Part shown: positions 1 to 55,695 of the stretch, in pieces | Layout of the letters: each line of letters begins with the position of its first letter | Position numbering within the stretch: the stretch's first letter is position 1 | DNA from: Flavisolibacter sp. | GTDB lineage: Bacteria > Bacteroidota > Bacteroidia > Chitinophagales > Chitinophagaceae | NCBI GenBank assembly: GCA_035714205.1 | Contig: DASTMJ010000205.1 | Coordinates: forward strand, 1 to 55,695 | DNA length: 55,695 nucleotides | Reading direction: 5' to 3' | The notes under the pieces: generated by a model | Databases searched by the model: none | What the model was told of the DNA's origin: nothing | What the model saw: only the letters and a program-made list of their open reading frames with translations | Program-made: the position numbers and the translations under genes

Positions 1-440
1 CAATAGGTGCCGTAGGTTTGAATGATGTGTATGTTGTGCCTCATGATAATGTTACGCCGTTTTATATTACCAGTGAAACGGAAGCGGTACGTACCCGCTT
101 AAGAGAAATGAAACGAAGATTTTTGGGAAACCGGGAACCAGAAGATTTGAGTGGTAAAACAGTTATTGTAATTGACGATGGAATTGCAACCGGAGCAACG
201 CTGCTGGCCACGCTGGCCATTTTAAAAAAAAGCCAACCCGCTAAAATTGTTGTGGCTACACCTGTTATCTCTTCCTCAGCAATGGAAAAATTATCGGCTG
301 AAGCAGACGAGGTAATCACACTTCATTTGCCTGAGACATTTTATGGTGTTGGGGCTTTTTATACAGATTTTAAGCAGGTAACAGATGAAGAAGTAATATT
401 TTACCTTGGCAAATTAAGAGAATTAAAAAAAGCGGGTTGA
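1..440 (+). CDS. Phosphoribosyltransferase family protein (5' partial)
   Basis: PRPP-binding motif VIVIDDGIATGAT; C-terminal FYGVGAFYTDFKQVTDEEV; frame is open back to the window edge (IGAVGLND), so the start lies upstream. Confidence 0.88.
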   Translation, partial: IGAVGLNDVYVVPHDNVTPFYITSETEAVRTRLREMKRRFLGNREPEDLSGKTVIVIDDGIATGATLLATLAILKKSQPAKIVVATPVISSSAMEKLSAEADEVITLHLPETFYGVGAFYTDFKQVTDEEVIFYLGKLRELKKAG

Positions 441-487
441 CAGCAATACCCGTTATTTAATTATTCTTGCTTCCTCCATAAAAAACC

Positions 488-907
488 TCAGGTATCACTG
501 TTTTTATTTTTCTCTTTTTGTTCCTGTAATGTTGATGCTAAAAATTCGTTGCAACTATATTTTGTATCCAGGAAAGTTTTTTCCAGGCTGTGCATATTTT
601 CACGTAAGGTTTTCTGCTGCTGGTGGATACCTGCGGATATCTGTTCGTTTTCGAGAGGCAGGTTCTTTAAGAGAAGTTGTTTTTTCAAAACCTCTATACC
701 GGATTGTTGCCTGAAAAAATCAAGTTTTGATACCTGTAACTGGTTGAGGTGATGTTCTACTTTAGCGGCCAGGTGAATTACAGTGTCATACCTTGTAATT
801 TCATTCAACCATTCTTCTGTTTCATCAATATATTCCAGGTAAAATTCAATGGAGTCTTTCCATTCTTCCTGTTCGTTGATATAAAATTCAGCAATTGAAT
901 AATTCAT
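488..907 (-). CDS. Hypothetical helical protein, 139 aa
   Basis: ATG-started ORF directly downstream of a tandem-box promoter (924-988); no recognised motif. Confidence 0.75.
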   Translation of the reverse strand: MNYSIAEFYINEQEEWKDSIEFYLEYIDETEEWLNEITRYDTVIHLAAKVEHHLNQLQVSKLDFFRQQSGIEVLKKQLLLKNLPLENEQISAGIHQQQKTLRENMHSLEKTFLDTKYSCNEFLASTLQEQKEKNKNSDT

Positions 908-923
908 GTCTGAAAGTTTTTCG

Positions 924-988
924 TAAAGCTATTAAGAGGATAGATGTGGATTCATGAGGACCGTCAGGATATTTCTTGATACCAATTA
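924..988 (-). promoter_or_regulatory. Tandem Crp/Fnr-like box promoter
   Basis: TGAGGACCGTCA (955-966) and TGATACCAATTA (977-988), 22 bp apart; minus-strand TAGCTTTA at 931-924. Confidence 0.75.
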
Positions 989-1025
989 CCGGATATGGTA
1001 AGACAGCGGTGTTTATCTGTGTGCA

Positions 1026-2921
1026 TCAGTTATTTGCAGGCAAGCCTATAATAACAGTAGTTCCTTTATCTAATTTGCTGATTATCCTGATTGTGCCGTT
1101 TAAAAGATTTACGTATTTCTTTACAATATGTAAGCCCAGGCCTGTTCCCTGGATATTCTGAGCATTTGTTGCCCTGTAAAAACTTTCGAATAAATGTTTT
1201 TGATCTATCCTGCTAATACCTATTCCCCTGTCCTTTATTTTTATCAGGACCTTTTTCTGTTCTACAAATGTTGTAATTGAGATCTTTTTGTTTTCCTGCG
1301 AAAATTTAATAGCATTAACAATTAAATTGAGAAGGATGGTTTTTAGTAATTTTTTATCCTGTTCTATTACTGTAAGACCCTCATGGACATACCGCAGTAT
1401 CTGACCTTTTTTTAAGAGGGGGTTTAGTTCTTCCGTTATGTTGGTTATCAAGTCTTTTATATTAAAGCGGGTACTATGAACAACTGCTTTGCCCTCTTCC
1501 AGTTTACCAAGTGAAAGGAAATCATCAAGCAATGTATTCATGTGGTAAACGGCTTCTTTGATCCTGCTCAGGTGGCGGTTTTTATGTGCATCAATTATGT
1601 CCGCCATATATTTTTCAAGTAAATAAAGGGAAGATAGAATAGTGCTGAGTGGTGTTCTGAACTCATGTGAAGCCATAGAAACAAACCGGCTCTTCATTTC
1701 GTTTAGCTGGTGTTCTTTTTCCAGGGATTTCTTTAAATGTTTTTCGGAAAGCTGTAGTTGCCTCAGGCTTTGCGTTAGTGATTGTTTTAACAAAGTTTCT
1801 TCCGTTATATCAATTGCCCATCCGCCAACATAAAATTTGCCTTCTGATAAAATGGGAAATTTTATAATCTGGTAACTATGCTCCTGCCCATCCGGGGTAA
1901 CTCCTTTTTCTATGGTACGCAAGATCTTGGTGCTGGCTCGCACCAACTTGTCGTGTTCAATATACGATTCAGCAAAATGTGATGGGAAAACGTCGGCAAG
2001 GTGTTTCCCAATATCTGTTTTTTTCAGCTTGAAGGTTTTTGCATACGAAGGGTTTATATAGTTCAATGTACCATCTTCACCGGTTATCCATGATAAAATA
2101 GGGCTGTTATCCATAAAGGTTTCAAAAAGCTTTTTGCTTCGGTAAAGAAGTTCATTTAGCTGCTCTATCGATTTTTGAGGTGTGATGTCCCTAACCAGGC
2201 AGCATGCATGCGTGATAAAGCCTTCCGAATTCTTTACTGGGAAATAGCTTGCCTGTATCCAGATATTTTTGTTTTTTACCTTAATCTCTAACTGATAAGT
2301 ACATTTTTGTCCGCTGAGTGCAGTTTGGAAACACTCCCTGATTTGCTCTTTTCGGTGTTGGGGTAATTTTGAGATCACATTATCGCCGGATTTATAAGTA
2401 AATCCATATGTTTCTTTGATTTTTTTATTTGCTTTTTCATCGATATGCACCAGTTGCAGATCTTTATTTATTACAAAAAATATGTCATCTACAGAGGAGA
2501 TGATCGATAAAAAGGTTGACAGCTCTGTTTTGGTCTCGTTTAATTCTGTAATATCCCGGTGTACTCCAACGTATCCAATTGTTTTTCCTTTTGGATTTTT
2601 GATAACAGTAACTGAAGCATCGATCAATAATAGTTTTCCTTCATTGGTCAGGAAATGAATATTGCCCTTCCAATATCCTTTTTCCAATAGGTCTGTTCTT
2701 GCTTTTTCTTCGGAGTGAGCAGGGTAAATAAATTTCAAAATGGTATATCCCCTTTTCCCAATAGCTTCTGCAGAGGTGTATCCAAAAATTTCTTCAGCTC
2801 TCCTGTTCCAATATTGTATAATAAAATTCTCATCTGTGGCAACAACTGATTCGTCGATGCTCCTTAACAGGGCGGTCAAATATTCCGAATGAAAAACCGG
2901 TGGATGGCTGGCAATCCTCAT
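1026..2921 (-). CDS. Cytoplasmic multi-PAS sensor histidine kinase
   Basis: Three PAS-like repeats (e.g. YWNRRAEEIFGYTSAEAIGK); H-box SHEFRTPL, N-box NAIKFS, G1 DRGIGI, G2 GTGLGL; no TM segment; ATG 2921 preferred to TTG 2936. Confidence 0.93.
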   Translation of the reverse strand: MRIASHPPVFHSEYLTALLRSIDESVVATDENFIIQYWNRRAEEIFGYTSAEAIGKRGYTILKFIYPAHSEEKARTDLLEKGYWKGNIHFLTNEGKLLLIDASVTVIKNPKGKTIGYVGVHRDITELNETKTELSTFLSIISSVDDIFFVINKDLQLVHIDEKANKKIKETYGFTYKSGDNVISKLPQHRKEQIRECFQTALSGQKCTYQLEIKVKNKNIWIQASYFPVKNSEGFITHACCLVRDITPQKSIEQLNELLYRSKKLFETFMDNSPILSWITGEDGTLNYINPSYAKTFKLKKTDIGKHLADVFPSHFAESYIEHDKLVRASTKILRTIEKGVTPDGQEHSYQIIKFPILSEGKFYVGGWAIDITEETLLKQSLTQSLRQLQLSEKHLKKSLEKEHQLNEMKSRFVSMASHEFRTPLSTILSSLYLLEKYMADIIDAHKNRHLSRIKEAVYHMNTLLDDFLSLGKLEEGKAVVHSTRFNIKDLITNITEELNPLLKKGQILRYVHEGLTVIEQDKKLLKTILLNLIVNAIKFSQENKKISITTFVEQKKVLIKIKDRGIGISRIDQKHLFESFYRATNAQNIQGTGLGLHIVKKYVNLLNGTIRIISKLDKGTTVIIGLPANN

Positions 2922-3056
2922 GGTATTGCAAAGCACACGATAAACATTGACTAAAAAAATGAGTTGAGTGGTTCCGGCATTTGATTCTGCTCAGATTTTC
3001 AAAGCCAGAACGTTCTTCCAATAAAAAATTTGAGACTGCTTCCTGTGACCGGATGA

Positions 3057-3121
3057 TGACGATTGTCAGTAGGGTTCATAAGTCTGCTCATTCATTACCT
3101 CCGGGAGTAACCTTAGTTTTA
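3057..3121 (+). promoter_or_regulatory. Tandem Crp/Fnr-like box promoter of the response regulator
   Basis: TGACGATTGTCA (3057-3068), TAAGTCTGCTCA (3079-3090), TAGTTTTA (3114-3121). Confidence 0.72.
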
Positions 3122-3171
3122 TTACAATATCCTTTAAAAACCAAAATATTTTTCATTACAAATGGTGAAGT

Positions 3172-4227
3172 ATGAAAACCATTCTATTGATTGAGGATAA
3201 CAGGCAAATACGGGATAATGTAACAGAAATTCTTGAACTTTCCCATTACAAAGTCTTTACTGCGGAAAACGGGAAAGAAGGTGTTACCCTGGCCATTTCC
3301 AACCAGCCCGACCTGATTCTTTGTGATATTATGATGCCGGAACTGGATGGTTATGGTGTACTTCATATGTTGCAAAAAAACCCCCAGTTACAGGATACAC
3401 CATTTATTTTTTTAACAGCGAAAACAGAGCAGGCCGATCTACGGAAAGGTATGTCTTTAGGTGCAGATGATTATATCACAAAACCCTTCAATCCCACCGA
3501 CCTGTTGAATGCGGTTGAAAACAGACTTGCGAAATCAGAGGGTTTGAAAAAAAGATTCAAACATAACATACCTGAAGTGACCGGGCCAGATATAAGGCAG
3601 GACGTTGATTCATTAGTTGAGGAGCTTATGAGTGGCCGGCATATCGATATCTATAAAAAAAAGCAGCGTATATACATTGAAGGAAATCATCCCCTGAGAC
3701 TTTATTACGTTAAAAAGGGGAAGGTGAAAATTTACAAAACCAATGAACGAGGTAAAGAATTAATATTAAAGATCATTAACGAAGGTGAGATCTTTGGATA
3801 TACAGCTTTACTTCTTAATTCGCTTTATTCCGATAATGCGGATGCGTTGGAAGATGCGGAAATAGCGACATTACCCAGCAGTGAGTTCCAGGAATTTGTA
3901 CGATCCAATCCCCGGGCTTGTGTAGGATTCACAAAACTTTTGGCAACTGAAATTATAACAAAGGACGAACAGATGATCGGCCTGGCTTTCAACTCGCTAC
4001 GTAAAAAGGTGGCCAACGCCCTGGTAAGTTTGCAAAGCAGGTATACTGACAAAGCACAGCCATTATCGATCAACTTAAGCCGGGAAAACCTGGCTGCTTT
4101 GGCTGGTGCGGCTACTGAATCATTAATAAGAACATTAACCGATTTCAAAGCTGAACACCTCATAGATATCAAAGGTGGAAATATCATAGTCAAAGATTTT
4201 GATAAGCTTGCCAAGATAGCTGATTAA
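3172..4227 (+). CDS. Hybrid response regulator: REC + cNMP-binding + Crp/Fnr HTH
   Basis: REC (LIEDN, DLILCDIMMPELDG, FLTAK, KPF); cNMP fold (LYYVKKGKVKIYK, GEIFG); HTH SRENLAALAGAATESLIRTL. Confidence 0.93.
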   Translation: MKTILLIEDNRQIRDNVTEILELSHYKVFTAENGKEGVTLAISNQPDLILCDIMMPELDGYGVLHMLQKNPQLQDTPFIFLTAKTEQADLRKGMSLGADDYITKPFNPTDLLNAVENRLAKSEGLKKRFKHNIPEVTGPDIRQDVDSLVEELMSGRHIDIYKKKQRIYIEGNHPLRLYYVKKGKVKIYKTNERGKELILKIINEGEIFGYTALLLNSLYSDNADALEDAEIATLPSSEFQEFVRSNPRACVGFTKLLATEIITKDEQMIGLAFNSLRKKVANALVSLQSRYTDKAQPLSINLSRENLAALAGAATESLIRTLTDFKAEHLIDIKGGNIIVKDFDKLAKIAD

Positions 4228-4316
4228 GAGCCATTATTCCGATTTGCGTACACAAGTTTATGACAGAGCTACATAAAATCATCAGTCTAAAATCAAACGA
4301 TTTACAGGCCGCTTAC

Positions 4317-4381
4317 TGACCACAATCATTTGGCTAACCCTTCTCAATCATTGGTTCTTCAGTTAAAGGAAATCAATTTTG
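4317..4381 (+). promoter_or_regulatory. Degenerate tandem-box promoter with no downstream CDS
   Basis: TGACCACAATCA (4317-4328), half box ..CAATCA ending 4350, CAATTTTG at 4374-4381 with the same 23-nt spacer. Confidence 0.55.
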
Positions 4382-4385
4382 GGTC

Positions 4386-4444
4386 TGGTTTTTCATAGGA
4401 TATTGGACTTGCAACGGGCTGGATTTCTATCCAGCCTTCTTTTT
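4386..4444 (+). ncRNA. Candidate ~58-nt sRNA (A)
   Basis: Between the promoter at 4317-4381 and hairpin GGCTGGAT-ttct-ATCCAGCC + TTCTTTTT; 5' seed TTTTTCATAG; 5' end inferred. Confidence 0.45.
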
Positions 4445-4690
4445 ACCCAGGATAGTCGGGAAAAAAAAATACGGTATTCAGGTGAACAAGCTTTTGCATA
4501 TTCAATAAGCTACTTCAAATCGCACCTGTTGATCCAATTCTATTTTATGCTTTTGATGTAGAATGACATGGGGATGTTGGTGTTGTAAAAGAACATCTTT
4601 AATACACTATCATAAGCCTGGGGGAACAATTAGAAAGCAAAAGAAAAATTATTTAAAGAGCCGGATCCTCTGCCTCATTACTGAAGGGTT

Positions 4691-5176
4691 TCATTTTTTA
4701 CGGCTATATATACCCGTAAGTGAGCCGAAGGCCATTATGTTATCGCTCATAGCTTTTTCCACGTCGTTCACGTTTGCCGTGTTTTCAATCTTAAGAATAT
4801 TGTTGAGTGCATATACTTTAAACTGATAACGGTGAGTACCGGTTGGAGGGCAGGGTCCGCCATAACCACGTTTTTTAAAATCATTGATACCCTGTATCCC
4901 GGATTTGTGGCCTTCCCTGATATGGTGGGTTATGGGAATATTCCAGTTCAGCCAATGCAACCAGGTACCACCGGGTGCATCAGGATCGTCAACAATAAGA
5001 ACAAGAGATGCTGCTGCTTCAGGAATATTAGCCAGGTCAAGCGGCGGATTATCATTTGATCCATCGCAGGTATACTTTGCTGGTATACTTTCATTTTCCT
5101 TGAAAGCCGGGCTTGTAACAATGATCATTTTAAAATCTTCCACTTTCGTGGCTTCAAACGATTTTGCAGGGTTCAT
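4691..5176 (-). CDS. YbhB/YbcL family (PEBP/Raf kinase inhibitor-like) protein
   Basis: DDPDAP, WLHW, GINDF, YGGPCPPTGTHRY motifs. Confidence 0.93.
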   Translation of the reverse strand: MNPAKSFEATKVEDFKMIIVTSPAFKENESIPAKYTCDGSNDNPPLDLANIPEAAASLVLIVDDPDAPGGTWLHWLNWNIPITHHIREGHKSGIQGINDFKKRGYGGPCPPTGTHRYQFKVYALNNILKIENTANVNDVEKAMSDNIMAFGSLTGIYSRKK

Positions 5177-5256
5177 AATGCATTAATTTATCGCCAGGCG
5201 TGAATCGCCTGATTTGCAGCTATCAAAGGGCATAAAACCGAACTTCATCTCATTTT

Positions 5257-5291
5257 AAATAAGGTAATGCCATAAAGACACTACCTTATTT
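5257..5291. terminator. Hairpin downstream of the BON gene
   Basis: AAATAAGGTA / TACCTTATTT inverted repeat. Confidence 0.5.
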
Positions 5292-5293
5292 AT

Positions 5294-5965
5294 TCAGAAA
5301 GCTAAAACTTCCTGGGGTTCAATTTTCAGGTTGTTCTCTACAATGGAAACGCCCGGTGCACACCATGCAGCGTGTACGGCATCTTCTCTTTCTGCATTGG
5401 ACCTTACCTTACCGTTTAGTATGATCATATTACCCCTGACCTCAATGCTGATCTTTTCAGAATCTATACCTGCACTTCTTTTAAAGGCTTCAGAGATCCT
5501 GGATTTAACATCAGCCGCTGTAACTTTTGGTTTGACGGTGATAAGATTCAATACATTGCGAACGCCAAGTAAATTGTTAACGGCTTTTTTTGCAGAGTTG
5601 CGCTGGTATTCCCATTCAACTTCGCCTTCAAGAGTTACAATACCGTCTTCTACCTTTACTTTTATTTTTTCAGACGGAACCATGCTATGCCACTTTATAG
5701 CGCTGATTACTGATTCTGCAATTTCTGCATCTGTTTTAAGATAAGAAGGTGAAACGCCTATTTGTATATCTTCCGCAATAGCCCTTACACCTGCGATCTT
5801 TTTAGTTGCTTTTTCTGCAGCCAGTTTTTGGGAGTAACTATCAACCTGGCCTGAAAGGGTAACAATACCGTTCTTAACAGCTACACCTATATCAGAAGCA
5901 GTAAGAAAAGGTTCCCATTTCAGCTGGCTTATAACATCCTGTTGAATTTCAAGATCATTTTTCAT
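5294..5965 (-). CDS. Triple BON-domain (OsmY-like) protein
   Basis: Three repeats of the type IGVAVKNGIVTLSGQV / IKVKVEDGIVTLEGEV / ISIEVRGNMIILNGKV; ends AWCAPGVSIVENNL. Confidence 0.92.
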   Translation of the reverse strand: MKNDLEIQQDVISQLKWEPFLTASDIGVAVKNGIVTLSGQVDSYSQKLAAEKATKKIAGVRAIAEDIQIGVSPSYLKTDAEIAESVISAIKWHSMVPSEKIKVKVEDGIVTLEGEVEWEYQRNSAKKAVNNLLGVRNVLNLITVKPKVTAADVKSRISEAFKRSAGIDSEKISIEVRGNMIILNGKVRSNAEREDAVHAAWCAPGVSIVENNLKIEPQEVLAF

Positions 5966-6030
5966 AATAAAGTTATTTTAACATTGATGAGTGAGAAAGT
6001 TGCAAATACAAGAAGTGTTTGCATACGCCG

Positions 6031-6096
6031 CAAAGCTTATATAGAATAATCCCCGTTAACAATGAGCACGGTCAAAGCTGTTGGTGACGCCTGTCA
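6031..6096 (-). promoter_or_regulatory. Tandem Crp/Fnr-like box promoter of the BON gene
   Basis: TGAGCACGGTCA (6063-6074), TGACGCCTGTCA (6085-6096); minus-strand TAAGCTTTG at 6039-6031. Confidence 0.78.
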
Positions 6097-6120
6097 GTGA
6101 TCCGGGGAAATGGTAAGTAA

Positions 6121-6699
6121 TTATATAACTTTCTTGTTTTTCAAAACCCAATACAATCCTTTTACATTGGCTCTCCATTCGGGGATAACAAAAACCAAGA
6201 TGATCTCTTCAATAAGATCTACTGCTGTGATTACGGCTGCCATGTAAAACAGCAGGTAAGGCATATCTGTGAGAAAAAATGCAAAGATCAAAAATAAGCC
6301 CTGGAACAGGGCTGCGGTTTTGGCGAAGTAGGTATGAAAACTACTGAACTTGCCATAGCGTAAAAAGGCTAATGATACTTGTAGAATGAACAATATAAGC
6401 AGGAAACAGATCAATAAAATTTCCTGCTGAATAAATGCTGGCTTCCATACAAATAAGCCGATGATGCCCATCAAAACCGTCATGTCATCGGCAATAGAAT
6501 CAATACGGGCACCCATCACACTCACCACATGATATTTGCGGGCAAGAAAACCATCAATTGAGTCAGTAAAAAAACTAATAGCAATCATCCATTTAAAAAT
6601 ATCCGGCCTATCCCTGTAAATAAGGTAGAGTAATAAAAAGGCAGAAAGCAACCTGTAAACAGTAATGGCATTTATGATATAATAGCTTTTTCTATGCAT
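6121..6699 (-). CDS. CDP-alcohol phosphatidyltransferase family protein
   Basis: Signature DSIDGFLAR..GARIDSIADD; multiple TM helices; ATG 6699 preferred to TTG 6723. Confidence 0.92.
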   Translation of the reverse strand: MHRKSYYIINAITVYRLLSAFLLLYLIYRDRPDIFKWMIAISFFTDSIDGFLARKYHVVSVMGARIDSIADDMTVLMGIIGLFVWKPAFIQQEILLICFLLILFILQVSLAFLRYGKFSSFHTYFAKTAALFQGLFLIFAFFLTDMPYLLFYMAAVITAVDLIEEIILVFVIPEWRANVKGLYWVLKNKKVI

Positions 6700-6741
6700 T
6701 GTAGGGGTAGCTAAAAAAATCAATTATAAATATAACCTTAC

Positions 6742-6805
6742 TGACAACAAATATTAAATGTGCTGACTGATGTCATTACTTAACAACATTTCAAACCTTA
6801 TTTTG
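6742..6805 (+). promoter_or_regulatory. Tandem Crp/Fnr-like box promoter
   Basis: TGACAACAAATA (6742-6753, imperfect), TGACTGATGTCA (6764-6775), TATTTTG at 6799-6805. Confidence 0.6.
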
Positions 6806-6857
6806 TGACTTATTTATGCCCTGTGGATGAGCGCTGGAATAGTATTAATTATTGATC

Positions 6858-6995
6858 ATGAAATCTACATCCCATAAACGGAGACCATTAAAATTTGGCA
6901 ACAGGGAAATAAAGCCGGTGGTTGTGTTGACATTCCTTTTTTTAATCCTGCTCTTTATTGCTTTTTATGTTGTGCTGAAAAATCCAGCCCGTTGA
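6858..6995 (+). CDS. Small single-pass membrane protein, 45 aa (not in ORF track)
   Basis: Manual translation MKSTSHKRRPLKFGNREIKPVVVLTFLFLILLFIAFYVVLKNPAR: basic N-terminus and 20-aa hydrophobic helix; follows a tandem-box promoter. Confidence 0.6.
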   Translation: MKSTSHKRRPLKFGNREIKPVVVLTFLFLILLFIAFYVVLKNPAR

Positions 6996-7054
6996 AAACA
7001 GGTTGCATATAACCTGTATAACATTTCATTATTTTATTCAGTAAACGAGAAGCT

Positions 7055-7447
7055 ATGAAACTTTTGCTTGCAACTAAGAAATGTATCAAAGACCTCAATA
7101 GAGAAATTGCAAAAAGATTCCCGAACCTGAAATTGCACTTTTACACCTCTGTAACAAAAGTTGGACCTTCTTTCCATTTTGGATCAAAGATCGCAGACAA
7201 CACTTTGCTTGATAAACTGGTTGAGAACTTTAAGCCTTTAGTTTTAGAAGTACATCCCTGGGATACAGTTGCTTACCTGCAACAGGTATTTGAAAACGAA
7301 TTGGGCTTGTTTGTACAGGTATTTAGAAGATCTGGTAATGACTGGCTGGAAACAAGAGGAACCGAGCACCTTACTCTTGAAACGCAAAATAACATGACCT
7401 ATGAGAATTGGAATTTCCATTTTAATATTAATACCCTCTATTTATAA
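7055..7447 (+). CDS. Hypothetical protein, paralog of 8854-9258
   Basis: Shared motif QVFRxxxxxWxxTxGTxxxTLExQN. Confidence 0.8.
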   Translation: MKLLLATKKCIKDLNREIAKRFPNLKLHFYTSVTKVGPSFHFGSKIADNTLLDKLVENFKPLVLEVHPWDTVAYLQQVFENELGLFVQVFRRSGNDWLETRGTEHLTLETQNNMTYENWNFHFNINTLYL

Positions 7448-7528
7448 TACGATCAGCGTGGCATTTTTTTTAGCCTGAAAAAAATGGGAATGTACTGTGC
7501 CGTTGTGCCTGTTCGTTACGACCTGTGC

Positions 7529-7593
7529 TGACAGCTTTCACGCATATAGCTGACCATCATCATTGAAATAGACTTAGCAGGTCTTTACTTTCA
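7529..7593 (+). promoter_or_regulatory. Tandem Crp/Fnr-like box promoter
   Basis: TGACAGCTTTCA (7529-7540), TGACCATCATCA (7551-7562), TACTTTCA (7586-7593). Confidence 0.78.
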
Positions 7594-7617
7594 GGATCTA
7601 TTGCTTAAATCAAAATC

Positions 7618-8802
7618 ATGAAACCAGTCATAACCATCCTGTTGTTATTATTTTCATCTCAACAGGCACAAGCTTATCGTATGTTATGGGGAAGAACAGT
7701 TAATCTTACCCAGCCGGTTTATGAAGACCTTTATATTGCCGGCGGAACCGTAACGCTGAGCGCACCTGTATATGGCGACCTGATAATAGCCGGTGGTACA
7801 GTGTATATTAATGACTCCGTAAAAAATGATCTTTTGGTTGCAGGTGGCAAGGTAACAATTAATGGATATGTTGCTGATGATATACGATGTGCCGGTGGTG
7901 AACTTTACATTAATAAAAATATTGGAGGCGATCTTGTCCTGACCGGCGGCAAGGTAGAAATAAAAAGACAAGTTGTAATAGCGGGCGGACTTGTTGCGAG
8001 TGGTGGTGAGATTATGATGGCAGGAACCGTTAGCGGTGATATACGCAGTACGGCAGGTAATTTTATTTTTAGTGGAACTGCACAAAAAAACTTTGATTAC
8101 AGGGGAAGGCAACTTGTTTTGAATGGAGACGTGTGGGGTAACGCCATTATAGCTGCCAATCAAATAACAATAGGAGAAAACGCAGCATTTAACAATGGAG
8201 TTCGTTACTGGAGTAAAAAAGGTGAATTGGATTTCAAGTCCTCCATAAAAAACGGAGCTGCAGTTTTTGATCCTGCACTTAAGTTAAAAACAGATAACTG
8301 GTATTTCCTTGGTCATTCAACGCTATTGGGATTAAGCTGGTATCTGATCACTGTTTTTTTATTCCTGTTGTTGATAGAGTTCCTGTTTGGTAAAACATTT
8401 AAAATTGCAGGTAACCAGTTGACAAAATCCGTTATAGCCTCACTAGGCTGGGGTTTATTATTTATTGTTGGTATTCCAGTATTGGTTGTACTTCTATTGT
8501 TAACCATTATTGGTATCCCGTTTGGATTGATACTGATGGCCTGCTATATAGGGTTCCTGGTATTGACAACCATAATTGTGTCCCTGGTATTAGCTAACTG
8601 GGTTAATTATCGTTTTCAGCATCAATGGAAATTCTGGAAATTGATTTTTGCAGCATTTGGCTTTTTTGTCTTATTAAAGATCATCACGTTTACACCTTTT
8701 TTTGGCTGGCTCATTATGTTTATAATAGCCTGTATTGCTATAGGTGCATTGCTGCGTAACATTCACTGGCATAGAAACCGGGAGATGGTCGGCGCAGGGT
8801 GA
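7618..8802 (+). CDS. Bactofilin-like beta-helix repeat membrane protein
   Basis: Signal peptide; ~17-aa repeats DLxxAGGxVxIxxxVxG; hydrophobic C-terminus with about 5 TM helices. Confidence 0.8.
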   Translation: MKPVITILLLLFSSQQAQAYRMLWGRTVNLTQPVYEDLYIAGGTVTLSAPVYGDLIIAGGTVYINDSVKNDLLVAGGKVTINGYVADDIRCAGGELYINKNIGGDLVLTGGKVEIKRQVVIAGGLVASGGEIMMAGTVSGDIRSTAGNFIFSGTAQKNFDYRGRQLVLNGDVWGNAIIAANQITIGENAAFNNGVRYWSKKGELDFKSSIKNGAAVFDPALKLKTDNWYFLGHSTLLGLSWYLITVFLFLLLIEFLFGKTFKIAGNQLTKSVIASLGWGLLFIVGIPVLVVLLLLTIIGIPFGLILMACYIGFLVLTTIIVSLVLANWVNYRFQHQWKFWKLIFAAFGFFVLLKIITFTPFFGWLIMFIIACIAIGALLRNIHWHRNREMVGAG

Positions 8803-8853
8803 TGTTCCTGTTGATGAATTGAAACCATTTGTATCACCATCAAAAAAAAGGAT

Positions 8854-9258
8854 ATGAAAATCCCGTTAGATCCTTCCACAACGTTAATGGATATTCAGAG
8901 GCAATTCCAGTTGATGTTCCCTTTACTTAGCATTAGATTTTCTGATAAAGAACACCAGTTTGGCGAAGCCATTCTTCATGGTCATTGGCATGATGAGTCA
9001 TTACCATTTCTTTCCATTACCAAAACCCGCTACCGGGACTATATTGAAATTGAAAAGTGGTATAAAACGGGGGATGTAGAACAATTGTTGCAAAAGTTCT
9101 TTGGAGTACATCCGCAGGTATTCAGGAAACAAAACGATTCATGGATTCAAACTGCAGGCACTGATGAATTTACCCTTGAAGAACAAAATGAAATAGCGCA
9201 AAAAAATATACAGGATGAAATGGGCAGCTTCTGGCCAAAAACCGATGCTTTATTGTAA
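8854..9258 (+). CDS. Hypothetical protein, paralog of 7055-7447
   Basis: QVFRKQNDSWIQTAGTDEFTLEEQN aligns with QVFRRSGNDWLETRGTEHLTLETQN. Confidence 0.8.
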   Translation: MKIPLDPSTTLMDIQRQFQLMFPLLSIRFSDKEHQFGEAILHGHWHDESLPFLSITKTRYRDYIEIEKWYKTGDVEQLLQKFFGVHPQVFRKQNDSWIQTAGTDEFTLEEQNEIAQKNIQDEMGSFWPKTDALL

Positions 9259-9462
9259 TCCAGTGTTGTACTAGTATTTCTATGGAATTCCTGCCCTTAG
9301 AAATTGTGGATAAGAACAAATTCCCGATGATGATGCCACTTATAATTACTACATCTGGGTTAGCCAGTAGAGGTTGGTATTTGTATTCTGATAGACGGAA
9401 AACCTTTTTTGCGAAAAAGCGGGGTTCTTGTAGACAGGAAGGTTCAATAATGTGACAGCCTC

Positions 9463-9527
9463 TGATTGCTGTCATTGAACGGAGTGATGGGCATCATTGC
9501 ATTAAGCTTAAACTTGGCTTAGCATTG
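9463..9527 (+). promoter_or_regulatory. Tandem Crp/Fnr-like box promoter
   Basis: TGATTGCTGTCA (9463-9474), TGATGGGCATCA (9485-9496), TAGCATTG (9520-9527). Confidence 0.78.
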
Positions 9528-9579
9528 CCATGTGATTTTTAGGAAGCATGAAGTAGGTAAAATTTAAAACTTATCAGGT

Positions 9580-10074
9580 ATGAAAAAAATAACAATAATA
9601 CAGCTGGCAGTCAGCCTGCTTTGTGCAGGGTATATTCAAACTGCCGTTGCCCAGGTGGATACGATGAAAACACTTGAGCCTGTTGTGATTTATGCAAAAT
9701 CAAATGTAAATAAAGCTGTTACTGATGCCTTTGATAAACATTTTAAGGATGCGATGGACCCACAGTGGTTCCGTATGAATAAAGACTTTCTTGTAACGTT
9801 TATTACAGGAGATATGAAGAATAATGCCTTATTCCGCAAGAATGGCAAAATGGTTTATCATGTTAGTTATGGCCAGGACCATAACCTTCCTGATGAATTA
9901 AAAACACAGGTGCAAAATGGATATCCCGACTATAATATTACCAGGGTGGTAAATGTAAAGATGGATAACAGGGATGTATGGGTTGTAAATTTAGAAGGTC
10001 TAAAAAAATGGATCATTGTACGAATGGAGGACGGTGAATTGGAAGAAGTAGAGAACTATGACAAGGCAAGCTAA
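9580..10074 (+). CDS. Exported PepSY-like/BLIP-like (DUF2874-type) protein
   Basis: Signal peptide (AVA-Q); two repeats VNKAVTDAFDKHFKDA..W and LPDELKTQVQNGYPDYNI. Confidence 0.65.
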   Translation: MKKITIIQLAVSLLCAGYIQTAVAQVDTMKTLEPVVIYAKSNVNKAVTDAFDKHFKDAMDPQWFRMNKDFLVTFITGDMKNNALFRKNGKMVYHVSYGQDHNLPDELKTQVQNGYPDYNITRVVNVKMDNRDVWVVNLEGLKKWIIVRMEDGELEEVENYDKAS

Positions 10075-10116
10075 AATTTATTGACCAGAATTTTTCGAAT
10101 CAGGTTCTCTGCCTGT

Positions 10117-10146
10117 AAAAAGAGTTGCATCCTGCAACTCTTTTTT
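10117..10146. terminator. Bidirectional intrinsic terminator
   Basis: AAAAAGAGTTGCA-tcc-TGCAACTCTTTTTT between convergent genes. Confidence 0.85.
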
Positions 10147-10179
10147 GTTGCCCGATTAAATTTATTTATGGTTAAAATA

Positions 10180-10551
10180 CTATTCTTCATAGATCCATTT
10201 TTTGAAATGAGGTGCCGTTTCCTGGCTTACTATTATTGAGTGGTTGTTGGAACGTAGTGTAAGATTTACTTCCAGTTTTACTTTTTCAAAAGACCTGAAA
10301 CCCTTGATGTAATGTATATTGATCAAATATTTTCGATTGGCCCTGAAAAACAGTGAGGGGTCCAGTTCTTCTTCCAATGCGGAAAGGTTTTTATCGCACA
10401 AGTATTTTTTCTCGTTTTTATCTACTGCAATAATCACAGTATGATCCCTGAATATAAAAGCAATGTCTTCTAGTTTTAATGCGATATTTTCATTGCCCTT
10501 TCTCACAATTAATCTTGTTTTCATTTTTTTCATAGTTTTCAGTCGTTCCAT
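10180..10551 (-). CDS. Stand-alone LytTR DNA-binding domain protein
   Basis: LSALEEELDPSLFFRANRKYLINI..IIVSQETAPHFKKW; in-frame stop just upstream, so no REC domain. Confidence 0.9.
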   Translation of the reverse strand: MERLKTMKKMKTRLIVRKGNENIALKLEDIAFIFRDHTVIIAVDKNEKKYLCDKNLSALEEELDPSLFFRANRKYLINIHYIKGFRSFEKVKLEVNLTLRSNNHSIIVSQETAPHFKKWIYEE

Positions 10552-10620
10552 CGTTCACGATTTCCTTCGTAAAATATTTACAAATGCCAGGAATTTCTTT
10601 GTCACAAGTTGCGCATATGA

Positions 10621-10770
10621 TGAACGGAAATTTAGATGTGTGAACGTTAGTAAATAATTGTGCATAGTTTTTTGATGGATTTCATCTGCGATTTTTCACG
10701 CTTCATTTATGGATGCAGAAAAATTTCAACCTTGTTATTTGTCATTTCAAGCACCTGTTTAGCTGTTTCA
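10621..10770. promoter_or_regulatory. Phased direct repeats, candidate LytTR sites
   Basis: TTCA cores at 10681, 10702, 10725, 10746, 10767 (21-23 bp period, plus strand); TGAACG at 10621 and 10641 facing lytTR. Confidence 0.55.
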
Positions 10771-11047
10771 GAATTATGAAGCAGGCCATCTATTCCCGGG
10801 GAAAATTTTCACTTGATTTGGCTCCTATTATTTACCTGGTTTTTCTTTTCACTGTAAAACCCCGGATTCAAACAGGCTAATTGCGGATTTATACCAGAGA
10901 TCTGCGCCTTCGCATTTATTCCTCTTTTTTTTATCCATATTTTTTCCTGTTTCATATGATCAATTTCATGGTTTACATATTGATTGATGTTTGTTTGAAT
11001 CAATTCTAATCAACTTGTGGTCTTTGATAACAAAACACTTCATGCTG

Positions 11048-14000
11048 ATGAGAAAAGATATTATGTTATGCTTCGGCTTTTTCCTGCTAAGTATGCAGGT
11101 GATGGCCCAAACCAGGATTGTTTCCGGAAAAATTTCGGATACACAAGGCAAGGCAATTCCCGGAGCTTCCATTGTAGTAAAGGGAACAACCAACGGTACT
11201 TTAAGTGCAAACGATGGTTCGTTTACATTGTCGGTGCCGGAAAATGCAACCTCGCTGCTGGTATCAAATATTGGAATGGGCGAAAAAGAGATTAGTCTTA
11301 CTGACGCCTCTTCTTATAATATTATATTAACTACGGTTACAAAAAACGACCTGCAGGAAGTAGTAGTGGTTGGTTATGGTACCCAAAGGCGGGCGAACGT
11401 TACTGCGTCTATCTCCACTGTGAAGGCTGCGGAAATTGAAAACAAGCCATTTACTTCTGTAGATCAAATGCTGCAGGGTAAAGTAGCAGGTTTACAGGCA
11501 CCACTTTCAACGGGTCAGCCAGGTGCAGCGCAACCCATTCGGATAAGAGGTATCGGTTCAGTTAGTGCAGGGGCTAGCCCCTTATATGTTGTGGATGGTA
11601 TTATTGTAAATTTTGGTGACCTTTCAAGACTTTCAACCACTTCAAATGCACTATCCGGACTTAATCAAAACGATATTGAATCGGTTAACGTTTTGAAAGA
11701 TGCACAGGCAACATCCATTTATGGTTCAAGAGGCTCGAATGGTGTAATTGTAATCACCACAAAAAAGGGACGTGCAGGAAAAACTAAGTACAGGGCCGAT
11801 GTGGAGATGGGGGTCAATTCTTTGGCGCCTTTACCGGATAATGCTCATTTTTTGAATGCAGAAGAGTACCTGATGCTGCAGGAAGAAGGTTTGATAAATC
11901 GTGGTGCGACCCAGGCGCAAATTGATGCAACACTAGCTGCGTTAGGAAAGGGAAGTGGTGTTGACACGGACTGGATGGATCTTGTTCAACGTAATGGAGT
12001 GCAGCAACAATACAATTTATCTGCCAGCGGGGGTGATGCCAAGAACCAGTTTTATGTTTCGGGAGGTTATTTTAAACAGCAGGCGGCTGTAATTCCAGCC
12101 GAATTCAAAAGATATTCGCTAAGAACGAATTACAAGCACATAAGCAGTGATAAATTGAATTTTAATATCATTCTCAATGCTTCTCACTCTTACCAGAATA
12201 CACCACTGAATGGTGGTTTATTTGCCAGCCCTATTTCAGCAGTTGCCTGGTTGCGTCCTACAATGAACCCTTATAATGCTGACGGAAGTTTAAATATCAG
12301 CACAACAGGTGGATCTAATTTTAATAATGGGGCGTATAACCCGCTTTATATTGCCAAATATGACAAGAACGATCTGAACAGAACCCTGTTGCAGGGAAAT
12401 ATCAGTGCGGAATATGCCATTCTCAAAGGGCTGAGGTTTACATCGCGGTACGGAGTGGATTATAATCAAATGGAAGAATACAATTATTATAACCAGTTTC
12501 ATGGCGATGGTCCATCTCAGGGTGGCATTGGCCTGGCCTACTATACAAGATATTTCAACTGGATCGCTACCAATCAATTGGATTATAATACGTCTTTTGG
12601 GAGCGATGGATTATTAAGGCTGGACGCAAAACTTGGATATGAAGCACAAAAATCCAAGAATTATAACATAAATGCCCGGGCAGATGGTTTTCCTCCAAAC
12701 AGTGATCTGTATCTTTCGGTAAATGCTGCCACACCTAAAGCCGGTGCTGCCTCAGCTTCCGATTATGATTTCGCCGGACTTTATTCTGCTATAACATTCA
12801 ATTTCGATGACAAATATATTCTTAGCGGAAGTTTTCGCAGGGATGGATCATCAAGATTTAGTGATAATACAAAATATGGTAATTTCTGGTCTGTAGGCGG
12901 TGCCTGGAACATCAATAAGGAGGATTTTTTTGCTGCCCTATCTTTTGTAAATTCTCTAAAACTCAGGGCATCGTATGGTAAAACGGGTAATGCAAGTCTT
13001 GGAGATTATGCATGGCGACAAACCTATGGTTTTGGTTTCAACTATAACGGCCAGCCTGGTGGCACCTTTAATGTGGTAGGAAATGAAAATCTTACCTGGG
13101 AAAGCACCAACCAGGCCGATATTGGTATGGATGCAAGCTTTTTAAATGACCGAATCAGTATTGTAGTTGATGTATACAGACGCGTTTCTGACCGGCTGTT
13201 GTTCTCGCAACCTCTTTCACGAACGACAGGATTTACCTCATTTACCAATAACATTGGGAAGTTGGAAAATAAAGGAATTGAATTCACATTAAATGCAACA
13301 CCATTACGAACGAAAGATTTTTCGTGGGATTTAAGTTTCAATATCACTCATAATAAGAATAAGGTTTTAAAGCTACCCGATGGAAAGGATATAGTAGACG
13401 GCGCTTTTATTTTGAGAGAAGGTTATGATTACCGAACTTTTTATGTAAGGGAATGGGCCGGTGTGGATCCTGCAAACGGCGACCCGTTATGGTACGTTGA
13501 TGGTTCGCATGAAGAGACAACGAATAATTATAATTCGGCACAACGTCAGCTGATTGGCAGTGCATCACCAAAATATTTTGGCGGGCTTACCAATTCCTTT
13601 TCGTTCAAAGGTTTTACGCTTGCAGCAGATCTTGTGTATAATTATGGAAACCGGGTAAGAGATGGCTGGATATTTTACCTGGCAGATGGCGCCTACCCTC
13701 CGTTCAATAAATACCGTATCAATTTACAAAGATGGCAAAAGCCGGGAGATGTTACCGACGTTCCCAAATATGTGTATGGATCAACTAATAGCTCAAGCAG
13801 TTTTTCTACACGTTTCTTAAATAAAGGCGATTTCATCAAGTTAAGAAATGTAACCATCAGTTATGACCTGAACAGTAGTTTAATTAGTCGTATTGGGCTG
13901 AACAGTGCACGGTTTTATGTAAGAGGCACCAATTTGTTGACAAAAACGTACGACAACAACTTAACCATAGATCCCGAGCAAGGCATAAACGGAGCTTCCA

Positions 14001-14056
14001 ACCAGGATATTTATTACACCAGGTCTGTTACAGCAGGATTAAATATTGGATTTTAA
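11048..14056 (+). CDS. susC: SusC/RagA TonB-dependent transporter
   Basis: LQEVVVVGYG, IRIRG, PLYVVDG, DIESVNVLKDAQATSIYGSRGSNGVIVITTKKG, LTWE, terminal F; start 11042 or 11048. Confidence 0.96.
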   Translation: MRKDIMLCFGFFLLSMQVMAQTRIVSGKISDTQGKAIPGASIVVKGTTNGTLSANDGSFTLSVPENATSLLVSNIGMGEKEISLTDASSYNIILTTVTKNDLQEVVVVGYGTQRRANVTASISTVKAAEIENKPFTSVDQMLQGKVAGLQAPLSTGQPGAAQPIRIRGIGSVSAGASPLYVVDGIIVNFGDLSRLSTTSNALSGLNQNDIESVNVLKDAQATSIYGSRGSNGVIVITTKKGRAGKTKYRADVEMGVNSLAPLPDNAHFLNAEEYLMLQEEGLINRGATQAQIDATLAALGKGSGVDTDWMDLVQRNGVQQQYNLSASGGDAKNQFYVSGGYFKQQAAVIPAEFKRYSLRTNYKHISSDKLNFNIILNASHSYQNTPLNGGLFASPISAVAWLRPTMNPYNADGSLNISTTGGSNFNNGAYNPLYIAKYDKNDLNRTLLQGNISAEYAILKGLRFTSRYGVDYNQMEEYNYYNQFHGDGPSQGGIGLAYYTRYFNWIATNQLDYNTSFGSDGLLRLDAKLGYEAQKSKNYNINARADGFPPNSDLYLSVNAATPKAGAASASDYDFAGLYSAITFNFDDKYILSGSFRRDGSSRFSDNTKYGNFWSVGGAWNINKEDFFAALSFVNSLKLRASYGKTGNASLGDYAWRQTYGFGFNYNGQPGGTFNVVGNENLTWESTNQADIGMDASFLNDRISIVVDVYRRVSDRLLFSQPLSRTTGFTSFTNNIGKLENKGIEFTLNATPLRTKDFSWDLSFNITHNKNKVLKLPDGKDIVDGAFILREGYDYRTFYVREWAGVDPANGDPLWYVDGSHEETTNNYNSAQRQLIGSASPKYFGGLTNSFSFKGFTLAADLVYNYGNRVRDGWIFYLADGAYPPFNKYRINLQRWQKPGDVTDVPKYVYGSTNSSSSFSTRFLNKGDFIKLRNVTISYDLNSSLISRIGLNSARFYVRGTNLLTKTYDNNLTIDPEQGINGASNQDIYYTRSVTAGLNIGF

Positions 14057-14070
14057 TTAAAAAATTTATC

Positions 14071-15534
14071 ATGAGCTCAAACAAAATAATTATATCAATA
14101 GCAGCCATATTGATTTTTACAGGCTGCAAAAAAGAATTTTTCAACCAGGAGCCTTACAATTCGCTCCCGTTGAATGAAGCCATCAAATCCGAAGCCGATC
14201 TAAATACAGCTGCCAATGGCATGTACAGCAGTTTGCGAAGTGTTAATTTATATGGACGTACACTGATTGTAAAAGGTGACCTGATGGCTGACGATGTATA
14301 CCTGAAGCCTACCAACTCTGGCCGGTACTTATGGGCTAGAGACTATAATCAAACGGCAGCAAATGGCGATATGGAAGGTGCATGGAACTCTGCTTATAGT
14401 GCCATTAAAAATGCTAATACGGTTATTAACGCCGATTTGCCATCATCTACCATAGTAGATGAATTAAAGGGTGAGGCTTATGCTGTAAGGGGTTTAATGC
14501 ATTTTGAACTGGTGAAGCATTTTGCAAAACCCTATACGGTCGATCCCGGTGCGCTGGGGGTGCCCATCGTTACTTCTTTTAACCAAAACGCAATGCCGGC
14601 CAGGAATACGCTACAGGAAGTTTACACCCAGATCATAGCAGATCTTAACCAGGCATTTACTTTAATGACAAGAAATGCAGGTGAATCATTTAAAATAATC
14701 AGCACAAACTATACCCGGGTAAAAAATAGCTCGCATATGAGTAAATACACGGCAAAAGCCTTGCTTGCCAGGGTATACCAGCATATGGGTGATTGGGAAG
14801 GTGCAAGAGAAGCTGCACTTGATGTTATAAATAACAGCGGGTTTAGTTTGGTTGAACCGGGTTCTTTTGCGGCTTACTGGAAAAGCCCCGCATTCAGGAC
14901 AGATCGGGTAGAAACGTTGTTTGAAGTGTCTACAGACATTGCCGGGAACCTTGGCACAAATTCCTTATCAGCATTTTATGATGCCTTTGGTGGCGGTTAT
15001 GGCGATGTTTGGGTAACAACTGAACATTTTGAACAGTATAGTGCAACAGATGTAAGAACCCAGGTGATTGGGGTGAGCACAACATTATCTCCCGGAAACA
15101 CTGTATATACAATTTATAAATACCAGAACAATACCAATGCGGTTGATAAAGATGATACAAAGGTTATACGTTTTGCCGATGTTGTATTGATTTTAGCGGA
15201 AGCTTACGCCAATTTAGGTGATGATGCCAATGCAAGATTGTGGCTGAATGTTCTGGCTCAAAAAAGAGACCCTGCCTTTACAGGCTACGTTTCATCCGGG
15301 GATGAATTAAAAGCAGATATTCTCCAGGAAAGGAGAAAGGAGTTTGCATTTGAAGGCATGCGATTTTTTGATCTGACACGTTTGAATTTGCCCATTCCTA
15401 ATCATACGATTTCTCAATTTCCCACTGTATTGCTACCAATAGATGCTAATGAGAACCGGAGGGTTAATGCTATCCCACAATCAGAAATTGATGCGAATCC
15501 AAACATCAGGAATCAACAAAATGAGGGGTATTAA
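14071..15534 (+). CDS. susD: SusD/RagB lipoprotein
   Basis: Lipobox FTGC; GEAYAVRG, AKALLARVY, RFADVVLILAEA, ERRKEFAFEGMRFFDLTR, QNEGY. Confidence 0.95.
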   Translation: MSSNKIIISIAAILIFTGCKKEFFNQEPYNSLPLNEAIKSEADLNTAANGMYSSLRSVNLYGRTLIVKGDLMADDVYLKPTNSGRYLWARDYNQTAANGDMEGAWNSAYSAIKNANTVINADLPSSTIVDELKGEAYAVRGLMHFELVKHFAKPYTVDPGALGVPIVTSFNQNAMPARNTLQEVYTQIIADLNQAFTLMTRNAGESFKIISTNYTRVKNSSHMSKYTAKALLARVYQHMGDWEGAREAALDVINNSGFSLVEPGSFAAYWKSPAFRTDRVETLFEVSTDIAGNLGTNSLSAFYDAFGGGYGDVWVTTEHFEQYSATDVRTQVIGVSTTLSPGNTVYTIYKYQNNTNAVDKDDTKVIRFADVVLILAEAYANLGDDANARLWLNVLAQKRDPAFTGYVSSGDELKADILQERRKEFAFEGMRFFDLTRLNLPIPNHTISQFPTVLLPIDANENRRVNAIPQSEIDANPNIRNQQNEGY

Positions 15535-15551
15535 ATGAATATTGACCGAAT

Positions 15552-15580
15552 AAAAAGGGCTGCACAGGCAGCCTTTTTTT
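15552..15580 (+). terminator. Intrinsic terminator of susCD
   Basis: AAAAAGGGCTGC-acag-GCAGCCTTTTTTT. Confidence 0.85.
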
Positions 15581-15612
15581 ATGTAGAGATACTGCAACAT
15601 GGTATTAATTAA

Positions 15613-15726
15613 CTGGTTCATTTACAGATAAAAACCGGTTCAGTTTATTGATATTAATGGTTCGGATAGTAAATGTGCTGTTTCAGATATGTTGACTTAA
15701 AAATGAAATAAGTGCACCTTAATTTG
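15613..15726 (+). promoter_or_regulatory. Four phased repeats plus -7-like element
   Basis: GGTTCA 15615, GGTTCA 15637, GGTTCG 15659, GTTTCA 15680 (22/22/21 bp); TTAATTTG 15719-15726. Confidence 0.62.
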
Positions 15727-15730
15727 CACT

Positions 15731-15828
15731 CAGAATTATTCTCATGTGCGAGGGATTGGTCACAATCCGTCTAATAGTTAAAAATTATTAAGTAGTCCAC
15801 GGGCGGTTTCCACCGCCCGTTTTGTTTT
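15731..15828 (+). ncRNA. Candidate ~98-nt sRNA (B)
   Basis: Own promoter array; seed TTCTCATGTGC (15739-15749); hairpin GGATTG-gtca-CAATCC; terminator ACGGGCGG-tttcca-CCGCCCGT-TTTGTTTT. Confidence 0.55.
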
Positions 15829-15855
15829 AAACATCGAAAACAATATAATAGAAAT

Positions 15856-15879
15856 AAAAATGCCGGGAAGTTTCCCGGC
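15856..15879 (-). terminator. Terminator of the AraC gene
   Basis: GCCGGGAA-gt-TTCCCGGC preceded by an A-tract (U-tract on the minus strand). Confidence 0.75.
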
Positions 15880-15897
15880 CTGGTATTTTTGAACTTG

Positions 15898-16782
15898 TTA
15901 TCTAACCATAGAGGGTGAAATGCCATAAAATTTTTTAAAGGCCTTACTAAAGGTAAACACATCGGGGAAGCTGCAGAGGATAGCTATGTCTGACACCGAA
16001 TGGTTTTTTTGGGTCAGCAATTGTTTTGCCAATTGCATTTTATTCTCTGTTATGTATTGATACGGGGTTTTCTTGTATACTTCTTTAAATCTCCGGAAGA
16101 AATGGTACTCCGACATATTGCAGTAATCGGCCACCTCTTTGATTTCGGAAATCTGCAAAAAATTTGCATCAATAAATTCTTTCGCCAGTTGAAGTCTTTG
16201 TAGCACTTCTTTTTTGGTTGATGGTTTCACTGAATTAATTTCATTTAGTGCCAGGTAGTTGCCATATTCCTGGTAAACGATTCTTTCCGAAAGATCTAAG
16301 AACCATTCTTTATTTACGGCAGGAGCATTGCCAGCTGTGATGGTGGCACAAAGATTTTTTAGTTTATGTCCAATGGATGTGTTTTGACTGGAGTGAATAC
16401 TCTCATAAAAAGCGGGGTATTTAAAGTAGCCAGCCAGGTAATTATCCAGGTCTTCGTTTTTTGAAGTTAGTACAGTAAAAGCCTGGGCTAGAGTTTCAGG
16501 ACAAATGTCAATACAAATACTTTTTACAACGGTTTTGTTTTCGAAATAAGCTTTCACGTTGGGGTGTTTGCAGGCCAGTAAAAACTGATTTGCCTGCACC
16601 GCATGTACTTTACCCTGCACATTGTAATAGATACACTGATCAATAACAAATTTCAGGCTGAAACTTCTGAATGCATTTTGTGTATACCATTCATGCAATT
16701 CAGAATAATAAATCATGTCGCTGTTCAATGGTTTGTTCAGCGATAATTTATTATTCTCGTTGATCCTTTCAAACATCCTCAT
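15898..16782 (-). CDS. AraC family transcriptional regulator
   Basis: Double HTH: EVADYCNMSEYHFFRRFKEVYKKTPYQY and SVSDIAILCSFPDVFTFSKAFKKFYGISP. Confidence 0.93.
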   Translation of the reverse strand: MRMFERINENNKLSLNKPLNSDMIYYSELHEWYTQNAFRSFSLKFVIDQCIYYNVQGKVHAVQANQFLLACKHPNVKAYFENKTVVKSICIDICPETLAQAFTVLTSKNEDLDNYLAGYFKYPAFYESIHSSQNTSIGHKLKNLCATITAGNAPAVNKEWFLDLSERIVYQEYGNYLALNEINSVKPSTKKEVLQRLQLAKEFIDANFLQISEIKEVADYCNMSEYHFFRRFKEVYKKTPYQYITENKMQLAKQLLTQKNHSVSDIAILCSFPDVFTFSKAFKKFYGISPSMVR

Positions 16783-17099
16783 GTAGTTGGTTTCTGTATG
16801 CTAAGATTCATTTTTACAGTTGATTTGCTGCTTTGCCTGTATAACCATTTTGCCATTTATCATATAGCGTCAACAGGCTGTATGCGGACATTATTATATA
16901 ACGTTGCCCAATAAGAAACCGGTAAAGATTGATACCTGAAAAATCATGCTTCAGAATTAGAATTTCATGGTTTATGGGGTGGCAGGCAGGAGTGTGATCT
17001 AAAAAGTGAAATTTTTCTCACCAACCTATTTCAAGATTTCTGGCACCAACTTAGCTGCAAAAATTAAGAATGCTCATTTTGTAAACGTGAATACTTAGA

Positions 17100-17202
17100 A
17101 AACCATCACCTGCTGAGCACTTATTGGAATTCTACGTTATTAACTATTTCTCATGTGCATATAATATGCACATTCCGGGGCCTGTTTTTACAGGCCCTTT
17201 TT
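17100..17202 (+). ncRNA. Candidate sRNA (C), 5' end uncertain
   Basis: Plus-oriented terminator GGGCCTGT-tttt-ACAGGCCC-TTTTT with no plus-strand CDS nearby; same TTCTCATGTGC seed as B; hairpin 17153-17173. Confidence 0.45.
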
Positions 17203-17211
17203 GTAGCAATA

Positions 17212-17718
17212 CTATTTTATTTTCACCTGCAGGTCTTTAAGGCCTTTCCATTCAAGATAGTGAACCAGCTCTTCAGCTTCATCGCCCCCTCTCTTTGCAT
17301 GATGTAATAGAGTAAATCCATGTGCTCCTAACGAATAAAGTAATGAAGGATATTTTTCAAGTACTGCTTTTACAATAGCTGTTTCTGCTAACATGGTTAA
17401 CACAAACAGGTTTGGCCGTGCGCCTTTATCAATCAGGTATCTTGCAATTTCCTTATTGCCAACATGCCCTGCTCCTTCAATAGCTTCTTCAAAATCACCA
17501 TTGCCCCAATCGTAGCGGCAATATAAAAGATTGGGATATTGACCGAGTAGTTCTTTTACTTTTTCAAGATTATTATGCCCTGCACCAACAAATTCTTTTA
17601 CTAATTCTGTTTTATAAGGCTCATTCAAATGGCTTTTATTTTGTTTAGCCATTACGGGGTTAAAAATGAGTGCGGCGCCTCCTAAAAAACTTTTTTGCAA
17701 AAAGTACTTACGGTTCAT
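17212..17718 (-). CDS. Ankyrin-like exported protein
   Basis: Tat-like N-terminus MNRKYFLQKS; ankyrin-type segments GHVGNKEIARYLIDKGA and TLLHHAKRGG. Confidence 0.7.
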   Translation of the reverse strand: MNRKYFLQKSFLGGAALIFNPVMAKQNKSHLNEPYKTELVKEFVGAGHNNLEKVKELLGQYPNLLYCRYDWGNGDFEEAIEGAGHVGNKEIARYLIDKGARPNLFVLTMLAETAIVKAVLEKYPSLLYSLGAHGFTLLHHAKRGGDEAEELVHYLEWKGLKDLQVKIK

Positions 17719-17785
17719 AAAAATGAATTCAGTTGTAGTAAATTACTTTAAATAACCCAGCCTTTTATGCCGCTGGTACATAAAT

Positions 17786-17818
17786 AAAAAAGTTCCTTCT
17801 TTTCGGAAGGAACTTTTT
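17786..17818. terminator. Intrinsic terminator downstream of the M1 peptidase
   Basis: AAAAAGTTCCTTC-ttttcg-GAAGGAACTTTTT. Confidence 0.82.
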
Positions 17819-17836
17819 ATCTGTTATTTTAATTAT

Positions 17837-20164
17837 TTAGAAACCTTTCTTTTTCTCTGCTTCTTTTTGCATGGCATTTTTTTGTTCAAACTTATGCGAT
17901 TTGAAAACCTGGAAACGCGAAGGTTGAGATGGTGTTTCGCCCCAGCTGTTATTGCTTTCATTAATATCAGCTGTCTCCTTGTTTGGATCCAGTTTGACAG
18001 ATTGTACTTCCTTGTGTTTTACAAACACCTTCTTGATATTCTGTTCATTTTTTCGCCATACTTCGGCAGGTATGCGTTCTATTTCTTTAGTGCCATCTTT
18101 AAATGTCCACTCCAGTATAATAGGCATTACCAACCCGCCCTTGTTTGACAAGTGCAGTTCGTAATAGTTTGTATTGCCATATTTGGAGGCTTTGGTAGCA
18201 GAATCAGGTGATTCATTATACAAGGTATAAGAAATCTTTTCTACCGAATCGGCTGTATTCCACGGTTGATAGGTTGTATAAAAATCACGGGAAGCTGTAT
18301 CGCTGTCAATCAGTTGCGGAGTACCAAATTCTTTGTTGTTCTTTATAGTGATGTCTTCAAAAGGTTTTTGATGTCTTTGTTCGGTAGACATTTCTCTTTT
18401 TGGTAATTGAGCCAGGTTTACTTTGTACCATTTCATGCTGTCAATGGCAATATCAACGGCATCAATTCCGTAAAACCATCCTCTCCAATACCAGTCAAGG
18501 TCTTTGGCACTGGCATCTTCCATGGTTCGGAAAAAGTCGGCCGGTGTGGGGTGTTTAAAAGCCCAGCGACGTGCATATTCTTTAAATGCAAAATCAAAAG
18601 CTTCGCGGCCCATGATGGTTTCTCTAAGAATATTCAGCGCTGCTGCGGGTTTGCCATACGCATTGTTGCCAAACTGTATAATATTCTCGGAATTGGTCAT
18701 GATGGGCTCCAATTGATTTTTTGGAAGCTTCATGTAATCAGTAATAGTAGTGGTGGGCCCCATGGTTGATGGGAAATTCACATCAAACTCTTTTTCGGTT
18801 AAAAACTGCACAAATGAATTAATGCCTTCATCAAACCAGCTCCATTGGCGTTCATCGGAGTTGATGATCATGGGGAAAAAATTATGTCCCACTTCATGAA
18901 TGGTCACAAAGATCATGGCATTGCGTGTGGCTTCTGAATACGTACCATCTTTCTCTGCACGGCCGGGATTAAAGGCGATCATGGGATATTCCATACCTGC
19001 ATTGCCTTCTACACTTTGTGCTACCGGGTAAGGGTAGGGGATAGTATATTTTGAGTAGGTTTTAATAGTATGGGCTACCAGCCTGGTTGAATATTTCCGG
19101 TATAGAGGATAAGATTCCTTACTGTAAAAACTCATGCACATCACTTTCTTTCCTTCTACATTAGTGGCCATCGCATCCCAAATAAACCTGCGACTGGTTG
19201 TCCAGGCAAAATCACGGACGTTCTCTGCCTTAAAAATCCATGTTTTTTGAGATTTACTTTTTTGTTTTTCTGCAGCTTTGGCTTCGTTCAGAGTAACAAT
19301 CTCTATGGGTTCTTTTGCTGATTGTGCCTGCTTCCAGCGACTTAGCTGAGCAGCATTCAATAAAGAAGAATAGTTCTGGCATTCGCCGGTGGCACCAACA
19401 ATATGATCTGATGGTACCGTTACCTGTACTTTAAAATTGCCAAAGGTCAGTGCAAATTCACCCCGGCCAGTGAATTGCTTATTCTGCCATCCCTGGAAAT
19501 CACTGTATACACACAACCGCGGATACCATTGGGAAACTGTGTACAGGTAATTGCCGTCTTCAGGAAAAAATTCATAACCGCCACGGGCATCCGGAGTTTT
19601 CATACGGTCAACCATATAATAATGCCACTTTACGTTAAAAGAAAATCGTTGACCCGGTTTTATGGGTTTAGGAAGGTCTATACGAAGCATGGTTTTATTA
19701 ATAGTATAGGAAATGTTTTTCCCCGAACTGTCTGTCAGCGCTTCTATTTTCATACCATGCTTTTTCATTTCTTCTTTACGATCCAGCATTCGTAATGAAG
19801 TTTCGGACATGATAGGGTTGATGCCGCTCTGGTCAAAAACAAGATTATCGGCATTGGGATCGTGCTGGTTTTCATCCAGCTGAAGCCACAAATAGGTTAG
19901 TGCTTTTGGAGAGTTGTTATAGTAGGTGATTTTTTCTTCACCATCAATTCGCTGCGTTTCATCATTTAACCTGGCTTTAATGTCATAGTCGCAACGTTGT
20001 TGCCAGTATTTGGGTCCTGGTGACCCATCCGCCATACGGTATTCATTGGGTGTAGGCAATAAATTTTCTATTTGTTCAAATTTATTACCGTGGTTGGATC
20101 CTGTTTGTGCATGTGAAGCAAGGTAAAAGAAACTGAGACCTACAAATAAGTATCTCTTGTGCAT
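17837..20164 (-). CDS. M1 family zinc aminopeptidase (exported)
   Basis: GMEYP and HEVGH-x18-E (WFDEG); signal peptide. Confidence 0.93.
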   Translation of the reverse strand: MHKRYLFVGLSFFYLASHAQTGSNHGNKFEQIENLLPTPNEYRMADGSPGPKYWQQRCDYDIKARLNDETQRIDGEEKITYYNNSPKALTYLWLQLDENQHDPNADNLVFDQSGINPIMSETSLRMLDRKEEMKKHGMKIEALTDSSGKNISYTINKTMLRIDLPKPIKPGQRFSFNVKWHYYMVDRMKTPDARGGYEFFPEDGNYLYTVSQWYPRLCVYSDFQGWQNKQFTGRGEFALTFGNFKVQVTVPSDHIVGATGECQNYSSLLNAAQLSRWKQAQSAKEPIEIVTLNEAKAAEKQKSKSQKTWIFKAENVRDFAWTTSRRFIWDAMATNVEGKKVMCMSFYSKESYPLYRKYSTRLVAHTIKTYSKYTIPYPYPVAQSVEGNAGMEYPMIAFNPGRAEKDGTYSEATRNAMIFVTIHEVGHNFFPMIINSDERQWSWFDEGINSFVQFLTEKEFDVNFPSTMGPTTTITDYMKLPKNQLEPIMTNSENIIQFGNNAYGKPAAALNILRETIMGREAFDFAFKEYARRWAFKHPTPADFFRTMEDASAKDLDWYWRGWFYGIDAVDIAIDSMKWYKVNLAQLPKREMSTEQRHQKPFEDITIKNNKEFGTPQLIDSDTASRDFYTTYQPWNTADSVEKISYTLYNESPDSATKASKYGNTNYYELHLSNKGGLVMPIILEWTFKDGTKEIERIPAEVWRKNEQNIKKVFVKHKEVQSVKLDPNKETADINESNNSWGETPSQPSRFQVFKSHKFEQKNAMQKEAEKKKGF

Positions 20165-20287
20165 AAGCAATGTTTTTTTGAAAAATGTGAACTAAGAGTA
20201 TCTGTTGAGGTTCACAATGTAAGCAGCATTCCCTTTACTTGAGCAACCATTTATAAAAAAACAAAAAGCAGTTTCAACAATCAGAGT

Positions 20288-20743
20288 TTACCAGTTATTC
20301 ATTTGTTCTTTTATAATTCGTTCAGGATCTTCTGGTTTATGATCTTTCCAGTCAGGATCATATTTTACAAAAAAGGAAAGCCATAGGCTACGGGCAAAAC
20401 GCATCAACCACGGTTGCAAGGCTATGAGTATTAAAGAATTAAGTGTGATCCAATATAAAAAACGCTGGTCCCGGAAGGAAAATCCTATAATAAGCAGCCA
20501 GAGTAAAAAACTGACTAGAGTGATCCCAATGGCAACCAGGTAACTTACATAACCTGTTCCATAATAAAAGCCCACCTCAATATCAGTTGTCTGCCCGCAT
20601 ACAGGACATTTTTCATTCATCACCATGTTCTTTTTGAAACGGAAGGAAAGTTTGTATTTGAATAAATTTCCTTCCCTGCATCTTGGACATTTACAGGTGA
20701 TGATGGTAATTAAATAACTCCTGTGCGGTGTTTCATTTTTCAT
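20288..20743 (-). CDS. DUF983 family membrane protein
   Basis: CPRCREGNLF..CPVCG zinc-finger-like pairs, GFYYG, two TM helices. Confidence 0.82.
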   Translation of the reverse strand: MKNETPHRSYLITIITCKCPRCREGNLFKYKLSFRFKKNMVMNEKCPVCGQTTDIEVGFYYGTGYVSYLVAIGITLVSFLLWLLIIGFSFRDQRFLYWITLNSLILIALQPWLMRFARSLWLSFFVKYDPDWKDHKPEDPERIIKEQMNNW

Positions 20744-20746
20744 AAC

Positions 20747-22024
20747 CTACAAATACTCCAATACTTTTTCCATCTGCATACTACGTGATCCTTTGATCAA
20801 CAACCGGGCATTTTGGGCATTTGATTTCAACCATAAACCGGCTTCGGCCGTGGAGCTGAATTGTAGAAAAGGATGATTGACCTTCATAAAATCACCACCA
20901 ACCAAAACCACATTCTTCCAGGAATGTTTCTTAATTTCTTCTATAATGGTTAGATGTTCTTCTAAACTGTTTACTCCCATTTCTGCCATGCCCCCTAAGA
21001 CCAAAATTTTATTATTGCCTTTTACCTGGGCAAAGTTTTCAATGGCCACCTTCATACTGCTTGGGTTGGCATTGTAAGCATCCAGGATGATTGTATTGGA
21101 TCCTTTTTTAAGCAATTGAGACCGGCTGTTGGAAGGTGTATAATTTTCAATAGCTGTTTTTATTTTTTCATCGGGAACTGAAAAATATTTTCCTATAGCA
21201 ACCGAAGCTAATACGTTGGATAAATTATATCCACCCACAAGTTTTGTATAAATATCGCCCTGGAAGCCTTTTTCAAAATGAACCACTAAGAAAGGATCAG
21301 TTGCTTTTACAACACCCGTTACGTCGGCGTTGGTTGTTCCATAAGTGTATCTTTTTGAAATGCCCCGGGCACTATTTTCAAGGTAGTCGTAGTCCTTCAT
21401 CAGGAAAACCGTTCCGTCATGTTCCCGCAGGTAGTCAAATAATTCTCCCTTCCCTTTCCGTACACCTTCTTCACTTCCAAAACCTTCCAAATGCGCTTTA
21501 CCGCAATTGGTGATCAGGCCATGTGTGGGCATAGTATAGGTGCAATAGGATTCAATTTCCTTGAGATGGTTGGCACCCATTTCAATAACGGCCATTTGGG
21601 CATCTTTCTTAATTTTTAAGAGGGTTAATGGCACCCCGATGTGGTTGTTCAGGTTTCCTTCCGTTGTATAGGTTACATATTTAGTGGAAAGCACTGCGTG
21701 AATCAGCTCTTTGGTAGTTGTTTTACCGTTACTGCCTGTTATAGCTAAAAAAGGGATATCAAATTGTTGGCGGTGATGTTTAGCTAACTGCTGAAGTGTG
21801 GCCAGCACATCGTCAACAAGAATTATGTTTTCTGAAAGGGCATATTGTTTTTCATCTATAATAGCATAGGAAGCACCGGCGTCGAGGGCTTTGGAAGCAA
21901 ATGCATTCCCGTTGAAGCTTGGACCTTTTAACGCAAAAAAAAGATCGCCTTTCTGAAGTTTCCGGGTATCGGTTTGAATGGTGGGATTTTGTAAATAAAT
22001 CTTATAGAGTTCTTCAGTCTTCAT
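20747..22024 (-). CDS. murF: UDP-MurNAc-tripeptide D-Ala-D-Ala ligase
   Basis: DTRK, ITGSNGKTTTKE, GNLNNHIGVP, EMGANH, DAYNANPSSM, KGSR. Confidence 0.96.
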   Translation of the reverse strand: MKTEELYKIYLQNPTIQTDTRKLQKGDLFFALKGPSFNGNAFASKALDAGASYAIIDEKQYALSENIILVDDVLATLQQLAKHHRQQFDIPFLAITGSNGKTTTKELIHAVLSTKYVTYTTEGNLNNHIGVPLTLLKIKKDAQMAVIEMGANHLKEIESYCTYTMPTHGLITNCGKAHLEGFGSEEGVRKGKGELFDYLREHDGTVFLMKDYDYLENSARGISKRYTYGTTNADVTGVVKATDPFLVVHFEKGFQGDIYTKLVGGYNLSNVLASVAIGKYFSVPDEKIKTAIENYTPSNSRSQLLKKGSNTIILDAYNANPSSMKVAIENFAQVKGNNKILVLGGMAEMGVNSLEEHLTIIEEIKKHSWKNVVLVGGDFMKVNHPFLQFSSTAEAGLWLKSNAQNARLLIKGSRSMQMEKVLEYL

Positions 22025-22073
22025 ACAGCAAAAGTAGGAGTGAATAAAGCTATGAGCATAAATGCCTAAAAAT

Positions 22074-22100
22074 AAAAAACCTCCCGTTTGTCGGGAGGTT
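22074..22100 (-). terminator. Terminator of gldJ
   Basis: AACCTCCCG-tttgt-CGGGAGGTT with an A-tract on the left. Confidence 0.8.
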
Positions 22101-22120
22101 ATATGTTATGTTTTTCAGGA

Positions 22121-23701
22121 TTATCTTTTTTGTTTTTTGCTTTTCCAGAAGTTACCGGTTTTTCTTTTGTTTCCTTCAGGGCTACCCATCCGGTCCATTG
22201 CGCAACGGAAACCAATAGTACTCATAGCCTGGTCTTCTTCAAGAAATCTGCGTGTTCCGGGAACAAGCCAGTAAGCACGGTCGTTCCAGCTGCCACCTTT
22301 ATAAACTCTTGATTTATCAGAGATCAGCGTTGTAATACCATAACCATACGATGAGTTCGATAAGCTGTCACCATCCAGGTAGTTAATAACATTACCACGC
22401 TGGTAGTTACGACGGTTTTTGCTTTCTTCATCTGTAACATCAGCCATCTTCACACGGCCGGTACTGTCTCTTTCAAATCTTTCGTTTGGATCCGTAGCAG
22501 AAGGATCTTTTACATATAATTTCTGGTATTTGTTACCACGAAAAGGGGCTACATCATCCTGGTTGCCGGATACATCCAATCCTGTTAAAGGACGGTAAAC
22601 ATCGGCTACCCACTCGCTAACGTTACCAGCCATATTATAGATACCAAAGCCGTTGGGATAGAAGGCAGTTACTTCAGATGTATAAATAGCACGGTCGTTC
22701 AAACCACCGGCCACACCTGCGTTATCGCCGGAACCTCTTTTGAAGTTAGCCAGGAACTGGCCTTGCCAGCTGCCATGTTTTGTATCACGCAAACCACTGG
22801 AGTTCATGTTATGCGTCCATGGATATACCTGTTTGTTGGATTGTAACTCTTCACCTCTTTTACCTTCTTTCATAGAAGGACGGGGGTTTTGGTTGATCAA
22901 ACCATAAGCGGCATATTCCCACTCAGCTTCGAATGGCAAACGGTAGTCAGGTAAAAGCAAACCATCTTCCATGGTTACAGTAGTACGCGGCGTACCCTGC
23001 GGTGTTTTTAACGGGTTCTTTTTTGAAGTAGCACCTTTTCCGGGCTGTGCCTGGTACATGCCTAACAAGTAAGATTTGGTAGTGAAGTTTTCCTGTCCCT
23101 GTTGACCTTGCAGGCTTTGTTGTGCAACATAACCTTTTTCCATAAGAATACCTTCGTTCACACGGTCGCTTCTCCACATGGCAAAGTCATGGGCCTGCCT
23201 CCAGCTAACACCTACTACGGGGTAATAGTTAAAGCCGGGATGGCGGAAATAATATTCAACCAGGGGTTCATTATAGCTCAATTCGCTACGCCAAACAAGC
23301 GTATCAGGTAAGGCGGCATCAATAATTCTTTGGTTGGCAGGATCATCTTCCGGGTTAAATACACGACCAAGCCAGTACATGTACTCGCGGTAATGGACGT
23401 TGGCGACCTCGGTGCGGTCAATGTAGAAAGAAGGAACTGTAACACGGCGGGGGATATTATCCCAGTTGCCCATTACATCTTCTTCGGTTTGACCCATGGT
23501 AAACGTACCCCCCTGAACAAACACGAGGCCGGGGCCTAAGCCTTGTTCCTGGGATTTGGCTACCTGGTAACCACCTTGATTTTTGTCGTTGTAATTCCAA
23601 CCGGTTACATCCGATTTGGCTTTTTTGTTCTTGCCCAGCAGGTTACAGGAAGAAATAGCTGCGGCACAGGATAAAAGGATTAAAAAATTTCTTACTTGCA
23701 T
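22121..23701 (-). CDS. gldJ: Gliding motility lipoprotein GldJ (FGE-sulfatase fold)
   Basis: Lipobox ISSC; TGWNYND, GPGLVFVQGGTFTMG, LPDTLVWR, RLPFEAEWEYAA, IGFRCAM; between murF and porU. Confidence 0.9.
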   Translation of the reverse strand: MQVRNFLILLSCAAAISSCNLLGKNKKAKSDVTGWNYNDKNQGGYQVAKSQEQGLGPGLVFVQGGTFTMGQTEEDVMGNWDNIPRRVTVPSFYIDRTEVANVHYREYMYWLGRVFNPEDDPANQRIIDAALPDTLVWRSELSYNEPLVEYYFRHPGFNYYPVVGVSWRQAHDFAMWRSDRVNEGILMEKGYVAQQSLQGQQGQENFTTKSYLLGMYQAQPGKGATSKKNPLKTPQGTPRTTVTMEDGLLLPDYRLPFEAEWEYAAYGLINQNPRPSMKEGKRGEELQSNKQVYPWTHNMNSSGLRDTKHGSWQGQFLANFKRGSGDNAGVAGGLNDRAIYTSEVTAFYPNGFGIYNMAGNVSEWVADVYRPLTGLDVSGNQDDVAPFRGNKYQKLYVKDPSATDPNERFERDSTGRVKMADVTDEESKNRRNYQRGNVINYLDGDSLSNSSYGYGITTLISDKSRVYKGGSWNDRAYWLVPGTRRFLEEDQAMSTIGFRCAMDRMGSPEGNKRKTGNFWKSKKQKR

Positions 23702-23915
23702 GGTTGCTTTTTTTGTCTTTCTAAAGGAACACATGGATTTTTCATGTGTCTGCCTTGGTTTAACCTATGTTTGGAATAACTTTAACGCCGTCTGATGGGA
23801 ATTATTGTAACTCCTATTAGATTTCTAAGACAGATGTGCGAATATAGAGAGATTGCTATAAAATAAATAGTGGTTTCTACGTTTTTTGCATGTAAAATCT
23901 ACGATAGCAGCTGCC

Positions 23916-26900
23916 ATGATTATCTCACCAAAGCTTCTGATTCTGAGTGTATTGATCCTGTTTTGGTTAGGGGTGGCTGCCCAGCGAACGTATAAATCTT
24001 CCTCGGTACTTGCATCCGGAAACTGGTTTAAGATCAGTGTAAAAGAGACGGGAGTATATAAGATGGACGCAGCTTTCCTGGCTTCTTTGGGTGTACAGGG
24101 GGCAATACCTTCTGCACAAATCAGGATCTATGGAAATGGTGGTGGAATGCTGGCTGAAGCCAACAGCCAGCCACGGGCCGATGACCTTGAAGAAAATGCT
24201 ATTATGGTTGTAGACGGGGGTGATGGTGTTTTAAACGGTGCTGATTATGTTTTGTTTTTTGCCCAGGGCCCCGATACCTGGAAAAAAGATTCGGCAAACC
24301 GACGATTTATTCATCAAAAAAACCTTTATTCTGAGAAGGCTTTTTATTTTATTACCATTAACGGTAATGGCAAACGCATTCAAAACCAGGATGTACTACA
24401 ACCGGCACCGGTAACTGTCAATACCTATGATGAGAGATATTTTCACGAACTGGATTCTGTAAATTTTTTAGCAAGCGGTAAAGAATGGTTTGGTGAGGAA
24501 TTTTCATCCGCTCCGGGCAAAACACTAAACCGGAGTTTTTTTCTGCCTTTTTCATCGGGTTCGGCGGGAACACTTGTTACCAGTGTGGCTGCCAGATCCA
24601 TCAACCAGGTGAGTTCTTTTTCTGCAGTTCTTAATGGCCAGGTAATGCAGCAGGTTTCTGTAAATCCTGTTGGTGCAGGGGTGTACGATATGTTTGTGCA
24701 AACCGCTGAAGACGAGACCAGCTTTAGTGCCATAGACAACTCTATAACCTTTACCTATACTCCCGGTAGCTTTAACAGCCAGGGCTGGCTTAATTGGTTC
24801 AGGGTCTTTTGCCGGCAACCTTTACGATTTTCTTCGAAACAGCTTTTATTCAGGGATTGGCTAAGTGTAAACAATGCTGCCGCAAACTTTTCTATTGAAA
24901 CCACCGATGTTAATGCACAGGTTTGGGAAGTGACCAATCCATTGGCTCCGGTCAGGATGAATACATCGCTTACAGCCCCGGGCATTTTTTTCACAAACGA
25001 TGCCCTGCAATTGCGGGAGTATGTTTGTTTTTCCCACGATCTTTTAATTCCCCAGGCTGAAGGAAGAATTGCCGTGCAAAACCTGCACGCTGCAACTGAA
25101 ACCGATTTTATCATTATTACACATCCAGAATTGATCCAGCAGGCACAGCGCCTTGCTCAATTTCACCGGCAACAAAATAACCTACGCACGGTTGTTGTTA
25201 CCACGGAACAGGTGTTCAATGAATTTGCCAGTGGAATTCCAGATCCCATTGCCATGCGTGATTTTGTAAAAATGTATTACGACAGGTACAGGGCTAACTG
25301 GCCTGCTTCAGGCAAATACCTGTTGTTGTTTGGAAAAGCTTCTTTTGATTATAAGAACAGGATCGCCAATAACACCAACCTGGTACCTGCCTACCAGAGT
25401 GCTAATTCCATTGACCCATTATCAACGTATACGTCCGATGATTTTTTTGGTTTCCTTGATGATGATGAGGATATAAATTCGGGGGTTATAACGAATCAAC
25501 TGGATATCGGTATTGGCCGTATACCGGCTAAAACTGTTGAGGAAGCTAAAAACTTTGTTGACAAGGTGCTGGATTATCATTCACCCCAATCATTGGGGCC
25601 GTGGCGGACCAACCTTAATTTTATAGCTGATGACGAAGACCAGAATTTACACCTGGAAGATGCAGAAACTGTAACGGCAACCGTTTCTAATACGGCTCCT
25701 TTGTACAACCAGCAAAAGATCTACCTCGATGCCTTTCAACAGGAAGGTGCGGCTGCCGGTGGCCGCTATCCCGCCGCCAACACAGTCATCAACAATAATA
25801 TATATAATGGAACCCTTATCTGGAATTATAATGGACATGGTGGTGCTCAACGGCTGGCAGAAGAAGTAATTTTGGATCAATCCATTGTTGATAACTGGAA
25901 TAATCAATACCGTCTCCCTTTATTTATTACAGCTACCTGTGATTTTGCCCCATACGATCATCCTTTTTTAAATTCATTAGGAGAAAATTTATTGGTGCGG
26001 CCAAAAACCGGTGCTATTGCTTTAATGACGACCACACGTGTTGTTTTTGCTTTCAGCAACCGGATATTAAACAACAACTATTTAAAATTTGCCCTTGAAA
26101 CTACAAGTAATGGCCGCTATCGTTCTTTAGGCGAAGCTGTAATGGCTGCCAAAAATTACACCTATCAAACAAGTGGGGATGTTGTAAACAACCGCAAATT
26201 CACCCTACTTGGCGATCCGGCAATGACCCTTGGATTTGCCGGTCTGGAGGTTCAGGTAACCAAGGTAAATGGGGTGGATATTACATCTGCTGCTGACACA
26301 TTAAGCGCTACCGAGACCGTAAAAATGGAAGGTGTGATAACTGATAGGAGTGGCGTTTTACAACAGAATTTTTCAGGCACGGTAAGCCTTTCATTATTTG
26401 ATAAACCCAGAACGATAACCACGTTAGCGAATGATCCCGGCAGCATAGCGGTGGGCTTCCAGGATCAAAGCAGTGTATTATTTAAAGGAAAGGCATCGGC
26501 GGAAGCAGGAAAATTTACTATACAATTCAGGTTGCCCAAAGACATCAACTATCAGTATGGCAAAGGAAAGATCAGTTTGTATGCACAGGGTGGAACCAGC
26601 AGTGCCAGCGGCTTTTCTACCAATGTTGTCATTGGAAGTATTGGCGCCGGCGGAATCTCTGATACTGAAGGTCCGGTGATAAAGGCCTATCTGAACGATG
26701 AAAAATTTGTGACTGGTGGTATCACGAACAGTAATCCAGTTTTGCTCCTAAAGCTTTTTGATTCATCTGGCATCAACACCGTTAGTTCGGGCATTGGCCA
26801 TGATATTGTTGCCACCCTTGACAACAACAACAATATTTATTATGTGCTGAATAATTTTTATGAATCTGACCTGGATGACTACCAGAGAGGCACGGTCAGG

Positions 26901-27320
26901 TTCCAGTTGCCACAGCTTGATGCAGGCACTCATACTCTTAAAATAAAAGTATGGGATGTAATGAATAATTCAAGTGAGTATGTGCTGGATTTTACTGTTG
27001 TGGAAAGCGGAGAGCTTAAAATTGACCGGGTGTTGAATTACCCAAATCCCTTTACTACGAAAACATCATTCTGGTTTGAACATAACTATCCGGGAGTTGA
27101 CCTCTCCGCCAAAGTTGAGGTTTTTACGGTTAGTGGTAAGCTTATAAAAACCATTGCTCAAACAATAAATACACCCGGAAACCGTTCCAATGAGATTCTG
27201 TGGGATGGAAAAGATGAGTATGGAAATAAAATAGGTCGCGGCGTTTATATTTATCGTTTAAGGGTTCGTTCTTTCAATGGAAAAACAGCCGATAAATGGG
27301 AACGTTTAGTGGTCTTATAA
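23916..27320 (+). CDS. porU: T9SS sortase PorU (C25 peptidase)
   Basis: SSVLASGNWFKI, DIGIGRIP, YNGHGG, ITATCDF, LLGDPA, C-terminal NYPNPF CTD; precedes porV. Confidence 0.93.
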   Translation: MIISPKLLILSVLILFWLGVAAQRTYKSSSVLASGNWFKISVKETGVYKMDAAFLASLGVQGAIPSAQIRIYGNGGGMLAEANSQPRADDLEENAIMVVDGGDGVLNGADYVLFFAQGPDTWKKDSANRRFIHQKNLYSEKAFYFITINGNGKRIQNQDVLQPAPVTVNTYDERYFHELDSVNFLASGKEWFGEEFSSAPGKTLNRSFFLPFSSGSAGTLVTSVAARSINQVSSFSAVLNGQVMQQVSVNPVGAGVYDMFVQTAEDETSFSAIDNSITFTYTPGSFNSQGWLNWFRVFCRQPLRFSSKQLLFRDWLSVNNAAANFSIETTDVNAQVWEVTNPLAPVRMNTSLTAPGIFFTNDALQLREYVCFSHDLLIPQAEGRIAVQNLHAATETDFIIITHPELIQQAQRLAQFHRQQNNLRTVVVTTEQVFNEFASGIPDPIAMRDFVKMYYDRYRANWPASGKYLLLFGKASFDYKNRIANNTNLVPAYQSANSIDPLSTYTSDDFFGFLDDDEDINSGVITNQLDIGIGRIPAKTVEEAKNFVDKVLDYHSPQSLGPWRTNLNFIADDEDQNLHLEDAETVTATVSNTAPLYNQQKIYLDAFQQEGAAAGGRYPAANTVINNNIYNGTLIWNYNGHGGAQRLAEEVILDQSIVDNWNNQYRLPLFITATCDFAPYDHPFLNSLGENLLVRPKTGAIALMTTTRVVFAFSNRILNNNYLKFALETTSNGRYRSLGEAVMAAKNYTYQTSGDVVNNRKFTLLGDPAMTLGFAGLEVQVTKVNGVDITSAADTLSATETVKMEGVITDRSGVLQQNFSGTVSLSLFDKPRTITTLANDPGSIAVGFQDQSSVLFKGKASAEAGKFTIQFRLPKDINYQYGKGKISLYAQGGTSSASGFSTNVVIGSIGAGGISDTEGPVIKAYLNDEKFVTGGITNSNPVLLLKLFDSSGINTVSSGIGHDIVATLDNNNNIYYVLNNFYESDLDDYQRGTVRFQLPQLDAGTHTLKIKVWDVMNNSSEYVLDFTVVESGELKIDRVLNYPNPFTTKTSFWFEHNYPGVDLSAKVEVFTVSGKLIKTIAQTINTPGNRSNEILWDGKDEYGNKIGRGVYIYRLRVRSFNGKTADKWERLVVL

Positions 27321-27395
27321 AGAATTTCAAAAAGTAATAATTGTTTCGCATATAAACCAAAACTGTCTATTTTCACGCCTTTATAAACAAGAACT

Positions 27396-28574
27396 ATGAA
27401 ATCAACTGCATTAAGATTGACTACTGCTTTTACTTTATTATTTGCAGGAATTACCCCCTCTTTACAAGCTCAGGAACGAATAAATGTTGTAACAACTTCT
27501 GTCCCTTTTTTAAGAATTTCTCCAGATGCCCGTGCAGGTGCAATGGGTGAATTGGCGCTGGCCACAAGTCCTGATGCCAGTTCTTCTTATTTTAACCTGG
27601 CTAAGGTGCCATTCAATGAATCAAATGCAGGTGCCAATGTTACCTATACACCCTGGTTAAAAAAATTGGTGAACGATGTTTACCTGGCTTCATTATCCGG
27701 TTATTATAAGTTTGATGAAATGCAGGCTATTTCAGCGTCGCTCCGTTATTTTAATTTAGGAAGCATTCAATTTACAGACTATAATGGCAACCCGTTAAAT
27801 CAATCCAATCCAAGGGAGTTTGGTTTTGACCTGGGATATTCCAGGAAACTTTCAGAGAATACAAGTATCGGTGTAGGCTTGAAATATATTTATTCAAACC
27901 TTGCAGGTGGCTATGCTCCAAGCAGCGGTGTAACCTACAAAGCCGGTACTGCCGTGGCTGGTGACATTGGTTTTTACCACCGCCGGTTGAATGAGGCAGG
28001 ACAAGGATGGGCTTTTGGTTTGGCATTGACCAACCTGGGTTCAAAGATTTCTTATACTGATAATGCTGATCAGAAAGATTTTATCCCGGCCAATTTTGGA
28101 ATTGGTACAACATATACCAAGGTAATTGATGAGAGCAACAAGGTTAGCTTTGGTATCGATCTCAATAAATTGATGGTACCTACACCACCCGTTCCGGCAA
28201 ACCCGCCAACAGCACAGGATACCATTAATTTTAATGAGTACCGTAATAAAAGTGTGTTGGGTAGCTGGTTCAGTTCTTTTGGAGATGCTCCAGGTGGATT
28301 TTCAGAAGAGGTAAAAGAGTTCCAGGTTTCTCTTGGTGCAGAATACTGGTACAACAACCAGTTTGCCTTACGTGCCGGTTATTTTTACGAAGATAAAACA
28401 AAAGGTAACCGCCGTTACTTTACAACAGGTGTGGGAGTTAAATACAATGTATTTGGATTGAACTTTTCGTATTTGATACCTGTGAACAGTGGCGTGAACC
28501 AGAATCCGCTGGCCAATACGCTACGCTTTTCATTGATATTTGACCTTACCGGTGAAGGCGCCGTGGAAGAATAA
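27396..28574 (+). CDS. porV: T9SS outer-membrane shuttle PorV
   Basis: TTSVPFLRISPDARAGAMG, YTPWL, LRAGYFYE..KGNRRYFT, NPLANTLRFSL. Confidence 0.94.
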   Translation: MKSTALRLTTAFTLLFAGITPSLQAQERINVVTTSVPFLRISPDARAGAMGELALATSPDASSSYFNLAKVPFNESNAGANVTYTPWLKKLVNDVYLASLSGYYKFDEMQAISASLRYFNLGSIQFTDYNGNPLNQSNPREFGFDLGYSRKLSENTSIGVGLKYIYSNLAGGYAPSSGVTYKAGTAVAGDIGFYHRRLNEAGQGWAFGLALTNLGSKISYTDNADQKDFIPANFGIGTTYTKVIDESNKVSFGIDLNKLMVPTPPVPANPPTAQDTINFNEYRNKSVLGSWFSSFGDAPGGFSEEVKEFQVSLGAEYWYNNQFALRAGYFYEDKTKGNRRYFTTGVGVKYNVFGLNFSYLIPVNSGVNQNPLANTLRFSLIFDLTGEGAVEE

Positions 28575-28595
28575 ATTATTTATTGGGTAGTTCTG

Positions 28596-28627
28596 AAGCG
28601 ATCCTGTTAACAAGGATCGCTTTTTTT
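28596..28627 (+). terminator. Terminator of porU-porV
   Basis: AAGCGATCCT-gttaaca-AGGATCGCTT-TTTTT. Confidence 0.85.
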
Positions 28628-28655
28628 ATTTTACAGATATTTGCAAAAATTTTTT

Positions 28656-29135
28656 ATGGGCTTACGCATTGGAACGGGAGTAGATTTTCATCAACTGGCA
28701 GAAGGAAGGGAATTTTGGATCGGGGGTGTACTGGTGCCTCATCATAAGGGAGGGTTGGGGCATAGCGATGCTGATGTTTTGCTTCATGCTATTTGTGATG
28801 CGCTGTTAGGTGCTTTGTGTTTGGGCGATATAGGCTTTCATTTTCCTGATACAGACCCGAAGTATAAAAATATTGACAGTAAGATTTTGTTGCAACAGAC
28901 CATGTTGTTGATTCAAAAGGAAGGTTATCGTGTTATTAATATTGACAGCACCATATGCCTGGAGGAGCCGAAGATTAAACCTTATATCCAACTGATGCAG
29001 CAAAGTATTTCTTCCATTGCAGGTATTAGTGTAAAAGATATTTCTATAAAAGCTACTACAACTGAACAAATGGGATTTGTTGGTCGTAAAGAAGGCGTAG
29101 TGGCGTATGCTACTGTTTTATTGGAAACTCTTTAA
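28656..29135 (+). CDS. ispF: 2-C-methyl-D-erythritol 2,4-cyclodiphosphate synthase
   Basis: RIGTGVDFH, GHSDADVLLHAICDALLGA, DIGFHFPDTD, KATTTE. Confidence 0.96.
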   Translation: MGLRIGTGVDFHQLAEGREFWIGGVLVPHHKGGLGHSDADVLLHAICDALLGALCLGDIGFHFPDTDPKYKNIDSKILLQQTMLLIQKEGYRVINIDSTICLEEPKIKPYIQLMQQSISSIAGISVKDISIKATTTEQMGFVGRKEGVVAYATVLLETL

Positions 29136-29170
29136 CATCAATCCTGCCAGCCAAACCTATCTTTGAAACA

Positions 29171-29611
29171 ATGAGCATTGCCGTAAAAATTGTTAACAGT
29201 TCTTCAAATTCACTTCCGGAATATGCAACCGATGGCTCATCAGGACTTGACCTGAGGGCCAATCTTGAAACAGAAATTATGCTTAAACCTCTGGAAAGAA
29301 GTTTAATACCAACAGGCTTGTTTATTGAGCTGCCGCAAGGGTACGAGGCACAGATTCGTCCGCGTAGCGGTCTTGCTGTGAAACAAGGCTTAACCTGTTT
29401 AAATACACCTGGAACTGTGGATAGCGATTACCGTGGGGAAATTAAGATACTGTTGGTAAACCTTTCGGCAGAATCGCAAATCATACATCACGGTGACCGT
29501 ATTGCACAAATGGTAATTCAGAAAGTTGAAAAAATTACCTGGCAACCGGCCGAATCATTAACAGATACCAGCAGGAGTGCTGGTGGTTTTGGATCTACCG
29601 GTAAACATTAA
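29171..29611 (+). CDS. dut: dUTPase
   Basis: GLDL, PRSGLA, GTVDSDYRGE, RIAQ, RSAGGFGSTG. Confidence 0.97.
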   Translation: MSIAVKIVNSSSNSLPEYATDGSSGLDLRANLETEIMLKPLERSLIPTGLFIELPQGYEAQIRPRSGLAVKQGLTCLNTPGTVDSDYRGEIKILLVNLSAESQIIHHGDRIAQMVIQKVEKITWQPAESLTDTSRSAGGFGSTGKH

Positions 29612-29615
29612 TTGA

Positions 29616-30425
29616 ATGATCAGAATTTTAATCATAATAGCGACAGTTGTTTCACTGGCTTCGTGCCGGTCAACAAAAAATATTCAAACAGCTATCAATA
29701 AAAAAGACACGACTTCGGTTGTGTCTATTAATGGCCACCGGAACGATACGATTCAGTTTATAAACAACACGCTTCAAAAAATAGATTTAAACCGCATTGA
29801 CTATAGCACTTTTAACGCAAAGGTTAACATTGATTACAAAGGAGCCGATGGAAAAAAATATGATGTAAATGCAAATGTGCGGATGTACAAGGACAGTGCG
29901 ATCTGGCTTTCGGCAAACGCCATTTTAGGTATTGAGGCGATGAGGGTACTAATCACCAGGGATTCGGTAAAGTTGTTGGATAAATTGAATAAAGTATATA
30001 CTGCCCGCAGTGTAGATTATCTGCAGGACCTGACATCACTGCCACTGGATCTGCCTACTTTACAAGACCTGATTATTGGTAATGCTGTATTTGTTGATTC
30101 CAATATTGTTTCTTTCTCATCGAAAAGCAGTACGATTTCACTTTTAAGTATGGGTACATGGTTTAAAAACCTTATTAGTTTAGATGCTTCAACTTTCAGT
30201 TTGGTACACAGCAAACTTGATGATGTAAATATTGCCCGTAGCCGCACAGCTGAACTTACTTATGAAGATTATGAAACCAAAAAGGGGTTTTTATTTTCCA
30301 CCAAAAGAAGCATTGTGGTAACAGAAAAATCAAAGCTTGATATAAAATTGGATTTTAAACAATACGATCTGAATGAAACTGTAAGTTTCCCGTTTTCCAT
30401 TCCGAAAAATTATGATCGTAATTAA
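29616..30425 (+). CDS. DUF4292 family lipoprotein
   Basis: Lipobox LASC; RMYKDSAIWLS..GIEAMRVLIT; ends FPFSIPKNY; typical position between dut and envC. Confidence 0.82.
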   Translation: MIRILIIIATVVSLASCRSTKNIQTAINKKDTTSVVSINGHRNDTIQFINNTLQKIDLNRIDYSTFNAKVNIDYKGADGKKYDVNANVRMYKDSAIWLSANAILGIEAMRVLITRDSVKLLDKLNKVYTARSVDYLQDLTSLPLDLPTLQDLIIGNAVFVDSNIVSFSSKSSTISLLSMGTWFKNLISLDASTFSLVHSKLDDVNIARSRTAELTYEDYETKKGFLFSTKRSIVVTEKSKLDIKLDFKQYDLNETVSFPFSIPKNYDRN

Positions 30426-30473
30426 AATTTATTTTATTTGAAAACGTTAGATACATTCCTAAAAAGACCAAAC

Positions 30474-31763
30474 ATGCAGAAACTATTGATTGTACTGATC
30501 CTTTCTCTTACCGTTCATACTGCTTTTAGCCAGAATGGCGACAAAGCCAAAATGGAAAGAGAACGGCAGGAAATTCAAAACGAGATCAAAGAGCTACAAT
30601 TAAGTTTAAGCAAGGTCAAAGGTCAGACAAAAGCAAATCTTGCCAAACTCAAAATGCTGGAACGTAAACTTGAGTTGCAAGACAGGCTGGTAGGTAACAT
30701 CAATAAAGAGATCAGGATTATATCTGATGATATTTATATCAGTAATGTAGAGATCAACAGGCTGCAAAGGCAATTAGATACTTTAAAAGGCGAATATGCA
30801 AAAAGTGTAGTGTATGCCTACAAGAATAAAAGCAGTTACGATTTTTTAAACTTTATTTTCTCCGCCAGCAGTTTTAATGATGCATTAAAGAGGGTTTCCT
30901 ATTTAAAATCGTATAGATCTTATCGCCAGCAGCAGGTTACCAACATTAAAGAAACCCAAAAGCTGATACAGGAGCGCAGGCAACAGTTGTTAGGTAAACA
31001 AACTCAAAAAAAATCGGCACTGCAAAACCAACAGCAGCAATTACAGGCTTTGGCCTCGCAAAAGAAAGAAAAAGATGCTGTAGTAGCCAAGTTGAAATCG
31101 CAGGAAAAAGACCTGGCCAAACAAATGGCTGCTAAAAGAAAACGAGATAAGGTATTAAAAGGCCAGATTGCGGCTATTGTTCGGCGTGAAATTGAAAAGG
31201 CCAAAAAAGAAGAAGAAGCCCGTATAGCTGCAGCAAAAAAGAAAGATGCTGAAAACCCTAAATCCACCACAGGATCTGCAACGGCATCTGCGCCTAAAAC
31301 AACAACTAAGAAAAAAGAAACCAGTTATCTGGTACTTAATGAAGGACAGGCAAAACTGGCCGCCAGTTTTGAAAGAAACCGTGGAAGTTTGCCCTGGCCT
31401 GTTGATAATGGAGTTGTCTCCATTCCATTTGGTACCAGTAAGATAGATGGTTTATCCATGGATAACCCGGCAATAACCATATCTACCCCTGCAGCAGGCA
31501 TACCAGTAAAAGCTGTATTTGAAGGTGAAGTAAGTGCTGTATCCAATACGGGTGACGGCTGGATGGTTATGATACGCCATGGTAAGTATTTTACGGTGTA
31601 TACCAACTTGTCATCCGTGAGTGTAAGCAAAGGCACAAATGTAAATACCGGTCAAAGCATTGGCCGTGCCGGTTCATCAGATGATGGCGATGGCGGCGAA
31701 CTGGATTTCTATATCATGATCGAATCAAAAAATGTAAACCCGCAACCCTGGTTAAGAAGATAA
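30474..31763 (+). CDS. EnvC-like murein hydrolase activator (coiled coil + degenerate M23)
   Basis: Long coiled coil; RGSLPWPV, VMIRHGKYFTVYTNL, NPQPWL; Zn ligands absent. Confidence 0.85.
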   Translation: MQKLLIVLILSLTVHTAFSQNGDKAKMERERQEIQNEIKELQLSLSKVKGQTKANLAKLKMLERKLELQDRLVGNINKEIRIISDDIYISNVEINRLQRQLDTLKGEYAKSVVYAYKNKSSYDFLNFIFSASSFNDALKRVSYLKSYRSYRQQQVTNIKETQKLIQERRQQLLGKQTQKKSALQNQQQQLQALASQKKEKDAVVAKLKSQEKDLAKQMAAKRKRDKVLKGQIAAIVRREIEKAKKEEEARIAAAKKKDAENPKSTTGSATASAPKTTTKKKETSYLVLNEGQAKLAASFERNRGSLPWPVDNGVVSIPFGTSKIDGLSMDNPAITISTPAAGIPVKAVFEGEVSAVSNTGDGWMVMIRHGKYFTVYTNLSSVSVSKGTNVNTGQSIGRAGSSDDGDGGELDFYIMIESKNVNPQPWLRR

Positions 31764-31791
31764 AAGAGCAAAACCCGGAGACAAAATAGAG

Positions 31792-32928
31792 TTACTGAAC
31801 CAAAACCTGGCTCAATACGTCTTCATATAATTTTTCATACAGGGGTACAATATTCTGTATATCGAACGCCTTTGCATGTTGTGCTGCATTGGTTTTGAAT
31901 TCCTGTAGCCTTTCTTCATTTTCCAGGATCTCGAATGCCTGGCGGCTCATGGTTTCTACATCTCCTACATTGCCCATAAAACCATTATAACCCTGTATCA
32001 TAATTTCGGGTAAACCACCTGCGTTGGTTGATACAACAGGTACGCCGGCAGCCATTGCTTCTAATGCTGCCAGTCCAAAACTTTCATATTCCGATGTAAG
32101 AATAAACAGGTCTGCAATTGCTAAAATATCTTCCATTTGTTCCTGCTTTCCAACAAAACGCACTTCGTCGCAAACGCCTAACTGCCGGCATAACTGTTCA
32201 GCAGAAACCCTTTCAGGACCATCACCAACAAATAACAATTTGCTGGGTATGCGTTTGTTTACTTCTGTAAAAATTTGAACTACGTCCTGCACTCTTTTTA
32301 TTCTACGAAAGTTGGAGGCATGTAACAATATCCTTTCGCCACCCGGGGCAATTACTTTTTTGAACGCATCAATCGGCTTACGTGAAAAACGCTGTACGTC
32401 TACAAAGTTGTGAATGACCTCGATGGGTTTTTCAATTTTAAAAGTTTTGAAGGTCTCATCTCTCAGATTTTGCGAAACCGCGGTAATGGCATCACTCTGG
32501 TTGATGGAAAATGCTACAACAGGTGCATAGGTTTTATCTCTTCCCACCAGGGTAATATCGGTGCCATGTAATGTTGTGATCACTGGTATGTGTATACCTT
32601 CCTGCTCCAGTATTTTTTTTGCCATATAGGCTGCCGAAGCGTGGGGTATGGCATAATGTACATGTAGCAACTGCAGCTGGTTATTTTTTATCACATCAAC
32701 CATGGTGCTGGCCAATGCTGTTTCGTAAGGCGGGTAATCAAACAAGGGATAGGTGGGTACCTGAACTTCGTGGTAATAAATATTTGGAATAAAACCATTC
32801 AGCCGCACGGGTTGCTGGTAAGTTATAAAATGTATATGATGACCTTTCTGAGCCAACGCTTTCCCCAGTTCGGTAGCTAAAACACCACTACCACCAAACG
32901 TGGGGTAGCAAACAATTCCAATTCGCAT
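31792..32928 (-). CDS. bshA: N-acetyl-alpha-D-glucosaminyl L-malate synthase
   Basis: CYPTFGGSG, HVHYAIPHA, TTLHGTDITLVG, ESFGLAALEAMA. Confidence 0.95.
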   Translation of the reverse strand: MRIGIVCYPTFGGSGVLATELGKALAQKGHHIHFITYQQPVRLNGFIPNIYYHEVQVPTYPLFDYPPYETALASTMVDVIKNNQLQLLHVHYAIPHASAAYMAKKILEQEGIHIPVITTLHGTDITLVGRDKTYAPVVAFSINQSDAITAVSQNLRDETFKTFKIEKPIEVIHNFVDVQRFSRKPIDAFKKVIAPGGERILLHASNFRRIKRVQDVVQIFTEVNKRIPSKLLFVGDGPERVSAEQLCRQLGVCDEVRFVGKQEQMEDILAIADLFILTSEYESFGLAALEAMAAGVPVVSTNAGGLPEIMIQGYNGFMGNVGDVETMSRQAFEILENEERLQEFKTNAAQHAKAFDIQNIVPLYEKLYEDVLSQVLVQ

Positions 32929-33035
32929 GAGAGCAACTTTAAGGTGACTAAGGTAATTACAAAAAAGGGATCAGTTCCGTTCTTCAAAAGTTAAATAATT
33001 GCTCAGCCAATCATTTTCAACCCTAATTTTAAAGC

Positions 33036-34409
33036 ATGAAGAAATTATTGGTAACACTGTTTTTAGGTTCTATAATAGTAAATGCCAAAGCTCAAAATGA
33101 AGATTCGGCTTTTATAAAACAAATTGCAAATCATATTCTTACTAATGGAAAAGCTTATGATGACCTGAGGGTTCTGACCAAAGAAATTGGTGGCAGGCTC
33201 GCCGGTTCGCCACAAATGGTAAAGGCTGAGCAATGGGGATTAAAAACCATTAAGGAAGCGGGTGCTGACAATGCCTGGTTGCAGGAATGTATGGTACCAC
33301 ATTGGGTAAGGGGTGGAAAAGACGAAGCATCAGCCATGACCATGCAGAACAATAAAAAGCAAACAAAAAAGTTGGATGTGGTGGCATTGGGAAATTCAGT
33401 TGGCTCGATGAAGTTGTTGACAGCACCTGTTATTGTAGTGAACAGTTTTGAAGAACTGGAGCAAAACAAAGATGTAGTAAAAGGGAAGATCGTATTTTAT
33501 AATTATAAGTTCAATCCAACCTTTGTAAAAACCTTCCAGGCTTATGGCGATGCATCACAATACCGGGGAAGTGGTCCAAGCCGTGCAGCAAAATACGGGG
33601 CTGTGGGTGTAATTGTCAGAAGTATGAGTCACAGTACGGATAATAATCCGCATACAGGTTCTACCCGTTACGCTGACTCATTACCAAAAATACCTGCTGT
33701 TGCTATTGGCCTGCAGGATGCTGACTGGTTAAGTAAACAAGCATCGTCCGGTACTGTTAACGTCAGTCTGCATACGCATGGGAAATTTTTACCTGATGCA
33801 AAAGGCCATAATGTAATTGGTGAAATAAGGGGTTCGGAATTCCCCGATGAATTCATAACCGTTGGTGGTCATTTGGACAGCTGGGATAATTGCGAAGGGG
33901 CCCATGATGATGGAGCAGGTTGTGTGCAAACAATCGAGATTCTGCGTACGTTTAAAGCGCTGGGTTATCAACCCAAACGAACGATCCGCTTTGTGCTTTT
34001 TGCCAACGAGGAAAATGGTTTAAGAGGCGGTAACAAATATGCTGAAGAAGCAAAAGCAAAAGGGGAGAAACACTTGTTTGCCCTGGAAAGTGATGCCGGC
34101 GGATTTACTCCACGTGGATTTGGTTTTACTGTTAGTGCTAGCCAGTTTTCAAAAATTTCTGAATGGAAATCATTACTGGCGCCATATGGAGCATCGGATC
34201 TTTCACAGGGCGGTGGTGGCGCTGATATTGGACCACTGAACAGGCAGCTGGGTACAGCTGTAGCTGGTTTACAACCTGATTCACAACGATATTTTGATTA
34301 CCATCATGCCCGTAACGATGTGTTTGAAGCTGTAAATAAAAGAGAATTATTATTAGGTGCCGTAAATATGGCAGCCCTTATTTACCTGGTAGACAAATAT
34401 GGTTTATAA
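33036..34409 (+). CDS. M28 family peptidase (carboxypeptidase Q-like, PA domain)
   Basis: GGHLDSWD, GAHDDGAG, ANEENGL, ESDAG, YFDYHH. Confidence 0.92.
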   Translation: MKKLLVTLFLGSIIVNAKAQNEDSAFIKQIANHILTNGKAYDDLRVLTKEIGGRLAGSPQMVKAEQWGLKTIKEAGADNAWLQECMVPHWVRGGKDEASAMTMQNNKKQTKKLDVVALGNSVGSMKLLTAPVIVVNSFEELEQNKDVVKGKIVFYNYKFNPTFVKTFQAYGDASQYRGSGPSRAAKYGAVGVIVRSMSHSTDNNPHTGSTRYADSLPKIPAVAIGLQDADWLSKQASSGTVNVSLHTHGKFLPDAKGHNVIGEIRGSEFPDEFITVGGHLDSWDNCEGAHDDGAGCVQTIEILRTFKALGYQPKRTIRFVLFANEENGLRGGNKYAEEAKAKGEKHLFALESDAGGFTPRGFGFTVSASQFSKISEWKSLLAPYGASDLSQGGGGADIGPLNRQLGTAVAGLQPDSQRYFDYHHARNDVFEAVNKRELLLGAVNMAALIYLVDKYGL

Positions 34410-34424
34410 TCTTATTCAACATTT

Positions 34425-34838
34425 ATGGAAAAGATCCCTCAGCAGGGTTTGCCTAAAAGAAAATCAAGGGCAAAAAAATTCATAGGTTGTTTTTTCCTGG
34501 TGATACTATTTCTGCTAGCCGGCTTTTTCTATTGGAAGTATTATTTTACCTACAGCAGCGGCAACCGCTATGGTTTGCTCCAGAAGTTCTCTCATAAAGG
34601 CAACCTTTTTAAAACCTATGAAGGGGAAATGATACTAAGCAGCGTAAAAGGAAATTATAATGTTCCTATTGCATCAGAAAAATTTTTCTTTTCGGTTACA
34701 AATGAACAGGTAGCTAACCAACTGATGAACCTACAGGGAAAATTCATCACCGTTCATTATAAAGAAAAAAATGGTGCAATAACATGGCGTGGCGAAACAA
34801 AATATATAGTTGACAGTGTGCGGCTTGAGAGCCAATAG
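34425..34838 (+). CDS. Conserved single-TM hypothetical protein
   Basis: TM helix then YSSGNRYGLLQKFSHKGNLFKTYEGE..WRGETKY. Confidence 0.75.
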   Translation: MEKIPQQGLPKRKSRAKKFIGCFFLVILFLLAGFFYWKYYFTYSSGNRYGLLQKFSHKGNLFKTYEGEMILSSVKGNYNVPIASEKFFFSVTNEQVANQLMNLQGKFITVHYKEKNGAITWRGETKYIVDSVRLESQ

Positions 34839-34871
34839 CCGGCAAATGGAAGTAAGATCGAAAGAAACCGT

Positions 34872-35612
34872 TTATCCTTCCAGGTGAATGGTGAACATGA
34901 TCATCCGGGATTGAATTCCTTCCAGAACACGGCTGTAATTAAGTTTATCGTTCCTGTCGTGCAAATTGTTTAAGCCGTTACTGATCTTTAGTTCAGGAGA
35001 TAATATAAAGCTTGGGAAATAAAAATTAAAACCAACACCAGCTTCTATTCCATAATCAAACCTGTTTATTTTGATCATATCATCGGCCTTTCTTGCTTTT
35101 GCGTTTGAAGCCAGGTCAATATCAAATTTTCCCCCACCCAACATGTATACACGGAAATTGCCGATCCTGTCCGAGTTGAATTTAAAATGCAATGGAAACG
35201 TTGTGATAACTGATTCAACTTTCTTTGTCACAACAAGCGAATTATCATAGGGGTCCGCATGAAGCAATTTGAAATAAAAATTCCGTTCGGTGAACATGAG
35301 CTGCGGGTTGAAACGCAATTCAAAACGGTTTGATAGCTTTAGTGTGGCCAATAAACCCAGGTTAAATCCACCATTATTCAGGGGTTCTGCAACCTGTATA
35401 CTATCCTGCTCTAAAAAACTGGGGTGTAAATGTGTTTTAAAACCGGCTTTGCTAATACCTAATGATATACCAAAATAATAGGGTTTATAATCATGCTCTT
35501 CCTGGTGCAATACCTTTTGAGCAAAGGAGAAGAAGGAAAAAGAAAAGAAAATCACTAAGAACAAGACCCGGGTCTTCAATTTGCTGGCTTTCTTCCACTG
35601 TAAATACAACAT
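34872..35612 (-). CDS. porT: T9SS outer-membrane beta-barrel PorT/SprT
   Basis: Alternating beta-strands, KFNSDRIGNFRVY, GFNFYFPSFILSPELKIS; adjacent to ubiE; start uncertain. Confidence 0.82.
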   Translation of the reverse strand: MLYLQWKKASKLKTRVLFLVIFFSFSFFSFAQKVLHQEEHDYKPYYFGISLGISKAGFKTHLHPSFLEQDSIQVAEPLNNGGFNLGLLATLKLSNRFELRFNPQLMFTERNFYFKLLHADPYDNSLVVTKKVESVITTFPLHFKFNSDRIGNFRVYMLGGGKFDIDLASNAKARKADDMIKINRFDYGIEAGVGFNFYFPSFILSPELKISNGLNNLHDRNDKLNYSRVLEGIQSRMIMFTIHLEG

Positions 35613-36325
35613 ATTCCTAAACTTAGTGGTTTAAATGAGGTAACGGAATAACCTGTTTTTTTTAAAATTTCAATAAATAGCCGGCGATCAGGAAAGGCTT
35701 TTGCCGATTCATTCAAATATTGATACGCTTTTTTATTTTGATTGAACCATTTTGCCATCTGTGGCGCCACTTTACCCATATAAAAATTATAGAGTTGTTT
35801 TATCCCAGGCAATCGGGGTTTGCTAAATTCCAAAACCACCAACTGGGCGCCGGGCTTCAACACTCTAAAGATCTCCTGCAGGCCTTTCTCCAGGTTCTCA
35901 AAATTTCGTACACCAAAGGCCACCATTACGCCATCAAACGTATCATCAGCAAAATTTATTGTTTCACTATCACCGCTGTACAACGTAATTTTCGTTCCAA
36001 GTTCTTGTTTTTCAATCTTATTTCTACCAATTTCCAGCATTTTTTCTGAGATATCAATACCCACAATCTGTTGGGGATGTAGCATTTTAGCCGCTGTAAT
36101 AGCCATGTCGCCGGTGCCGGTAGCTACATCCAGTAAAGTTTGCGGAGCATCTTTCTTAAAATAGGCAATGGCTTTACGTCTCCAGAACTTATCGATACCT
36201 GCGCTTAGAAAGCGGTTCATAAAATCGTAACGGGGAGCAATTACATCAAACATTTCACTGACCTGTTCCTTCTTGGAGCCTTCTTCTTTAAATGGTTTGA
36301 TGCTATCATGCGAGAATTGCGTCAT
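35576..36325 (-). CDS. ubiE: Demethylmenaquinone methyltransferase
   Basis: MFDVIAPRYDFMN, LDVATGTGD, AFGVRNFE, RVLKPGAQLVVLEFS; ATG 36325. Confidence 0.95.
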   Translation of the reverse strand: MTQFSHDSIKPFKEEGSKKEQVSEMFDVIAPRYDFMNRFLSAGIDKFWRRKAIAYFKKDAPQTLLDVATGTGDMAITAAKMLHPQQIVGIDISEKMLEIGRNKIEKQELGTKITLYSGDSETINFADDTFDGVMVAFGVRNFENLEKGLQEIFRVLKPGAQLVVLEFSKPRLPGIKQLYNFYMGKVAPQMAKWFNQNKKAYQYLNESAKAFPDRRLFIEILKKTGYSVTSFKPLSLGICCIYSGRKPAN

Positions 36326-36392
36326 AAGGGTGCAAAGGTAACCGAGGAATGATTGCAATAACCTGATAGTTGAATACTATAATGACCCGGTT

Positions 36393-37397
36393 TTATTTAG
36401 GTTTATATTTCGATCCCTGGAAAATGGTTTTGGCATCGGTTGCTAATACTTGCTGCAATGAAAATTTTGAGTTTTTCCCGGAAAATTGCTTTACTATCTG
36501 CCAGCCCACCCATTGTCCTATATTGCCTGGTGCAAAGCCTTCGGGCATGCCCCTGGTGAAAGGTCCTTCACCAATATAATCCTGTATAATGGCAGGGTCG
36601 ATGGTGTATATATCTGTATTGGCAGTAAAAAAGCCCCATATATTTCCTTCGTTCTCTTTTACCCAATTCAATTGTTTTTGAGTGTAACCTGTTTTCACAC
36701 TATCTGCTGTGTTGGGTAAAAAATGATCCAGCAAATACCATTGTTTTCCTTTTTCAATCATTTGCTCAATTAAGGAGCGGCCTGCACTGCTGTCCGGGTA
36801 AATATCATCTGCAATAGCTTTCAGGCTGTTAGCAGCTATATATTCTTTGTCAAATCTTCTGGAGATATATTCAGGATACATCTCCTGAATTTGTTGGTCC
36901 CTGTAAACCGAAAAATTCTTTCCTGCATACTGGTGCAATCCAATGCCCAGGTGCTGCGGGGTAAGCACCACACCCGGTGCATCAAATGTTCCTATAAAGG
37001 TGATGACATTAGGAATTTTGTACGAAGGATAATAATATTTCACATGCTTAAATCCGGTTTCCAATTCATCTTTCAACCAGTTCAGGCTGGAATATTTTTT
37101 TTCAATGGAATCGTGTATAGGAGCATAGCCGGCTAAAATTTGTTTTAAGATGGGATAACTTTCCGGTGTTGGGGGCAACCTTAATACCTGTTGCATATAA
37201 AAGGGAAAGAAAGTTGGAAACCGGTTGTTTAATGAGGTCAGGCTTTTATCTATTGAATTGGTATCGATATTGAAGAAGCTTTCTTCCAAACGTTCCAGTT
37301 TAAAATCAACTTTTATGTTTGATACATCCGGACCTGTGTTTTCATTGCTACAGGAAAAAAACAAAACAACGGGAATAAGTGCTTTTAATAATCGCAT
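36393..37397 (-). CDS. gldB: Gliding motility lipoprotein GldB
   Basis: Lipobox FFSC; LIEQMIEKGK, WVKENEGNIW, PFT..PGNIGQWVGWQIV, SKYKPK; next to nadE. Confidence 0.85.
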   Translation of the reverse strand: MRLLKALIPVVLFFSCSNENTGPDVSNIKVDFKLERLEESFFNIDTNSIDKSLTSLNNRFPTFFPFYMQQVLRLPPTPESYPILKQILAGYAPIHDSIEKKYSSLNWLKDELETGFKHVKYYYPSYKIPNVITFIGTFDAPGVVLTPQHLGIGLHQYAGKNFSVYRDQQIQEMYPEYISRRFDKEYIAANSLKAIADDIYPDSSAGRSLIEQMIEKGKQWYLLDHFLPNTADSVKTGYTQKQLNWVKENEGNIWGFFTANTDIYTIDPAIIQDYIGEGPFTRGMPEGFAPGNIGQWVGWQIVKQFSGKNSKFSLQQVLATDAKTIFQGSKYKPK

Positions 37398-37460
37398 GGC
37401 GGTTAAAACGACTGATTTAATATTTTATTACAGAACTTTGAAATTGAATAATTAACGAAG

Positions 37461-39161
37461 ATGAAGATTTTCTTAGCGCAGCAAAATTATCATATTGGAA
37501 ATTTCGAAGAAAATGCACGAAAAATTATTGAAGGAATAGCAAAAGCAAAACAGGCAGGTGCTGACCTGGTGATGTTTTCTGAGCTTTGTGTGTGTGGTTA
37601 CCCGCCAAGAGACTTTCTCGAGTTTGAAGATTTTATCAACCAGTGTTATCAATCCATCGATATTATTAAAGAACATGCCGATGATATTGGTGTGTTGATT
37701 GGCAGCCCGGCCCGCAATCCTTTAAAAGCAGGGAAAGATCTTTTTAATGCAGCCTTCCTGTTACACGAAAAACAGGTGAAGGCTGAAATTCATAAAACCC
37801 TGTTACCTACGTACGATGTTTTTGATGAGAACCGCTATTTTGAACCAGCCTTTCAATGGAAATGCATTCCATTCAAAGGGAAAAAATTAGCAGTTACTAT
37901 TTGCGAGGACATCTGGAACCTGGGTGATAACCCGCTTTACCGGATTACACCTATGGAGAAACTCATTGGCGAAAAGCCCGATGTAATGTTGAATCTTTCC
38001 GCCTCTCCCTATAATTATGCAGCTGATGTGGTCCGTCGCAGTATCATAGAAGCTCACACAGCCAAGTACGGATTGCCTATGTTGTATTGCAACAATGTAG
38101 GTTCGCAAACCGAAATTGTTTTTGATGGCGGCAGCCTGGTGTATGACATCAACGGAAAGCTGGTAAAAGAAATGAACTATTTTGATGAAGACTATGCGCT
38201 GTTTGATTTGGATGAATTATCGCGGAAACACGAAATGCCGGCTGTTGCGCATAAATATTATTATACAGCCAATGAAGTTGGAAAGGACACGGATACATTA
38301 AATTATTTGATGGATGATAAAAACATCCAGGAAATACATGACGCACTCATCCTCGGCATTCGGGATTATTTCAGGAAAATGGGTTTTACCAAAGCCACAC
38401 TTGGTGCCAGCGGTGGTATAGACAGCGCCGTGGTGCAGGCCTTGGCAGTAGAAGCCTTAGGCAAAGAAAATGTACATGTATTATTGATGCCTTCACAGTA
38501 TTCATCTGGTCATTCTGTTACTGATGCGGAACAATTATGTAAAACCTTAGGTAATCCTTACGATGTTGTACCTATCAAAGAAGTATATGATGCATTCATA
38601 ACTTCGCTTAAACCCCTATTTAAAGACCTGCCGTTTAGCGTTGCGGAAGAAAATATACAAAGTCGCAGCAGGGGCAATTTACTGATGGCTGTAGCCAATA
38701 AATTCGGGTACATTTTATTAAATACCTCAAACAAAAGCGAACTGGCTACCGGTTACGGCACCCTGTACGGCGATATGGCCGGGGGGTTAAGTGTATTAGG
38801 TGACCTCTATAAAATGCAGGTATATGCGTTGGCCCGCTTCATCAATAAAAACAACCAGGTCATTCCCGAAAATATCATCACCAAGGCACCTTCGGCAGAA
38901 TTAAGACCCGGGCAAAAAGACAGTGATAGTTTGCCTGAGTATTCTATTCTTGATAAGGTCCTTTATCAATATATTGAACTAAGGCAGGGGCCTAAAGAAA
39001 TCATTGCGCAGGGCTTTGATCCAGCTCTCATTAAAAGAATTTTACGGCTGGTGAATATGAATGAATATAAACGGGCTCAATTTTGCCCCATTATCAGGGT
39101 GAGTTGCAAAGCCTTTGGTGTGGGAAGAAGATTGCCTATCGTGGCAAAATATCTGTCCTGA
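37461..39161 (+). CDS. nadE: Glutamine-dependent NAD+ synthetase
   Basis: Nitrilase domain (ELCVCGYPP, KTLLPTYDVFDE, ICEDIW) plus SGGIDSA, NKSELATGYGTLYGD, PSAELRPGQKD. Confidence 0.96.
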   Translation: MKIFLAQQNYHIGNFEENARKIIEGIAKAKQAGADLVMFSELCVCGYPPRDFLEFEDFINQCYQSIDIIKEHADDIGVLIGSPARNPLKAGKDLFNAAFLLHEKQVKAEIHKTLLPTYDVFDENRYFEPAFQWKCIPFKGKKLAVTICEDIWNLGDNPLYRITPMEKLIGEKPDVMLNLSASPYNYAADVVRRSIIEAHTAKYGLPMLYCNNVGSQTEIVFDGGSLVYDINGKLVKEMNYFDEDYALFDLDELSRKHEMPAVAHKYYYTANEVGKDTDTLNYLMDDKNIQEIHDALILGIRDYFRKMGFTKATLGASGGIDSAVVQALAVEALGKENVHVLLMPSQYSSGHSVTDAEQLCKTLGNPYDVVPIKEVYDAFITSLKPLFKDLPFSVAEENIQSRSRGNLLMAVANKFGYILLNTSNKSELATGYGTLYGDMAGGLSVLGDLYKMQVYALARFINKNNQVIPENIITKAPSAELRPGQKDSDSLPEYSILDKVLYQYIELRQGPKEIIAQGFDPALIKRILRLVNMNEYKRAQFCPIIRVSCKAFGVGRRLPIVAKYLS

Positions 39162-39164
39162 ATA

Positions 39165-39623
39165 TTAATGTTTCAAATTGAAAATGGCAGTTACATTTCC
39201 AAAGCCGGTAATGGTAGTGTCTTTCAGCAACGTCATTTTAGAGGTTGTCAATGTTTTTATTGTAAACTGCCCACTCAACCCGGTGGTAGCTGTGCCTGTT
39301 ATATTCAACACGGTTTCATTGTTTAAAAGGCTCCAGCCGAAGGTAGATGTAGCAGGTGATGAGGGGCAAATGTCAGCATTTTCATAGCTGGTGCCTGCGC
39401 CTCCCATCTCAAATTTTACAGTATTATCCAATGCGCAGGAAGGAATAACACCGGCTGTAACAAAATCAAAAACAATGTTACCACTGGCATCACCAATACC
39501 GCCTGTATCATACTTCCAGGCAGCGCTGGTTATTAATTCTGATTTATTTTCACCGGCATCATCATCTTTTTTGCATGACAATAAACTTAAACAAATAAAA
39601 ATGGCAGCAACTGAATATTTCAT
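39165..39623 (-). CDS. Lipocalin-like surface lipoprotein
   Basis: Lipobox LLSC followed by KKDDD export-signal-like motif; CALDN..C pair. Confidence 0.7.
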   Translation of the reverse strand: MKYSVAAIFICLSLLSCKKDDDAGENKSELITSAAWKYDTGGIGDASGNIVFDFVTAGVIPSCALDNTVKFEMGGAGTSYENADICPSSPATSTFGWSLLNNETVLNITGTATTGLSGQFTIKTLTTSKMTLLKDTTITGFGNVTAIFNLKH

Positions 39624-39806
39624 AAAGGACTAATTAAGATGTAAAAATAATTTTTAAAATCAATCTTGTTGAAACGGAAGTTTACCAAGTAATATTTCAT
39701 CATTACAATGTTTTAAAGGAATATTGGTTAAAAAATAAGATTTTTAGCTTTGCGGCAGATTATTTGCTAATGCCCAGTTTGTATTTTAAAGACCTAAACC
39801 TCAACT

Positions 39807-40808
39807 ATGATCAAAACCGCGGAAGATATTCGTCAGTTAAATGAGCGGATAAGTTATTCAGGAAAATTTATTGATACACTTCGTAACGAAGTTGGAAAGG
39901 TAATCGTTGGTCAATCGTATATGTTTGACCGATTATTGATCGGGTTGTTAAGTAATGGCCACGTTTTACTGGAAGGTGTACCCGGATTGGCTAAAACACT
40001 TACCATTAAATCGTTGTCGCAAGCCATACATGCCAATTTCAGCCGTATACAATTTACGCCAGACCTGCTGCCTGCCGACGTAATTGGTACACTCATTTAC
40101 AACCAGCAACGTAACGAGTTTGTTGTTCGGAAAGGACCCATTTTTGCCAATTTCATTTTGGCAGATGAAATAAACAGGGCCCCGGCCAAAGTGCAAAGCG
40201 CATTGCTGGAGGCTATGCAGGAACGACAGGTAACCATCGGCGATACTACCTATAAACTGGATGAACCGTTTCTTGTATTGGCTACTCAAAATCCCCTGGA
40301 GCAGGAGGGAACTTATCCTTTGCCTGAAGCGCAGGTTGACCGTTTTTTAATGAAAGTGGTTGTTGGCTATCCCACACGTAACGAGGAACAGCTGATCATC
40401 CGCCAAAACGTACAGGGCATGGCTGCACAAAAGGTCAACCAGGTGATCTCCGTTTCTGAAATTGTAAATGCACGACAAATGGTTCGTGATATTTATATGG
40501 ATGAAAAAGTGGAACAATACATCCTGGACATTGTGTTTGCAACAAGAAATCCATCAGAATATAAACTGGATAGTTTAAAACCCCTGATCTCTTATGGTTC
40601 TTCACCAAGGGGAAGTATTAACCTGGCAGTGGCTGCCAAAGCCCAGGCCTTTTTGAATAAGCGGGGATATGTAATACCGGAAGATGTAAGGGCTATTAGT
40701 AATGATGTATTGCGTCACCGTATTGGTTTAACCTACGAAGCAGAAGCTGAGAATGTTTCCGTAGTCGATATCATTGACCAGATTATCCAAAAGATCAACC
40801 TTCCTTAA
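39807..40808 (+). CDS. moxR: MoxR family AAA+ ATPase
   Basis: GVPGLAKT, RIQFTPDLLPAD, DEINRAPAKVQSALLEAM, ATQNP, SPRG. Confidence 0.95.
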   Translation: MIKTAEDIRQLNERISYSGKFIDTLRNEVGKVIVGQSYMFDRLLIGLLSNGHVLLEGVPGLAKTLTIKSLSQAIHANFSRIQFTPDLLPADVIGTLIYNQQRNEFVVRKGPIFANFILADEINRAPAKVQSALLEAMQERQVTIGDTTYKLDEPFLVLATQNPLEQEGTYPLPEAQVDRFLMKVVVGYPTRNEEQLIIRQNVQGMAAQKVNQVISVSEIVNARQMVRDIYMDEKVEQYILDIVFATRNPSEYKLDSLKPLISYGSSPRGSINLAVAAKAQAFLNKRGYVIPEDVRAISNDVLRHRIGLTYEAEAENVSVVDIIDQIIQKINLP

Positions 40809-41680
40809 TGCTTACCACTGCGGAAATATTAAAAAAGGTGCGTGCACTGGAGATCAAAAGCAAAAAGTTGACAACGGATCTGTTTACAGGTGAATACCAT
40901 AGTGCATTTAAAGGAAGAGGAATGTCGTTTAAAGAGGTGCGGGAGTATTCAGCAGGCGACGACATCCGGTTTATTGACTGGAATGTTTCTGCACGTTTTG
41001 GTCATCCTTTCAGTAAGGTTTTTGAAGAAGAACGTGAATTGACCGTAATGATTCTTGTTGATGTAAGTGCCAGTTCCCTGTTCGGAACAGTAAATGCCAC
41101 CAAAAAAGACATTGCTACGGAAATAGCTGCTGTCATTGCTTTTTCGGCAGTAAATAACAGCGATAAAATTGGTGTGATATTGTATAGTGATAAAATAGAA
41201 AAATACATTCCTCCAAAAAAAGGGAAACAACATGCGCTGTTCATCATCAGGGAATTATTGTCAACCGAGTCAGAAAAAAAACAAACACAGTTAACAACGG
41301 CCTTACGCTACTTTAATAACACTACAAGACAAAAAAGCATTGCATTCATATTAAGTGATTTTATTGATGCCAATTACCAGGATGCACTACGGGTGGCCGG
41401 TAATAAACATGATATTGTAGGTATAAAGCTTTATGATAAAATGGATCGCAACCTTCCTAAAGTAGGAATGTTGCGGGTTGAAGATGCAGAAACCGGCCAG
41501 CAGAAATGGATTGATACAGAAAGCAGCCTGGTACGTTTTGAATATGAAAAAGAATTTTTCAAATTGGCCGATCATTCAAAAGAAGTTTTTAGAAAAGCGG
41601 GTTGTGACCTTTTGCATGTACGCACGGATGAAGATTATGTTAAGGTGTTACAACGATTTTTTATTAGCAGGAATAAATAA
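40808..41680 (+). CDS. DUF58 family protein
   Basis: GEYHSAFKGRGMSFKEVREY..DDIRFIDWNVSAR, DVSAS, SDF. Confidence 0.93.
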   Translation: MLTTAEILKKVRALEIKSKKLTTDLFTGEYHSAFKGRGMSFKEVREYSAGDDIRFIDWNVSARFGHPFSKVFEEERELTVMILVDVSASSLFGTVNATKKDIATEIAAVIAFSAVNNSDKIGVILYSDKIEKYIPPKKGKQHALFIIRELLSTESEKKQTQLTTALRYFNNTTRQKSIAFILSDFIDANYQDALRVAGNKHDIVGIKLYDKMDRNLPKVGMLRVEDAETGQQKWIDTESSLVRFEYEKEFFKLADHSKEVFRKAGCDLLHVRTDEDYVKVLQRFFISRNK

Positions 41681-42540
41681 TGAAGCAACGAATTGTCCTT
41701 TTTATCCTATCAATAACCATTAGCCTGGGAGTTTTTTCTCAAAACCCTCCTGTTTCTGCCACCGTTAACAAACAAAAGATATTAATTGGTGAACATTTGC
41801 AGCTTTATTTAAAAGCAGTAGTGCGGGGCAACAATACTGCCCGGTGGTTCCGGGTAGATAGCTTTTCTCATTTTGAAATTCTTAAATCATCTAAAATAGA
41901 CAGCCAGCAGACAAGCCAGGGTTTGTTTTTGCAGCAAACCATTACACTAACAAGCTGGGATAGTGGTAAATGGGCAATTCCTTCTTTTTCGTTTGGACGT
42001 TTGCAAACAAAACCACTTGTGGTTTCTGTTGAGTTTTCACCAATGGATCCCAATCAACCCTATCATGATATAAAGGACATCATTGATGTGCAGAAACCCA
42101 TTGCTTCCAATTGGTACTGGTACCTGTTAGGAGTGGCCGTACTTATTGCTTTGTTCCTTTTATTCTTTCCGCCAAAAGAAAAAAAAGAAATCATTGAAAA
42201 GCCACTGACGCCTGAAGACGTTTACAAAAATGCCCTGAACAGGCTTGATAAATTATCACCAGCCCAGGAGGTAAAATCGTTGTATACAGAATTGGTTGAT
42301 ATTTTCAGGGATTACCTGCATAATCAAAAAGGTATACAGTCGTTTTCAAAAACCACGGATGACCTGTCGGTGCAAATTGGGCAACTGCAATTACCTGAAG
42401 ATGATTATTACCAGTTAGTGTTGATTTTACAAATGAGTGATATGGTAAAGTTTGCCAAACTTCAGCCTTCCATCGCAGAAAATGAAAAAGCAATTGACCT
42501 GGTCCGGAAAAATATTATTACAATAGAGAACCTGAAATAA
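41680..42540 (+). CDS. Bat-operon single-TM protein (BatD-like N-domain)
   Basis: Signal peptide, LTSWDSGKW, HDIKDI, TM helix, DMVKFAK; between DUF58 and batA. Confidence 0.75.
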   Translation: MKQRIVLFILSITISLGVFSQNPPVSATVNKQKILIGEHLQLYLKAVVRGNNTARWFRVDSFSHFEILKSSKIDSQQTSQGLFLQQTITLTSWDSGKWAIPSFSFGRLQTKPLVVSVEFSPMDPNQPYHDIKDIIDVQKPIASNWYWYLLGVAVLIALFLLFFPPKEKKEIIEKPLTPEDVYKNALNRLDKLSPAQEVKSLYTELVDIFRDYLHNQKGIQSFSKTTDDLSVQIGQLQLPEDDYYQLVLILQMSDMVKFAKLQPSIAENEKAIDLVRKNIITIENLK

Positions 42541-43538
42541 TGCTGTACGAATGGTTTCAAAATATTGAGTTTGCCAATAAATGGGTTCTTCCATTTTTGT
42601 TGATGCTGCCGGTGTTGGCGTGGATCTATTTCAGAAGCAGTAGATCTAAATCTTCCGTAAAAGTTTCTTCTGCCCGGGCTTTTACCATTCGAACAGTTCG
42701 AAATGCCACGCTACACTTGCCCTTCTGGTTACGTTTGCTGGCATTGGGTTGTATCATAGTGGCTCTGGCCCGTCCGCAAATACGGTTTGTTCAAAACCGC
42801 ACCAAGGGCGAGGGTATAGATATCATTTTGTGTATGGACGTAAGCGGCAGTATGTTATCGAAAGATTTTTTACCAAACCGCTTAACAGTTGCCCGGCAAA
42901 TGGCTGCTGAATTTGTAAAAGGAAGACCAATTGACCAGATAGGGCTTGTGATCTTTGCCGGTGAAAGCTTTACCCAGTTTCCTCTTTCAACCGATCATGC
43001 AAGTTTGTTGCAACAAATCCAGGGTATACGATCAGGCATGCTGGAAGATGGAACCGTTATTGGCGAAGGGTTGGCCAAGTCAGTTGATCGTTTATCTTCC
43101 AGTAAATCAAAAAGTAAGATCATCATCCTGTTAACTGACGGAAACGAACAACCCCCTGACACCCGGATCATTGATCCGTTCACAGCACTGGAAATTGCCA
43201 AAGCAAAGCAGGTTAAAGTCTATACCATTGGTATGGGCGCCATGGGTGGAACTGCTGTTGAAGAAAAAGGTGTTCGTAAGTCGGAAGGAAGTGCTTTTTT
43301 GGATGAAGCCTTATTACGACGCATTGCTTCGCAAACGGGTGGTTTGTATTTCAGGGCAACCGACGAGGAAAGTCTGCAGGCTATTTACCAGCAAATAGAT
43401 AAAATGGAAAAATCGGAAGTGGAGGTAGTAACCAAAGAAAAGTTTGATGAACAGTTTGTTTATTTTATTCTTGCTGCGTTAGTATTCATTGCTTTGGAAA
43501 TAATTTTGAGATATACTTTATTGCGTACATTTCCTTAA
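42540..43538 (+). CDS. batA: BatA VWA-domain membrane protein
   Basis: LARPQ, MIDAS DVSGSM, PNRL, LLTDG, VYTIG, LRRIASQTGG. Confidence 0.88.
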   Translation: MLYEWFQNIEFANKWVLPFLLMLPVLAWIYFRSSRSKSSVKVSSARAFTIRTVRNATLHLPFWLRLLALGCIIVALARPQIRFVQNRTKGEGIDIILCMDVSGSMLSKDFLPNRLTVARQMAAEFVKGRPIDQIGLVIFAGESFTQFPLSTDHASLLQQIQGIRSGMLEDGTVIGEGLAKSVDRLSSSKSKSKIIILLTDGNEQPPDTRIIDPFTALEIAKAKQVKVYTIGMGAMGGTAVEEKGVRKSEGSAFLDEALLRRIASQTGGLYFRATDEESLQAIYQQIDKMEKSEVEVVTKEKFDEQFVYFILAALVFIALEIILRYTLLRTFP

Positions 43539-43540
43539 TC

Positions 43541-44467
43541 ATGCAGGGGCTCGTTTACAAATCTACAGGCAGTTGGTACCAGGTAAAAGATAAAGATGGT
43601 AAGGTGTGGAATGCCCGCATGAAAGGCATTTTCAAACTTGATGATATTACATCAACCAACCCAATTGCCGTGGGTGATATCGTGGACTTTGAAATGGAGA
43701 ATGAAAATGAGCAATCTGTTATCATAACAAAAATTCTTGACCGGCGTAATTACATCAACCGCCAATCGCCCCGGATAAAAAGCCAGCAACATATTGTTGC
43801 AGCTAATGTGGACCAGTCTTTACTCATTGCTACCATTAAAGAACCCCGTACATCACAGGGTTTTATTGACCGGTTTTTGGTGGCCTGCGAAATGTACCAT
43901 GTCCCTGCCATTGTGCTTTTTAATAAGCTGGATCTTTATAAAGAGAAAGACATGCATTTGTTTGAAAAACTAAAAGCAGTGTATGAAAATATTGGTTATA
44001 AAGTTATTGGTACCAGTTTAAAAAATGAAAGCGCCACAGAAGAAATAAAAGCATTGCTGAAAGATAAGATCACATTGATCAGCGGGCACAGTGGTGTGGG
44101 GAAGTCAACTTTTATCAACGCCATTTTACCAGGTGCCCAAATACGTACGCAGGATGTAAGTGGCTGGAGCGGAAAAGGACAACACACAACCACGTTTGCG
44201 GAAATGTATGAGTTGCCCTTTAACGGTAAAATCATTGATACACCAGGCATGAAAGAATTTGGCCTGGTAGATATAGAAAAAAGCGAGCTATCAGGTTATT
44301 TCCCTGAAATGCGTGAACGACTGAATCAATGCCAGTTCAACAATTGCCTCCATATAAACGAGCCTGGTTGTGCCATTAAACAGGCGGTAATAGATGGAGA
44401 AATAGACGAAGACCGGTATGTTAGTTATTATAACATACTGGAATCGCTTAATGAAAAAAAATGGTAG
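43541..44467 (+). CDS. rsgA: Ribosome small subunit-dependent GTPase A
   Basis: NKLD, GHSGVGKST, GQHTTT, DTPG, CQFNNCLHINEPGC. Confidence 0.96.
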   Translation: MQGLVYKSTGSWYQVKDKDGKVWNARMKGIFKLDDITSTNPIAVGDIVDFEMENENEQSVIITKILDRRNYINRQSPRIKSQQHIVAANVDQSLLIATIKEPRTSQGFIDRFLVACEMYHVPAIVLFNKLDLYKEKDMHLFEKLKAVYENIGYKVIGTSLKNESATEEIKALLKDKITLISGHSGVGKSTFINAILPGAQIRTQDVSGWSGKGQHTTTFAEMYELPFNGKIIDTPGMKEFGLVDIEKSELSGYFPEMRERLNQCQFNNCLHINEPGCAIKQAVIDGEIDEDRYVSYYNILESLNEKKW

Positions 44468-44529
44468 GAGTATTGGAGAAAATGTAAGCCGGCATAAATT
44501 AGCGGCTCATTTTAAAAAAAGAAGAAGTT

Positions 44530-44862
44530 TTACGCTATGCCGTGCCGCATATCAATATTCATCAACTTGCCTTCAAGTACATTGGCCAGTTCCACAACTG
44601 CTTTATTATCTTTCTTACGGGCATCTTTTGTTTTCGTTGGAAAAACAGAAATACCATTGTAAATACTGTAATGAAGTGTCAGTTCGTGGTGCCCTAAATG
44701 AAAGCTCCAGCTGATAGCATCAAAATCATCTTCTTTGTTAGTGAAGTTTACCTGCAGGTCATCGCTTAAGATATCAGCGATCTGGTAAAACCGTTTTAAA
44801 CCGCCGTCATCATCAATCACGGCTTCTGTGCATCCTAAAGTTGTTCGTAGGGTCAGGCTCAT
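44530..44862 (-). CDS. Hypothetical protein (DUF3630-like)
   Basis: Clean ATG ORF with upstream TAATTTTA; family assignment tentative. Confidence 0.7.
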   Translation of the reverse strand: MSLTLRTTLGCTEAVIDDDGGLKRFYQIADILSDDLQVNFTNKEDDFDAISWSFHLGHHELTLHYSIYNGISVFPTKTKDARKKDNKAVVELANVLEGKLMNIDMRHGIA

Positions 44863-44962
44863 ACAAAACCATTTTAATATTAGTAAAATTACGAGGTCAA
44901 ATAATTAAGTAAAACTACTTTTAAGACAGCAGGTTTATGTTTTTTGCTGCATTATGCAATTG

Positions 44963-45145
44963 TTATGCCTTGAACTTTTTTTCTTTCTTGGGAGCACTTC
45001 CATCCAGGACCTTTTCGGCGCCAACATTTCTGCCACCATTGTCGCCACAGCCGTACTTGTTTTTATTGAACAAACTACAGGAAGAAAGGATCAATGCAAA
45101 AAAAGAAAATAGGAAGATGTTTCGGATTGTTTTCATGAATACCAT
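44963..45145 (-). CDS. Small lipoprotein, ~57-60 aa
   Basis: Hydrophobic signal with lipobox LSSC, then KYGC and a Lys-rich tail; upstream TATCTTTA. Confidence 0.65.
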   Translation of the reverse strand: MVFMKTIRNIFLFSFFALILSSCSLFNKNKYGCGDNGGRNVGAEKVLDGSAPKKEKKFKA

Positions 45146-45168
45146 TTGTATAAAGATAAAACGAAATA

Positions 45169-45714
45169 CTAAGGATTAAAAGCTTTTCCGGCTTCATTTA
45201 CGGCAGAAAACCATTTGGAATAGCCCACATAATTATTGGCAATCCTATTGATCTCACCCTCAACCATTTGGGCAGCAATTTCTTTAACCTTTTTAGCAGG
45301 CACGCCGGCATAAATCGATCCGCCTTCACAAACCGTACCCTCCAATACCACCGCACCGGCAGCAATAATGGTATTGCTGTGCACTACCACATTGTCCATA
45401 ACAATGGCTCCCATACCAATTAATACATTGTCGTGTACCGTACATCCATGTACAATGGCATTATGACCAATTGATACGTTGTTGCCCATAATAGCTTTCG
45501 TTTTTTTATAGGTACAGTGTATAACGGCGCCATCCTGTACGTTTACCTTGTTACCCATCCTGATGCTGTTTACATCGCCCCTCACTACGGCATTAAACCA
45601 AATGCTGCATTCATCACCCATCATCACATCACCCACAATTGTAGCATTAGGTGCAATAAAACAGTTAGTACCCCATTTGGGAAAGTTCTCTTCAACCGGA
45701 AGTATTAAAGCCAT
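45169..45714 (-). CDS. Gamma carbonic anhydrase family (hexapeptide repeat) protein
   Basis: IWFNAVVRGDVN, NVQDGAVIH, GHNAIVHGC; ATG 45714. Confidence 0.93.
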   Translation of the reverse strand: MALILPVEENFPKWGTNCFIAPNATIVGDVMMGDECSIWFNAVVRGDVNSIRMGNKVNVQDGAVIHCTYKKTKAIMGNNVSIGHNAIVHGCTVHDNVLIGMGAIVMDNVVVHSNTIIAAGAVVLEGTVCEGGSIYAGVPAKKVKEIAAQMVEGEINRIANNYVGYSKWFSAVNEAGKAFNP

Positions 45715-45925
45715 AATTTTTCTTTTTGCCGGCAACAGTCTTCTTGCTTTCAGTGAAGTTGTTTGTTACCAGCTTTAATAGTTAGGTCATCGTCCCTTGC
45801 GTCGCACTCTTGTACTGTATTACCAGTTTCAACATCCCCGCCATTTCAAATTTAAGCTTGTCCCGGAAACAATAATCTGCAGGGCCTTAAATTATCCACC
45901 CGAACTCTGGTTATTTTTGCCGGAT

Positions 45926-47098
45926 ATGAACCTGCGGCAATTATTTCTCCAACATGTAGCCCAAACATCAGTGGCTCCCATGGCCCTTGAAATCGTAAAA
46001 GCGGAGGGTTGCCAGCTAACCGATGTTTCCGGGAAGAAATATATTGACCTGATTGGAGGTATTAGCGTGGCCAATATTGGCCACAGGCATCCGGCCGTAG
46101 TTGAAGCCATAAAAAACCAGGCAGACCTATACCTGCATATTATGGTTTATGGTGAGTTTATTCAAAGTCCGCAGGTACAGTATGCCCGGATGTTGACACA
46201 ACATCTGCCGGCCTCACTGAACTCCGTTTACTTTACCAATTCCGGTGCTGAAGCAGTTGAAGGCGCTATGAAACTGGCTAAGAAGGTAACGGGACGAACC
46301 GGTATCGTAGCTTTCAAAAATTCCTATCATGGATCTACCCAGGGAGCTTTAAGTATCATTGGCAGCGAATACTGGCGCAATGCCTACCGCCCCTTATTAC
46401 CGGGAATAGATCACCTGGATTATAATTCTTTTGATGACCTGGAACTGATAACTACTGGAACTGCTTGTGTTATTGCAGAAACAATACAGGCGGAAGCAGG
46501 TATCATCAGCCCGGAAAATGGATGGCTGAAGGCCCTGGAAAAACGTTGCCATGAGGTAGGAGCATTATTTATACTGGATGAGATACAGGCCGGTTTTGGA
46601 AGAACAGGCAGGTTATGGGCTTTTGAGTATTTTGATATTGTTCCCGATGTTTTATTGCTGGGAAAAGCCTTGGGTGGCGGCATGCCTTTAGGTGCTTTTG
46701 TGGCCGATAAAAAATTGATGGATCATTTTACCGATAACCCCGTCCTTGGACATATTACCACTTTTGGCGGTCACCCGGTTTCCTGCGCCGCTGGTAAAGC
46801 CGCATTTGAAATTCTGCTTCAAAATAATCCGGAGGTAAAAAGAAAAGAAAACCTGTTTCTTGAGCTACTTCAACATAAAAAAATAAAATCAATAAAAAGT
46901 TTTGGCCTTTGGATGGCTGTTGAGTTTGAAGATTTTGAGACCTGTAAAAAAATAATTGACCTGTCAATAGAAAACGGCGTTATCAGCGATTGGTTTTTGT
47001 TCGCTGCTAATTGTTTCCGTATTTCTCCGCCTTTATATATTTCAGAGGAAGAAATTAGAAAAGCATGCGCTGTTATAATGGACGCCATTGACCGATAA
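45926..47098 (+). CDS. Class III PLP aminotransferase (ArgD-like)
   Basis: NSGAEAVEGAMKLA, SYHGST, DEIQAGFGRTG, GKALGGGMP, HITTFGG; ATG 45926. Confidence 0.9.
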   Translation: MNLRQLFLQHVAQTSVAPMALEIVKAEGCQLTDVSGKKYIDLIGGISVANIGHRHPAVVEAIKNQADLYLHIMVYGEFIQSPQVQYARMLTQHLPASLNSVYFTNSGAEAVEGAMKLAKKVTGRTGIVAFKNSYHGSTQGALSIIGSEYWRNAYRPLLPGIDHLDYNSFDDLELITTGTACVIAETIQAEAGIISPENGWLKALEKRCHEVGALFILDEIQAGFGRTGRLWAFEYFDIVPDVLLLGKALGGGMPLGAFVADKKLMDHFTDNPVLGHITTFGGHPVSCAAGKAAFEILLQNNPEVKRKENLFLELLQHKKIKSIKSFGLWMAVEFEDFETCKKIIDLSIENGVISDWFLFAANCFRISPPLYISEEEIRKACAVIMDAIDR

Positions 47099-47159
47099 AA
47101 ATTTTATCTATCCTCTTAATTTTTTTAAGAAATTATTGCAAATATGACTTCAATCAACG

Positions 47160-47182
47160 TACTTTGTTATACAAAGTGCTTT
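47160..47182. promoter_or_regulatory. Palindromic operator copy 1
   Basis: TACTTTGTTATACAAAGTGCTTT (ACTTTG-N5-CAAAGT). Confidence 0.75.
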
Positions 47183-47184
47183 TT

Positions 47185-47826
47185 ATGAGCGAACAAAACC
47201 AACACCTGGATGCGCTGAACGACATCAGGAAAATGATGCAACGTTCCAGCCGGTTTATTTCTTTAAGTGGTTTAAGTGGCATTGCTGCAGGTAGTTGGGC
47301 ATTGATAGGTGCCTGGTTTGCATACGACTGGATCTATGAATATTACGCCAGGTACAACGACCAGGGGTATACGCATTTTGCATTTCAAAAATTAAAACTG
47401 AGCCTTTTTGCATTGGCAGCTGTAGTATTGGCCGCATCATTATTGTCGGCTTTTTATTTTACATGGCGCAGGGCTGGAAAAAATAAGATGCCTTTATGGG
47501 ATCATACTTCAAAAATGCTTATTCTCAATATGTTGATCCCTTTGGTTACCGGTGGCATATTTATAATAACAATGCTGCAATACAATGAGTGGCGGTTTAT
47601 AACGCCGGCCTGCCTTATTTTTTATGGTTTGGCACTGGTAAATGGCAGTAAGTACACATTAAGTGAGATCAGGTACCTGGGATTATTTGAAATTGTTCTT
47701 GGATTGATAAGTACGCAGTTTCCCGGCTATGCACTTTATTTTTGGGCAATGGGATTTGGTATTCTACATATTATTTATGGTTTTGTTATGTGGTGGAAAT
47801 ATGAAAGGCGTCCGGTTACAGAGTAA
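47185..47826 (+). CDS. Multi-pass membrane protein
   Basis: DIRKMMQRSSRFISLSGLSG, LIFYGLAL, GFGILHIIYG; about 6 TM helices. Confidence 0.85.
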   Translation: MSEQNQHLDALNDIRKMMQRSSRFISLSGLSGIAAGSWALIGAWFAYDWIYEYYARYNDQGYTHFAFQKLKLSLFALAAVVLAASLLSAFYFTWRRAGKNKMPLWDHTSKMLILNMLIPLVTGGIFIITMLQYNEWRFITPACLIFYGLALVNGSKYTLSEIRYLGLFEIVLGLISTQFPGYALYFWAMGFGILHIIYGFVMWWKYERRPVTE

Positions 47827-47844
47827 TAAAAATGAACACTTTTA

Positions 47845-48150
47845 ATGGCAGTGAATAATCCCATATTTGGTTTAAATAAAATTTTTGATAACCGCATTCG
47901 GCTGGGTGTAATGAGTACATTAATGGTGAACGAAGAAATCAGCTTTAATGATCTGAAACAGATGCTTGAGGTCACAGATGGCAACCTGGCTACTCATTTG
48001 GTGACTTTAGAAGAAGTAGGTTTTATCAAAGTTCATAAGGGTTTCATCGGTAGAAAAACCAATACAACCTATTCAGTTACCAAAGTAGGACAGAAGGCGT
48101 TTTCAGATCATATTGCGGCACTGGAGCGTATGATCAAAGGCATAAAATAA
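47845..48150 (+). CDS. Winged-helix transcriptional regulator (ArsR/MarR-like)
   Basis: RIRLGVMSTL, FNDLKQMLEVTDGNLATHL, KGFIGRKTNTTY. Confidence 0.9.
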   Translation: MAVNNPIFGLNKIFDNRIRLGVMSTLMVNEEISFNDLKQMLEVTDGNLATHLVTLEEVGFIKVHKGFIGRKTNTTYSVTKVGQKAFSDHIAALERMIKGIK

Positions 48151-48165
48151 TTTTTTTTGCACAAA

Positions 48166-48188
48166 TACTTTGAAATACAAAGTGCTTT
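48166..48188. promoter_or_regulatory. Palindromic operator copy 2
   Basis: TACTTTGAAATACAAAGTGCTTT, 21/23 identical to copy 1. Confidence 0.75.
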
Positions 48189-48193
48189 CTAAA

Positions 48194-48670
48194 ATGAAAA
48201 AGAAAATTCGCATCATCCGCTATTTATTGGTTTTTTTTATCGCCAGCCTATTTATCAGTGGCGCAACGGCTATTCCAGTTGACGCTGAACTTTCTTACCT
48301 GCTCCGTCTTTTTCCTCCTGACTCAAACCTGCATCACTGGTTGTCAAAGGTTTTACGGGCATATCTTCAGGTTAAGTCAGAACATACGTTTTTACTGTAT
48401 GGCTACGACTGGCTTGCCTTTGCACATTTTATACTGGCCATTTTATTCATAGGTCCTTATATAGACCCCGTTAAAAATATCTGGGTTATTCGGTTTGGAC
48501 TGATAGCCTGTGCACTCATTATACCTTTTGCATTTATTACTGGTTCTTATCGCGGAATACCAATCGGGTGGCGACTGATGGATTGTTCTTTCGGTGTATT
48601 GGGTGCCGTCCCATTGTTTGTTTGCTACCGCCAGGTTAAACAGCTTTCATTCATAAACCCTCATTCATAA
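48194..48670 (+). CDS. Hypothetical membrane protein
   Basis: YGYDWLAFAH, PYIDPVKNIW, RGIP..WRLMDCSFG; about 4 TM helices. Confidence 0.82.
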   Translation: MKKKIRIIRYLLVFFIASLFISGATAIPVDAELSYLLRLFPPDSNLHHWLSKVLRAYLQVKSEHTFLLYGYDWLAFAHFILAILFIGPYIDPVKNIWVIRFGLIACALIIPFAFITGSYRGIPIGWRLMDCSFGVLGAVPLFVCYRQVKQLSFINPHS

Positions 48671-48681
48671 AATAAATAAAC

Positions 48682-50055
48682 ATGGAAACGATCGTTCAGA
48701 ATGTATGGACAAAAAGCAAATTGCTGGTTAAAGGACTTATTATTGGCTTTTTGGTTTTGTTATTACAAATACCTGCCTTTTATGTAAAAGACCTGATTGA
48801 AGAAAGAGAATCGAGACAAAAAGAAGCAGTAACAGAAGTAAGTAGTAAATGGGCAACTGCGCAAACAGTAACCGGCCCGGTTATCGTACTTCCGTATTGG
48901 GAAACAAAAACAGATGCAACTACTTTGAAAGCAACAAAAACCAAACAGTTTGCTTTCTTTTTACCCGATGATCTTTCAATCAATGCTGAGGTAACACCAC
49001 AGGAAAGACACCGGGGCATTTATAAGGTGATGTTATATACTTCCAACATTTCTTTAAAAGGAAAGTTTCAGACTATTTCAGTTGAAAAATTAAATATTCC
49101 TGCGGAGGATGTTATCTGGAATGAAGCAGCAGTAAAACTCCCCTTATCAGATAATATGGGTTTGAATGAAGAAGTCAGCCTGAAATGGAACGATTCTGTT
49201 TTAGCCCTTTCTCCCCAAACATCGGGTGATCGTTCCATATCCAATGCCCTGCAGGCCAATTTAAATGTTTCATCAATAGAGGATCTGCAAAATATATCAT
49301 TTTCATCGGCATTCAGCCTTAATGGATCCCAACAACTTTTATTTACGCCAACTGGTAAAACAACAACGGTAACAATGAATTCTGTATGGCCACATCCTAG
49401 TTTCAAAGGCACGATGTTACCACAAACCAGTAAAATTGATCAGAAGGGTTTTTCCGCCTCATGGAAAAGCATTTCGCATAAAAGAAATTTTCCACAACAA
49501 TGGGCCGGTACATCTTATTTGTTTGAACCCGTTGATGCTTTTTCAAATGTGGAAACGACAACTACAGCGCCAGTTGTACAATCAACCAATATTAATGCTT
49601 CGGCTTTTGGTACCAGTCTGTTTATGCCGGTAAATGGTTACCAGAGAACCATGAGATCCATTAAGTATGCGGCTTTGTGCATCCTTTTAACCTTTGCATC
49701 TTTTTTCCTGATTGAAATAAATAATAAAAAATCGGTTCATCCCTTTCAATATGGTTTAATTGGACTTGCTCTGATTCTGTTCTATACCTTGCTTCTTTCG
49801 TTTTCGGAGTACATAGGTTTTAATGCATCCTATGTAATTGCTTCTGTTTTCACTATTGGTTTGATCGGTTGGTTTGTGAAGGGACTTCTTTCTTCAACAC
49901 GGTTGGCTTCTGTGTTATCTCTGATCCTGGTGTTGCTTTATGTGTATGTGTTCACTATTCTCCAGTTGCAGGATTATTCTTTATTGTTAGGAAGTATAGG
50001 CTTGTTTATTACACTGGCAGTTATCATGCATTACTCAAAAAAGATCCAGTGGTAA
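48682..50055 (+). CDS. creD: Cell envelope integrity inner-membrane protein CreD
   Basis: RGIYKVMLY, SVWPHPSFKG, GFSASW, RSIKYA, HPFQYGLIGLAL..LLLSFSEYIGF. Confidence 0.93.
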   Translation: METIVQNVWTKSKLLVKGLIIGFLVLLLQIPAFYVKDLIEERESRQKEAVTEVSSKWATAQTVTGPVIVLPYWETKTDATTLKATKTKQFAFFLPDDLSINAEVTPQERHRGIYKVMLYTSNISLKGKFQTISVEKLNIPAEDVIWNEAAVKLPLSDNMGLNEEVSLKWNDSVLALSPQTSGDRSISNALQANLNVSSIEDLQNISFSSAFSLNGSQQLLFTPTGKTTTVTMNSVWPHPSFKGTMLPQTSKIDQKGFSASWKSISHKRNFPQQWAGTSYLFEPVDAFSNVETTTTAPVVQSTNINASAFGTSLFMPVNGYQRTMRSIKYAALCILLTFASFFLIEINNKKSVHPFQYGLIGLALILFYTLLLSFSEYIGFNASYVIASVFTIGLIGWFVKGLLSSTRLASVLSLILVLLYVYVFTILQLQDYSLLLGSIGLFITLAVIMHYSKKIQW

Positions 50056-50174
50056 ACCGCTTCATACAATCTCAAATAATCGTCATTCGGTTGACGAAGA
50101 TTTGTATCATAAGTTTGTTTATACAACCTGCATCCTCTTTTATGAAACGGTTGTCTCAATAAAACAAGTCTGTA

Positions 50175-50543
50175 ATGGAACCTAAAAAATTCTCCTGGAA
50201 AGAACGTGGTAATAGTTTTACCTATGCCTGGGCTGGTATTAAAGCTGTATTCCGTACCGAACATAATACCTGGATTCATTTGGTACTAACATGTATGGCT
50301 ATGGTAATTGGGTTTGTGTTGAAGATCTCTCCCGGGGAATTTATTGCTCTTATAATAGTGATGACTATGGTATGGACGGCGGAGATCTTTAACACGGCCA
50401 TTGAAAAAACAATGGATTTTATTTCCAGAGAAAAACACCCGCAAATAAAACTTGTAAAGGACCTGGCCGCTGCTGCTGTATTAATTACTGCGGTGTCTGC
50501 CATTATTGTGGGTGCAATCATCTTTATCCCGAAACTTTTTTAA
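50175..50543 (+). CDS. dgkA: DgkA family diacylglycerol/undecaprenol kinase
   Basis: SFTYAWAGI, EIFNTAIEKTMD, KLVKDLAAAAV. Confidence 0.9.
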   Translation: MEPKKFSWKERGNSFTYAWAGIKAVFRTEHNTWIHLVLTCMAMVIGFVLKISPGEFIALIIVMTMVWTAEIFNTAIEKTMDFISREKHPQIKLVKDLAAAAVLITAVSAIIVGAIIFIPKLF

Positions 50544-50546
50544 ACA

Positions 50547-51233
50547 ATGAAAAAAACGCAATACGGGTTATTACTAAACAAACTGTATTTCAATAAAACA
50601 GAAATGGAAAAGATGTTGATGCTTTCCTGCCTGTTTCCTGTTTGTCTTACTGCAATAAGAATACTTTACACGGGGGAGCTAATGTTTGCATGGCTGAACT
50701 GGAATCTTTTCCTGGCATTTATACCCTTTGCTATCAGCAGGTTTGCCATAGGTAATCCGGCATGGGTTGTAAGTACTCCTAAGTTCATTTTAGTTTTAAT
50801 AACCTGGCTTTTATTCATACCTAATTCCTTTTACATTATTACCGATCTTTTTCATTTAAGTCACCGGTTGCCGGTGCCGCTTTGGTTTGACCTGGCACTG
50901 ATCCTGTCCTTTGCCTGGAATGGAATTCTGCTTGGCATTTTATCGGTAAGACAAATGGAAAAGATGGTAGAATTGAAATTCGGACTAAATAAAGAGCTGC
51001 TTTTTGTTTATCCGATGATGTTGTTGAACTCATTTGGCATCTATATCGGCAGGTACTTACGTTATAACAGCTGGGATGTAATTTCTAACCCGTTGCAACT
51101 TTTTAATGACATTGTTTACCTGGTTATACATCCCATACGAAACCGTGAAGACTGGAGCATGATCATTTGTTATTCCGTTTTTATGACACTTATCTATTTA
51201 ATGTTAAAAAGAATTAGTAAATCTATTCATTGA
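50547..51233 (+). CDS. DUF1361 family membrane protein
   Basis: WNLFLAFIP, WLLFIPNSFYIITDLFHL, GIYIGRYLRYNSWD. Confidence 0.88.
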   Translation: MKKTQYGLLLNKLYFNKTEMEKMLMLSCLFPVCLTAIRILYTGELMFAWLNWNLFLAFIPFAISRFAIGNPAWVVSTPKFILVLITWLLFIPNSFYIITDLFHLSHRLPVPLWFDLALILSFAWNGILLGILSVRQMEKMVELKFGLNKELLFVYPMMLLNSFGIYIGRYLRYNSWDVISNPLQLFNDIVYLVIHPIRNREDWSMIICYSVFMTLIYLMLKRISKSIH

Positions 51234-51240
51234 AATTTTC

Positions 51241-51660
51241 ATGAAAGCAAGGCCTGTTTTTAGTTTTCAGTTGAATTATTTTCTTTGTGCGGTTTTTTTG
51301 TTTTGTATTGAAGTGCTCATTGCCGTGTATGTACACGACAGGATCATTCGTCCTTATATAGGCGATCTTCTGGTAGTGATCTTTTTATATGCATTACTGA
51401 AAAGTTTTTGGGATCTGCCTGTTTTGACTGCTGCCTTGTCCGTATTGTTGTTTTCCTATGTGGTTGAACTATCGCAATGGGCGGGATTTATTAACTATAT
51501 CGGGCTGGAACAATCGCAGCTTGCTAATATTGTATTGGGCAATTCCTTTGAATGGATTGATATATTGGCTTACACAGCCGGCACCCTTTGTATTGTGGTC
51601 ATTGAATGGTACAGGTCAAAACATGCCCAGCCATATTCACTTACCAATATGCCGGAATAA
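51241..51660 (+). CDS. DUF2809 family membrane protein
   Basis: IRPYIGDLLVV, VELSQ, VLGNSFEWIDILAY. Confidence 0.85.
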   Translation: MKARPVFSFQLNYFLCAVFLFCIEVLIAVYVHDRIIRPYIGDLLVVIFLYALLKSFWDLPVLTAALSVLLFSYVVELSQWAGFINYIGLEQSQLANIVLGNSFEWIDILAYTAGTLCIVVIEWYRSKHAQPYSLTNMPE

Positions 51661-51692
51661 AAAAAGGAGATGTTTTTGACATCTCCTTTTTT
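51659..51692. terminator. Bidirectional intrinsic terminator
   Basis: AAAAAAGGAGATGT-ttttg-ACATCTCCTTTTTT between convergent genes. Confidence 0.88.
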
Positions 51693-51707
51693 GCAAAATA
51701 ATTTTAA

Positions 51708-54700
51708 TTAAAAGTCTAAGCCAAGACCCAGGTAGGTTTGAGGTTTGCCTTTAAATATTCCATTCATCTGCCAGGCTACATCAAAACGTACAAAATATCC
51801 TAGTAAGGTACTGCGGGCACCAAAACCATAACCACCTGCAAACGGCCCGATACCACCCGCTTTTAATTTCACAACAATACTTGGATTGGACGCATCAACA
51901 TAACGTGATGAAGGTCTTTCAAAATTATCGTACCGTCCATTCCATGCAGTACCAAGGTCAATAAACTGAACGATCTGGAAATTACGGAGGAAGGCATTGT
52001 TGATTGGTTTGTTTAGCAGGGTGCTAAAACCGGTACCCTGATCTCGCTGTTGATCACCACATTATTATTCCCGTTTGCGATATTCTGTTTGAAACCACGC
52101 ATGTTCACTGCCAATGCCTGGTATGTGTAATTGCCATCAGGGTCAGGGCTGTTGGTAGGGTCAAAATAACGGTAGGTCGTTTCACCAGTGTTAGGATCAT
52201 CTTTACGGTTATCCCTGAGTTTCAGCCATCCGTCTATTCCGCCCAGGTAATAGATCACTTTCTGGTTACCCCATGAAAAGTCTCCGGCTGCTCTTAAAGC
52301 CCATATTACATTTCGGTAAAGTGGAAGATAATGGCGTGCATCAAATCCTGCATTAAATAAATAACGGCCATCGTTATTGTTCTGGTTCAGTTGTGTAAAC
52401 CAATCAATATATGTTTTCCAGCGGAGGCCCTGCCAGATGTTCATGGTTGGATTGAGTGTATTATCATGCACATATTCCAATGTGAACTGGCTATAGGTTT
52501 TTTTAATGTCCGGCTGTTTGATGTCCCCAACAGAAAATGCCGGGAAAATAAAGCGGTCAAAACGCGGACCAGCAGTAATGCGAACGCTTCTCACCCTGTC
52601 AAGCGCATACCTGAAACGGGCCAGGTAATAGCTGGAATGTTGTTTTACTCCAACAAGTCCGCTACGGCCGTTAGAAGTATCTAAGGCTGTTACTGCACTG
52701 CTGCGATAGTACGTAAAACCCCAGTCTATTCTCTTCCTGAGATTGGTGAATTCAAAAAGAATATCATTGTCTCTGAGGTTGGGTGCCATCCTGATACCAC
52801 CGGAAAGTTTATAATCTTCAAACAGGTCAACAGTTCCCATGCGAATCAATCCATTCAGGTCGTTACCGTTGGCTGGTTCAATAGGGCCGGCACCACCCTG
52901 GTAAGGTTGGTATTTGCTTACGCCAAACATGGTATTGTTCAAACCTGCCACCACATAATCGTTAAAGAATTTTGGCGGACGGTATTCGTACAATTTTGCT
53001 TTTTTAAGTAAGGGCTCTTCCTGTATCTCTTCAGCTTCAAAAACTTTTCCCAATTGCGAAACACTGGTGTCTTTTTTTTCATCCTGGAACTCATTCTGGA
53101 AGAAATCCTGTTGTGCTTTTGAAGTATCAGTAGTTGGTTCTTCAGCCTGTTGATTTTTTGCAGCACTGATCCGTTCCCTGTCCATTACCTTCTTCATGTA
53201 TTCGGTTGGCTTGGCACTAACATTCCGGCGGCGCAAGGTGTTCTCGTCTACTTTTAAGCGGTAAAGAAATTTATAGTTCCCCTGCCGGGTTACTTCGCTT
53301 ACTAAACTGTTATCCCCTGCAGTACGTGTTTCAAGCAAACTGCTTTGATAGTTGGTTAAAGGAAAAACATAAGCGGAATCATTTGTTATCGAAACAAAAC
53401 CAATCGAATCAATATCGGGCTTGTCCCATTCTTTTAGTATACTGTCTACTTCCTGTGGAGGTGGATTGCGTAATACTTCGTCACCAATAAATACCAATGT
53501 ATCAAGCCCGGCTCTCTCTGACCTGAAAAATCCGGCATAGCGGTTATTGATACCGTTTTCGTCACTTACAAATGTGAAGTGGGACGTGTTGTATTGTGAT
53601 GGATAACGGGCATGACCAAATTTTACATTGGTAAGTTGGGATACCTGTTTGAACTCTGATTGATTCCAGTTATCTATTAAAAAGATATTGTAATGTCTTG
53701 AACTAACCGCCGTATCTGCATTCTCTGCTGTAGCTGATGGCCGGTTGCTGGAGAAAATTATACCGGTTTTGCCTGGAAAGGCAACAAACGAAGCATCCAG
53801 GTCGTCATACACGTCATTGGTTATCTGCTCAACAGTTTGTCGGTCTATTTTGTAAACAAAAATATCTGTGTGGCCGCTTTTTACGGCACTCATTAAAAGT
53901 GTATTGGCATCCAGCATGTATTTTACATCCTGCACCTGGGTAAACTGTGGCAGGTCCTGCTTAATTATTTTAACACGGTTAACAATATCGTAAACAAATA
54001 ATTTGTTTTTTCCTTCTTCATTATAAACTACAGCTAACCTTGTTCCTTTACCATCCCACGCAAGCAGTGGATAATTGGGATTGATCTCATCTTCCCTTGA
54101 CCTGACACCATATTGAAGTATTACTTTCCGGTCTACAAAGTTCGGATGGAATACTACACTGTATTTTCCTTGCTTAAATTCTACCACGGCATAAGCAAAA
54201 CTGCGGGGAAGGGGGTTGGCGTTAAACCGGATAAAATCTTTTTTCCCGATTTCTTCGGTTACCGATAACTGCCCTTTTGGAACCAGCCGCCTGGCACGAA
54301 TGTCTTTAAAATACAGTTGCGACATTTCGGTCATAAAATCACTAAGCACTTCTTTGAACTTTTTCCTGGCAATTCTATTGGTGGCGCTGTTTAAATTCCG
54401 ATAGATGCGGGAGAGGTAAAGCAGGTACGTAGTTTTTGCTCTTCCGTACTTGCTGCCGAAATAATACCAGAAGGCATGACCGGCCAATAAAGGTTTTTCA
54501 AATGCAAAATGGTAAAAGTTATTGTATTCTCCACTGAGTAAAGCACTTTTTAAGCGATCGTCAAGGTCAGGACTCCATTCGTCACCGGCATAGGAAATAT
54601 AACCATCGGTTAGCCATTTAGGCAGATCGAGTAAAGTTTGATTGGCGGCCAGTTCTCCCAGGTCATCTCCAAATAATACATTGGCCACCAGCACACCAGC

Positions 54701-55129
54701 AATACCCTGGCGAATTTGACGGCGCAGGTTTTCATGGTTCCCGTCAAAATAGATCATCATTTTGTTGTTCACCAGTTTGGTAACGCCACCGGTATTTTGC
54801 CAGTCAATACCAAGACCAATGTTGGATTGCTGCATTTCGTCGAAGCTGTTGTACACCACAACATTGGCCCTGCGTTGCAGGCCGTACTCAACAAATTCTT
54901 CCAGTTGTGGTAATTCTTTTTCAGCTACCTGGGCTACATATTTCCCCAGTTCAAGGCCATCCTGGCTGAAATAGGTATTAAAGTTATCGGTCTGGTAATA
55001 TCTCCATTTGAATTTTTGATACTGTACCCGGTTTTTTCCATATTCTACGGCATTCACCTGTGCATGGCCGTTAAAAGAAAGAGCAAGTAAAAATGCGGCA
55101 CATGCTGTCCGGCCAATCAATTTAATCAT
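51708..55129 (-). pseudogene. TolB-like propeller + Omp85/BamA-type barrel protein, frameshifted at 52026-52029 (pseudogene or sequencing error)
   Basis: ORF stops at 52013 after ..EIRVPV; adding one base to the A4 run continues FSTLLNKPINNAFLRNFQ..FDVAW..LGLGLDF to a stop at 51708 beside the terminator; MRGF loop motif and PD40-like repeats. Confidence 0.85.
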
Positions 55130-55207
55130 AAAGTAGATGTGATTTCAATTAAAGTATCGCTCCCGATTTTGGATAGTAAATTGCAACTAAAAATACAAAA
55201 AACTGGC

Positions 55208-55695
55208 ATGTTAACGGTTCAATCATTTACATTCAACCCTGTGCAGGAGAATACCTATGTAGTTTATAACGATAAAAAGGAATGTTGTATTATAGACCCG
55301 GGCTGTTATTTTGCTTCGGAAGAACAGGAATTAAAAAGTTATATTGTAAATAACGGATTGCAACCTGTTTACCTTCTCAATACTCACTGCCATCTCGATC
55401 ATATTTTTGGTAACCGCTTTGTCAGTAAAACCTTTGGGCTGGAACTATATATGCACCGGTTAGACAAGCCTGTACTTGAATATGGACCGGTTTCGGGGCA
55501 AATGTGGCAGTTGCCCTTTGATAATTATGACGGGCCGCTCCATTTTTTAGAAGAAGGTGATGTGGTAAAATTGGGAGAGGATGAATTAAGGATCCTGTTT
55601 ACTCCCGGCCACTCACCCGGCAGCATCAGTTTTTACAACCAACCCGAAAAATTTATCATCAGCGGGGATGTGCTTTTCCAGGGAAGTATAGGAAG
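55208..55695 (+). CDS. MBL-fold metallo-hydrolase (glyoxalase II/YcbL-like), 3' partial
   Basis: Manual translation MLTVQSFTFNPVQENTY..IIDPG..THCHLDH..TPGHSPG..SGDVLF. Confidence 0.92.
   Translation, partial: MLTVQSFTFNPVQENTYVVYNDKKECCIIDPGCYFASEEQELKSYIVNNGLQPVYLLNTHCHLDHIFGNRFVSKTFGLELYMHRLDKPVLEYGPVSGQMWQLPFDNYDGPLHFLEEGDVVKLGEDELRILFTPGHSPGSISFYNQPEKFIISGDVLFQGSIG

Follow-up and report, generated by a model that had tools for sequence, protein, structure and literature searches.

Paired Crp/Fnr-type boxes at a fixed distance from the -7 element outline a probable low-oxygen regulon in a Flavisolibacter genome

About 47 promoters of one fixed geometry probably constitute a low-oxygen regulon in the Flavisolibacter genome from which the window (the whole 55,695-nt stretch analyzed here) was taken. 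Two TGA-N6-TCA boxes, centered at -41.5 and -63.5, would be occupied by phosphorylated dimers of a receiver-Crp/Fnr protein, which would in this way activate the housekeeping sigma factor at a weak -7 element. We infer the binding, the oxygen sensing and the cooperativity from sequence.

Direct inspection of the window confirmed the seven box pairs of the original prediction at their places (Table 1), with boxes 22 bp apart, 10 of the 14 boxes being perfect. The imperfect boxes at 977, 3079, 6742 and 4339 have one, one, two and three mismatches, respectively, the last retaining the TCA half only. In contrast, the claim that the -7 element begins exactly 23 nt after the proximal box in every case was slightly idealized. 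At that distance, four octamers (931-, 3114+, 4374+ and 9520+) have one mismatch to TAnnTTTG and three (6039-, 6799+ and 7586+) have two, and in two of the latter promoters a shift by one base gives a better octamer (AAGCTTTG at 24 nt, TTATTTTG at 22 nt). An eighth promoter, at 2993(-) upstream of the PAS kinase gene, had been overlooked. The window contained 13 matches to the pattern with up to three mismatches (one of them coding, the others being six pairs counted once per strand, with the pair at 4317 not included), versus 1.02 ± 1.07 in 100 shuffles. The proposed box centers agree with the -7 element spanning -12 to -5 in PMC9723704, where start sites in the supplement rows place the proximal box at -41.5. 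Promoter 5 is the weakest of the eight, and its -7 element fits the TAnnTTGY variant given in that paper. Transcription from promoter 1 is predicted to start at about 919.

Table 1. Predicted promoters, genes and small RNA in the analyzed part of the window
Feature	Position	Strand	Details
Phosphoribosyltransferase, C-terminal half	3..440	+	Pfam PF00156, profile 79-151
139-aa protein, target of promoter 1	488..907	-	No Pfam family
Promoter 1	924..988	-	Distal box 988-977, proximal 966-955, -7 931-924; 32.5 bits
Three-PAS histidine kinase	1026..2936	-	Pfam PAS/HisKA/HATPase
Promoter 8	2929..2993	-	Distal box 2993-2982, proximal 2971-2960, -7 2936-2929; 25.6 bits
Promoter 2	3057..3121	+	Boxes 3057-3068, 3079-3090, -7 3114-3121; 30.8 bits
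Receiver-cNMP-HTH_Crp hybrid regulator, 351 aa	3172..4227	+	Pfam
Promoter 3	4317..4381	+	Perfect distal box 4317-4328, half-site proximal 4339-4350, -7 4374-4381; 31.9 bits
Predicted ~60-nt small RNA	4387..4447	+	Invariant 5' part and intrinsic terminator, stem 4416-4437
PEBP/YbhB-family protein	4691..5176	-	Pfam PF01161
Triple-BON (OsmY-like) protein, target of promoter 4	5294..5965	-	Pfam PF04972
Promoter 4	6032..6096	-	Perfect boxes 6096-6085, 6074-6063, -7 6039-6032, better octamer one base later; 28.4 bits
CDP-alcohol phosphatidyltransferase	6121..6723	-	
Promoter 5	6742..6806	+	Distal box 6742-6753 (2 mismatches), perfect proximal 6764-6775, -7 6799-6806; 20.6 bits
45-aa hydrophobic ORF, target of promoter 5	6858-6995	+	
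130-aa protein, target of promoter 5	7055-7447	+	No Pfam family
Promoter 6	7529..7593	+	Perfect boxes 7529-7540, 7551-7562, -7 7586-7593; 33.3 bits
Bactofilin-like membrane protein	7618-8802	+	PF04519 below cut-off
134-aa protein	8854-9258	+	Resembles 7055 protein (by eye)
Promoter 7	9463..9527	+	Perfect boxes 9463-9474, 9485-9496, -7 9520-9527; 34.9 bits
164-aa protein, target of promoter 7	9580..10074	+	Signal-peptide-like start, no family above cut-off

The host is a soil Bacteroidota bacterium. The N-terminal half of the split phosphoribosyltransferase ends contig C233 (PF00156 profile 14-62), which probably adjoins the window, with no sequence overlap between them; two genes upstream of the split gene, C233 carries a double-box promoter (C233:25467+). 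The PEBP/YbhB gene is likely co-transcribed behind the BON gene, and box pair 5, in its weak minus-strand reading (16.7 bits), possibly serves the CDP-alcohol phosphatidyltransferase gene.

Genome-wide, nine perfect pairs were found at a spacing of 22, against zero to three at each other spacing from 12 to 45. With up to two mismatches in the pair and one in the -7 element, the (22,23) geometry accounted for 29 sites, of which 28 fell outside long ORFs although only 16.5% of the genome does so; the remaining 779 cells averaged 1.02 (sd 1.12, maximum 7). A matrix scan yielded 47 sites on 28 contigs; at 20 bits or more there were 49 sites versus one in the reversed genome, the matrix having been trained on the same genome. 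The TAnnTTTG element of Bacteroidota sigma-A promoters is perfect in 8 of the 47 sites and has one mismatch in 23, two in 14 and three in 2. As regards the -33 element, a TTG after the proximal box is retained at 9 of 29 seed sites of this genome, against only 8 of 131 elsewhere. The pair stands far above background in the gapped-motif search, here and in other genomes, and the Crp/Fnr-type regulon of the original prediction is supported. The supposition that it is local is not: only 8 of the 47 sites lie in the window, with 6 more on C233, and much of the phylum has the same arrangement.

Targets scoring above the NCBIfam cut-offs include Sec-dependent (clade II) NosZ, HemN and RIC. Further targets are pyruvate:ferredoxin oxidoreductase (PFOR), ferredoxin together with 2-oxoacid oxidoreductase and nuoAB, hemerythrin, a PEP synthase-type enzyme, Zn-ADH, malic enzyme and acetyl-CoA hydrolase. 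A large share of the targets, however, consists of general stress genes or unknown ones. Five universal stress proteins (Usp), Hsp20, BON, DUF892, an S30AE-like protein and Rrf2-RIC would suit a general dormancy regulon, in which the same regulators and boxes respond to nitric oxide, redox poise or stationary-phase entry. NO and CO are likewise ligands of haem-PAS domains, the haem type is not clear for the window kinase, and a search of the assembly for cbb3 oxidase subunits, including ccoN, found none. However, hemN, PFOR and nosZ are classic low-oxygen targets, and in Flavobacterium psychrophilum promoters with the box are induced when oxygen is limiting (log2 change without oxygen 4.94 at ccoI, 4.76 at ccoS), whereas stationary phase lowers ccoI, ccoS and ccoNO (log2 -0.86, -1.24 and -1.98), according to the supplement rows of PMC9723704. 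A signal other than oxygen appears unlikely, and low oxygen is preferred.

Three receiver-Crp paralogues are encoded in the genome: the window copy and those on contigs C64 (60%) and C157 (51%). D9, D52, K104 and TESLIRTL are invariant among them, with T or S at 82. The window protein belongs to the Crp/Fnr superfamily (PF00027 and PF13545 above cut-off), its best solved relatives are Crp/Fnr proteins, and its receiver has the makings of a response regulator (PF00072; acidic pocket, phospho-Asp, Thr/Ser and Lys). Narrower identities were rejected. At the places aligned with the residues that we take to bind cAMP (Glu and Arg) and to read TGTGA (Arg), it has Tyr, Tyr and Thr, and it scores 81.7 against the CRP model PRK11753 (cut-off 266). 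It has no N-terminal cysteine cluster of the FNR (Fe-S sensing) kind, Cys51 and Cys250 being its only cysteines, and a single-query search found no cysteine-rich FNR in this genome. The C64 copy scores 67.8 against the FixK model (cut-off 300). The core of the FNR/FixK box TTGA-N6-TCAA is present, but none of the 47 sites has an A after the proximal box, and 9 of 47 have a T before it.

All three paralogues lie behind double-box promoters, promoter 2 preceding the window gene, in keeping with the autoregulation proposed originally. A receiver-Crp protein remains the likely binder; the adjacent copy, singled out before, is one of three candidates, since the other two carry the same TESLIR helix and the window kinase is less clearly haem-type.

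A FixL-type PAS domain with the proximal His was found in the kinase encoded across contigs C314 and C157, a presumed join for which no overlap between the contigs was found. The PAS domain of its C314 half best matches FixL (1d06, E 7.6e-11), with the His aligned and kept in 8 of 8 aligned PAS domains; we take this His to be the haem ligand. The C157 regulator is probably co-transcribed with this FixL-like kinase, and the gene order box-(Rrf2)-RIC-like-kinase-regulator is intact in genome G062. The best PAS matches of the window kinase are non-FixL domains, a weak DosP match (E 1.7e-5) aligning a His. Its true start is likely the ATG at 2921, since the listed GTG falls inside the -7 element. 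The window regulator and this kinase might run the island by themselves, with a separate C157 system running the respiration genes; the crowding of sites in the window and C233, the divergent kinase-regulator pair kept in G062 and the separate clade of the window and C64 copies (support 100/98) would fit such a division. The recognition helix, however, is identical in all three paralogues, one matrix scores island and non-island sites alike, and the kinase cores of the window and C157 are 55% identical, which favours cross-talk. We give this division little probability, and a single regulon is preferred.

In other genomes, the (22,23) cell contained 48 sites versus 0.66 in 20 regulator loci and 18 versus 0.39 in 11 more. 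Among the matches listed in a scan of all prokaryote genomes, 75 of 80 exact ones bear Bacteroidota names. Sites cluster at Crp/Fnr genes in many families, including those of cysteine-rich FNR-like regulators. Pair and receiver-Crp fusion are not strictly coupled, since at least three pairs occur in only 1 of 8 family f5 genomes with a receiver-Crp and pairs occur in 8 of 11 genomes whose best regulator match lacks the receiver. An unrelated factor, or a chance or repeat-derived pattern, would be compatible with at least three pairs in 3 of 10 non-f5 genomes without a Crp-family match at E≤1e-30. Yet that threshold misses divergent members, such as the FNR-like proteins of the Flavobacterium-like genus g27, and the enrichment over shuffles and neighboring spacings, the differing spacer sequences and the clustering at Crp/Fnr genes leave this explanation scarcely credible. 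No description of the double-box, fixed-geometry layout was found in the literature; CRP/FNR homologues of Flavobacteriales, Saprospiraceae and Ignavibacteria, possibly the same proteins, have been assigned to carbon sensing (PMC8510549).

Genus g27 has single boxes, with a distal box in 1 of 30 loci, and the Crp/Fnr gene at its box promoters is cysteine-rich and FNR-like; the F. psychrophilum data thus test the proximal box only, and they support its position. A perfect box lies at -38.5 to -41.5 in five of the six hypoxia-cluster promoters retrieved from the supplement rows of PMC9723704, in which three hypoxia-cluster genes have no start row. It stands 23 nt before the -7 element at ccoI (-41.5), ccoS (-40.5), cytochrome c551 (-41.5) and THC0290_1451 (-38.5); the Rfp4 cluster start has no fitting box, and THC0290_0456 has a poor -7 element. 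These promoters adjoin a Crp/Fnr gene, and neither Crp nor Fnr is mentioned in the main text of the paper, although its SI appendix may mention them. Hypoxia cluster C52 has the same box as here, with 23 nt between it and the -7 element of mapped starts, and its induced genes include hemN and cytochrome genes; the cluster differs in its apparently single boxes and unfused Crp/Fnr gene, as far as these parts of PMC9723704 go.

In the proposed mechanism, low oxygen would switch on the C314/C157 kinase, which would phosphorylate its operon partner and probably the two paralogues too, the window kinase providing a second input. The -41.5 dimer would contact RNA polymerase, as at class II CRP/FNR promoters, and the abutting -63.5 dimer would bind in cooperation with it, which would make one degenerate box tolerable and the response sharper. 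Promoters before both kinases and all three regulators would create positive feedback. The suggestion that two dimers replace the -33 element needs qualification, since one box serves in g27. Activation might even reside in the -41.5 box alone, with the -63.5 box dampening it or, the pair being its own reverse complement, serving a divergent promoter; besides the g27 case, the C233 pair reaches 40.6 bits in one direction and 37.6 in the other, and two-way pairs occur in G138, G142, G182 and G326. Against this, the C233 pair is the only one of 47 strong both ways, the distal box is kept as well as the proximal one (28 versus 24 perfect), and the only full box of promoter 3 is distal. A single active box is thus rather improbable, and joint action of both dimers is preferred.

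One output of the switch would be the RNA of about 60 nt that promoter 3 is predicted to drive. It belongs to a multicopy family with siblings elsewhere in the genome, present in all 24 genomes of the genus and in 55 of 80 of the family, and showing stem covariation. The family is apparently undescribed; an Rfam search gave no match at E≤1.

A bolder reading, which we consider less likely than not, is that Bacteroidota share a low-oxygen code consisting of a Crp/Fnr box at -41.5 before the -7 element. Most lineages outside one family would require two abutting dimers at a spacing of 22 bp, with Fe-S FNR-like proteins and phosphorylated receiver-Crp fusions as interchangeable readers. Here the code might work as a DosR-like switch that amplifies itself, ties dormancy genes to clade II N2O respiration and acts on translation through a single RNA of the undescribed multicopy family, the invariant 5' end of which complements AUG-AAA-AA start regions. 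A fixed, sequence-readable geometry names regulator, sensor and targets. It also offers a way of reading low-oxygen regulons from uncultured genomes, a defined example of how transcription by the unusual Bacteroidota sigma factor depends on an activator, and a natural comparison between one-box and two-box lineages.

Among known systems, class II promoters of E. coli FNR and CRP have a site centered at -41.5, and an E-x-x-x-R recognition helix reads the TGA core. The predicted -41.5 center and the E-x-x-x-R helix are shared here; in contrast, the regulator has neither Fe-S cysteines nor a cAMP pocket, and a predicted second dimer abutting at -63.5 is the rule rather than the exception. The FixL-FixJ-FixK2 cascade of Bradyrhizobium likewise has a haem-PAS kinase on top, a Crp/Fnr-type output, a TGA-N6-TCA core near -40.5 and an N2O reductase operon among its targets, according to the available portion of PMC5582078. 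Unlike in FixLJ-FixK, receiver and Crp module form one protein here, which means that the operon partner of the kinase is not of the FixJ type; in the operons seen that partner is the fusion, in place of separate FixJ and FixK proteins. The box is doubled and has no outer T and A as in TTGA-N6-TCAA, the sigma factor is of the -7/-33 type, and the nosZ controlled is of clade II. DevR/DosR of Mycobacterium tuberculosis presumably has similar kinds of targets (Usp, small heat-shock protein, phosphoribosyltransferase). Tandem in-phase boxes are the hallmark of all its promoters, a weak second site is tolerated, the tgs1 sites lie at -42.5 and -63.5, and two-way use occurs as it does here, as described in the available portion of PMC3177182. 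According to the same source, the regulator is of the NarL type, its box is 18 bp long, the spacing at tgs1 is 21 bp and the boxes number two to four, as against the Crp/Fnr fold, TGA-N6-TCA box and near-invariant 22 bp found here. The likeness to DevR/DosR is one of convergent design, not homology.

The double-box architecture, in which two TGA-N6-TCA boxes 22 bp apart precede a -7 element (TAnnTTTG) located 23 nt after the proximal box, is real, genome-wide and widespread. Gene content assigns the genome to the Bacteroidota, with Chitinophagaceae as the probable family. Box pairs with up to two mismatches, followed by a -7 element with up to one, were counted in the genome (4.02 Mb in 410 contigs, the window being contig C205) over 26 spacings and 30 gaps. 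The cell combining a spacing of 22 with a gap of 23 contained 28 sites outside long ORFs (29 in all), versus a mean of 1.02 and a maximum of 7 in the remaining 779 cells. Single perfect boxes peaked genome-wide at gaps of 23 (34) and 45 (27), versus 1-13 at other gaps. A matrix scan detected 49 sites scoring 20 bits or more versus one in the reversed genome, the score being partly circular, as the matrix was trained on these sites. Two sites inside long ORFs were left out of the set: C339:4293 and a full-promoter match at window 25559-25623 (26.3 bits, within a 1144-aa ORF), the latter reflecting either chance or an internal promoter. The other 47, with the box consensus TGAY-N4-RTCA, usually followed by T, were distributed over 28 contigs (eight in the window, six on C233); the regulon, originally predicted to be local, is therefore not so.

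Contig C233 terminates in the N-terminal half of a phosphoribosyltransferase, the C-terminal half of which opens the window, so that the double-box island probably continues onto C233. On that contig, a single pair (C233:25467-25500; L003:11468-11501 in the fetched locus) serves two divergent promoters of near-equal score, directed toward dienelactone hydrolase-like and S30AE-like genes. Two-way use as the explanation of the second box was rejected for most sites. A TTG after the proximal box, considered as a conserved -33 element, is no general feature: it occurs in 14 of the 47 matrix-chosen and 9 of the 29 seed sites of this genome, yet in 8 of 131 elsewhere.

Within the window, all seven predicted box pairs were recovered at their positions with the 22-bp spacing and with 10 of the 14 boxes perfect, although the proximal box at 4339 (promoter 3) is a half-site only. 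The claim that a -7 element begins exactly 23 nt after every proximal box stood in part: the octamer at this distance has one mismatch to TAnnTTTG at four promoters and two at the other three, and promoters 4 and 5 have a better octamer one base away. An eighth promoter, additional to those predicted, lies upstream of the three-PAS kinase. The pattern matched the window 13 times, versus 1.02 +/- 1.07 in shuffled sequences, the 13 comprising six pairs counted on both strands and one coding match. Just outside the island lies a stand-alone LytTR-domain protein, upstream of which no double box was found. Small proteins lacking a Pfam family, in two groups defined by eye, recur in or near the regulon, both in the window and in other loci (L001:6650-7069, L009:999-1427 and L022:929-1315). 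Contigs from two runs of a single soil metatranscriptome study, and from one DNA run, matched pieces of window 1-11000 over the BON gene, the 9580 gene and others; being contigs only, the metatranscriptome data do not reveal where transcripts start, on which strand they lie or how abundant they are.

Features of the window discussed in the text
Feature	Position	Strand	Remark
Promoter 1	924-988	-
Promoter 2	3057-3121	+
Promoter 3	4317-4381	+
Promoter 4	6032-6096	-
Promoter 5	6742-6806	+
Promoter 6	7529-7593	+
Promoter 7	9463-9527	+
Promoter 8	2929-2993	-
Three-PAS histidine kinase	1026-2936	-
Receiver-Crp regulator	3172-4227	+
Predicted small RNA	4387-4447	+	21-nt segment then terminator, ~60 nt
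BON gene	5294-5965	-
9580 gene	9580-10074	+	164-aa protein
LytTR-domain protein	10180-10551	-
Small proteins without Pfam family	488-907, 7055-7447, 8854-9258

Published start sites of Flavobacterium psychrophilum bear on this geometry. According to the part of PMC9723704 used here, the -7 element spans -12 to -5, which places the box centres at -41.5 and -63.5, in agreement with the original prediction. In the supplementary rows of that paper, cluster C52 is up-regulated when oxygen is limiting (22 of the 26 rows considered); nine of its genes or segments could head a unit, and six have start rows, with the register set by two divergent rows sharing one box. At four of the six starts, a perfect box precedes the -7 element by exactly 23 nt, with centres at -41.5 (ccoI and cytochrome c551), -40.5 (ccoS) and -38.5 (THC0290_1451). 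THC0290_0456 combines a perfect box at -39.5 with a poor -7 element and weak induction, and the Rfp4 start does not fit the layout. In the divergent Crp/Fnr gene, the shared box lies 10 nt ahead of its own -7 element, a repressing position, and its values in these rows are 9.6/10.5 versus 11.0/11.8 in the control. The rows reach only 50 nt upstream; the distal position of ccoI, readable on the opposite strand, has three mismatches.

Pfam domains were sought in 75 proteins (70 of the 96 candidate ORFs downstream of sites and five neighbours), many of which lacked a family. Targets included a cytochrome c-NosZ-fasciclin-NosL operon, a ferredoxin with 2-oxoacid oxidoreductase and nuoAB, pyruvate:ferredoxin oxidoreductase, hemerythrin, Rrf2-RIC, Hsp20, a PEP synthase-type enzyme, glycogen phosphorylase, Zn-alcohol dehydrogenase, malic enzyme, acetyl-CoA hydrolase and five Usp proteins (one at a laxer threshold only). 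NCBIfam cut-offs were passed by Sec-dependent NosZ (956 vs 625), HemN (457 vs 325) and Rrf2; RIC was the best match for its protein, though below the cut-off (179 vs 205). A tblastn search of this assembly did not find cbb3 subunit I. In genome G138 a 459-aa membrane protein is encoded next to the regulator, and a 61% identical homologue of it is present on the nosZ operon contig here (C194:559-9413).

Three full-length receiver-Crp proteins are encoded in the genome, and the copies on C64 and C157 are 60% and 51% identical to that of the window. All three have an intact phosphorylation pocket and a common TESLIRTL helix. The window regulator contains only two cysteines and, in alignment, lacks the residues with which CRP binds cAMP; one cysteine-rich FNR-like query retrieved no other candidate from the genome. 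The C157 regulator is preceded by a kinase truncated at the contig start, and a matching N-terminal half occurs at the end of C314, following a perfect double box and the Rrf2 and RIC genes. A single intact kinase of genome G062, where the neighbourhood is kept, shares 57% identity with the C314 half and 72% with the C157 half. The C314 PAS domain has FixL as its best match (E 7.6e-11), with the histidine aligned. The core of the window kinase is 55% identical to that of the C157 kinase, but the resemblance of its PAS domains to haem sensors is no more than weak. A tree of 48 Crp domains places 35 receiver-fused rows in a single clade (100/99); the window and C64 copies join a G062 copy (100/98), separately from the C157 orthologues.

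No convincing ORF follows promoter 3; a small RNA is predicted there instead, its terminator taken from a sigma-70 promoter scan that is unsuited to this phylum and was used for the terminator only. Five clear siblings and a shorter one occur in the genome (contigs C62, C200, C216, C221, C279 and C369), and the 21-nt segment was present in all 24 genus genomes and 55 of 80 family genomes, versus none of 16 from other families. This multicopy element of ~60 nt, including copies L231-L260, combines an invariant 5' segment with a -7 element of its own and a terminator, the stem of which covaries at 4 of 9 pairs among 18 related sequences. In 27 of 30 fetched copies, a -7-like octamer stands at a constant distance upstream, and none of the 30 has a double box; a strict pattern detected a double-box copy close to a receiver-Crp gene in 1 of 40 other genus genomes. 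Five siblings (L237, L240, L244, L247 and L249) share another motif, TGTGG-N5-TAC then ATAGGA-like, located some 25-50 nt ahead of the -7 element, a hint that the siblings each answer to a different regulator. The 5' part of the predicted RNA is complementary to an AUG-AAA-AA context; complementarity to start regions gave no standout target (best runs 13-16 nt including G-U pairs, with no control). Rfam returned no match at E<=1 for window 1-12000. Strong double-box promoters at C31:8819 and C18:28758 are followed by a hairpin but by no clear ORF, and may represent further small RNAs or short peptides.

Among 401 genomes of the phylum, 68 encoded a Crp-family relative (E<=1e-30) and 115 contained at least one pair pattern (at most one mismatch), with up to 30 per genome versus at most two in the reversed control; in two large families matches were mostly single and at chance level (11 of 86 and 12 of 61 genomes). 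An exact-pattern scan of all prokaryote genomes returned at least 125 stretches; the 80 matches listed comprised 75 Bacteroidota names, two Ignavibacteria, one Calditrichaceae, one Legionella and one unnamed. The fixed geometry also occurred in regulator-centred loci of other genomes: 48 occurrences in 20 loci (background 0.66), several of these loci drawn from genomes already known as pair-rich, and 18 in 11 loci (0.39). Among 80 hand-picked genomes, at least three pairs were found, outside family f5, in 30 of the 39 whose regulator is fused, 8 of the 11 whose best hit is unfused and 3 of the 10 lacking a hit, counts that are descriptive because kin are not independent. Specificity of the pair to receiver-Crp fusions was rejected. 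Only 2 of 20 f5 genomes reached three pairs, although genomes of this family have many single boxes at gap 23 (medians 12-19). Three f5 loci (L212, L213 and L216) encode a separate receiver-Crp clade behind kinases of 673-1105 aa lacking a FixL-type motif, with surrounding single boxes often forming the perfect palindrome TGACCTAGGTCA. Genus g27, with a distal box in 1 of 30 loci and, in 7 of the 30, a cysteine-rich regulator whose helix reads GTA-ES-IR, looks like Flavobacterium in gene layout. Crp/Fnr proteins that are unfused and carry a Cys-x2-Cys motif at the N terminus (L163-L168, L182, L191, L199, L201, L207, L209 and L210) likely represent the Bacteroidota Fe-S FNR; the one tested fell under the NCBIfam FNR cut-offs.

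The literature searched, mostly non-subscription and exclusive of the SI appendix of PMC9723704, which may name the box, contained no description of the layout, the regulon of the fused regulator or the small RNA, and the part of PMC3590769 used mentions neither receiver fusions nor tandem sites. Some Bacteroidota CRP/FNR homologues have been given a carbon-sensing reading (PMC8510549, in part), and the CRP-like motif of Chlorobaculum, as far as described in the part of 10.1101/172254 used, is spacer-less and distinct from the TGA-N6-TCA box. By the membership tests the double-box system is not of the CRP, FNR, FixK or DosR kind, though it would work partly as these do. The promoter layout is tandem, as in DosR (PMC3177182, in part). 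Most likely, a FixL-like kinase would feed the fused receiver-Crp regulators, as in the FixL/FixJ/FixK system (PMC5582078, in part); unlike that system, the roles of FixJ and FixK would here be combined in one protein, acting at the class II position.

Follow-up and report, generated by a model that had tools for sequence, protein, structure and literature searches.

The window, a stretch of 55,695 nt of Flavisolibacter DNA, contains a PAS histidine kinase gene on the minus strand (1026..2936; Pfam PAS, HisKA and HATPase_c), which is divergent from a plus-strand gene encoding a receiver-cNMP-Crp HTH hybrid regulator (REC-Crp, 3172..4227; PF00072, PF00027 and PF13545). Between the REC-Crp gene and a convergently oriented PEBP-family gene (4691-5176, minus strand), the plus strand carries a distal Crp/Fnr-like box with a perfect TGA-N6-TCA (4317..4328), a proximal box located 22 bp downstream that keeps only the 3' half-site TCA (4339..4350), and a Bacteroidota-type -7 promoter element CAATTTTG (4374..4381), spaced by 23 nt from the proximal box and by 5 nt from the predicted start. 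These elements are followed by a predicted 58-nt sRNA gene of a FopS-like Chitinophagaceae family (4387..4444, plus strand), which was delimited by a sharp onset of conservation at 4387 and by the span of BLAST matches, and which scores 66.1 bits with the family model. The predicted RNA starts with GGTTTTTCATAGG (from 4387) and comprises a seed core GTTTTTCATAG (4388..4398), in which the anti-AUG occupies 4394-4396 and which is the same as the R1 core given for FopS and GibS in Supplementary Data 2 of PMC11697453. It continues with a second conserved single-stranded block (4399..4409), made up of 2 nt absent from FopS and a TATTGGA block like the FopS extended seed, and ends in an intrinsic terminator (4416..4444) composed of a 9-pair hairpin (4416-4437) and a T tract (4438-4444). 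A sequence-only reading had described this region as a tandem-box promoter followed within about 35 nt by a hairpin and U-tract. The perfect distal box and the regulon geometry bear out the promoter, although the proximal box is half a site; the hairpin and U-tract are present, but the quoted distance fits the RNA start, ~36 nt from the box end, and not the hairpin, which lies at ~65 nt.

The terminator hairpin is unusually stable for its composition (fold z -4.4 for 4410-4446; 0/200 shuffles as good). Since the interval 4227-4416 yielded no terminator, the hairpin at 4416-4437 may also terminate the REC-Crp mRNA of 3172-4227. A scan for E. coli-type promoters is uninformative in Bacteroidota. 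Rfam gave 0 matches at gathering over the whole window; SorY, ctRNA, L20 leader and snoR20, which appeared at E<=10 within 4200-4700, were far under their cut-offs and were taken as chance. Chance probably also accounts for 18 nt on the minus strand (6980-6997, E 0.46) that match the hairpin. In public runs of closely related strains, which are of low depth and probably of DNA, differences are found at 4462-4472, past the terminator, with no listed change in 4387-4444.

The stretch 4387-4444 is a discrete unit and represents one copy of an element that is conserved and multicopy in Chitinophagaceae. With a 161-nt query, matches were obtained in 36/36 genomes of the same genus, mostly several in each and centred on query positions 84/88-145, which correspond to the predicted RNA; no E value better than 0.002 was reached in 24 genomes from the order's other families. 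Allowing <=1 mismatch, the 20-nt word at the 5' end was matched 391 times, with 135 of 201 family genomes (104 of 151 genera) positive at 1-10 copies each; the reversed control gave 0, and the word was exact in 141 among the 150 matches listed. Conservation of the seed had been set beforehand as a check by the sequence-only reading, and it is borne out by these 135/201 genomes. The Flavisolibacter genome contains about ten copies, nine at E<1e-6 plus weaker ones, according to a covariance model built on 78 copies that include the window copy. Six of the nine are of the window type (type I) and three belong to a second type with the same anti-AUG core. The alignments exclude five loci (L052, L084, L112, L139 and L150), which lack a terminator or match by chance. 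Papers on the Chitinophagaceae family or on the box regulon were not found in a literature search that covered few subscription papers and no bioRxiv supplements.

Several relatives of the unit were observed alongside type I. The second paralogue type (C60:1432-1489, C279:2177-2234, C233:5422-5479 and C74:2158-2217) combines the same anti-AUG core with another following block and a related hairpin, and its copy on C279 stands in tandem with a type I copy. A third seed-sharing unit (L159:1678-1729 on C139, and L191 in G117) follows directly on a gene for an ECF sigma factor and two genes of unknown function, and this gene context is the same in the second genus; it is possibly an envelope-stress sRNA derived from a 3' end. 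Changes in the bases that would pair with codons 2-3 characterize two seed variants (C221:18975-19035 and C369:2539-2594), and in a box-driven copy of G021 (L213:7661) an anti-UUG replaces the anti-AUG. Retargeting or decay are both possible for these variants.

Beyond the family, a model of the 5' sequence matched 68 of 151 class genomes at E<=0.05 (a tally including G479) and 27 of 101 order genomes at E<=0.01. Among the best class loci examined, terminators were present at 7/30 (3 from Chitinophagaceae and 4 of the FopS form) and absent from 23/30; among the best loci examined from the order's other families they were found at 0/20. The best class and order loci examined included no terminator-bearing intermediates between the FopS-type and Chitinophagaceae forms.

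Covariation supports a structured RNA. In a MAFFT alignment that was left unfitted, 99.7% of the inner helix is paired and 28 cells are changed on both sides, counted as sequences and not as independent events; none of 500 shuffles matched this, and slid controls reached 17-47%. The covariation analysis that had been proposed as a check thus came out in favour of the RNA. The outer hairpin pairs covary too, with G-U pairs, and together with the U tract these G-U pairs fix the strand as plus. A terminator is present in 116/124 distinct copies, whereas the invariant 5' end is unpaired and a weak 4-pair 5' helix shows no compensatory change. Identity among the 124 copies climbs from about 0.6 to 0.98 at the first G (4387 here); the invariance downstream of this G is partly imposed by the search pattern, the unbiased figure being that of the 20-nt word. 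An element like YAnnTTTG, which we take to be the -7 consensus, stands exactly 4 nt before the first G in 92/124 copies and 5 nt before it, as here, in 6/124. Transcription presumably starts at 4387.

The same data bear on two simpler descriptions of the element. It could be a dispersed terminator or REP-like repeat cassette that here just ends the 3172-4227 mRNA, as might be expected from its multicopy nature and from the same-strand gene preceding 40/58 copies, many of them at 120-160 nt. This is improbable, given that the unpaired 5' end and not the hairpin is the most conserved part, that the -7 element keeps a fixed distance in 98/124 copies and that copy number is low, at 1-10 per genome. 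Moreover, 18/58 copies, including 4/8 of the box-driven ones described below, have a divergent upstream gene and hence no same-strand gene to terminate, so these are not mere terminators. The element could also serve a small gene on the opposite strand, as its leader or as its antisense partner in a pair resembling type I toxin-antitoxin, or be a short ORF: its minus strand resembles a good start context and a 60-codon TTG frame (4379-4561) crosses the unit. However, antisense frames starting at the ATG of the seed are brief and differ in length (n=121, with a median of 16 codons and a range of 4-76; the one here has 7), linker lengths differ by single bases among copies, and the strand is fixed as plus, which leaves this option largely refuted and very improbable. 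The unit at 4387-4444 therefore likely encodes a 58-nt trans-acting sRNA, as judged from its sequence and that of its relatives. The proposal of a stand-alone sRNA gene of ~58 nt with an anti-start seed is supported by the conserved unit, the covarying terminator, the -7 element and the regulon box promoter; what the sequence-only reading overlooked is that the unit is one paralogue of a multicopy family with FopS/GibS as its known counterpart.

The promoter was then compared with the other tandem boxes of the genome. Pairs of TGA-N6-TCA in intergenic DNA occur 29 times at 22-bp spacing versus about 3 times at other spacings. With a matrix from 30 regulon promoters, the site at 4317-4350 scored 15.2 bits and ranked 62 of 1,386,565 intergenic positions, most ranks above it being training sites of the matrix on either strand; leave-one-out scores of the regulon range from 8 to 32, which places 15.2 bits in the low range. 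The spacer from the proximal box to the -7 element is 23 nt in 18/30 regulon promoters and likewise before the sRNA. As the proximal box keeps just its 3' TCA, the promoter carries a box and a half, not two full boxes. The link between the sRNA family and the box regulon is new, and the box pair has the exact regulon geometry.

Genome-wide the regulon amounts to about 35-45 tandem TGA-N6-TCA sites with 22-bp spacing and 23 nt to the -7 element, and in the window further boxes were located at 955, 3057, 6063, 6742, 7529 and 9463. The pair at 3057 belongs to the REC-Crp gene itself; that at 6742 is weaker and is followed by a long gap before the gene at 7055. The frames 7055-7447 and 8854-9258 encode two similar 130-aa proteins with no Pfam match, look-alikes of which are found behind box promoters in C134, G011 and G021. 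Three REC-Crp paralogues are encoded in the genome.

Among 21 proteins scanned, those of boxed genes include a cytochrome c whose gene precedes nosZ (L286), a radical SAM protein that we label as HemN-like (L281), two Usp and two Hsp20 proteins, and a CBS protein, an MlaE protein, an alcohol dehydrogenase and a phosphorylase. Such a gene set is typical of low oxygen. The boxed nosZ operon, HemN-like, Usp and Hsp20 genes thus make induction of the regulon at low oxygen likely, and the sRNA copy in the window is likely to be induced along with it; that low oxygen is the signal is inferred from this regulon content. REC-Crp is likely the activator of the sRNA copy. Its recognition helix shows the E-x-x-x-R pattern of Crp/Fnr proteins. 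Since the whole protein contains only 2 cysteines, input from a kinase is likelier than an iron-sulphur sensor, and the PAS histidine kinase at 1026..2936 is its likely partner.

To place the box pair in the context of the family, the upstream regions of 123 family copies were scored. Eight copies, including that of the window, reach >=14 bits, seven with the box at 69 nt and one at 70 nt; the other 115 have no box score >=14 at any distance from 34 to 189 nt. The seven other box-driven copies come from five genomes: G029, G011, G166, G322 (three copies) and G021. A homolog search next to REC-Crp genes had been suggested, and it succeeded in part: a copy lies within 1.5 kb downstream at 2/29 other REC-Crp loci (G029 and G011), with box pairs of 21 and 30 bits 69 nt upstream, whereas the remaining loci are without one. 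The G029 and G011 copies were found without a box filter; the other 5/7 were found by patterns fixing the register at 67-71 or 69 nt. Copies with a perfect distal box occur in 2/300 other family genomes (G166 and G322), and copies with a box at the 69-nt register in 3/71 other genomes of the genus. Matches discarded from these searches were 5/10 in the distal-box family search, which are not type I with a box pair and have negative box scores (L191 being the different seed-sharing type), and 2/5 in the 69-nt-register search of the genus, which lie in coding sequence. Six of the seven other box-driven copies are located in islands rich in boxes and regulon genes, and the same kinase/regulator pair flanks the G029 and G322 copies.

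These copies also bear on the possibility that the RNA is a real FopS-like sRNA that is not separately box-activated, being made from a bare -7 promoter, released by cleavage at the 3' end of the regulator's mRNA, or encoded by a decaying island copy. Consistent with this, half of the proximal box is missing, no terminator separates the REC-Crp gene from the hairpin (4227-4416), one FopS member is described as 3'UTR-derived (PMC11697453), and box-driven copies are rare and more often mutated. The 20-nt word is altered in 3/7 of the other box-driven copies versus 0/22 other copies of the same five genomes (p 0.01), G021 being the altered copy that loses the anti-AUG itself; this may reflect relaxed selection, and the class may represent specialisation or decay. 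On the other hand, the promoter shows the exact regulon geometry with 23 nt to the -7 element, the TGA and TCA of the distal box are invariant in 8/8 box-driven copies although the spacers differ, and half of these copies have the divergent upstream genes mentioned above. In addition, an RNA derived from the 3'UTR of the REC-Crp gene would follow the regulon anyway, since that gene is itself preceded by the box pair at 3057. Overall, we regard an RNA that is not separately box-activated as rather unlikely.

Other promoter types were noted upstream of further copies. In loose tests based on what we took as the consensus sequences of sigma-54 and ECF promoters, sigma-54-like motifs were seen at fitting distances in 8/124 copies (e.g. 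L063, L077, L081, L103, L119 and L123) and ECF-like motifs in 6/124 (L044, L057, L076, L085, L111 and L128). Further palindromic motifs recur upstream of copies such as L046, L115 and L137.

For the analysis of possible targets, gene starts were taken from our own gene caller and signal peptides were called with our own heuristic. The commonest start context, TATGAAAAA, is present in 110/3174 genes and is complementary to the seed at every position; ATGAAAAA opens 232/3174 called genes. Signal-peptide-like sequences were called in 57% of the 272 genes that pair over >=10 nt in register, versus 27% overall. Pairing over >=9 nt is found in 5/11 SusC-like genes and in 11/31 boxed genes versus 462/3174 overall (p 0.014 for the SusC-like genes). 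Exported proteins are thereby suggested as a target class from sequence complementarity, with no single targets named. Within the window, the complements over start codons listed earlier were recovered, with 9 nt of Watson-Crick pairing at the BON gene and at the 9580 gene and 10 nt at 10526-10535 (TTTTTCATAG). The accompanying caveat that such matches do not identify targets proved justified: a run of >=9 occurs in 131/3174 genes, and duplex energy places the BON gene 1008th and the 9580 gene 1935th of 3174. When energies of whole 29-nt duplexes were calculated, start regions were not favoured over coding controls (5/30 shuffles as good), and duplex energy was rejected as a means of naming targets because there was no enrichment at start regions. 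A search for sponges in the Flavisolibacter genome revealed no cluster with the strict pattern; a loose pattern gave one 4-site cluster on C276.

The RNA might instead mainly bind a protein, such as an RRM-1 protein or an initiation-related factor, its anti-start appearance being secondary. The lack of energy enrichment at start regions would agree with this, as would the near-invariance of 20 unpaired nt in 104/151 genera, which goes beyond what pairing with many targets appears to need. The genome encodes eight RRM-like proteins, one of which was confirmed as RRM_1; at about 3.3 kb from the family copy C216:711-769, two RRM-type genes stand side by side (C216:4084-4654). In Bacteroides, the protein RbpB is reported to bind the 5' part of FopS RNAs (PMC11697453). 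Against a mainly protein-binding role, the seed exactly complements the commonest start context, most of the top non-family matches that the 5' model gave in other Bacteroidia run antisense to real gene starts, and pairing by FopS was demonstrated with compensatory mutants according to PMC11697453. A main function in protein binding accordingly has a low probability.

Taken together, we favour, with a probability of about 0.63, the reading that the unit encodes a 58-nt FopS-like sRNA that blocks start codons of exported proteins and is switched by REC-Crp at low oxygen. The kinase would phosphorylate REC-Crp, which would bind the boxes next to the -33 region, and RNA polymerase would then start at 4387 and produce the 58-nt RNA, whose hairpin would probably also end the mRNA of the regulator. 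The RNA is predicted to pair over the start codons of MKK/MRK-type messages, mostly of exported proteins, and, by extension from the FopS experiments, ribosomes would be blocked and translation repressed, with RRM-1 proteins modulating its action. Because one seed is found in all paralogues, each apparently behind a different promoter, the window copy would add to the sRNA dose when the box regulon fires, leading to less synthesis of envelope and uptake proteins.

A wider and more tentative possibility, which we consider doubtful, is that in Chitinophagaceae a generic anti-start RNA serves as a dimmer of the secretome, with many same-seed copies each placed under a different regulator and low oxygen as the input of this one. 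The seed mirrors the start context of 7% of genes, mostly for exported proteins, and primary sigma, ECF, sigma-54 and REC-Crp would act as inputs in place of one complex promoter. If so, TonB-dependent and other envelope proteins would be cut when respiration and proton-motive force fall, and signals would be integrated by gene copy number. Different copies seem to stand under different promoters, and the window copy ties the family to a low-oxygen-type regulon with a nosZ operon.

Among known systems, the unit had been likened to FnrS. As in that system, an sRNA would act under a Crp/Fnr-family regulator at low oxygen, which is predicted here, and repress by base pairing (PMC10993149). The analogy would fit this likely input only. 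Escherichia coli FnrS, in contrast, is activated by FNR and ArcA and represses mRNAs of oxidative metabolism (PMC10993149), whereas the regulator in the window combines receiver and Crp parts and has 2 cysteines, the seed is of a generic kind common to about ten paralogues, including copies under other promoters, and the predicted target class would be exported proteins and not a defined set of aerobic enzymes. In the Rfam searches, FnrS was matched neither over the window at gathering nor within 4200-4700 at E<=10. GibS shares the R1 seed start and represents an R1-bearing RNA under its own specialised promoter, but it is a longer RNA that carries R2 as a second seed and is responsive to GlcNAc (PMC11697453); no Rfam match to GibS was obtained at E<=10 in 4200-4700.

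As far as sequence allows a comparison, the closest known system is thus FopS/GibS and not FnrS. FopS is a set of 14 paralogues in Bacteroides thetaiotaomicron, each an sRNA with an unpaired seed at its 5' end and a terminator (PMC11697453). They stop SusC-like genes from being translated by acting at the start codons, and the RRM-1 protein RbpB counteracts them; for FopS-10 the block at the start codon is described in vitro (PMC11697453). The Flavisolibacter family likewise is multicopy, has a single-stranded 5' seed, an intrinsic terminator and a -7 type promoter, and occurs in a genome with RRM-1 proteins. Its 11-nt core GUUUUUCAUAG is identical to the consensus in PMC11697453, and the block after the core is alike in 9/10 positions for the family consensus and 8/10 for the window copy. 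It differs from FopS in 2 extra bases after the core, the lack of the FopS linker block and an unrelated hairpin, and it belongs to a free-living family in another order. FopS copies stand under canonical promoters as described in PMC11697453, whereas the window copy stands under a Crp/Fnr-like box pair. The Rfam model of FopS (RF04319) reached at best 23 bits in the genome, with a gathering cut-off of 56, and the window copy was absent from its 10 matches at E<=10; the same model gave 63-81 bits on B. thetaiotaomicron, G530 and G462 and did not detect G015. Being below the cut-off, the unit is FopS-like and not a FopS member by the curated definition.

A gapped pattern searched in GTDB hit at least 122 stretches, with at least 46 no-gap matches, nearly all labelled Bacteroidales, and at least 80 two-base-gap matches, nearly all of Chitinophagaceae type, 2 being chance. 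Named records with the two-base-gap form are from Chitinophagaceae, e.g. Flavisolibacter, Ferruginibacter, Segetibacter and Puia. FopS-form RNAs were also seen beyond Bacteroidaceae labels (L031, L034, L039, L107 and L147, labelled Muribaculaceae and with a longer linker), and two families outside these labels (G530 and G462) pass the Rfam cut-off for FopS. The two forms may descend from a common ancestor, and complementarity to a consensus start region would also allow convergence. FopS is placed in Bacteroidaceae by PMC11697453, the main text of which contains 'chitinophag' 0 times, and the list in a review (PMC13750123) gives it for B. thetaiotaomicron only. The mode of action of FopS, known from gut Bacteroidales, would reach into a large family of soil and water bacteria for which the literature searched holds no such sRNA, and the box-driven copy offers a testable answer to a question that the FopS work (PMC11697453) leaves open, namely why there are many copies with one seed.

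Follow-up and report, generated by a model that had tools for sequence, protein, structure and literature searches.

Predicted FopS-like small RNAs with anti-start-codon seeds at three loci of a Flavisolibacter contig

Three intergenic units and their neighbouring genes

The window, the whole 55,695-nt stretch of Flavisolibacter sp. DNA that was analysed, carries three plus-strand intergenic units, U1, U2 and U3, each with a seed and an intrinsic terminator and all present where the first-pass annotation had placed them. Each unit faces a convergent gene, so that none of the three can be a leader. Folding z-scores against shuffled sequences were -2.6 for U1, -4.4 for U2 and -5.9/-7.0 for U3. 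Conservation was limited to the seed and the terminator, and the stems carried compensatory changes. Rfam 15 gave no match in the window at or above the gathering threshold, and at E ≤ 10 only chance-level matches, none of them to a Bacteroides family. Judged by their sequences, the units are likely to be independent small RNA (sRNA) genes bearing anti-start-codon seeds.

U1 (4386..4444, plus strand) is a predicted sRNA of ~59 nt, assigned to family A by sequence, folding and homologs. Its seed (4387-4410) resembles the R1 seed of FopS and GibS in sequence comparison, is complementary to AUGAAAAAC and includes the heptamer TTTTCAT at 4390; the terminator stem, supported by sequence and folding, follows at 4416-4437. 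A degenerate -7 promoter box of the Bacteroidota type (4374..4381) was recognised by sequence and by its fixed offset in family copies. U1 begins 160 nt past the stop of a plus-strand gene (3172..4227) for a response regulator with cNMP-binding and Crp-type HTH domains (PF00072, PF00027, PF13545), a candidate activator of U1; no terminator lies between them. Centred ~64 nt upstream of U1 is a TGA-N6-TCA motif (4317..4328, plus strand), which we take to be a Crp/FNR-type box. Such motifs occurred 14 times against 1.2 expected in the intergenic DNA of the first 11.1 kb of the window. In another genome (G029), a family-A copy beside the same Crp-type regulator has the motif at the same upstream position.

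U2 (15731..15828, plus strand) is a predicted sRNA of ~98 nt, the long form of family D, supported by folding, homologs and covariation. It lies downstream of genes for a SusC-like TonB-dependent transporter that starts with AUGAGAA (MRK; 11048..14056, plus strand) and a SusD-like lipoprotein (14071..15534, plus strand) with its own terminator at 15558-15573. A stand-alone LytTR-domain regulator (10180..10551, minus strand; PF04397) is divergent from susC, and an AraC-family regulator (15898..16782, minus strand; own terminator 15862-15879) is convergent on U2 and divergent from U3. The U2 terminator (stem 15799-15820, by sequence and folding) is therefore an orphan, placed between two others. 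The open seed UUCUCAUGUGC (15739-15749, with TTCTCAT at 15739) is complementary to AUGAGAA. Sequence and homolog alignment place a -7 box with one mismatch to TAnnTTTG at 15719..15726, and four GGTTC(A/G)-type direct repeats with a period of 21-22 nt precede it (15615..15685, plus strand; at 15615, 15637, 15659 and 15680). U2 homologs were found in 8 of 40 genomes, with the seed covered in 7. Their seed is invariant and unpaired and their hairpin covaries, with double changes at 9 of 18 pairs.

A pair of direct repeats spaced by 21 nt was present upstream of 9/9 U2 copies, with a chance probability of 1.5% for homologs that are related rather than independent and a repeat window picked after the copies had been seen. 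A LytTR gene was linked to five of the nine copies and a LytS-type kinase gene to three; in three relatives the LytTR gene is divergent from U2 itself, and one genome (G025) has the same layout as here. Under the direct-repeat logic of LytTR regulators (PMC6193735), the repeats at 15615-15685 are predicted to form the LytTR operator of U2, and the regulator at 10180..10551 is a candidate activator. The promoter thus appears to have both features of a LytTR regulon, namely repeats two turns apart just upstream and a linked LytTR gene.

U3 (17145..17202, plus strand; ~58 nt), the short form of family D, is predicted from folding and homologs. It has the seed of U2, UUCUCAUGUGC (17148-17158, TTCTCAT at 17148), which differs from that of U1. 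By folding, a hairpin at 17153-17173 hides part to most of this seed; sequence and folding place the terminator stem at 17177-17198. A weak -7 box (17133-17140) is the basis of the inferred start. Homologs occurred in 6 of 40 genomes, with the seed covered in 5.

The three units had been associated with three regulator types, Crp, LytTR and AraC. The conserved LytTR-type promoter of U2 and the box of U1 agree with this, but the LytTR gene and U2 are 5.2 kb apart, with susC-susD in between, and the AraC gene lies between U2 and U3. Elsewhere in this genome, a regulator flanked 1 of 12 other members and 22 of 445 other terminators, that is, without enrichment. A TGA-N6-TCA box was found within 120 nt of just 3 of 122 family-A copies, and with a 48-60 nt gap in 3 of 201 genomes of the family, a lower bound because this gap is too short to catch U1 itself. 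By a strict pattern, 1 of 29 other loci had a family-A copy adjoining the Crp-type regulator; a further copy lies ~930 nt downstream of it in G011. Regulator coupling thus appears to hold for U2 and probably for U1, and not as a general rule.

Sequence families, terminator loop and start contexts

Family A is a multicopy element of ~60 nt, present in all 36 other genomes of the genus (1-11 matches each), and the match ends at the borders of the 60-nt unit. This genome has six copies at E ≤ 0.002, and the genome collection at least 120 stretches, whose record titles are mostly Chitinophagaceae. A -7 box stands at a fixed offset in 80 of the 120 copies listed, in varied contexts, and conservation ends at this plus-strand box. 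The terminator has double changes at 7 of 14 predicted pairs. Contigs of four runs over 3900-4800 confirmed the DNA and held further core copies.

A UUUYYA terminator loop is common to families with different seeds. In this genome, a seed heptamer was carried by 12 of 28 terminators with this loop and by 22 of 432 others (p=5e-8), while 10 control hexamers all gave p>0.05; without the units of the window the fraction was 9/25 (p=9e-6). In a relative of the same genus (G015; 2 of 5.1 Mb), the figures were 8/13 and 12/230 (p=5e-7), with three control hexamers likewise at p=0.002-0.05. Replication rests on these 2 Mb of one relative, since a sample of another genome (G219; 0.4 of 4.5 Mb, three AUGAGAA starts) had no terminator of the loop type and was uninformative. 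The loop appears to mark a superfamily comprising four or more sRNA families, some members of which lie 25-60 nt past a same-strand stop. The bare heptamers, whose enrichment the first-pass annotation had proposed as a check, were weakly enriched in the 90 nt upstream of 598 terminators: TTTTCAT occurred 13 times (9.3 expected) and TTCTCAT 8 times (2.5 expected), ranking 82nd of 8802 heptamers in a list dominated by tRNA words.

The background on which the earlier proposal had drawn was supported in this genome. Signals resembling Shine-Dalgarno sites were scarce (89 of 3115 starts, with an A-rich start profile) and Hfq had no match in this genome, which has eight RRM (RRM_1) genes. By a crude signal-peptide test, genes with AUGAAAAA or AUGAGAA starts mostly encode exported proteins (205/255 and 75/85, respectively, versus 35% overall). 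AUGAGAA, used by 85 of 3115 genes, starts 9 of 17 susC-like genes versus 76 of 3098 others; in G015 the counts were 3/21 and 25/1419. CAC directly before the start, as the family-D seed predicts, was associated with AUGAGAA (7/85 versus 51/3030; odds ratio 5.2, the best of 64 trimers). This link was not significant in G015 alone (2/28 versus 26/1412, p=0.10), and the small G219 sample gave 0/3. Family A had no corresponding link to an upstream trimer (CCT before AUGAAAA, 2/395).

In pairing predictions, U1 did not prefer susC starts (p=0.97), and its flanks paired no better than shuffled flanks (0.009 versus 0.009). Real starts did not out-pair internal AUG windows, which may differ from them in composition: the top-2% fractions were 0.017 versus 0.025 for U1, 0.020 versus 0.022 for U2 and 0.014 versus 0.031 for U3. 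Weak pairing was predicted for U2 with the SusC-like start of its own locus at 11048 (-13.6 kcal/mol), and 17 nt of unbroken pairing for U3 with a susC-like start on another contig, C248 (-25.1 kcal/mol). The heptamer is a mere anchor, and the targets predicted to be strong require an extended pairing of 12-25 nt that reaches into the 5′ UTR, so that silencing of whole MKK/MRK classes, as had been suggested, is unsupported.

Proposed action and alternative explanations

With a probability of about 0.7, we place U1-U3, as separately transcribed sRNAs, in a FopS-like superfamily whose predicted action is translational repression of selected exported-protein mRNAs. Conservation, multicopy occurrence, the promoter box, covarying stems, the UUUYYA loop, the sequence match between U1 and FopS, and the signal-peptide and susC bias of the seed-matching starts were observed directly; transcription, pairing, repression and control are inferred. 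The U-rich UCAU seed would cover the AUG and the first codons, and pairing would continue into the A-rich leader, which in Bacteroidota takes the place of the Shine-Dalgarno site. The Crp-type regulator next to U1 would control this anti-AUGAAAAAC paralog, most of whose fellow paralogs have plain housekeeping promoters. The main targets of U2 and U3, as anti-(GCAC)AUGAGAA RNAs, would be susC-type transporters with MRK starts. LytTR would induce both U2 and the susCD locus beside it, and damping by U2 would fall more on competing transporters than on the one encoded there. The RRM proteins may be sRNA partners, like RbpB in Bacteroides.

These proteins could also be the main point. The RNAs might serve chiefly as decoys or ligands of RbpB-like RRM proteins, with the U-rich 5′ part and the UUUYYA loop as binding sites and the anti-AUG appearance secondary. 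The retention of the loop across families with different seeds, the eight RRM genes (one of them divergent from a family-C copy on contig C279), the weak genome-wide pairing signal of U1 and the rank of FopS RNAs as top RbpB ligands (PMC11697453) are consistent with this. Against it, 31-34 of the top 40 predicted duplexes have UCAU and AUG in register, the association of CAC with AUGAGAA and the susC bias are as expected from the family-D seed, and FopS pairing has been shown by compensatory mutations (PMC11697453). We consider a mainly ligand role unlikely, and the two roles are not exclusive.

It is more doubtful that the units are cis-acting 3′-UTR or terminator elements of neighbouring genes rather than free sRNAs. 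U1 may also end the mRNA of the Crp-type regulator, since it has no separate upstream terminator, and the superfamily members close to same-strand stops point the same way. However, U2 follows the terminator of susD itself, no plus-strand gene lies upstream of U3, all three units face convergent genes, and the family-A -7 box keeps its distance across varied contexts. Members derived from 3′ UTRs could still act in trans.

Starts of small proteins, either MK../MR.. on the minus strand (possibly of a type I toxin-antitoxin system) or MC.. on the plus strand of U2 and U3, are a very improbable explanation of the seeds, although the reverse strand offers a good Bacteroidota start context and the sense ORF of U2 has 15 codons (10-36 in homologs). 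Minus-strand starts, named beforehand as a possible refutation, proved to open short, unconserved antisense ORFs of 7, 8 and 4 codons in U1, U2 and U3. No conserved antisense ORF was found among the 120 family-A copies listed (median 20 aa) or in 23 family-D copies (3-57 aa), and the type I hallmark, a conserved small ORF on the opposite strand, was thus absent from these copies and the window units. Sense ORFs change frame between homologs and amount to 3 codons in U3, and conservation does not extend past the promoter box on the plus strand.

That the units are selfish or passively copied repeats without function, as their multicopy scatter over varied contexts might suggest, is equally improbable given a core near-invariant across many genera while stems covary, a promoter, seed and terminator that move as one, a copy syntenic across the genus, visible purifying selection on the seed, and the core's presence in FopS-type loci of other families of the class.

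Beyond the reading of U1-U3 as FopS-like sRNAs, a tentative and rather doubtful extension is a start-context code in Chitinophagaceae. Four or more sRNA families, bearing as a common tag the UUUYYA loop that RRM proteins read, would each address their own AUG context (AUGAAAAAC, GCAC-AUGAGAA, others) in exported-protein mRNAs, with single paralogs behind LytTR, Crp or sigma-54 regulators. An induced uptake system would shut off competitors while its own start context escapes, and FopS would represent, in the gut, one branch of an older layer that spans the phylum and replaces Shine-Dalgarno occlusion by Hfq-dependent sRNAs.

Relation to FopS, GibS and other sRNAs of Bacteroidota

The units had been proposed as a possible undescribed system. 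This is unsupported, because the FopS/GibS RNAs of Bacteroides, multicopy anti-start-codon sRNAs, carry essentially the seed of U1 and repress susC translation (PMC11697453). FopS comprises 14 paralogous sRNAs in Bacteroides thetaiotaomicron, with AUGAAAAA starts as predicted pairing partners; one of them, FopS-10, blocks translation of susC in vitro, and pairing was shown by compensatory mutations, so that the mechanism of the U1 type is already known. FopS has been reported for Bacteroidaceae only, by BLASTn with word size 28 (PMC11697453). FopS is the one multicopy family of anti-start-codon sRNAs characterised in Bacteroidota so far; the present results would carry it beyond gut Bacteroidaceae, into an environmental family of another order. 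They add families with other seeds, a terminator-loop tag usable for finding more, and concrete regulator-sRNA-target triples (LytTR, U2/U3, MRK-start susC). How bacteria that have neither Shine-Dalgarno sites nor Hfq choose among dozens of outer-membrane transporters becomes testable.

The core of U1 and family A equals the FopS 70% consensus (supplement file 3 of PMC11697453) save for a 2-nt insertion and one transition. Like FopS, family A is multicopy, with the R1 seed in a single-stranded 5′ part, complementary to AUGAAAAA in U1, before a Rho-independent terminator. The canonical -7 (sigma-ABfr) promoter lies a few nt upstream in 80 of the 120 copies listed (degenerate in U1), and RRM proteins are encoded here too. 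In contrast, the FopS core is followed by an AAGGUU stretch that is absent from family A and probably belongs to the 3′-extended seed R1′, which divides FopS from GibS. The UUUYYA loop of family A was missing from the four FopS-type loci compared, family A is not predicted to prefer susC starts, and U1 has a presumed Crp/FNR-type box, unlike the little-diversified FopS promoters (PMC11697453). U2 and U3 have UUCUCAUGUGC in place of R1; family D was not found in the literature searched and is predicted to work like FopS without being a member.

GibS shares its R1 5′ sequence with FopS and U1, covers start codons when it binds, and offers a precedent for U1 in its condition-specific promoter on an R1-bearing RNA; it differs in its length of 145 nt, second seed R2, single copy and occurrence in Bacteroides (PMC7366714). 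MasB, BatR, IroR and Rfp18, set beside U1-U3 by description, are likewise Hfq-independent base-pairing trans sRNAs of Bacteroidota. MasB and BatR pair near start codons (PMC11697453); MasB differs in being narrowly conserved and in binding ~40 nt inside the coding sequence (PMC10994844). DonS-type PUL antisense RNAs also repress susC-type loci, but are cis-antisense to their own locus, whereas U2 is on the sense strand downstream of susD and is predicted to act in trans.

Layout and families of the units

Three plus-strand intergenic units in the window, U1 (4386-4444; seed 4390, terminator stem 4416-4437), U2 (15731-15828; seed 15739, stem 15799-15820) and U3 (17145-17202; seed 17148, stem 17177-17198), have in common a U-rich UCAU word and a strong 3′ terminator. 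They lie among genes for a Crp-type response regulator (3172-4227), a stand-alone LytTR protein (10180-10551, minus strand), susC-susD (11048-15534) and an AraC protein (15898-16782, minus strand). A convergent gene faces each unit, so none of the three is a leader. U2 is flanked by two other terminators, those of susD and AraC, and there is no plus-strand gene upstream of U3. An Rfam 15 search of the window matched no family. On sequence grounds the units are predicted sRNAs, with transcription and repression both predicted.

When a 151-nt query around U1 was compared with 36 other genus genomes, all 36 gave a match, almost always confined to the 60-nt unit; in other families of the order, 2 of 24 genomes gave weak matches. 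The element to which U1 belongs, family A, is multicopy: this genome has six copies at E≤0.002, and the genome collection has at least 120 copies of an exact 22-nt pattern. Among the 120 matches listed, a −7 box ended at a single fixed offset in 80, sequence conservation ended at that box, and the terminator loop UUUYYA was present in 113. Since these copies were chosen by their core pattern, core invariance in them is built in; the genus-wide 151-nt query demonstrates it independently. An alignment of 30 copies showed double changes at 7 of the 14 predicted pairs, all within the terminator. One family-A copy (C62:9100 in this genome; L003, L004, L018 and similar loci) occupies a syntenic position throughout the genus, with a transketolase-like gene, putatively of pyruvate dehydrogenase beta type, on one side and a sigma-54 response regulator on the other.

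U2 and U3 share the 5′ start UUCUCAUGUGC and are a second family (family D), separate from that of U1. U2 matched 8 of 40 genus genomes, 7 of them over the seed, and BLAST missed one extra copy in the relative G015; across homologs the unpaired seed does not vary, and double changes affect 9 of 18 pairs. U3 matched 6 of 40 (5 over the seed); its predicted hairpin hides much of its seed, which counts against targeting. A strict short-form family-D pattern, which gave 0 control matches, was present in 10 of 101 family genomes spread over 10 genera. The first-pass annotation had listed, among the outcomes that would refute it, that the seeds are starts of real minus-strand small ORFs. The antisense ORFs speak against this: they were short and unconserved among the 120 family-A matches listed, and in family-D homologs neither antisense nor sense ORFs were conserved. 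On C287 (156-2670, plus strand), a long gene for a protein beginning MRK has a family-D unit in its 3′ UTR, possibly a 3′-UTR-derived sRNA.

A shared loop and regulator links

The proposed enrichment of bare heptamers upstream of terminators was hardly seen. The signal appeared with the terminator loop of U1-U3: among 460 intergenic terminators of this genome, UYUCAU preceded 12 of 28 with that loop vs 22 of 432 others (p=5e-8; 9 of 25 minus the window's own units), and none of ten control hexamers was significant. In 2 Mb of G015 the counts were 8/13 vs 12/230, with three control hexamers at p=0.002-0.05. Gene and terminator calls came from simple custom scripts. These data suggest that families A, D and others form one superfamily of at least four families, split by the bases after UCAU; some members have their own promoter and others a 3′ UTR position. 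A further conserved unit, UUCAUAUAGCAAGCAAUCGUUAG with a UUUYYA terminator, was seen in both genomes (C137, C229; L234, L239, L276 in G015). Units of different families stand in tandem within about 150 nt at L002 and C279:2179-2372. On C279, a family-C candidate (10075-10111, minus strand) is divergent from an RRM gene (10575-10784, plus strand); C216 carries two tandem RRM genes (4090-4591) and a family-A copy.

The first-pass annotation had coupled each unit to a regulator. This holds for single paralogs and fails as a general rule: across this genome, in a count of five regulator families, 1 of 12 other superfamily members flanked a regulator vs 22 of 445 other terminators. All 9 U2 copies carry two TT(C/T)(A/G) words at 21-nt spacing within the stretch 84-51 nt before the seed (1.5% by chance, for related copies and a position range set after seeing them). 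Such spaced direct repeats are the LytTR operator layout described in PMC6193735, and we predict an operator here. A LytTR gene is linked to 5 of the 9 copies, a LytS-type kinase to 3 and neither to 1; AraC adjoins 5. In the window, two TGAACG words 21 nt apart (10621-10647), the U2 promoter repeats reversed, lie upstream of the LytTR gene, whose autoregulation through them is possible. Next to U3 homologs lie genes for LytTR, AraC or a receiver protein, a sensor-like gene, or no such gene. Among 11 family-D loci that are more distant, a scan of 19 of the 22 flanking proteins placed 4 either divergent from a sigma-54 regulator or one gene away from it.

A TGA-N6-TCA box lies 64 nt upstream of U1, as in the relative G029, and accompanies only 3 of 122 family-A copies. 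Intergenic positions 440-11092, in the first 11 kb of the window, hold 14 such boxes where 1.2 are expected. The genes around them are those of a PAS kinase and the Crp-type response regulator, and small genes, BON-domain ones among them; this cluster is likely an FNR/FixK-like regulon island. Two similar-looking proteins of ~130 aa without Pfam match (7055-7447 and 8854-9258) are encoded inside it.

Predicted targets

Gene starts in this genome are A-rich, peaking at −10 to −12, and only 89 of 3115 carry SD-like words; the genome has no Hfq match and eight RRM genes. Starts with AUGAAAAA (255/3115) and AUGAGAA (85/3115) were signal-peptide-like in 80% and 88%, respectively, vs 35% overall by a crude test. 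AUGAGAA begins 9 of the 17 susC-like genes whose N-terminus is present here (p=1e-10) and 3 of 21 in G015 (p=0.007). Predicted pairing favoured susC-like starts over other exported genes for U2 (p=5e-4) and U3 (p=2e-6), and not for U1. CAC, the context predicted by the family-D seed, preceded 7 of 85 AUGAGAA starts (OR 5.2, first of 64 trimers); in G015 alone the link was not significant. U3 would pair with a susC-like start on C248 over 17 unbroken nt. In the susC adjoining U2, GCUG precedes AUGAGAA, both in the window and in two relatives, and its predicted pairing is weak (−11 to −14 kcal/mol); therefore it would be spared. For U1, U2 and U3, real starts paired no better than internal AUG windows, and U1 paired no better with real than with shuffled flanks. 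Family C (UCAUAAGCAGUU..UUUUGG; C59, C108, C279, C225, C62) gave the strongest predicted-target signal of all families: true starts exceeded internal AUGs and shuffled flanks, and 40 of the top 60 were signal-like. In these pairing predictions, selective targeting through extended pairing fits better than the class-wide silencing of MKK/MRK starts originally proposed.

Comparison with known sRNAs

PMC11697453 describes FopS as a B. thetaiotaomicron sRNA family of 14 members, traced there within Bacteroidaceae only. Its RNAs are transcribed from housekeeping promoters and carry a single-stranded 5′ seed and a terminator; they pair near the start codon of susC mRNAs, blocking translation, and are bound by the RRM protein RbpB. 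The supplement of that paper gives the consensus 5′ end GUGUUUUUCAUAGUAUUAGAUUU and lists AUGAAAAA starts as predicted partners. GibS shares this 5′ end, and its binding spans start codons (PMC7366714). A pattern for both U1 and FopS forms, which gave 0 control matches, was present in 12 of 16 genomes of the same family, in none of 9 from other families of the order and in 5 of 275 that are more distant. The full FopS architecture is seen at four of these distant loci, and because U1 aligns with them, differing by a 2-nt insertion, the AAGGUU added in the FopS type and the terminator loop, it would work like FopS and is probably homologous. As a strict FopS member, U1 was rejected by an extended-seed test.

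Literature searches found the Bacteroidota sRNAs FopS and GibS as well as MasB, BatR, IroR and Rfp18 (PMC13750123, PMC10994844, PMC9723704 and bioRxiv 2025.09.08.672848 among the sources); Chitinophagaceae homologs, an anti-AUGAGAA family and the shared loop were not found in the mostly non-subscription literature searched. The system called possibly undescribed at first would use an anti-start-codon mechanism already known from FopS and GibS. What appears new are the predicted sRNA families, their terminator-loop tag and the link to LytTR.
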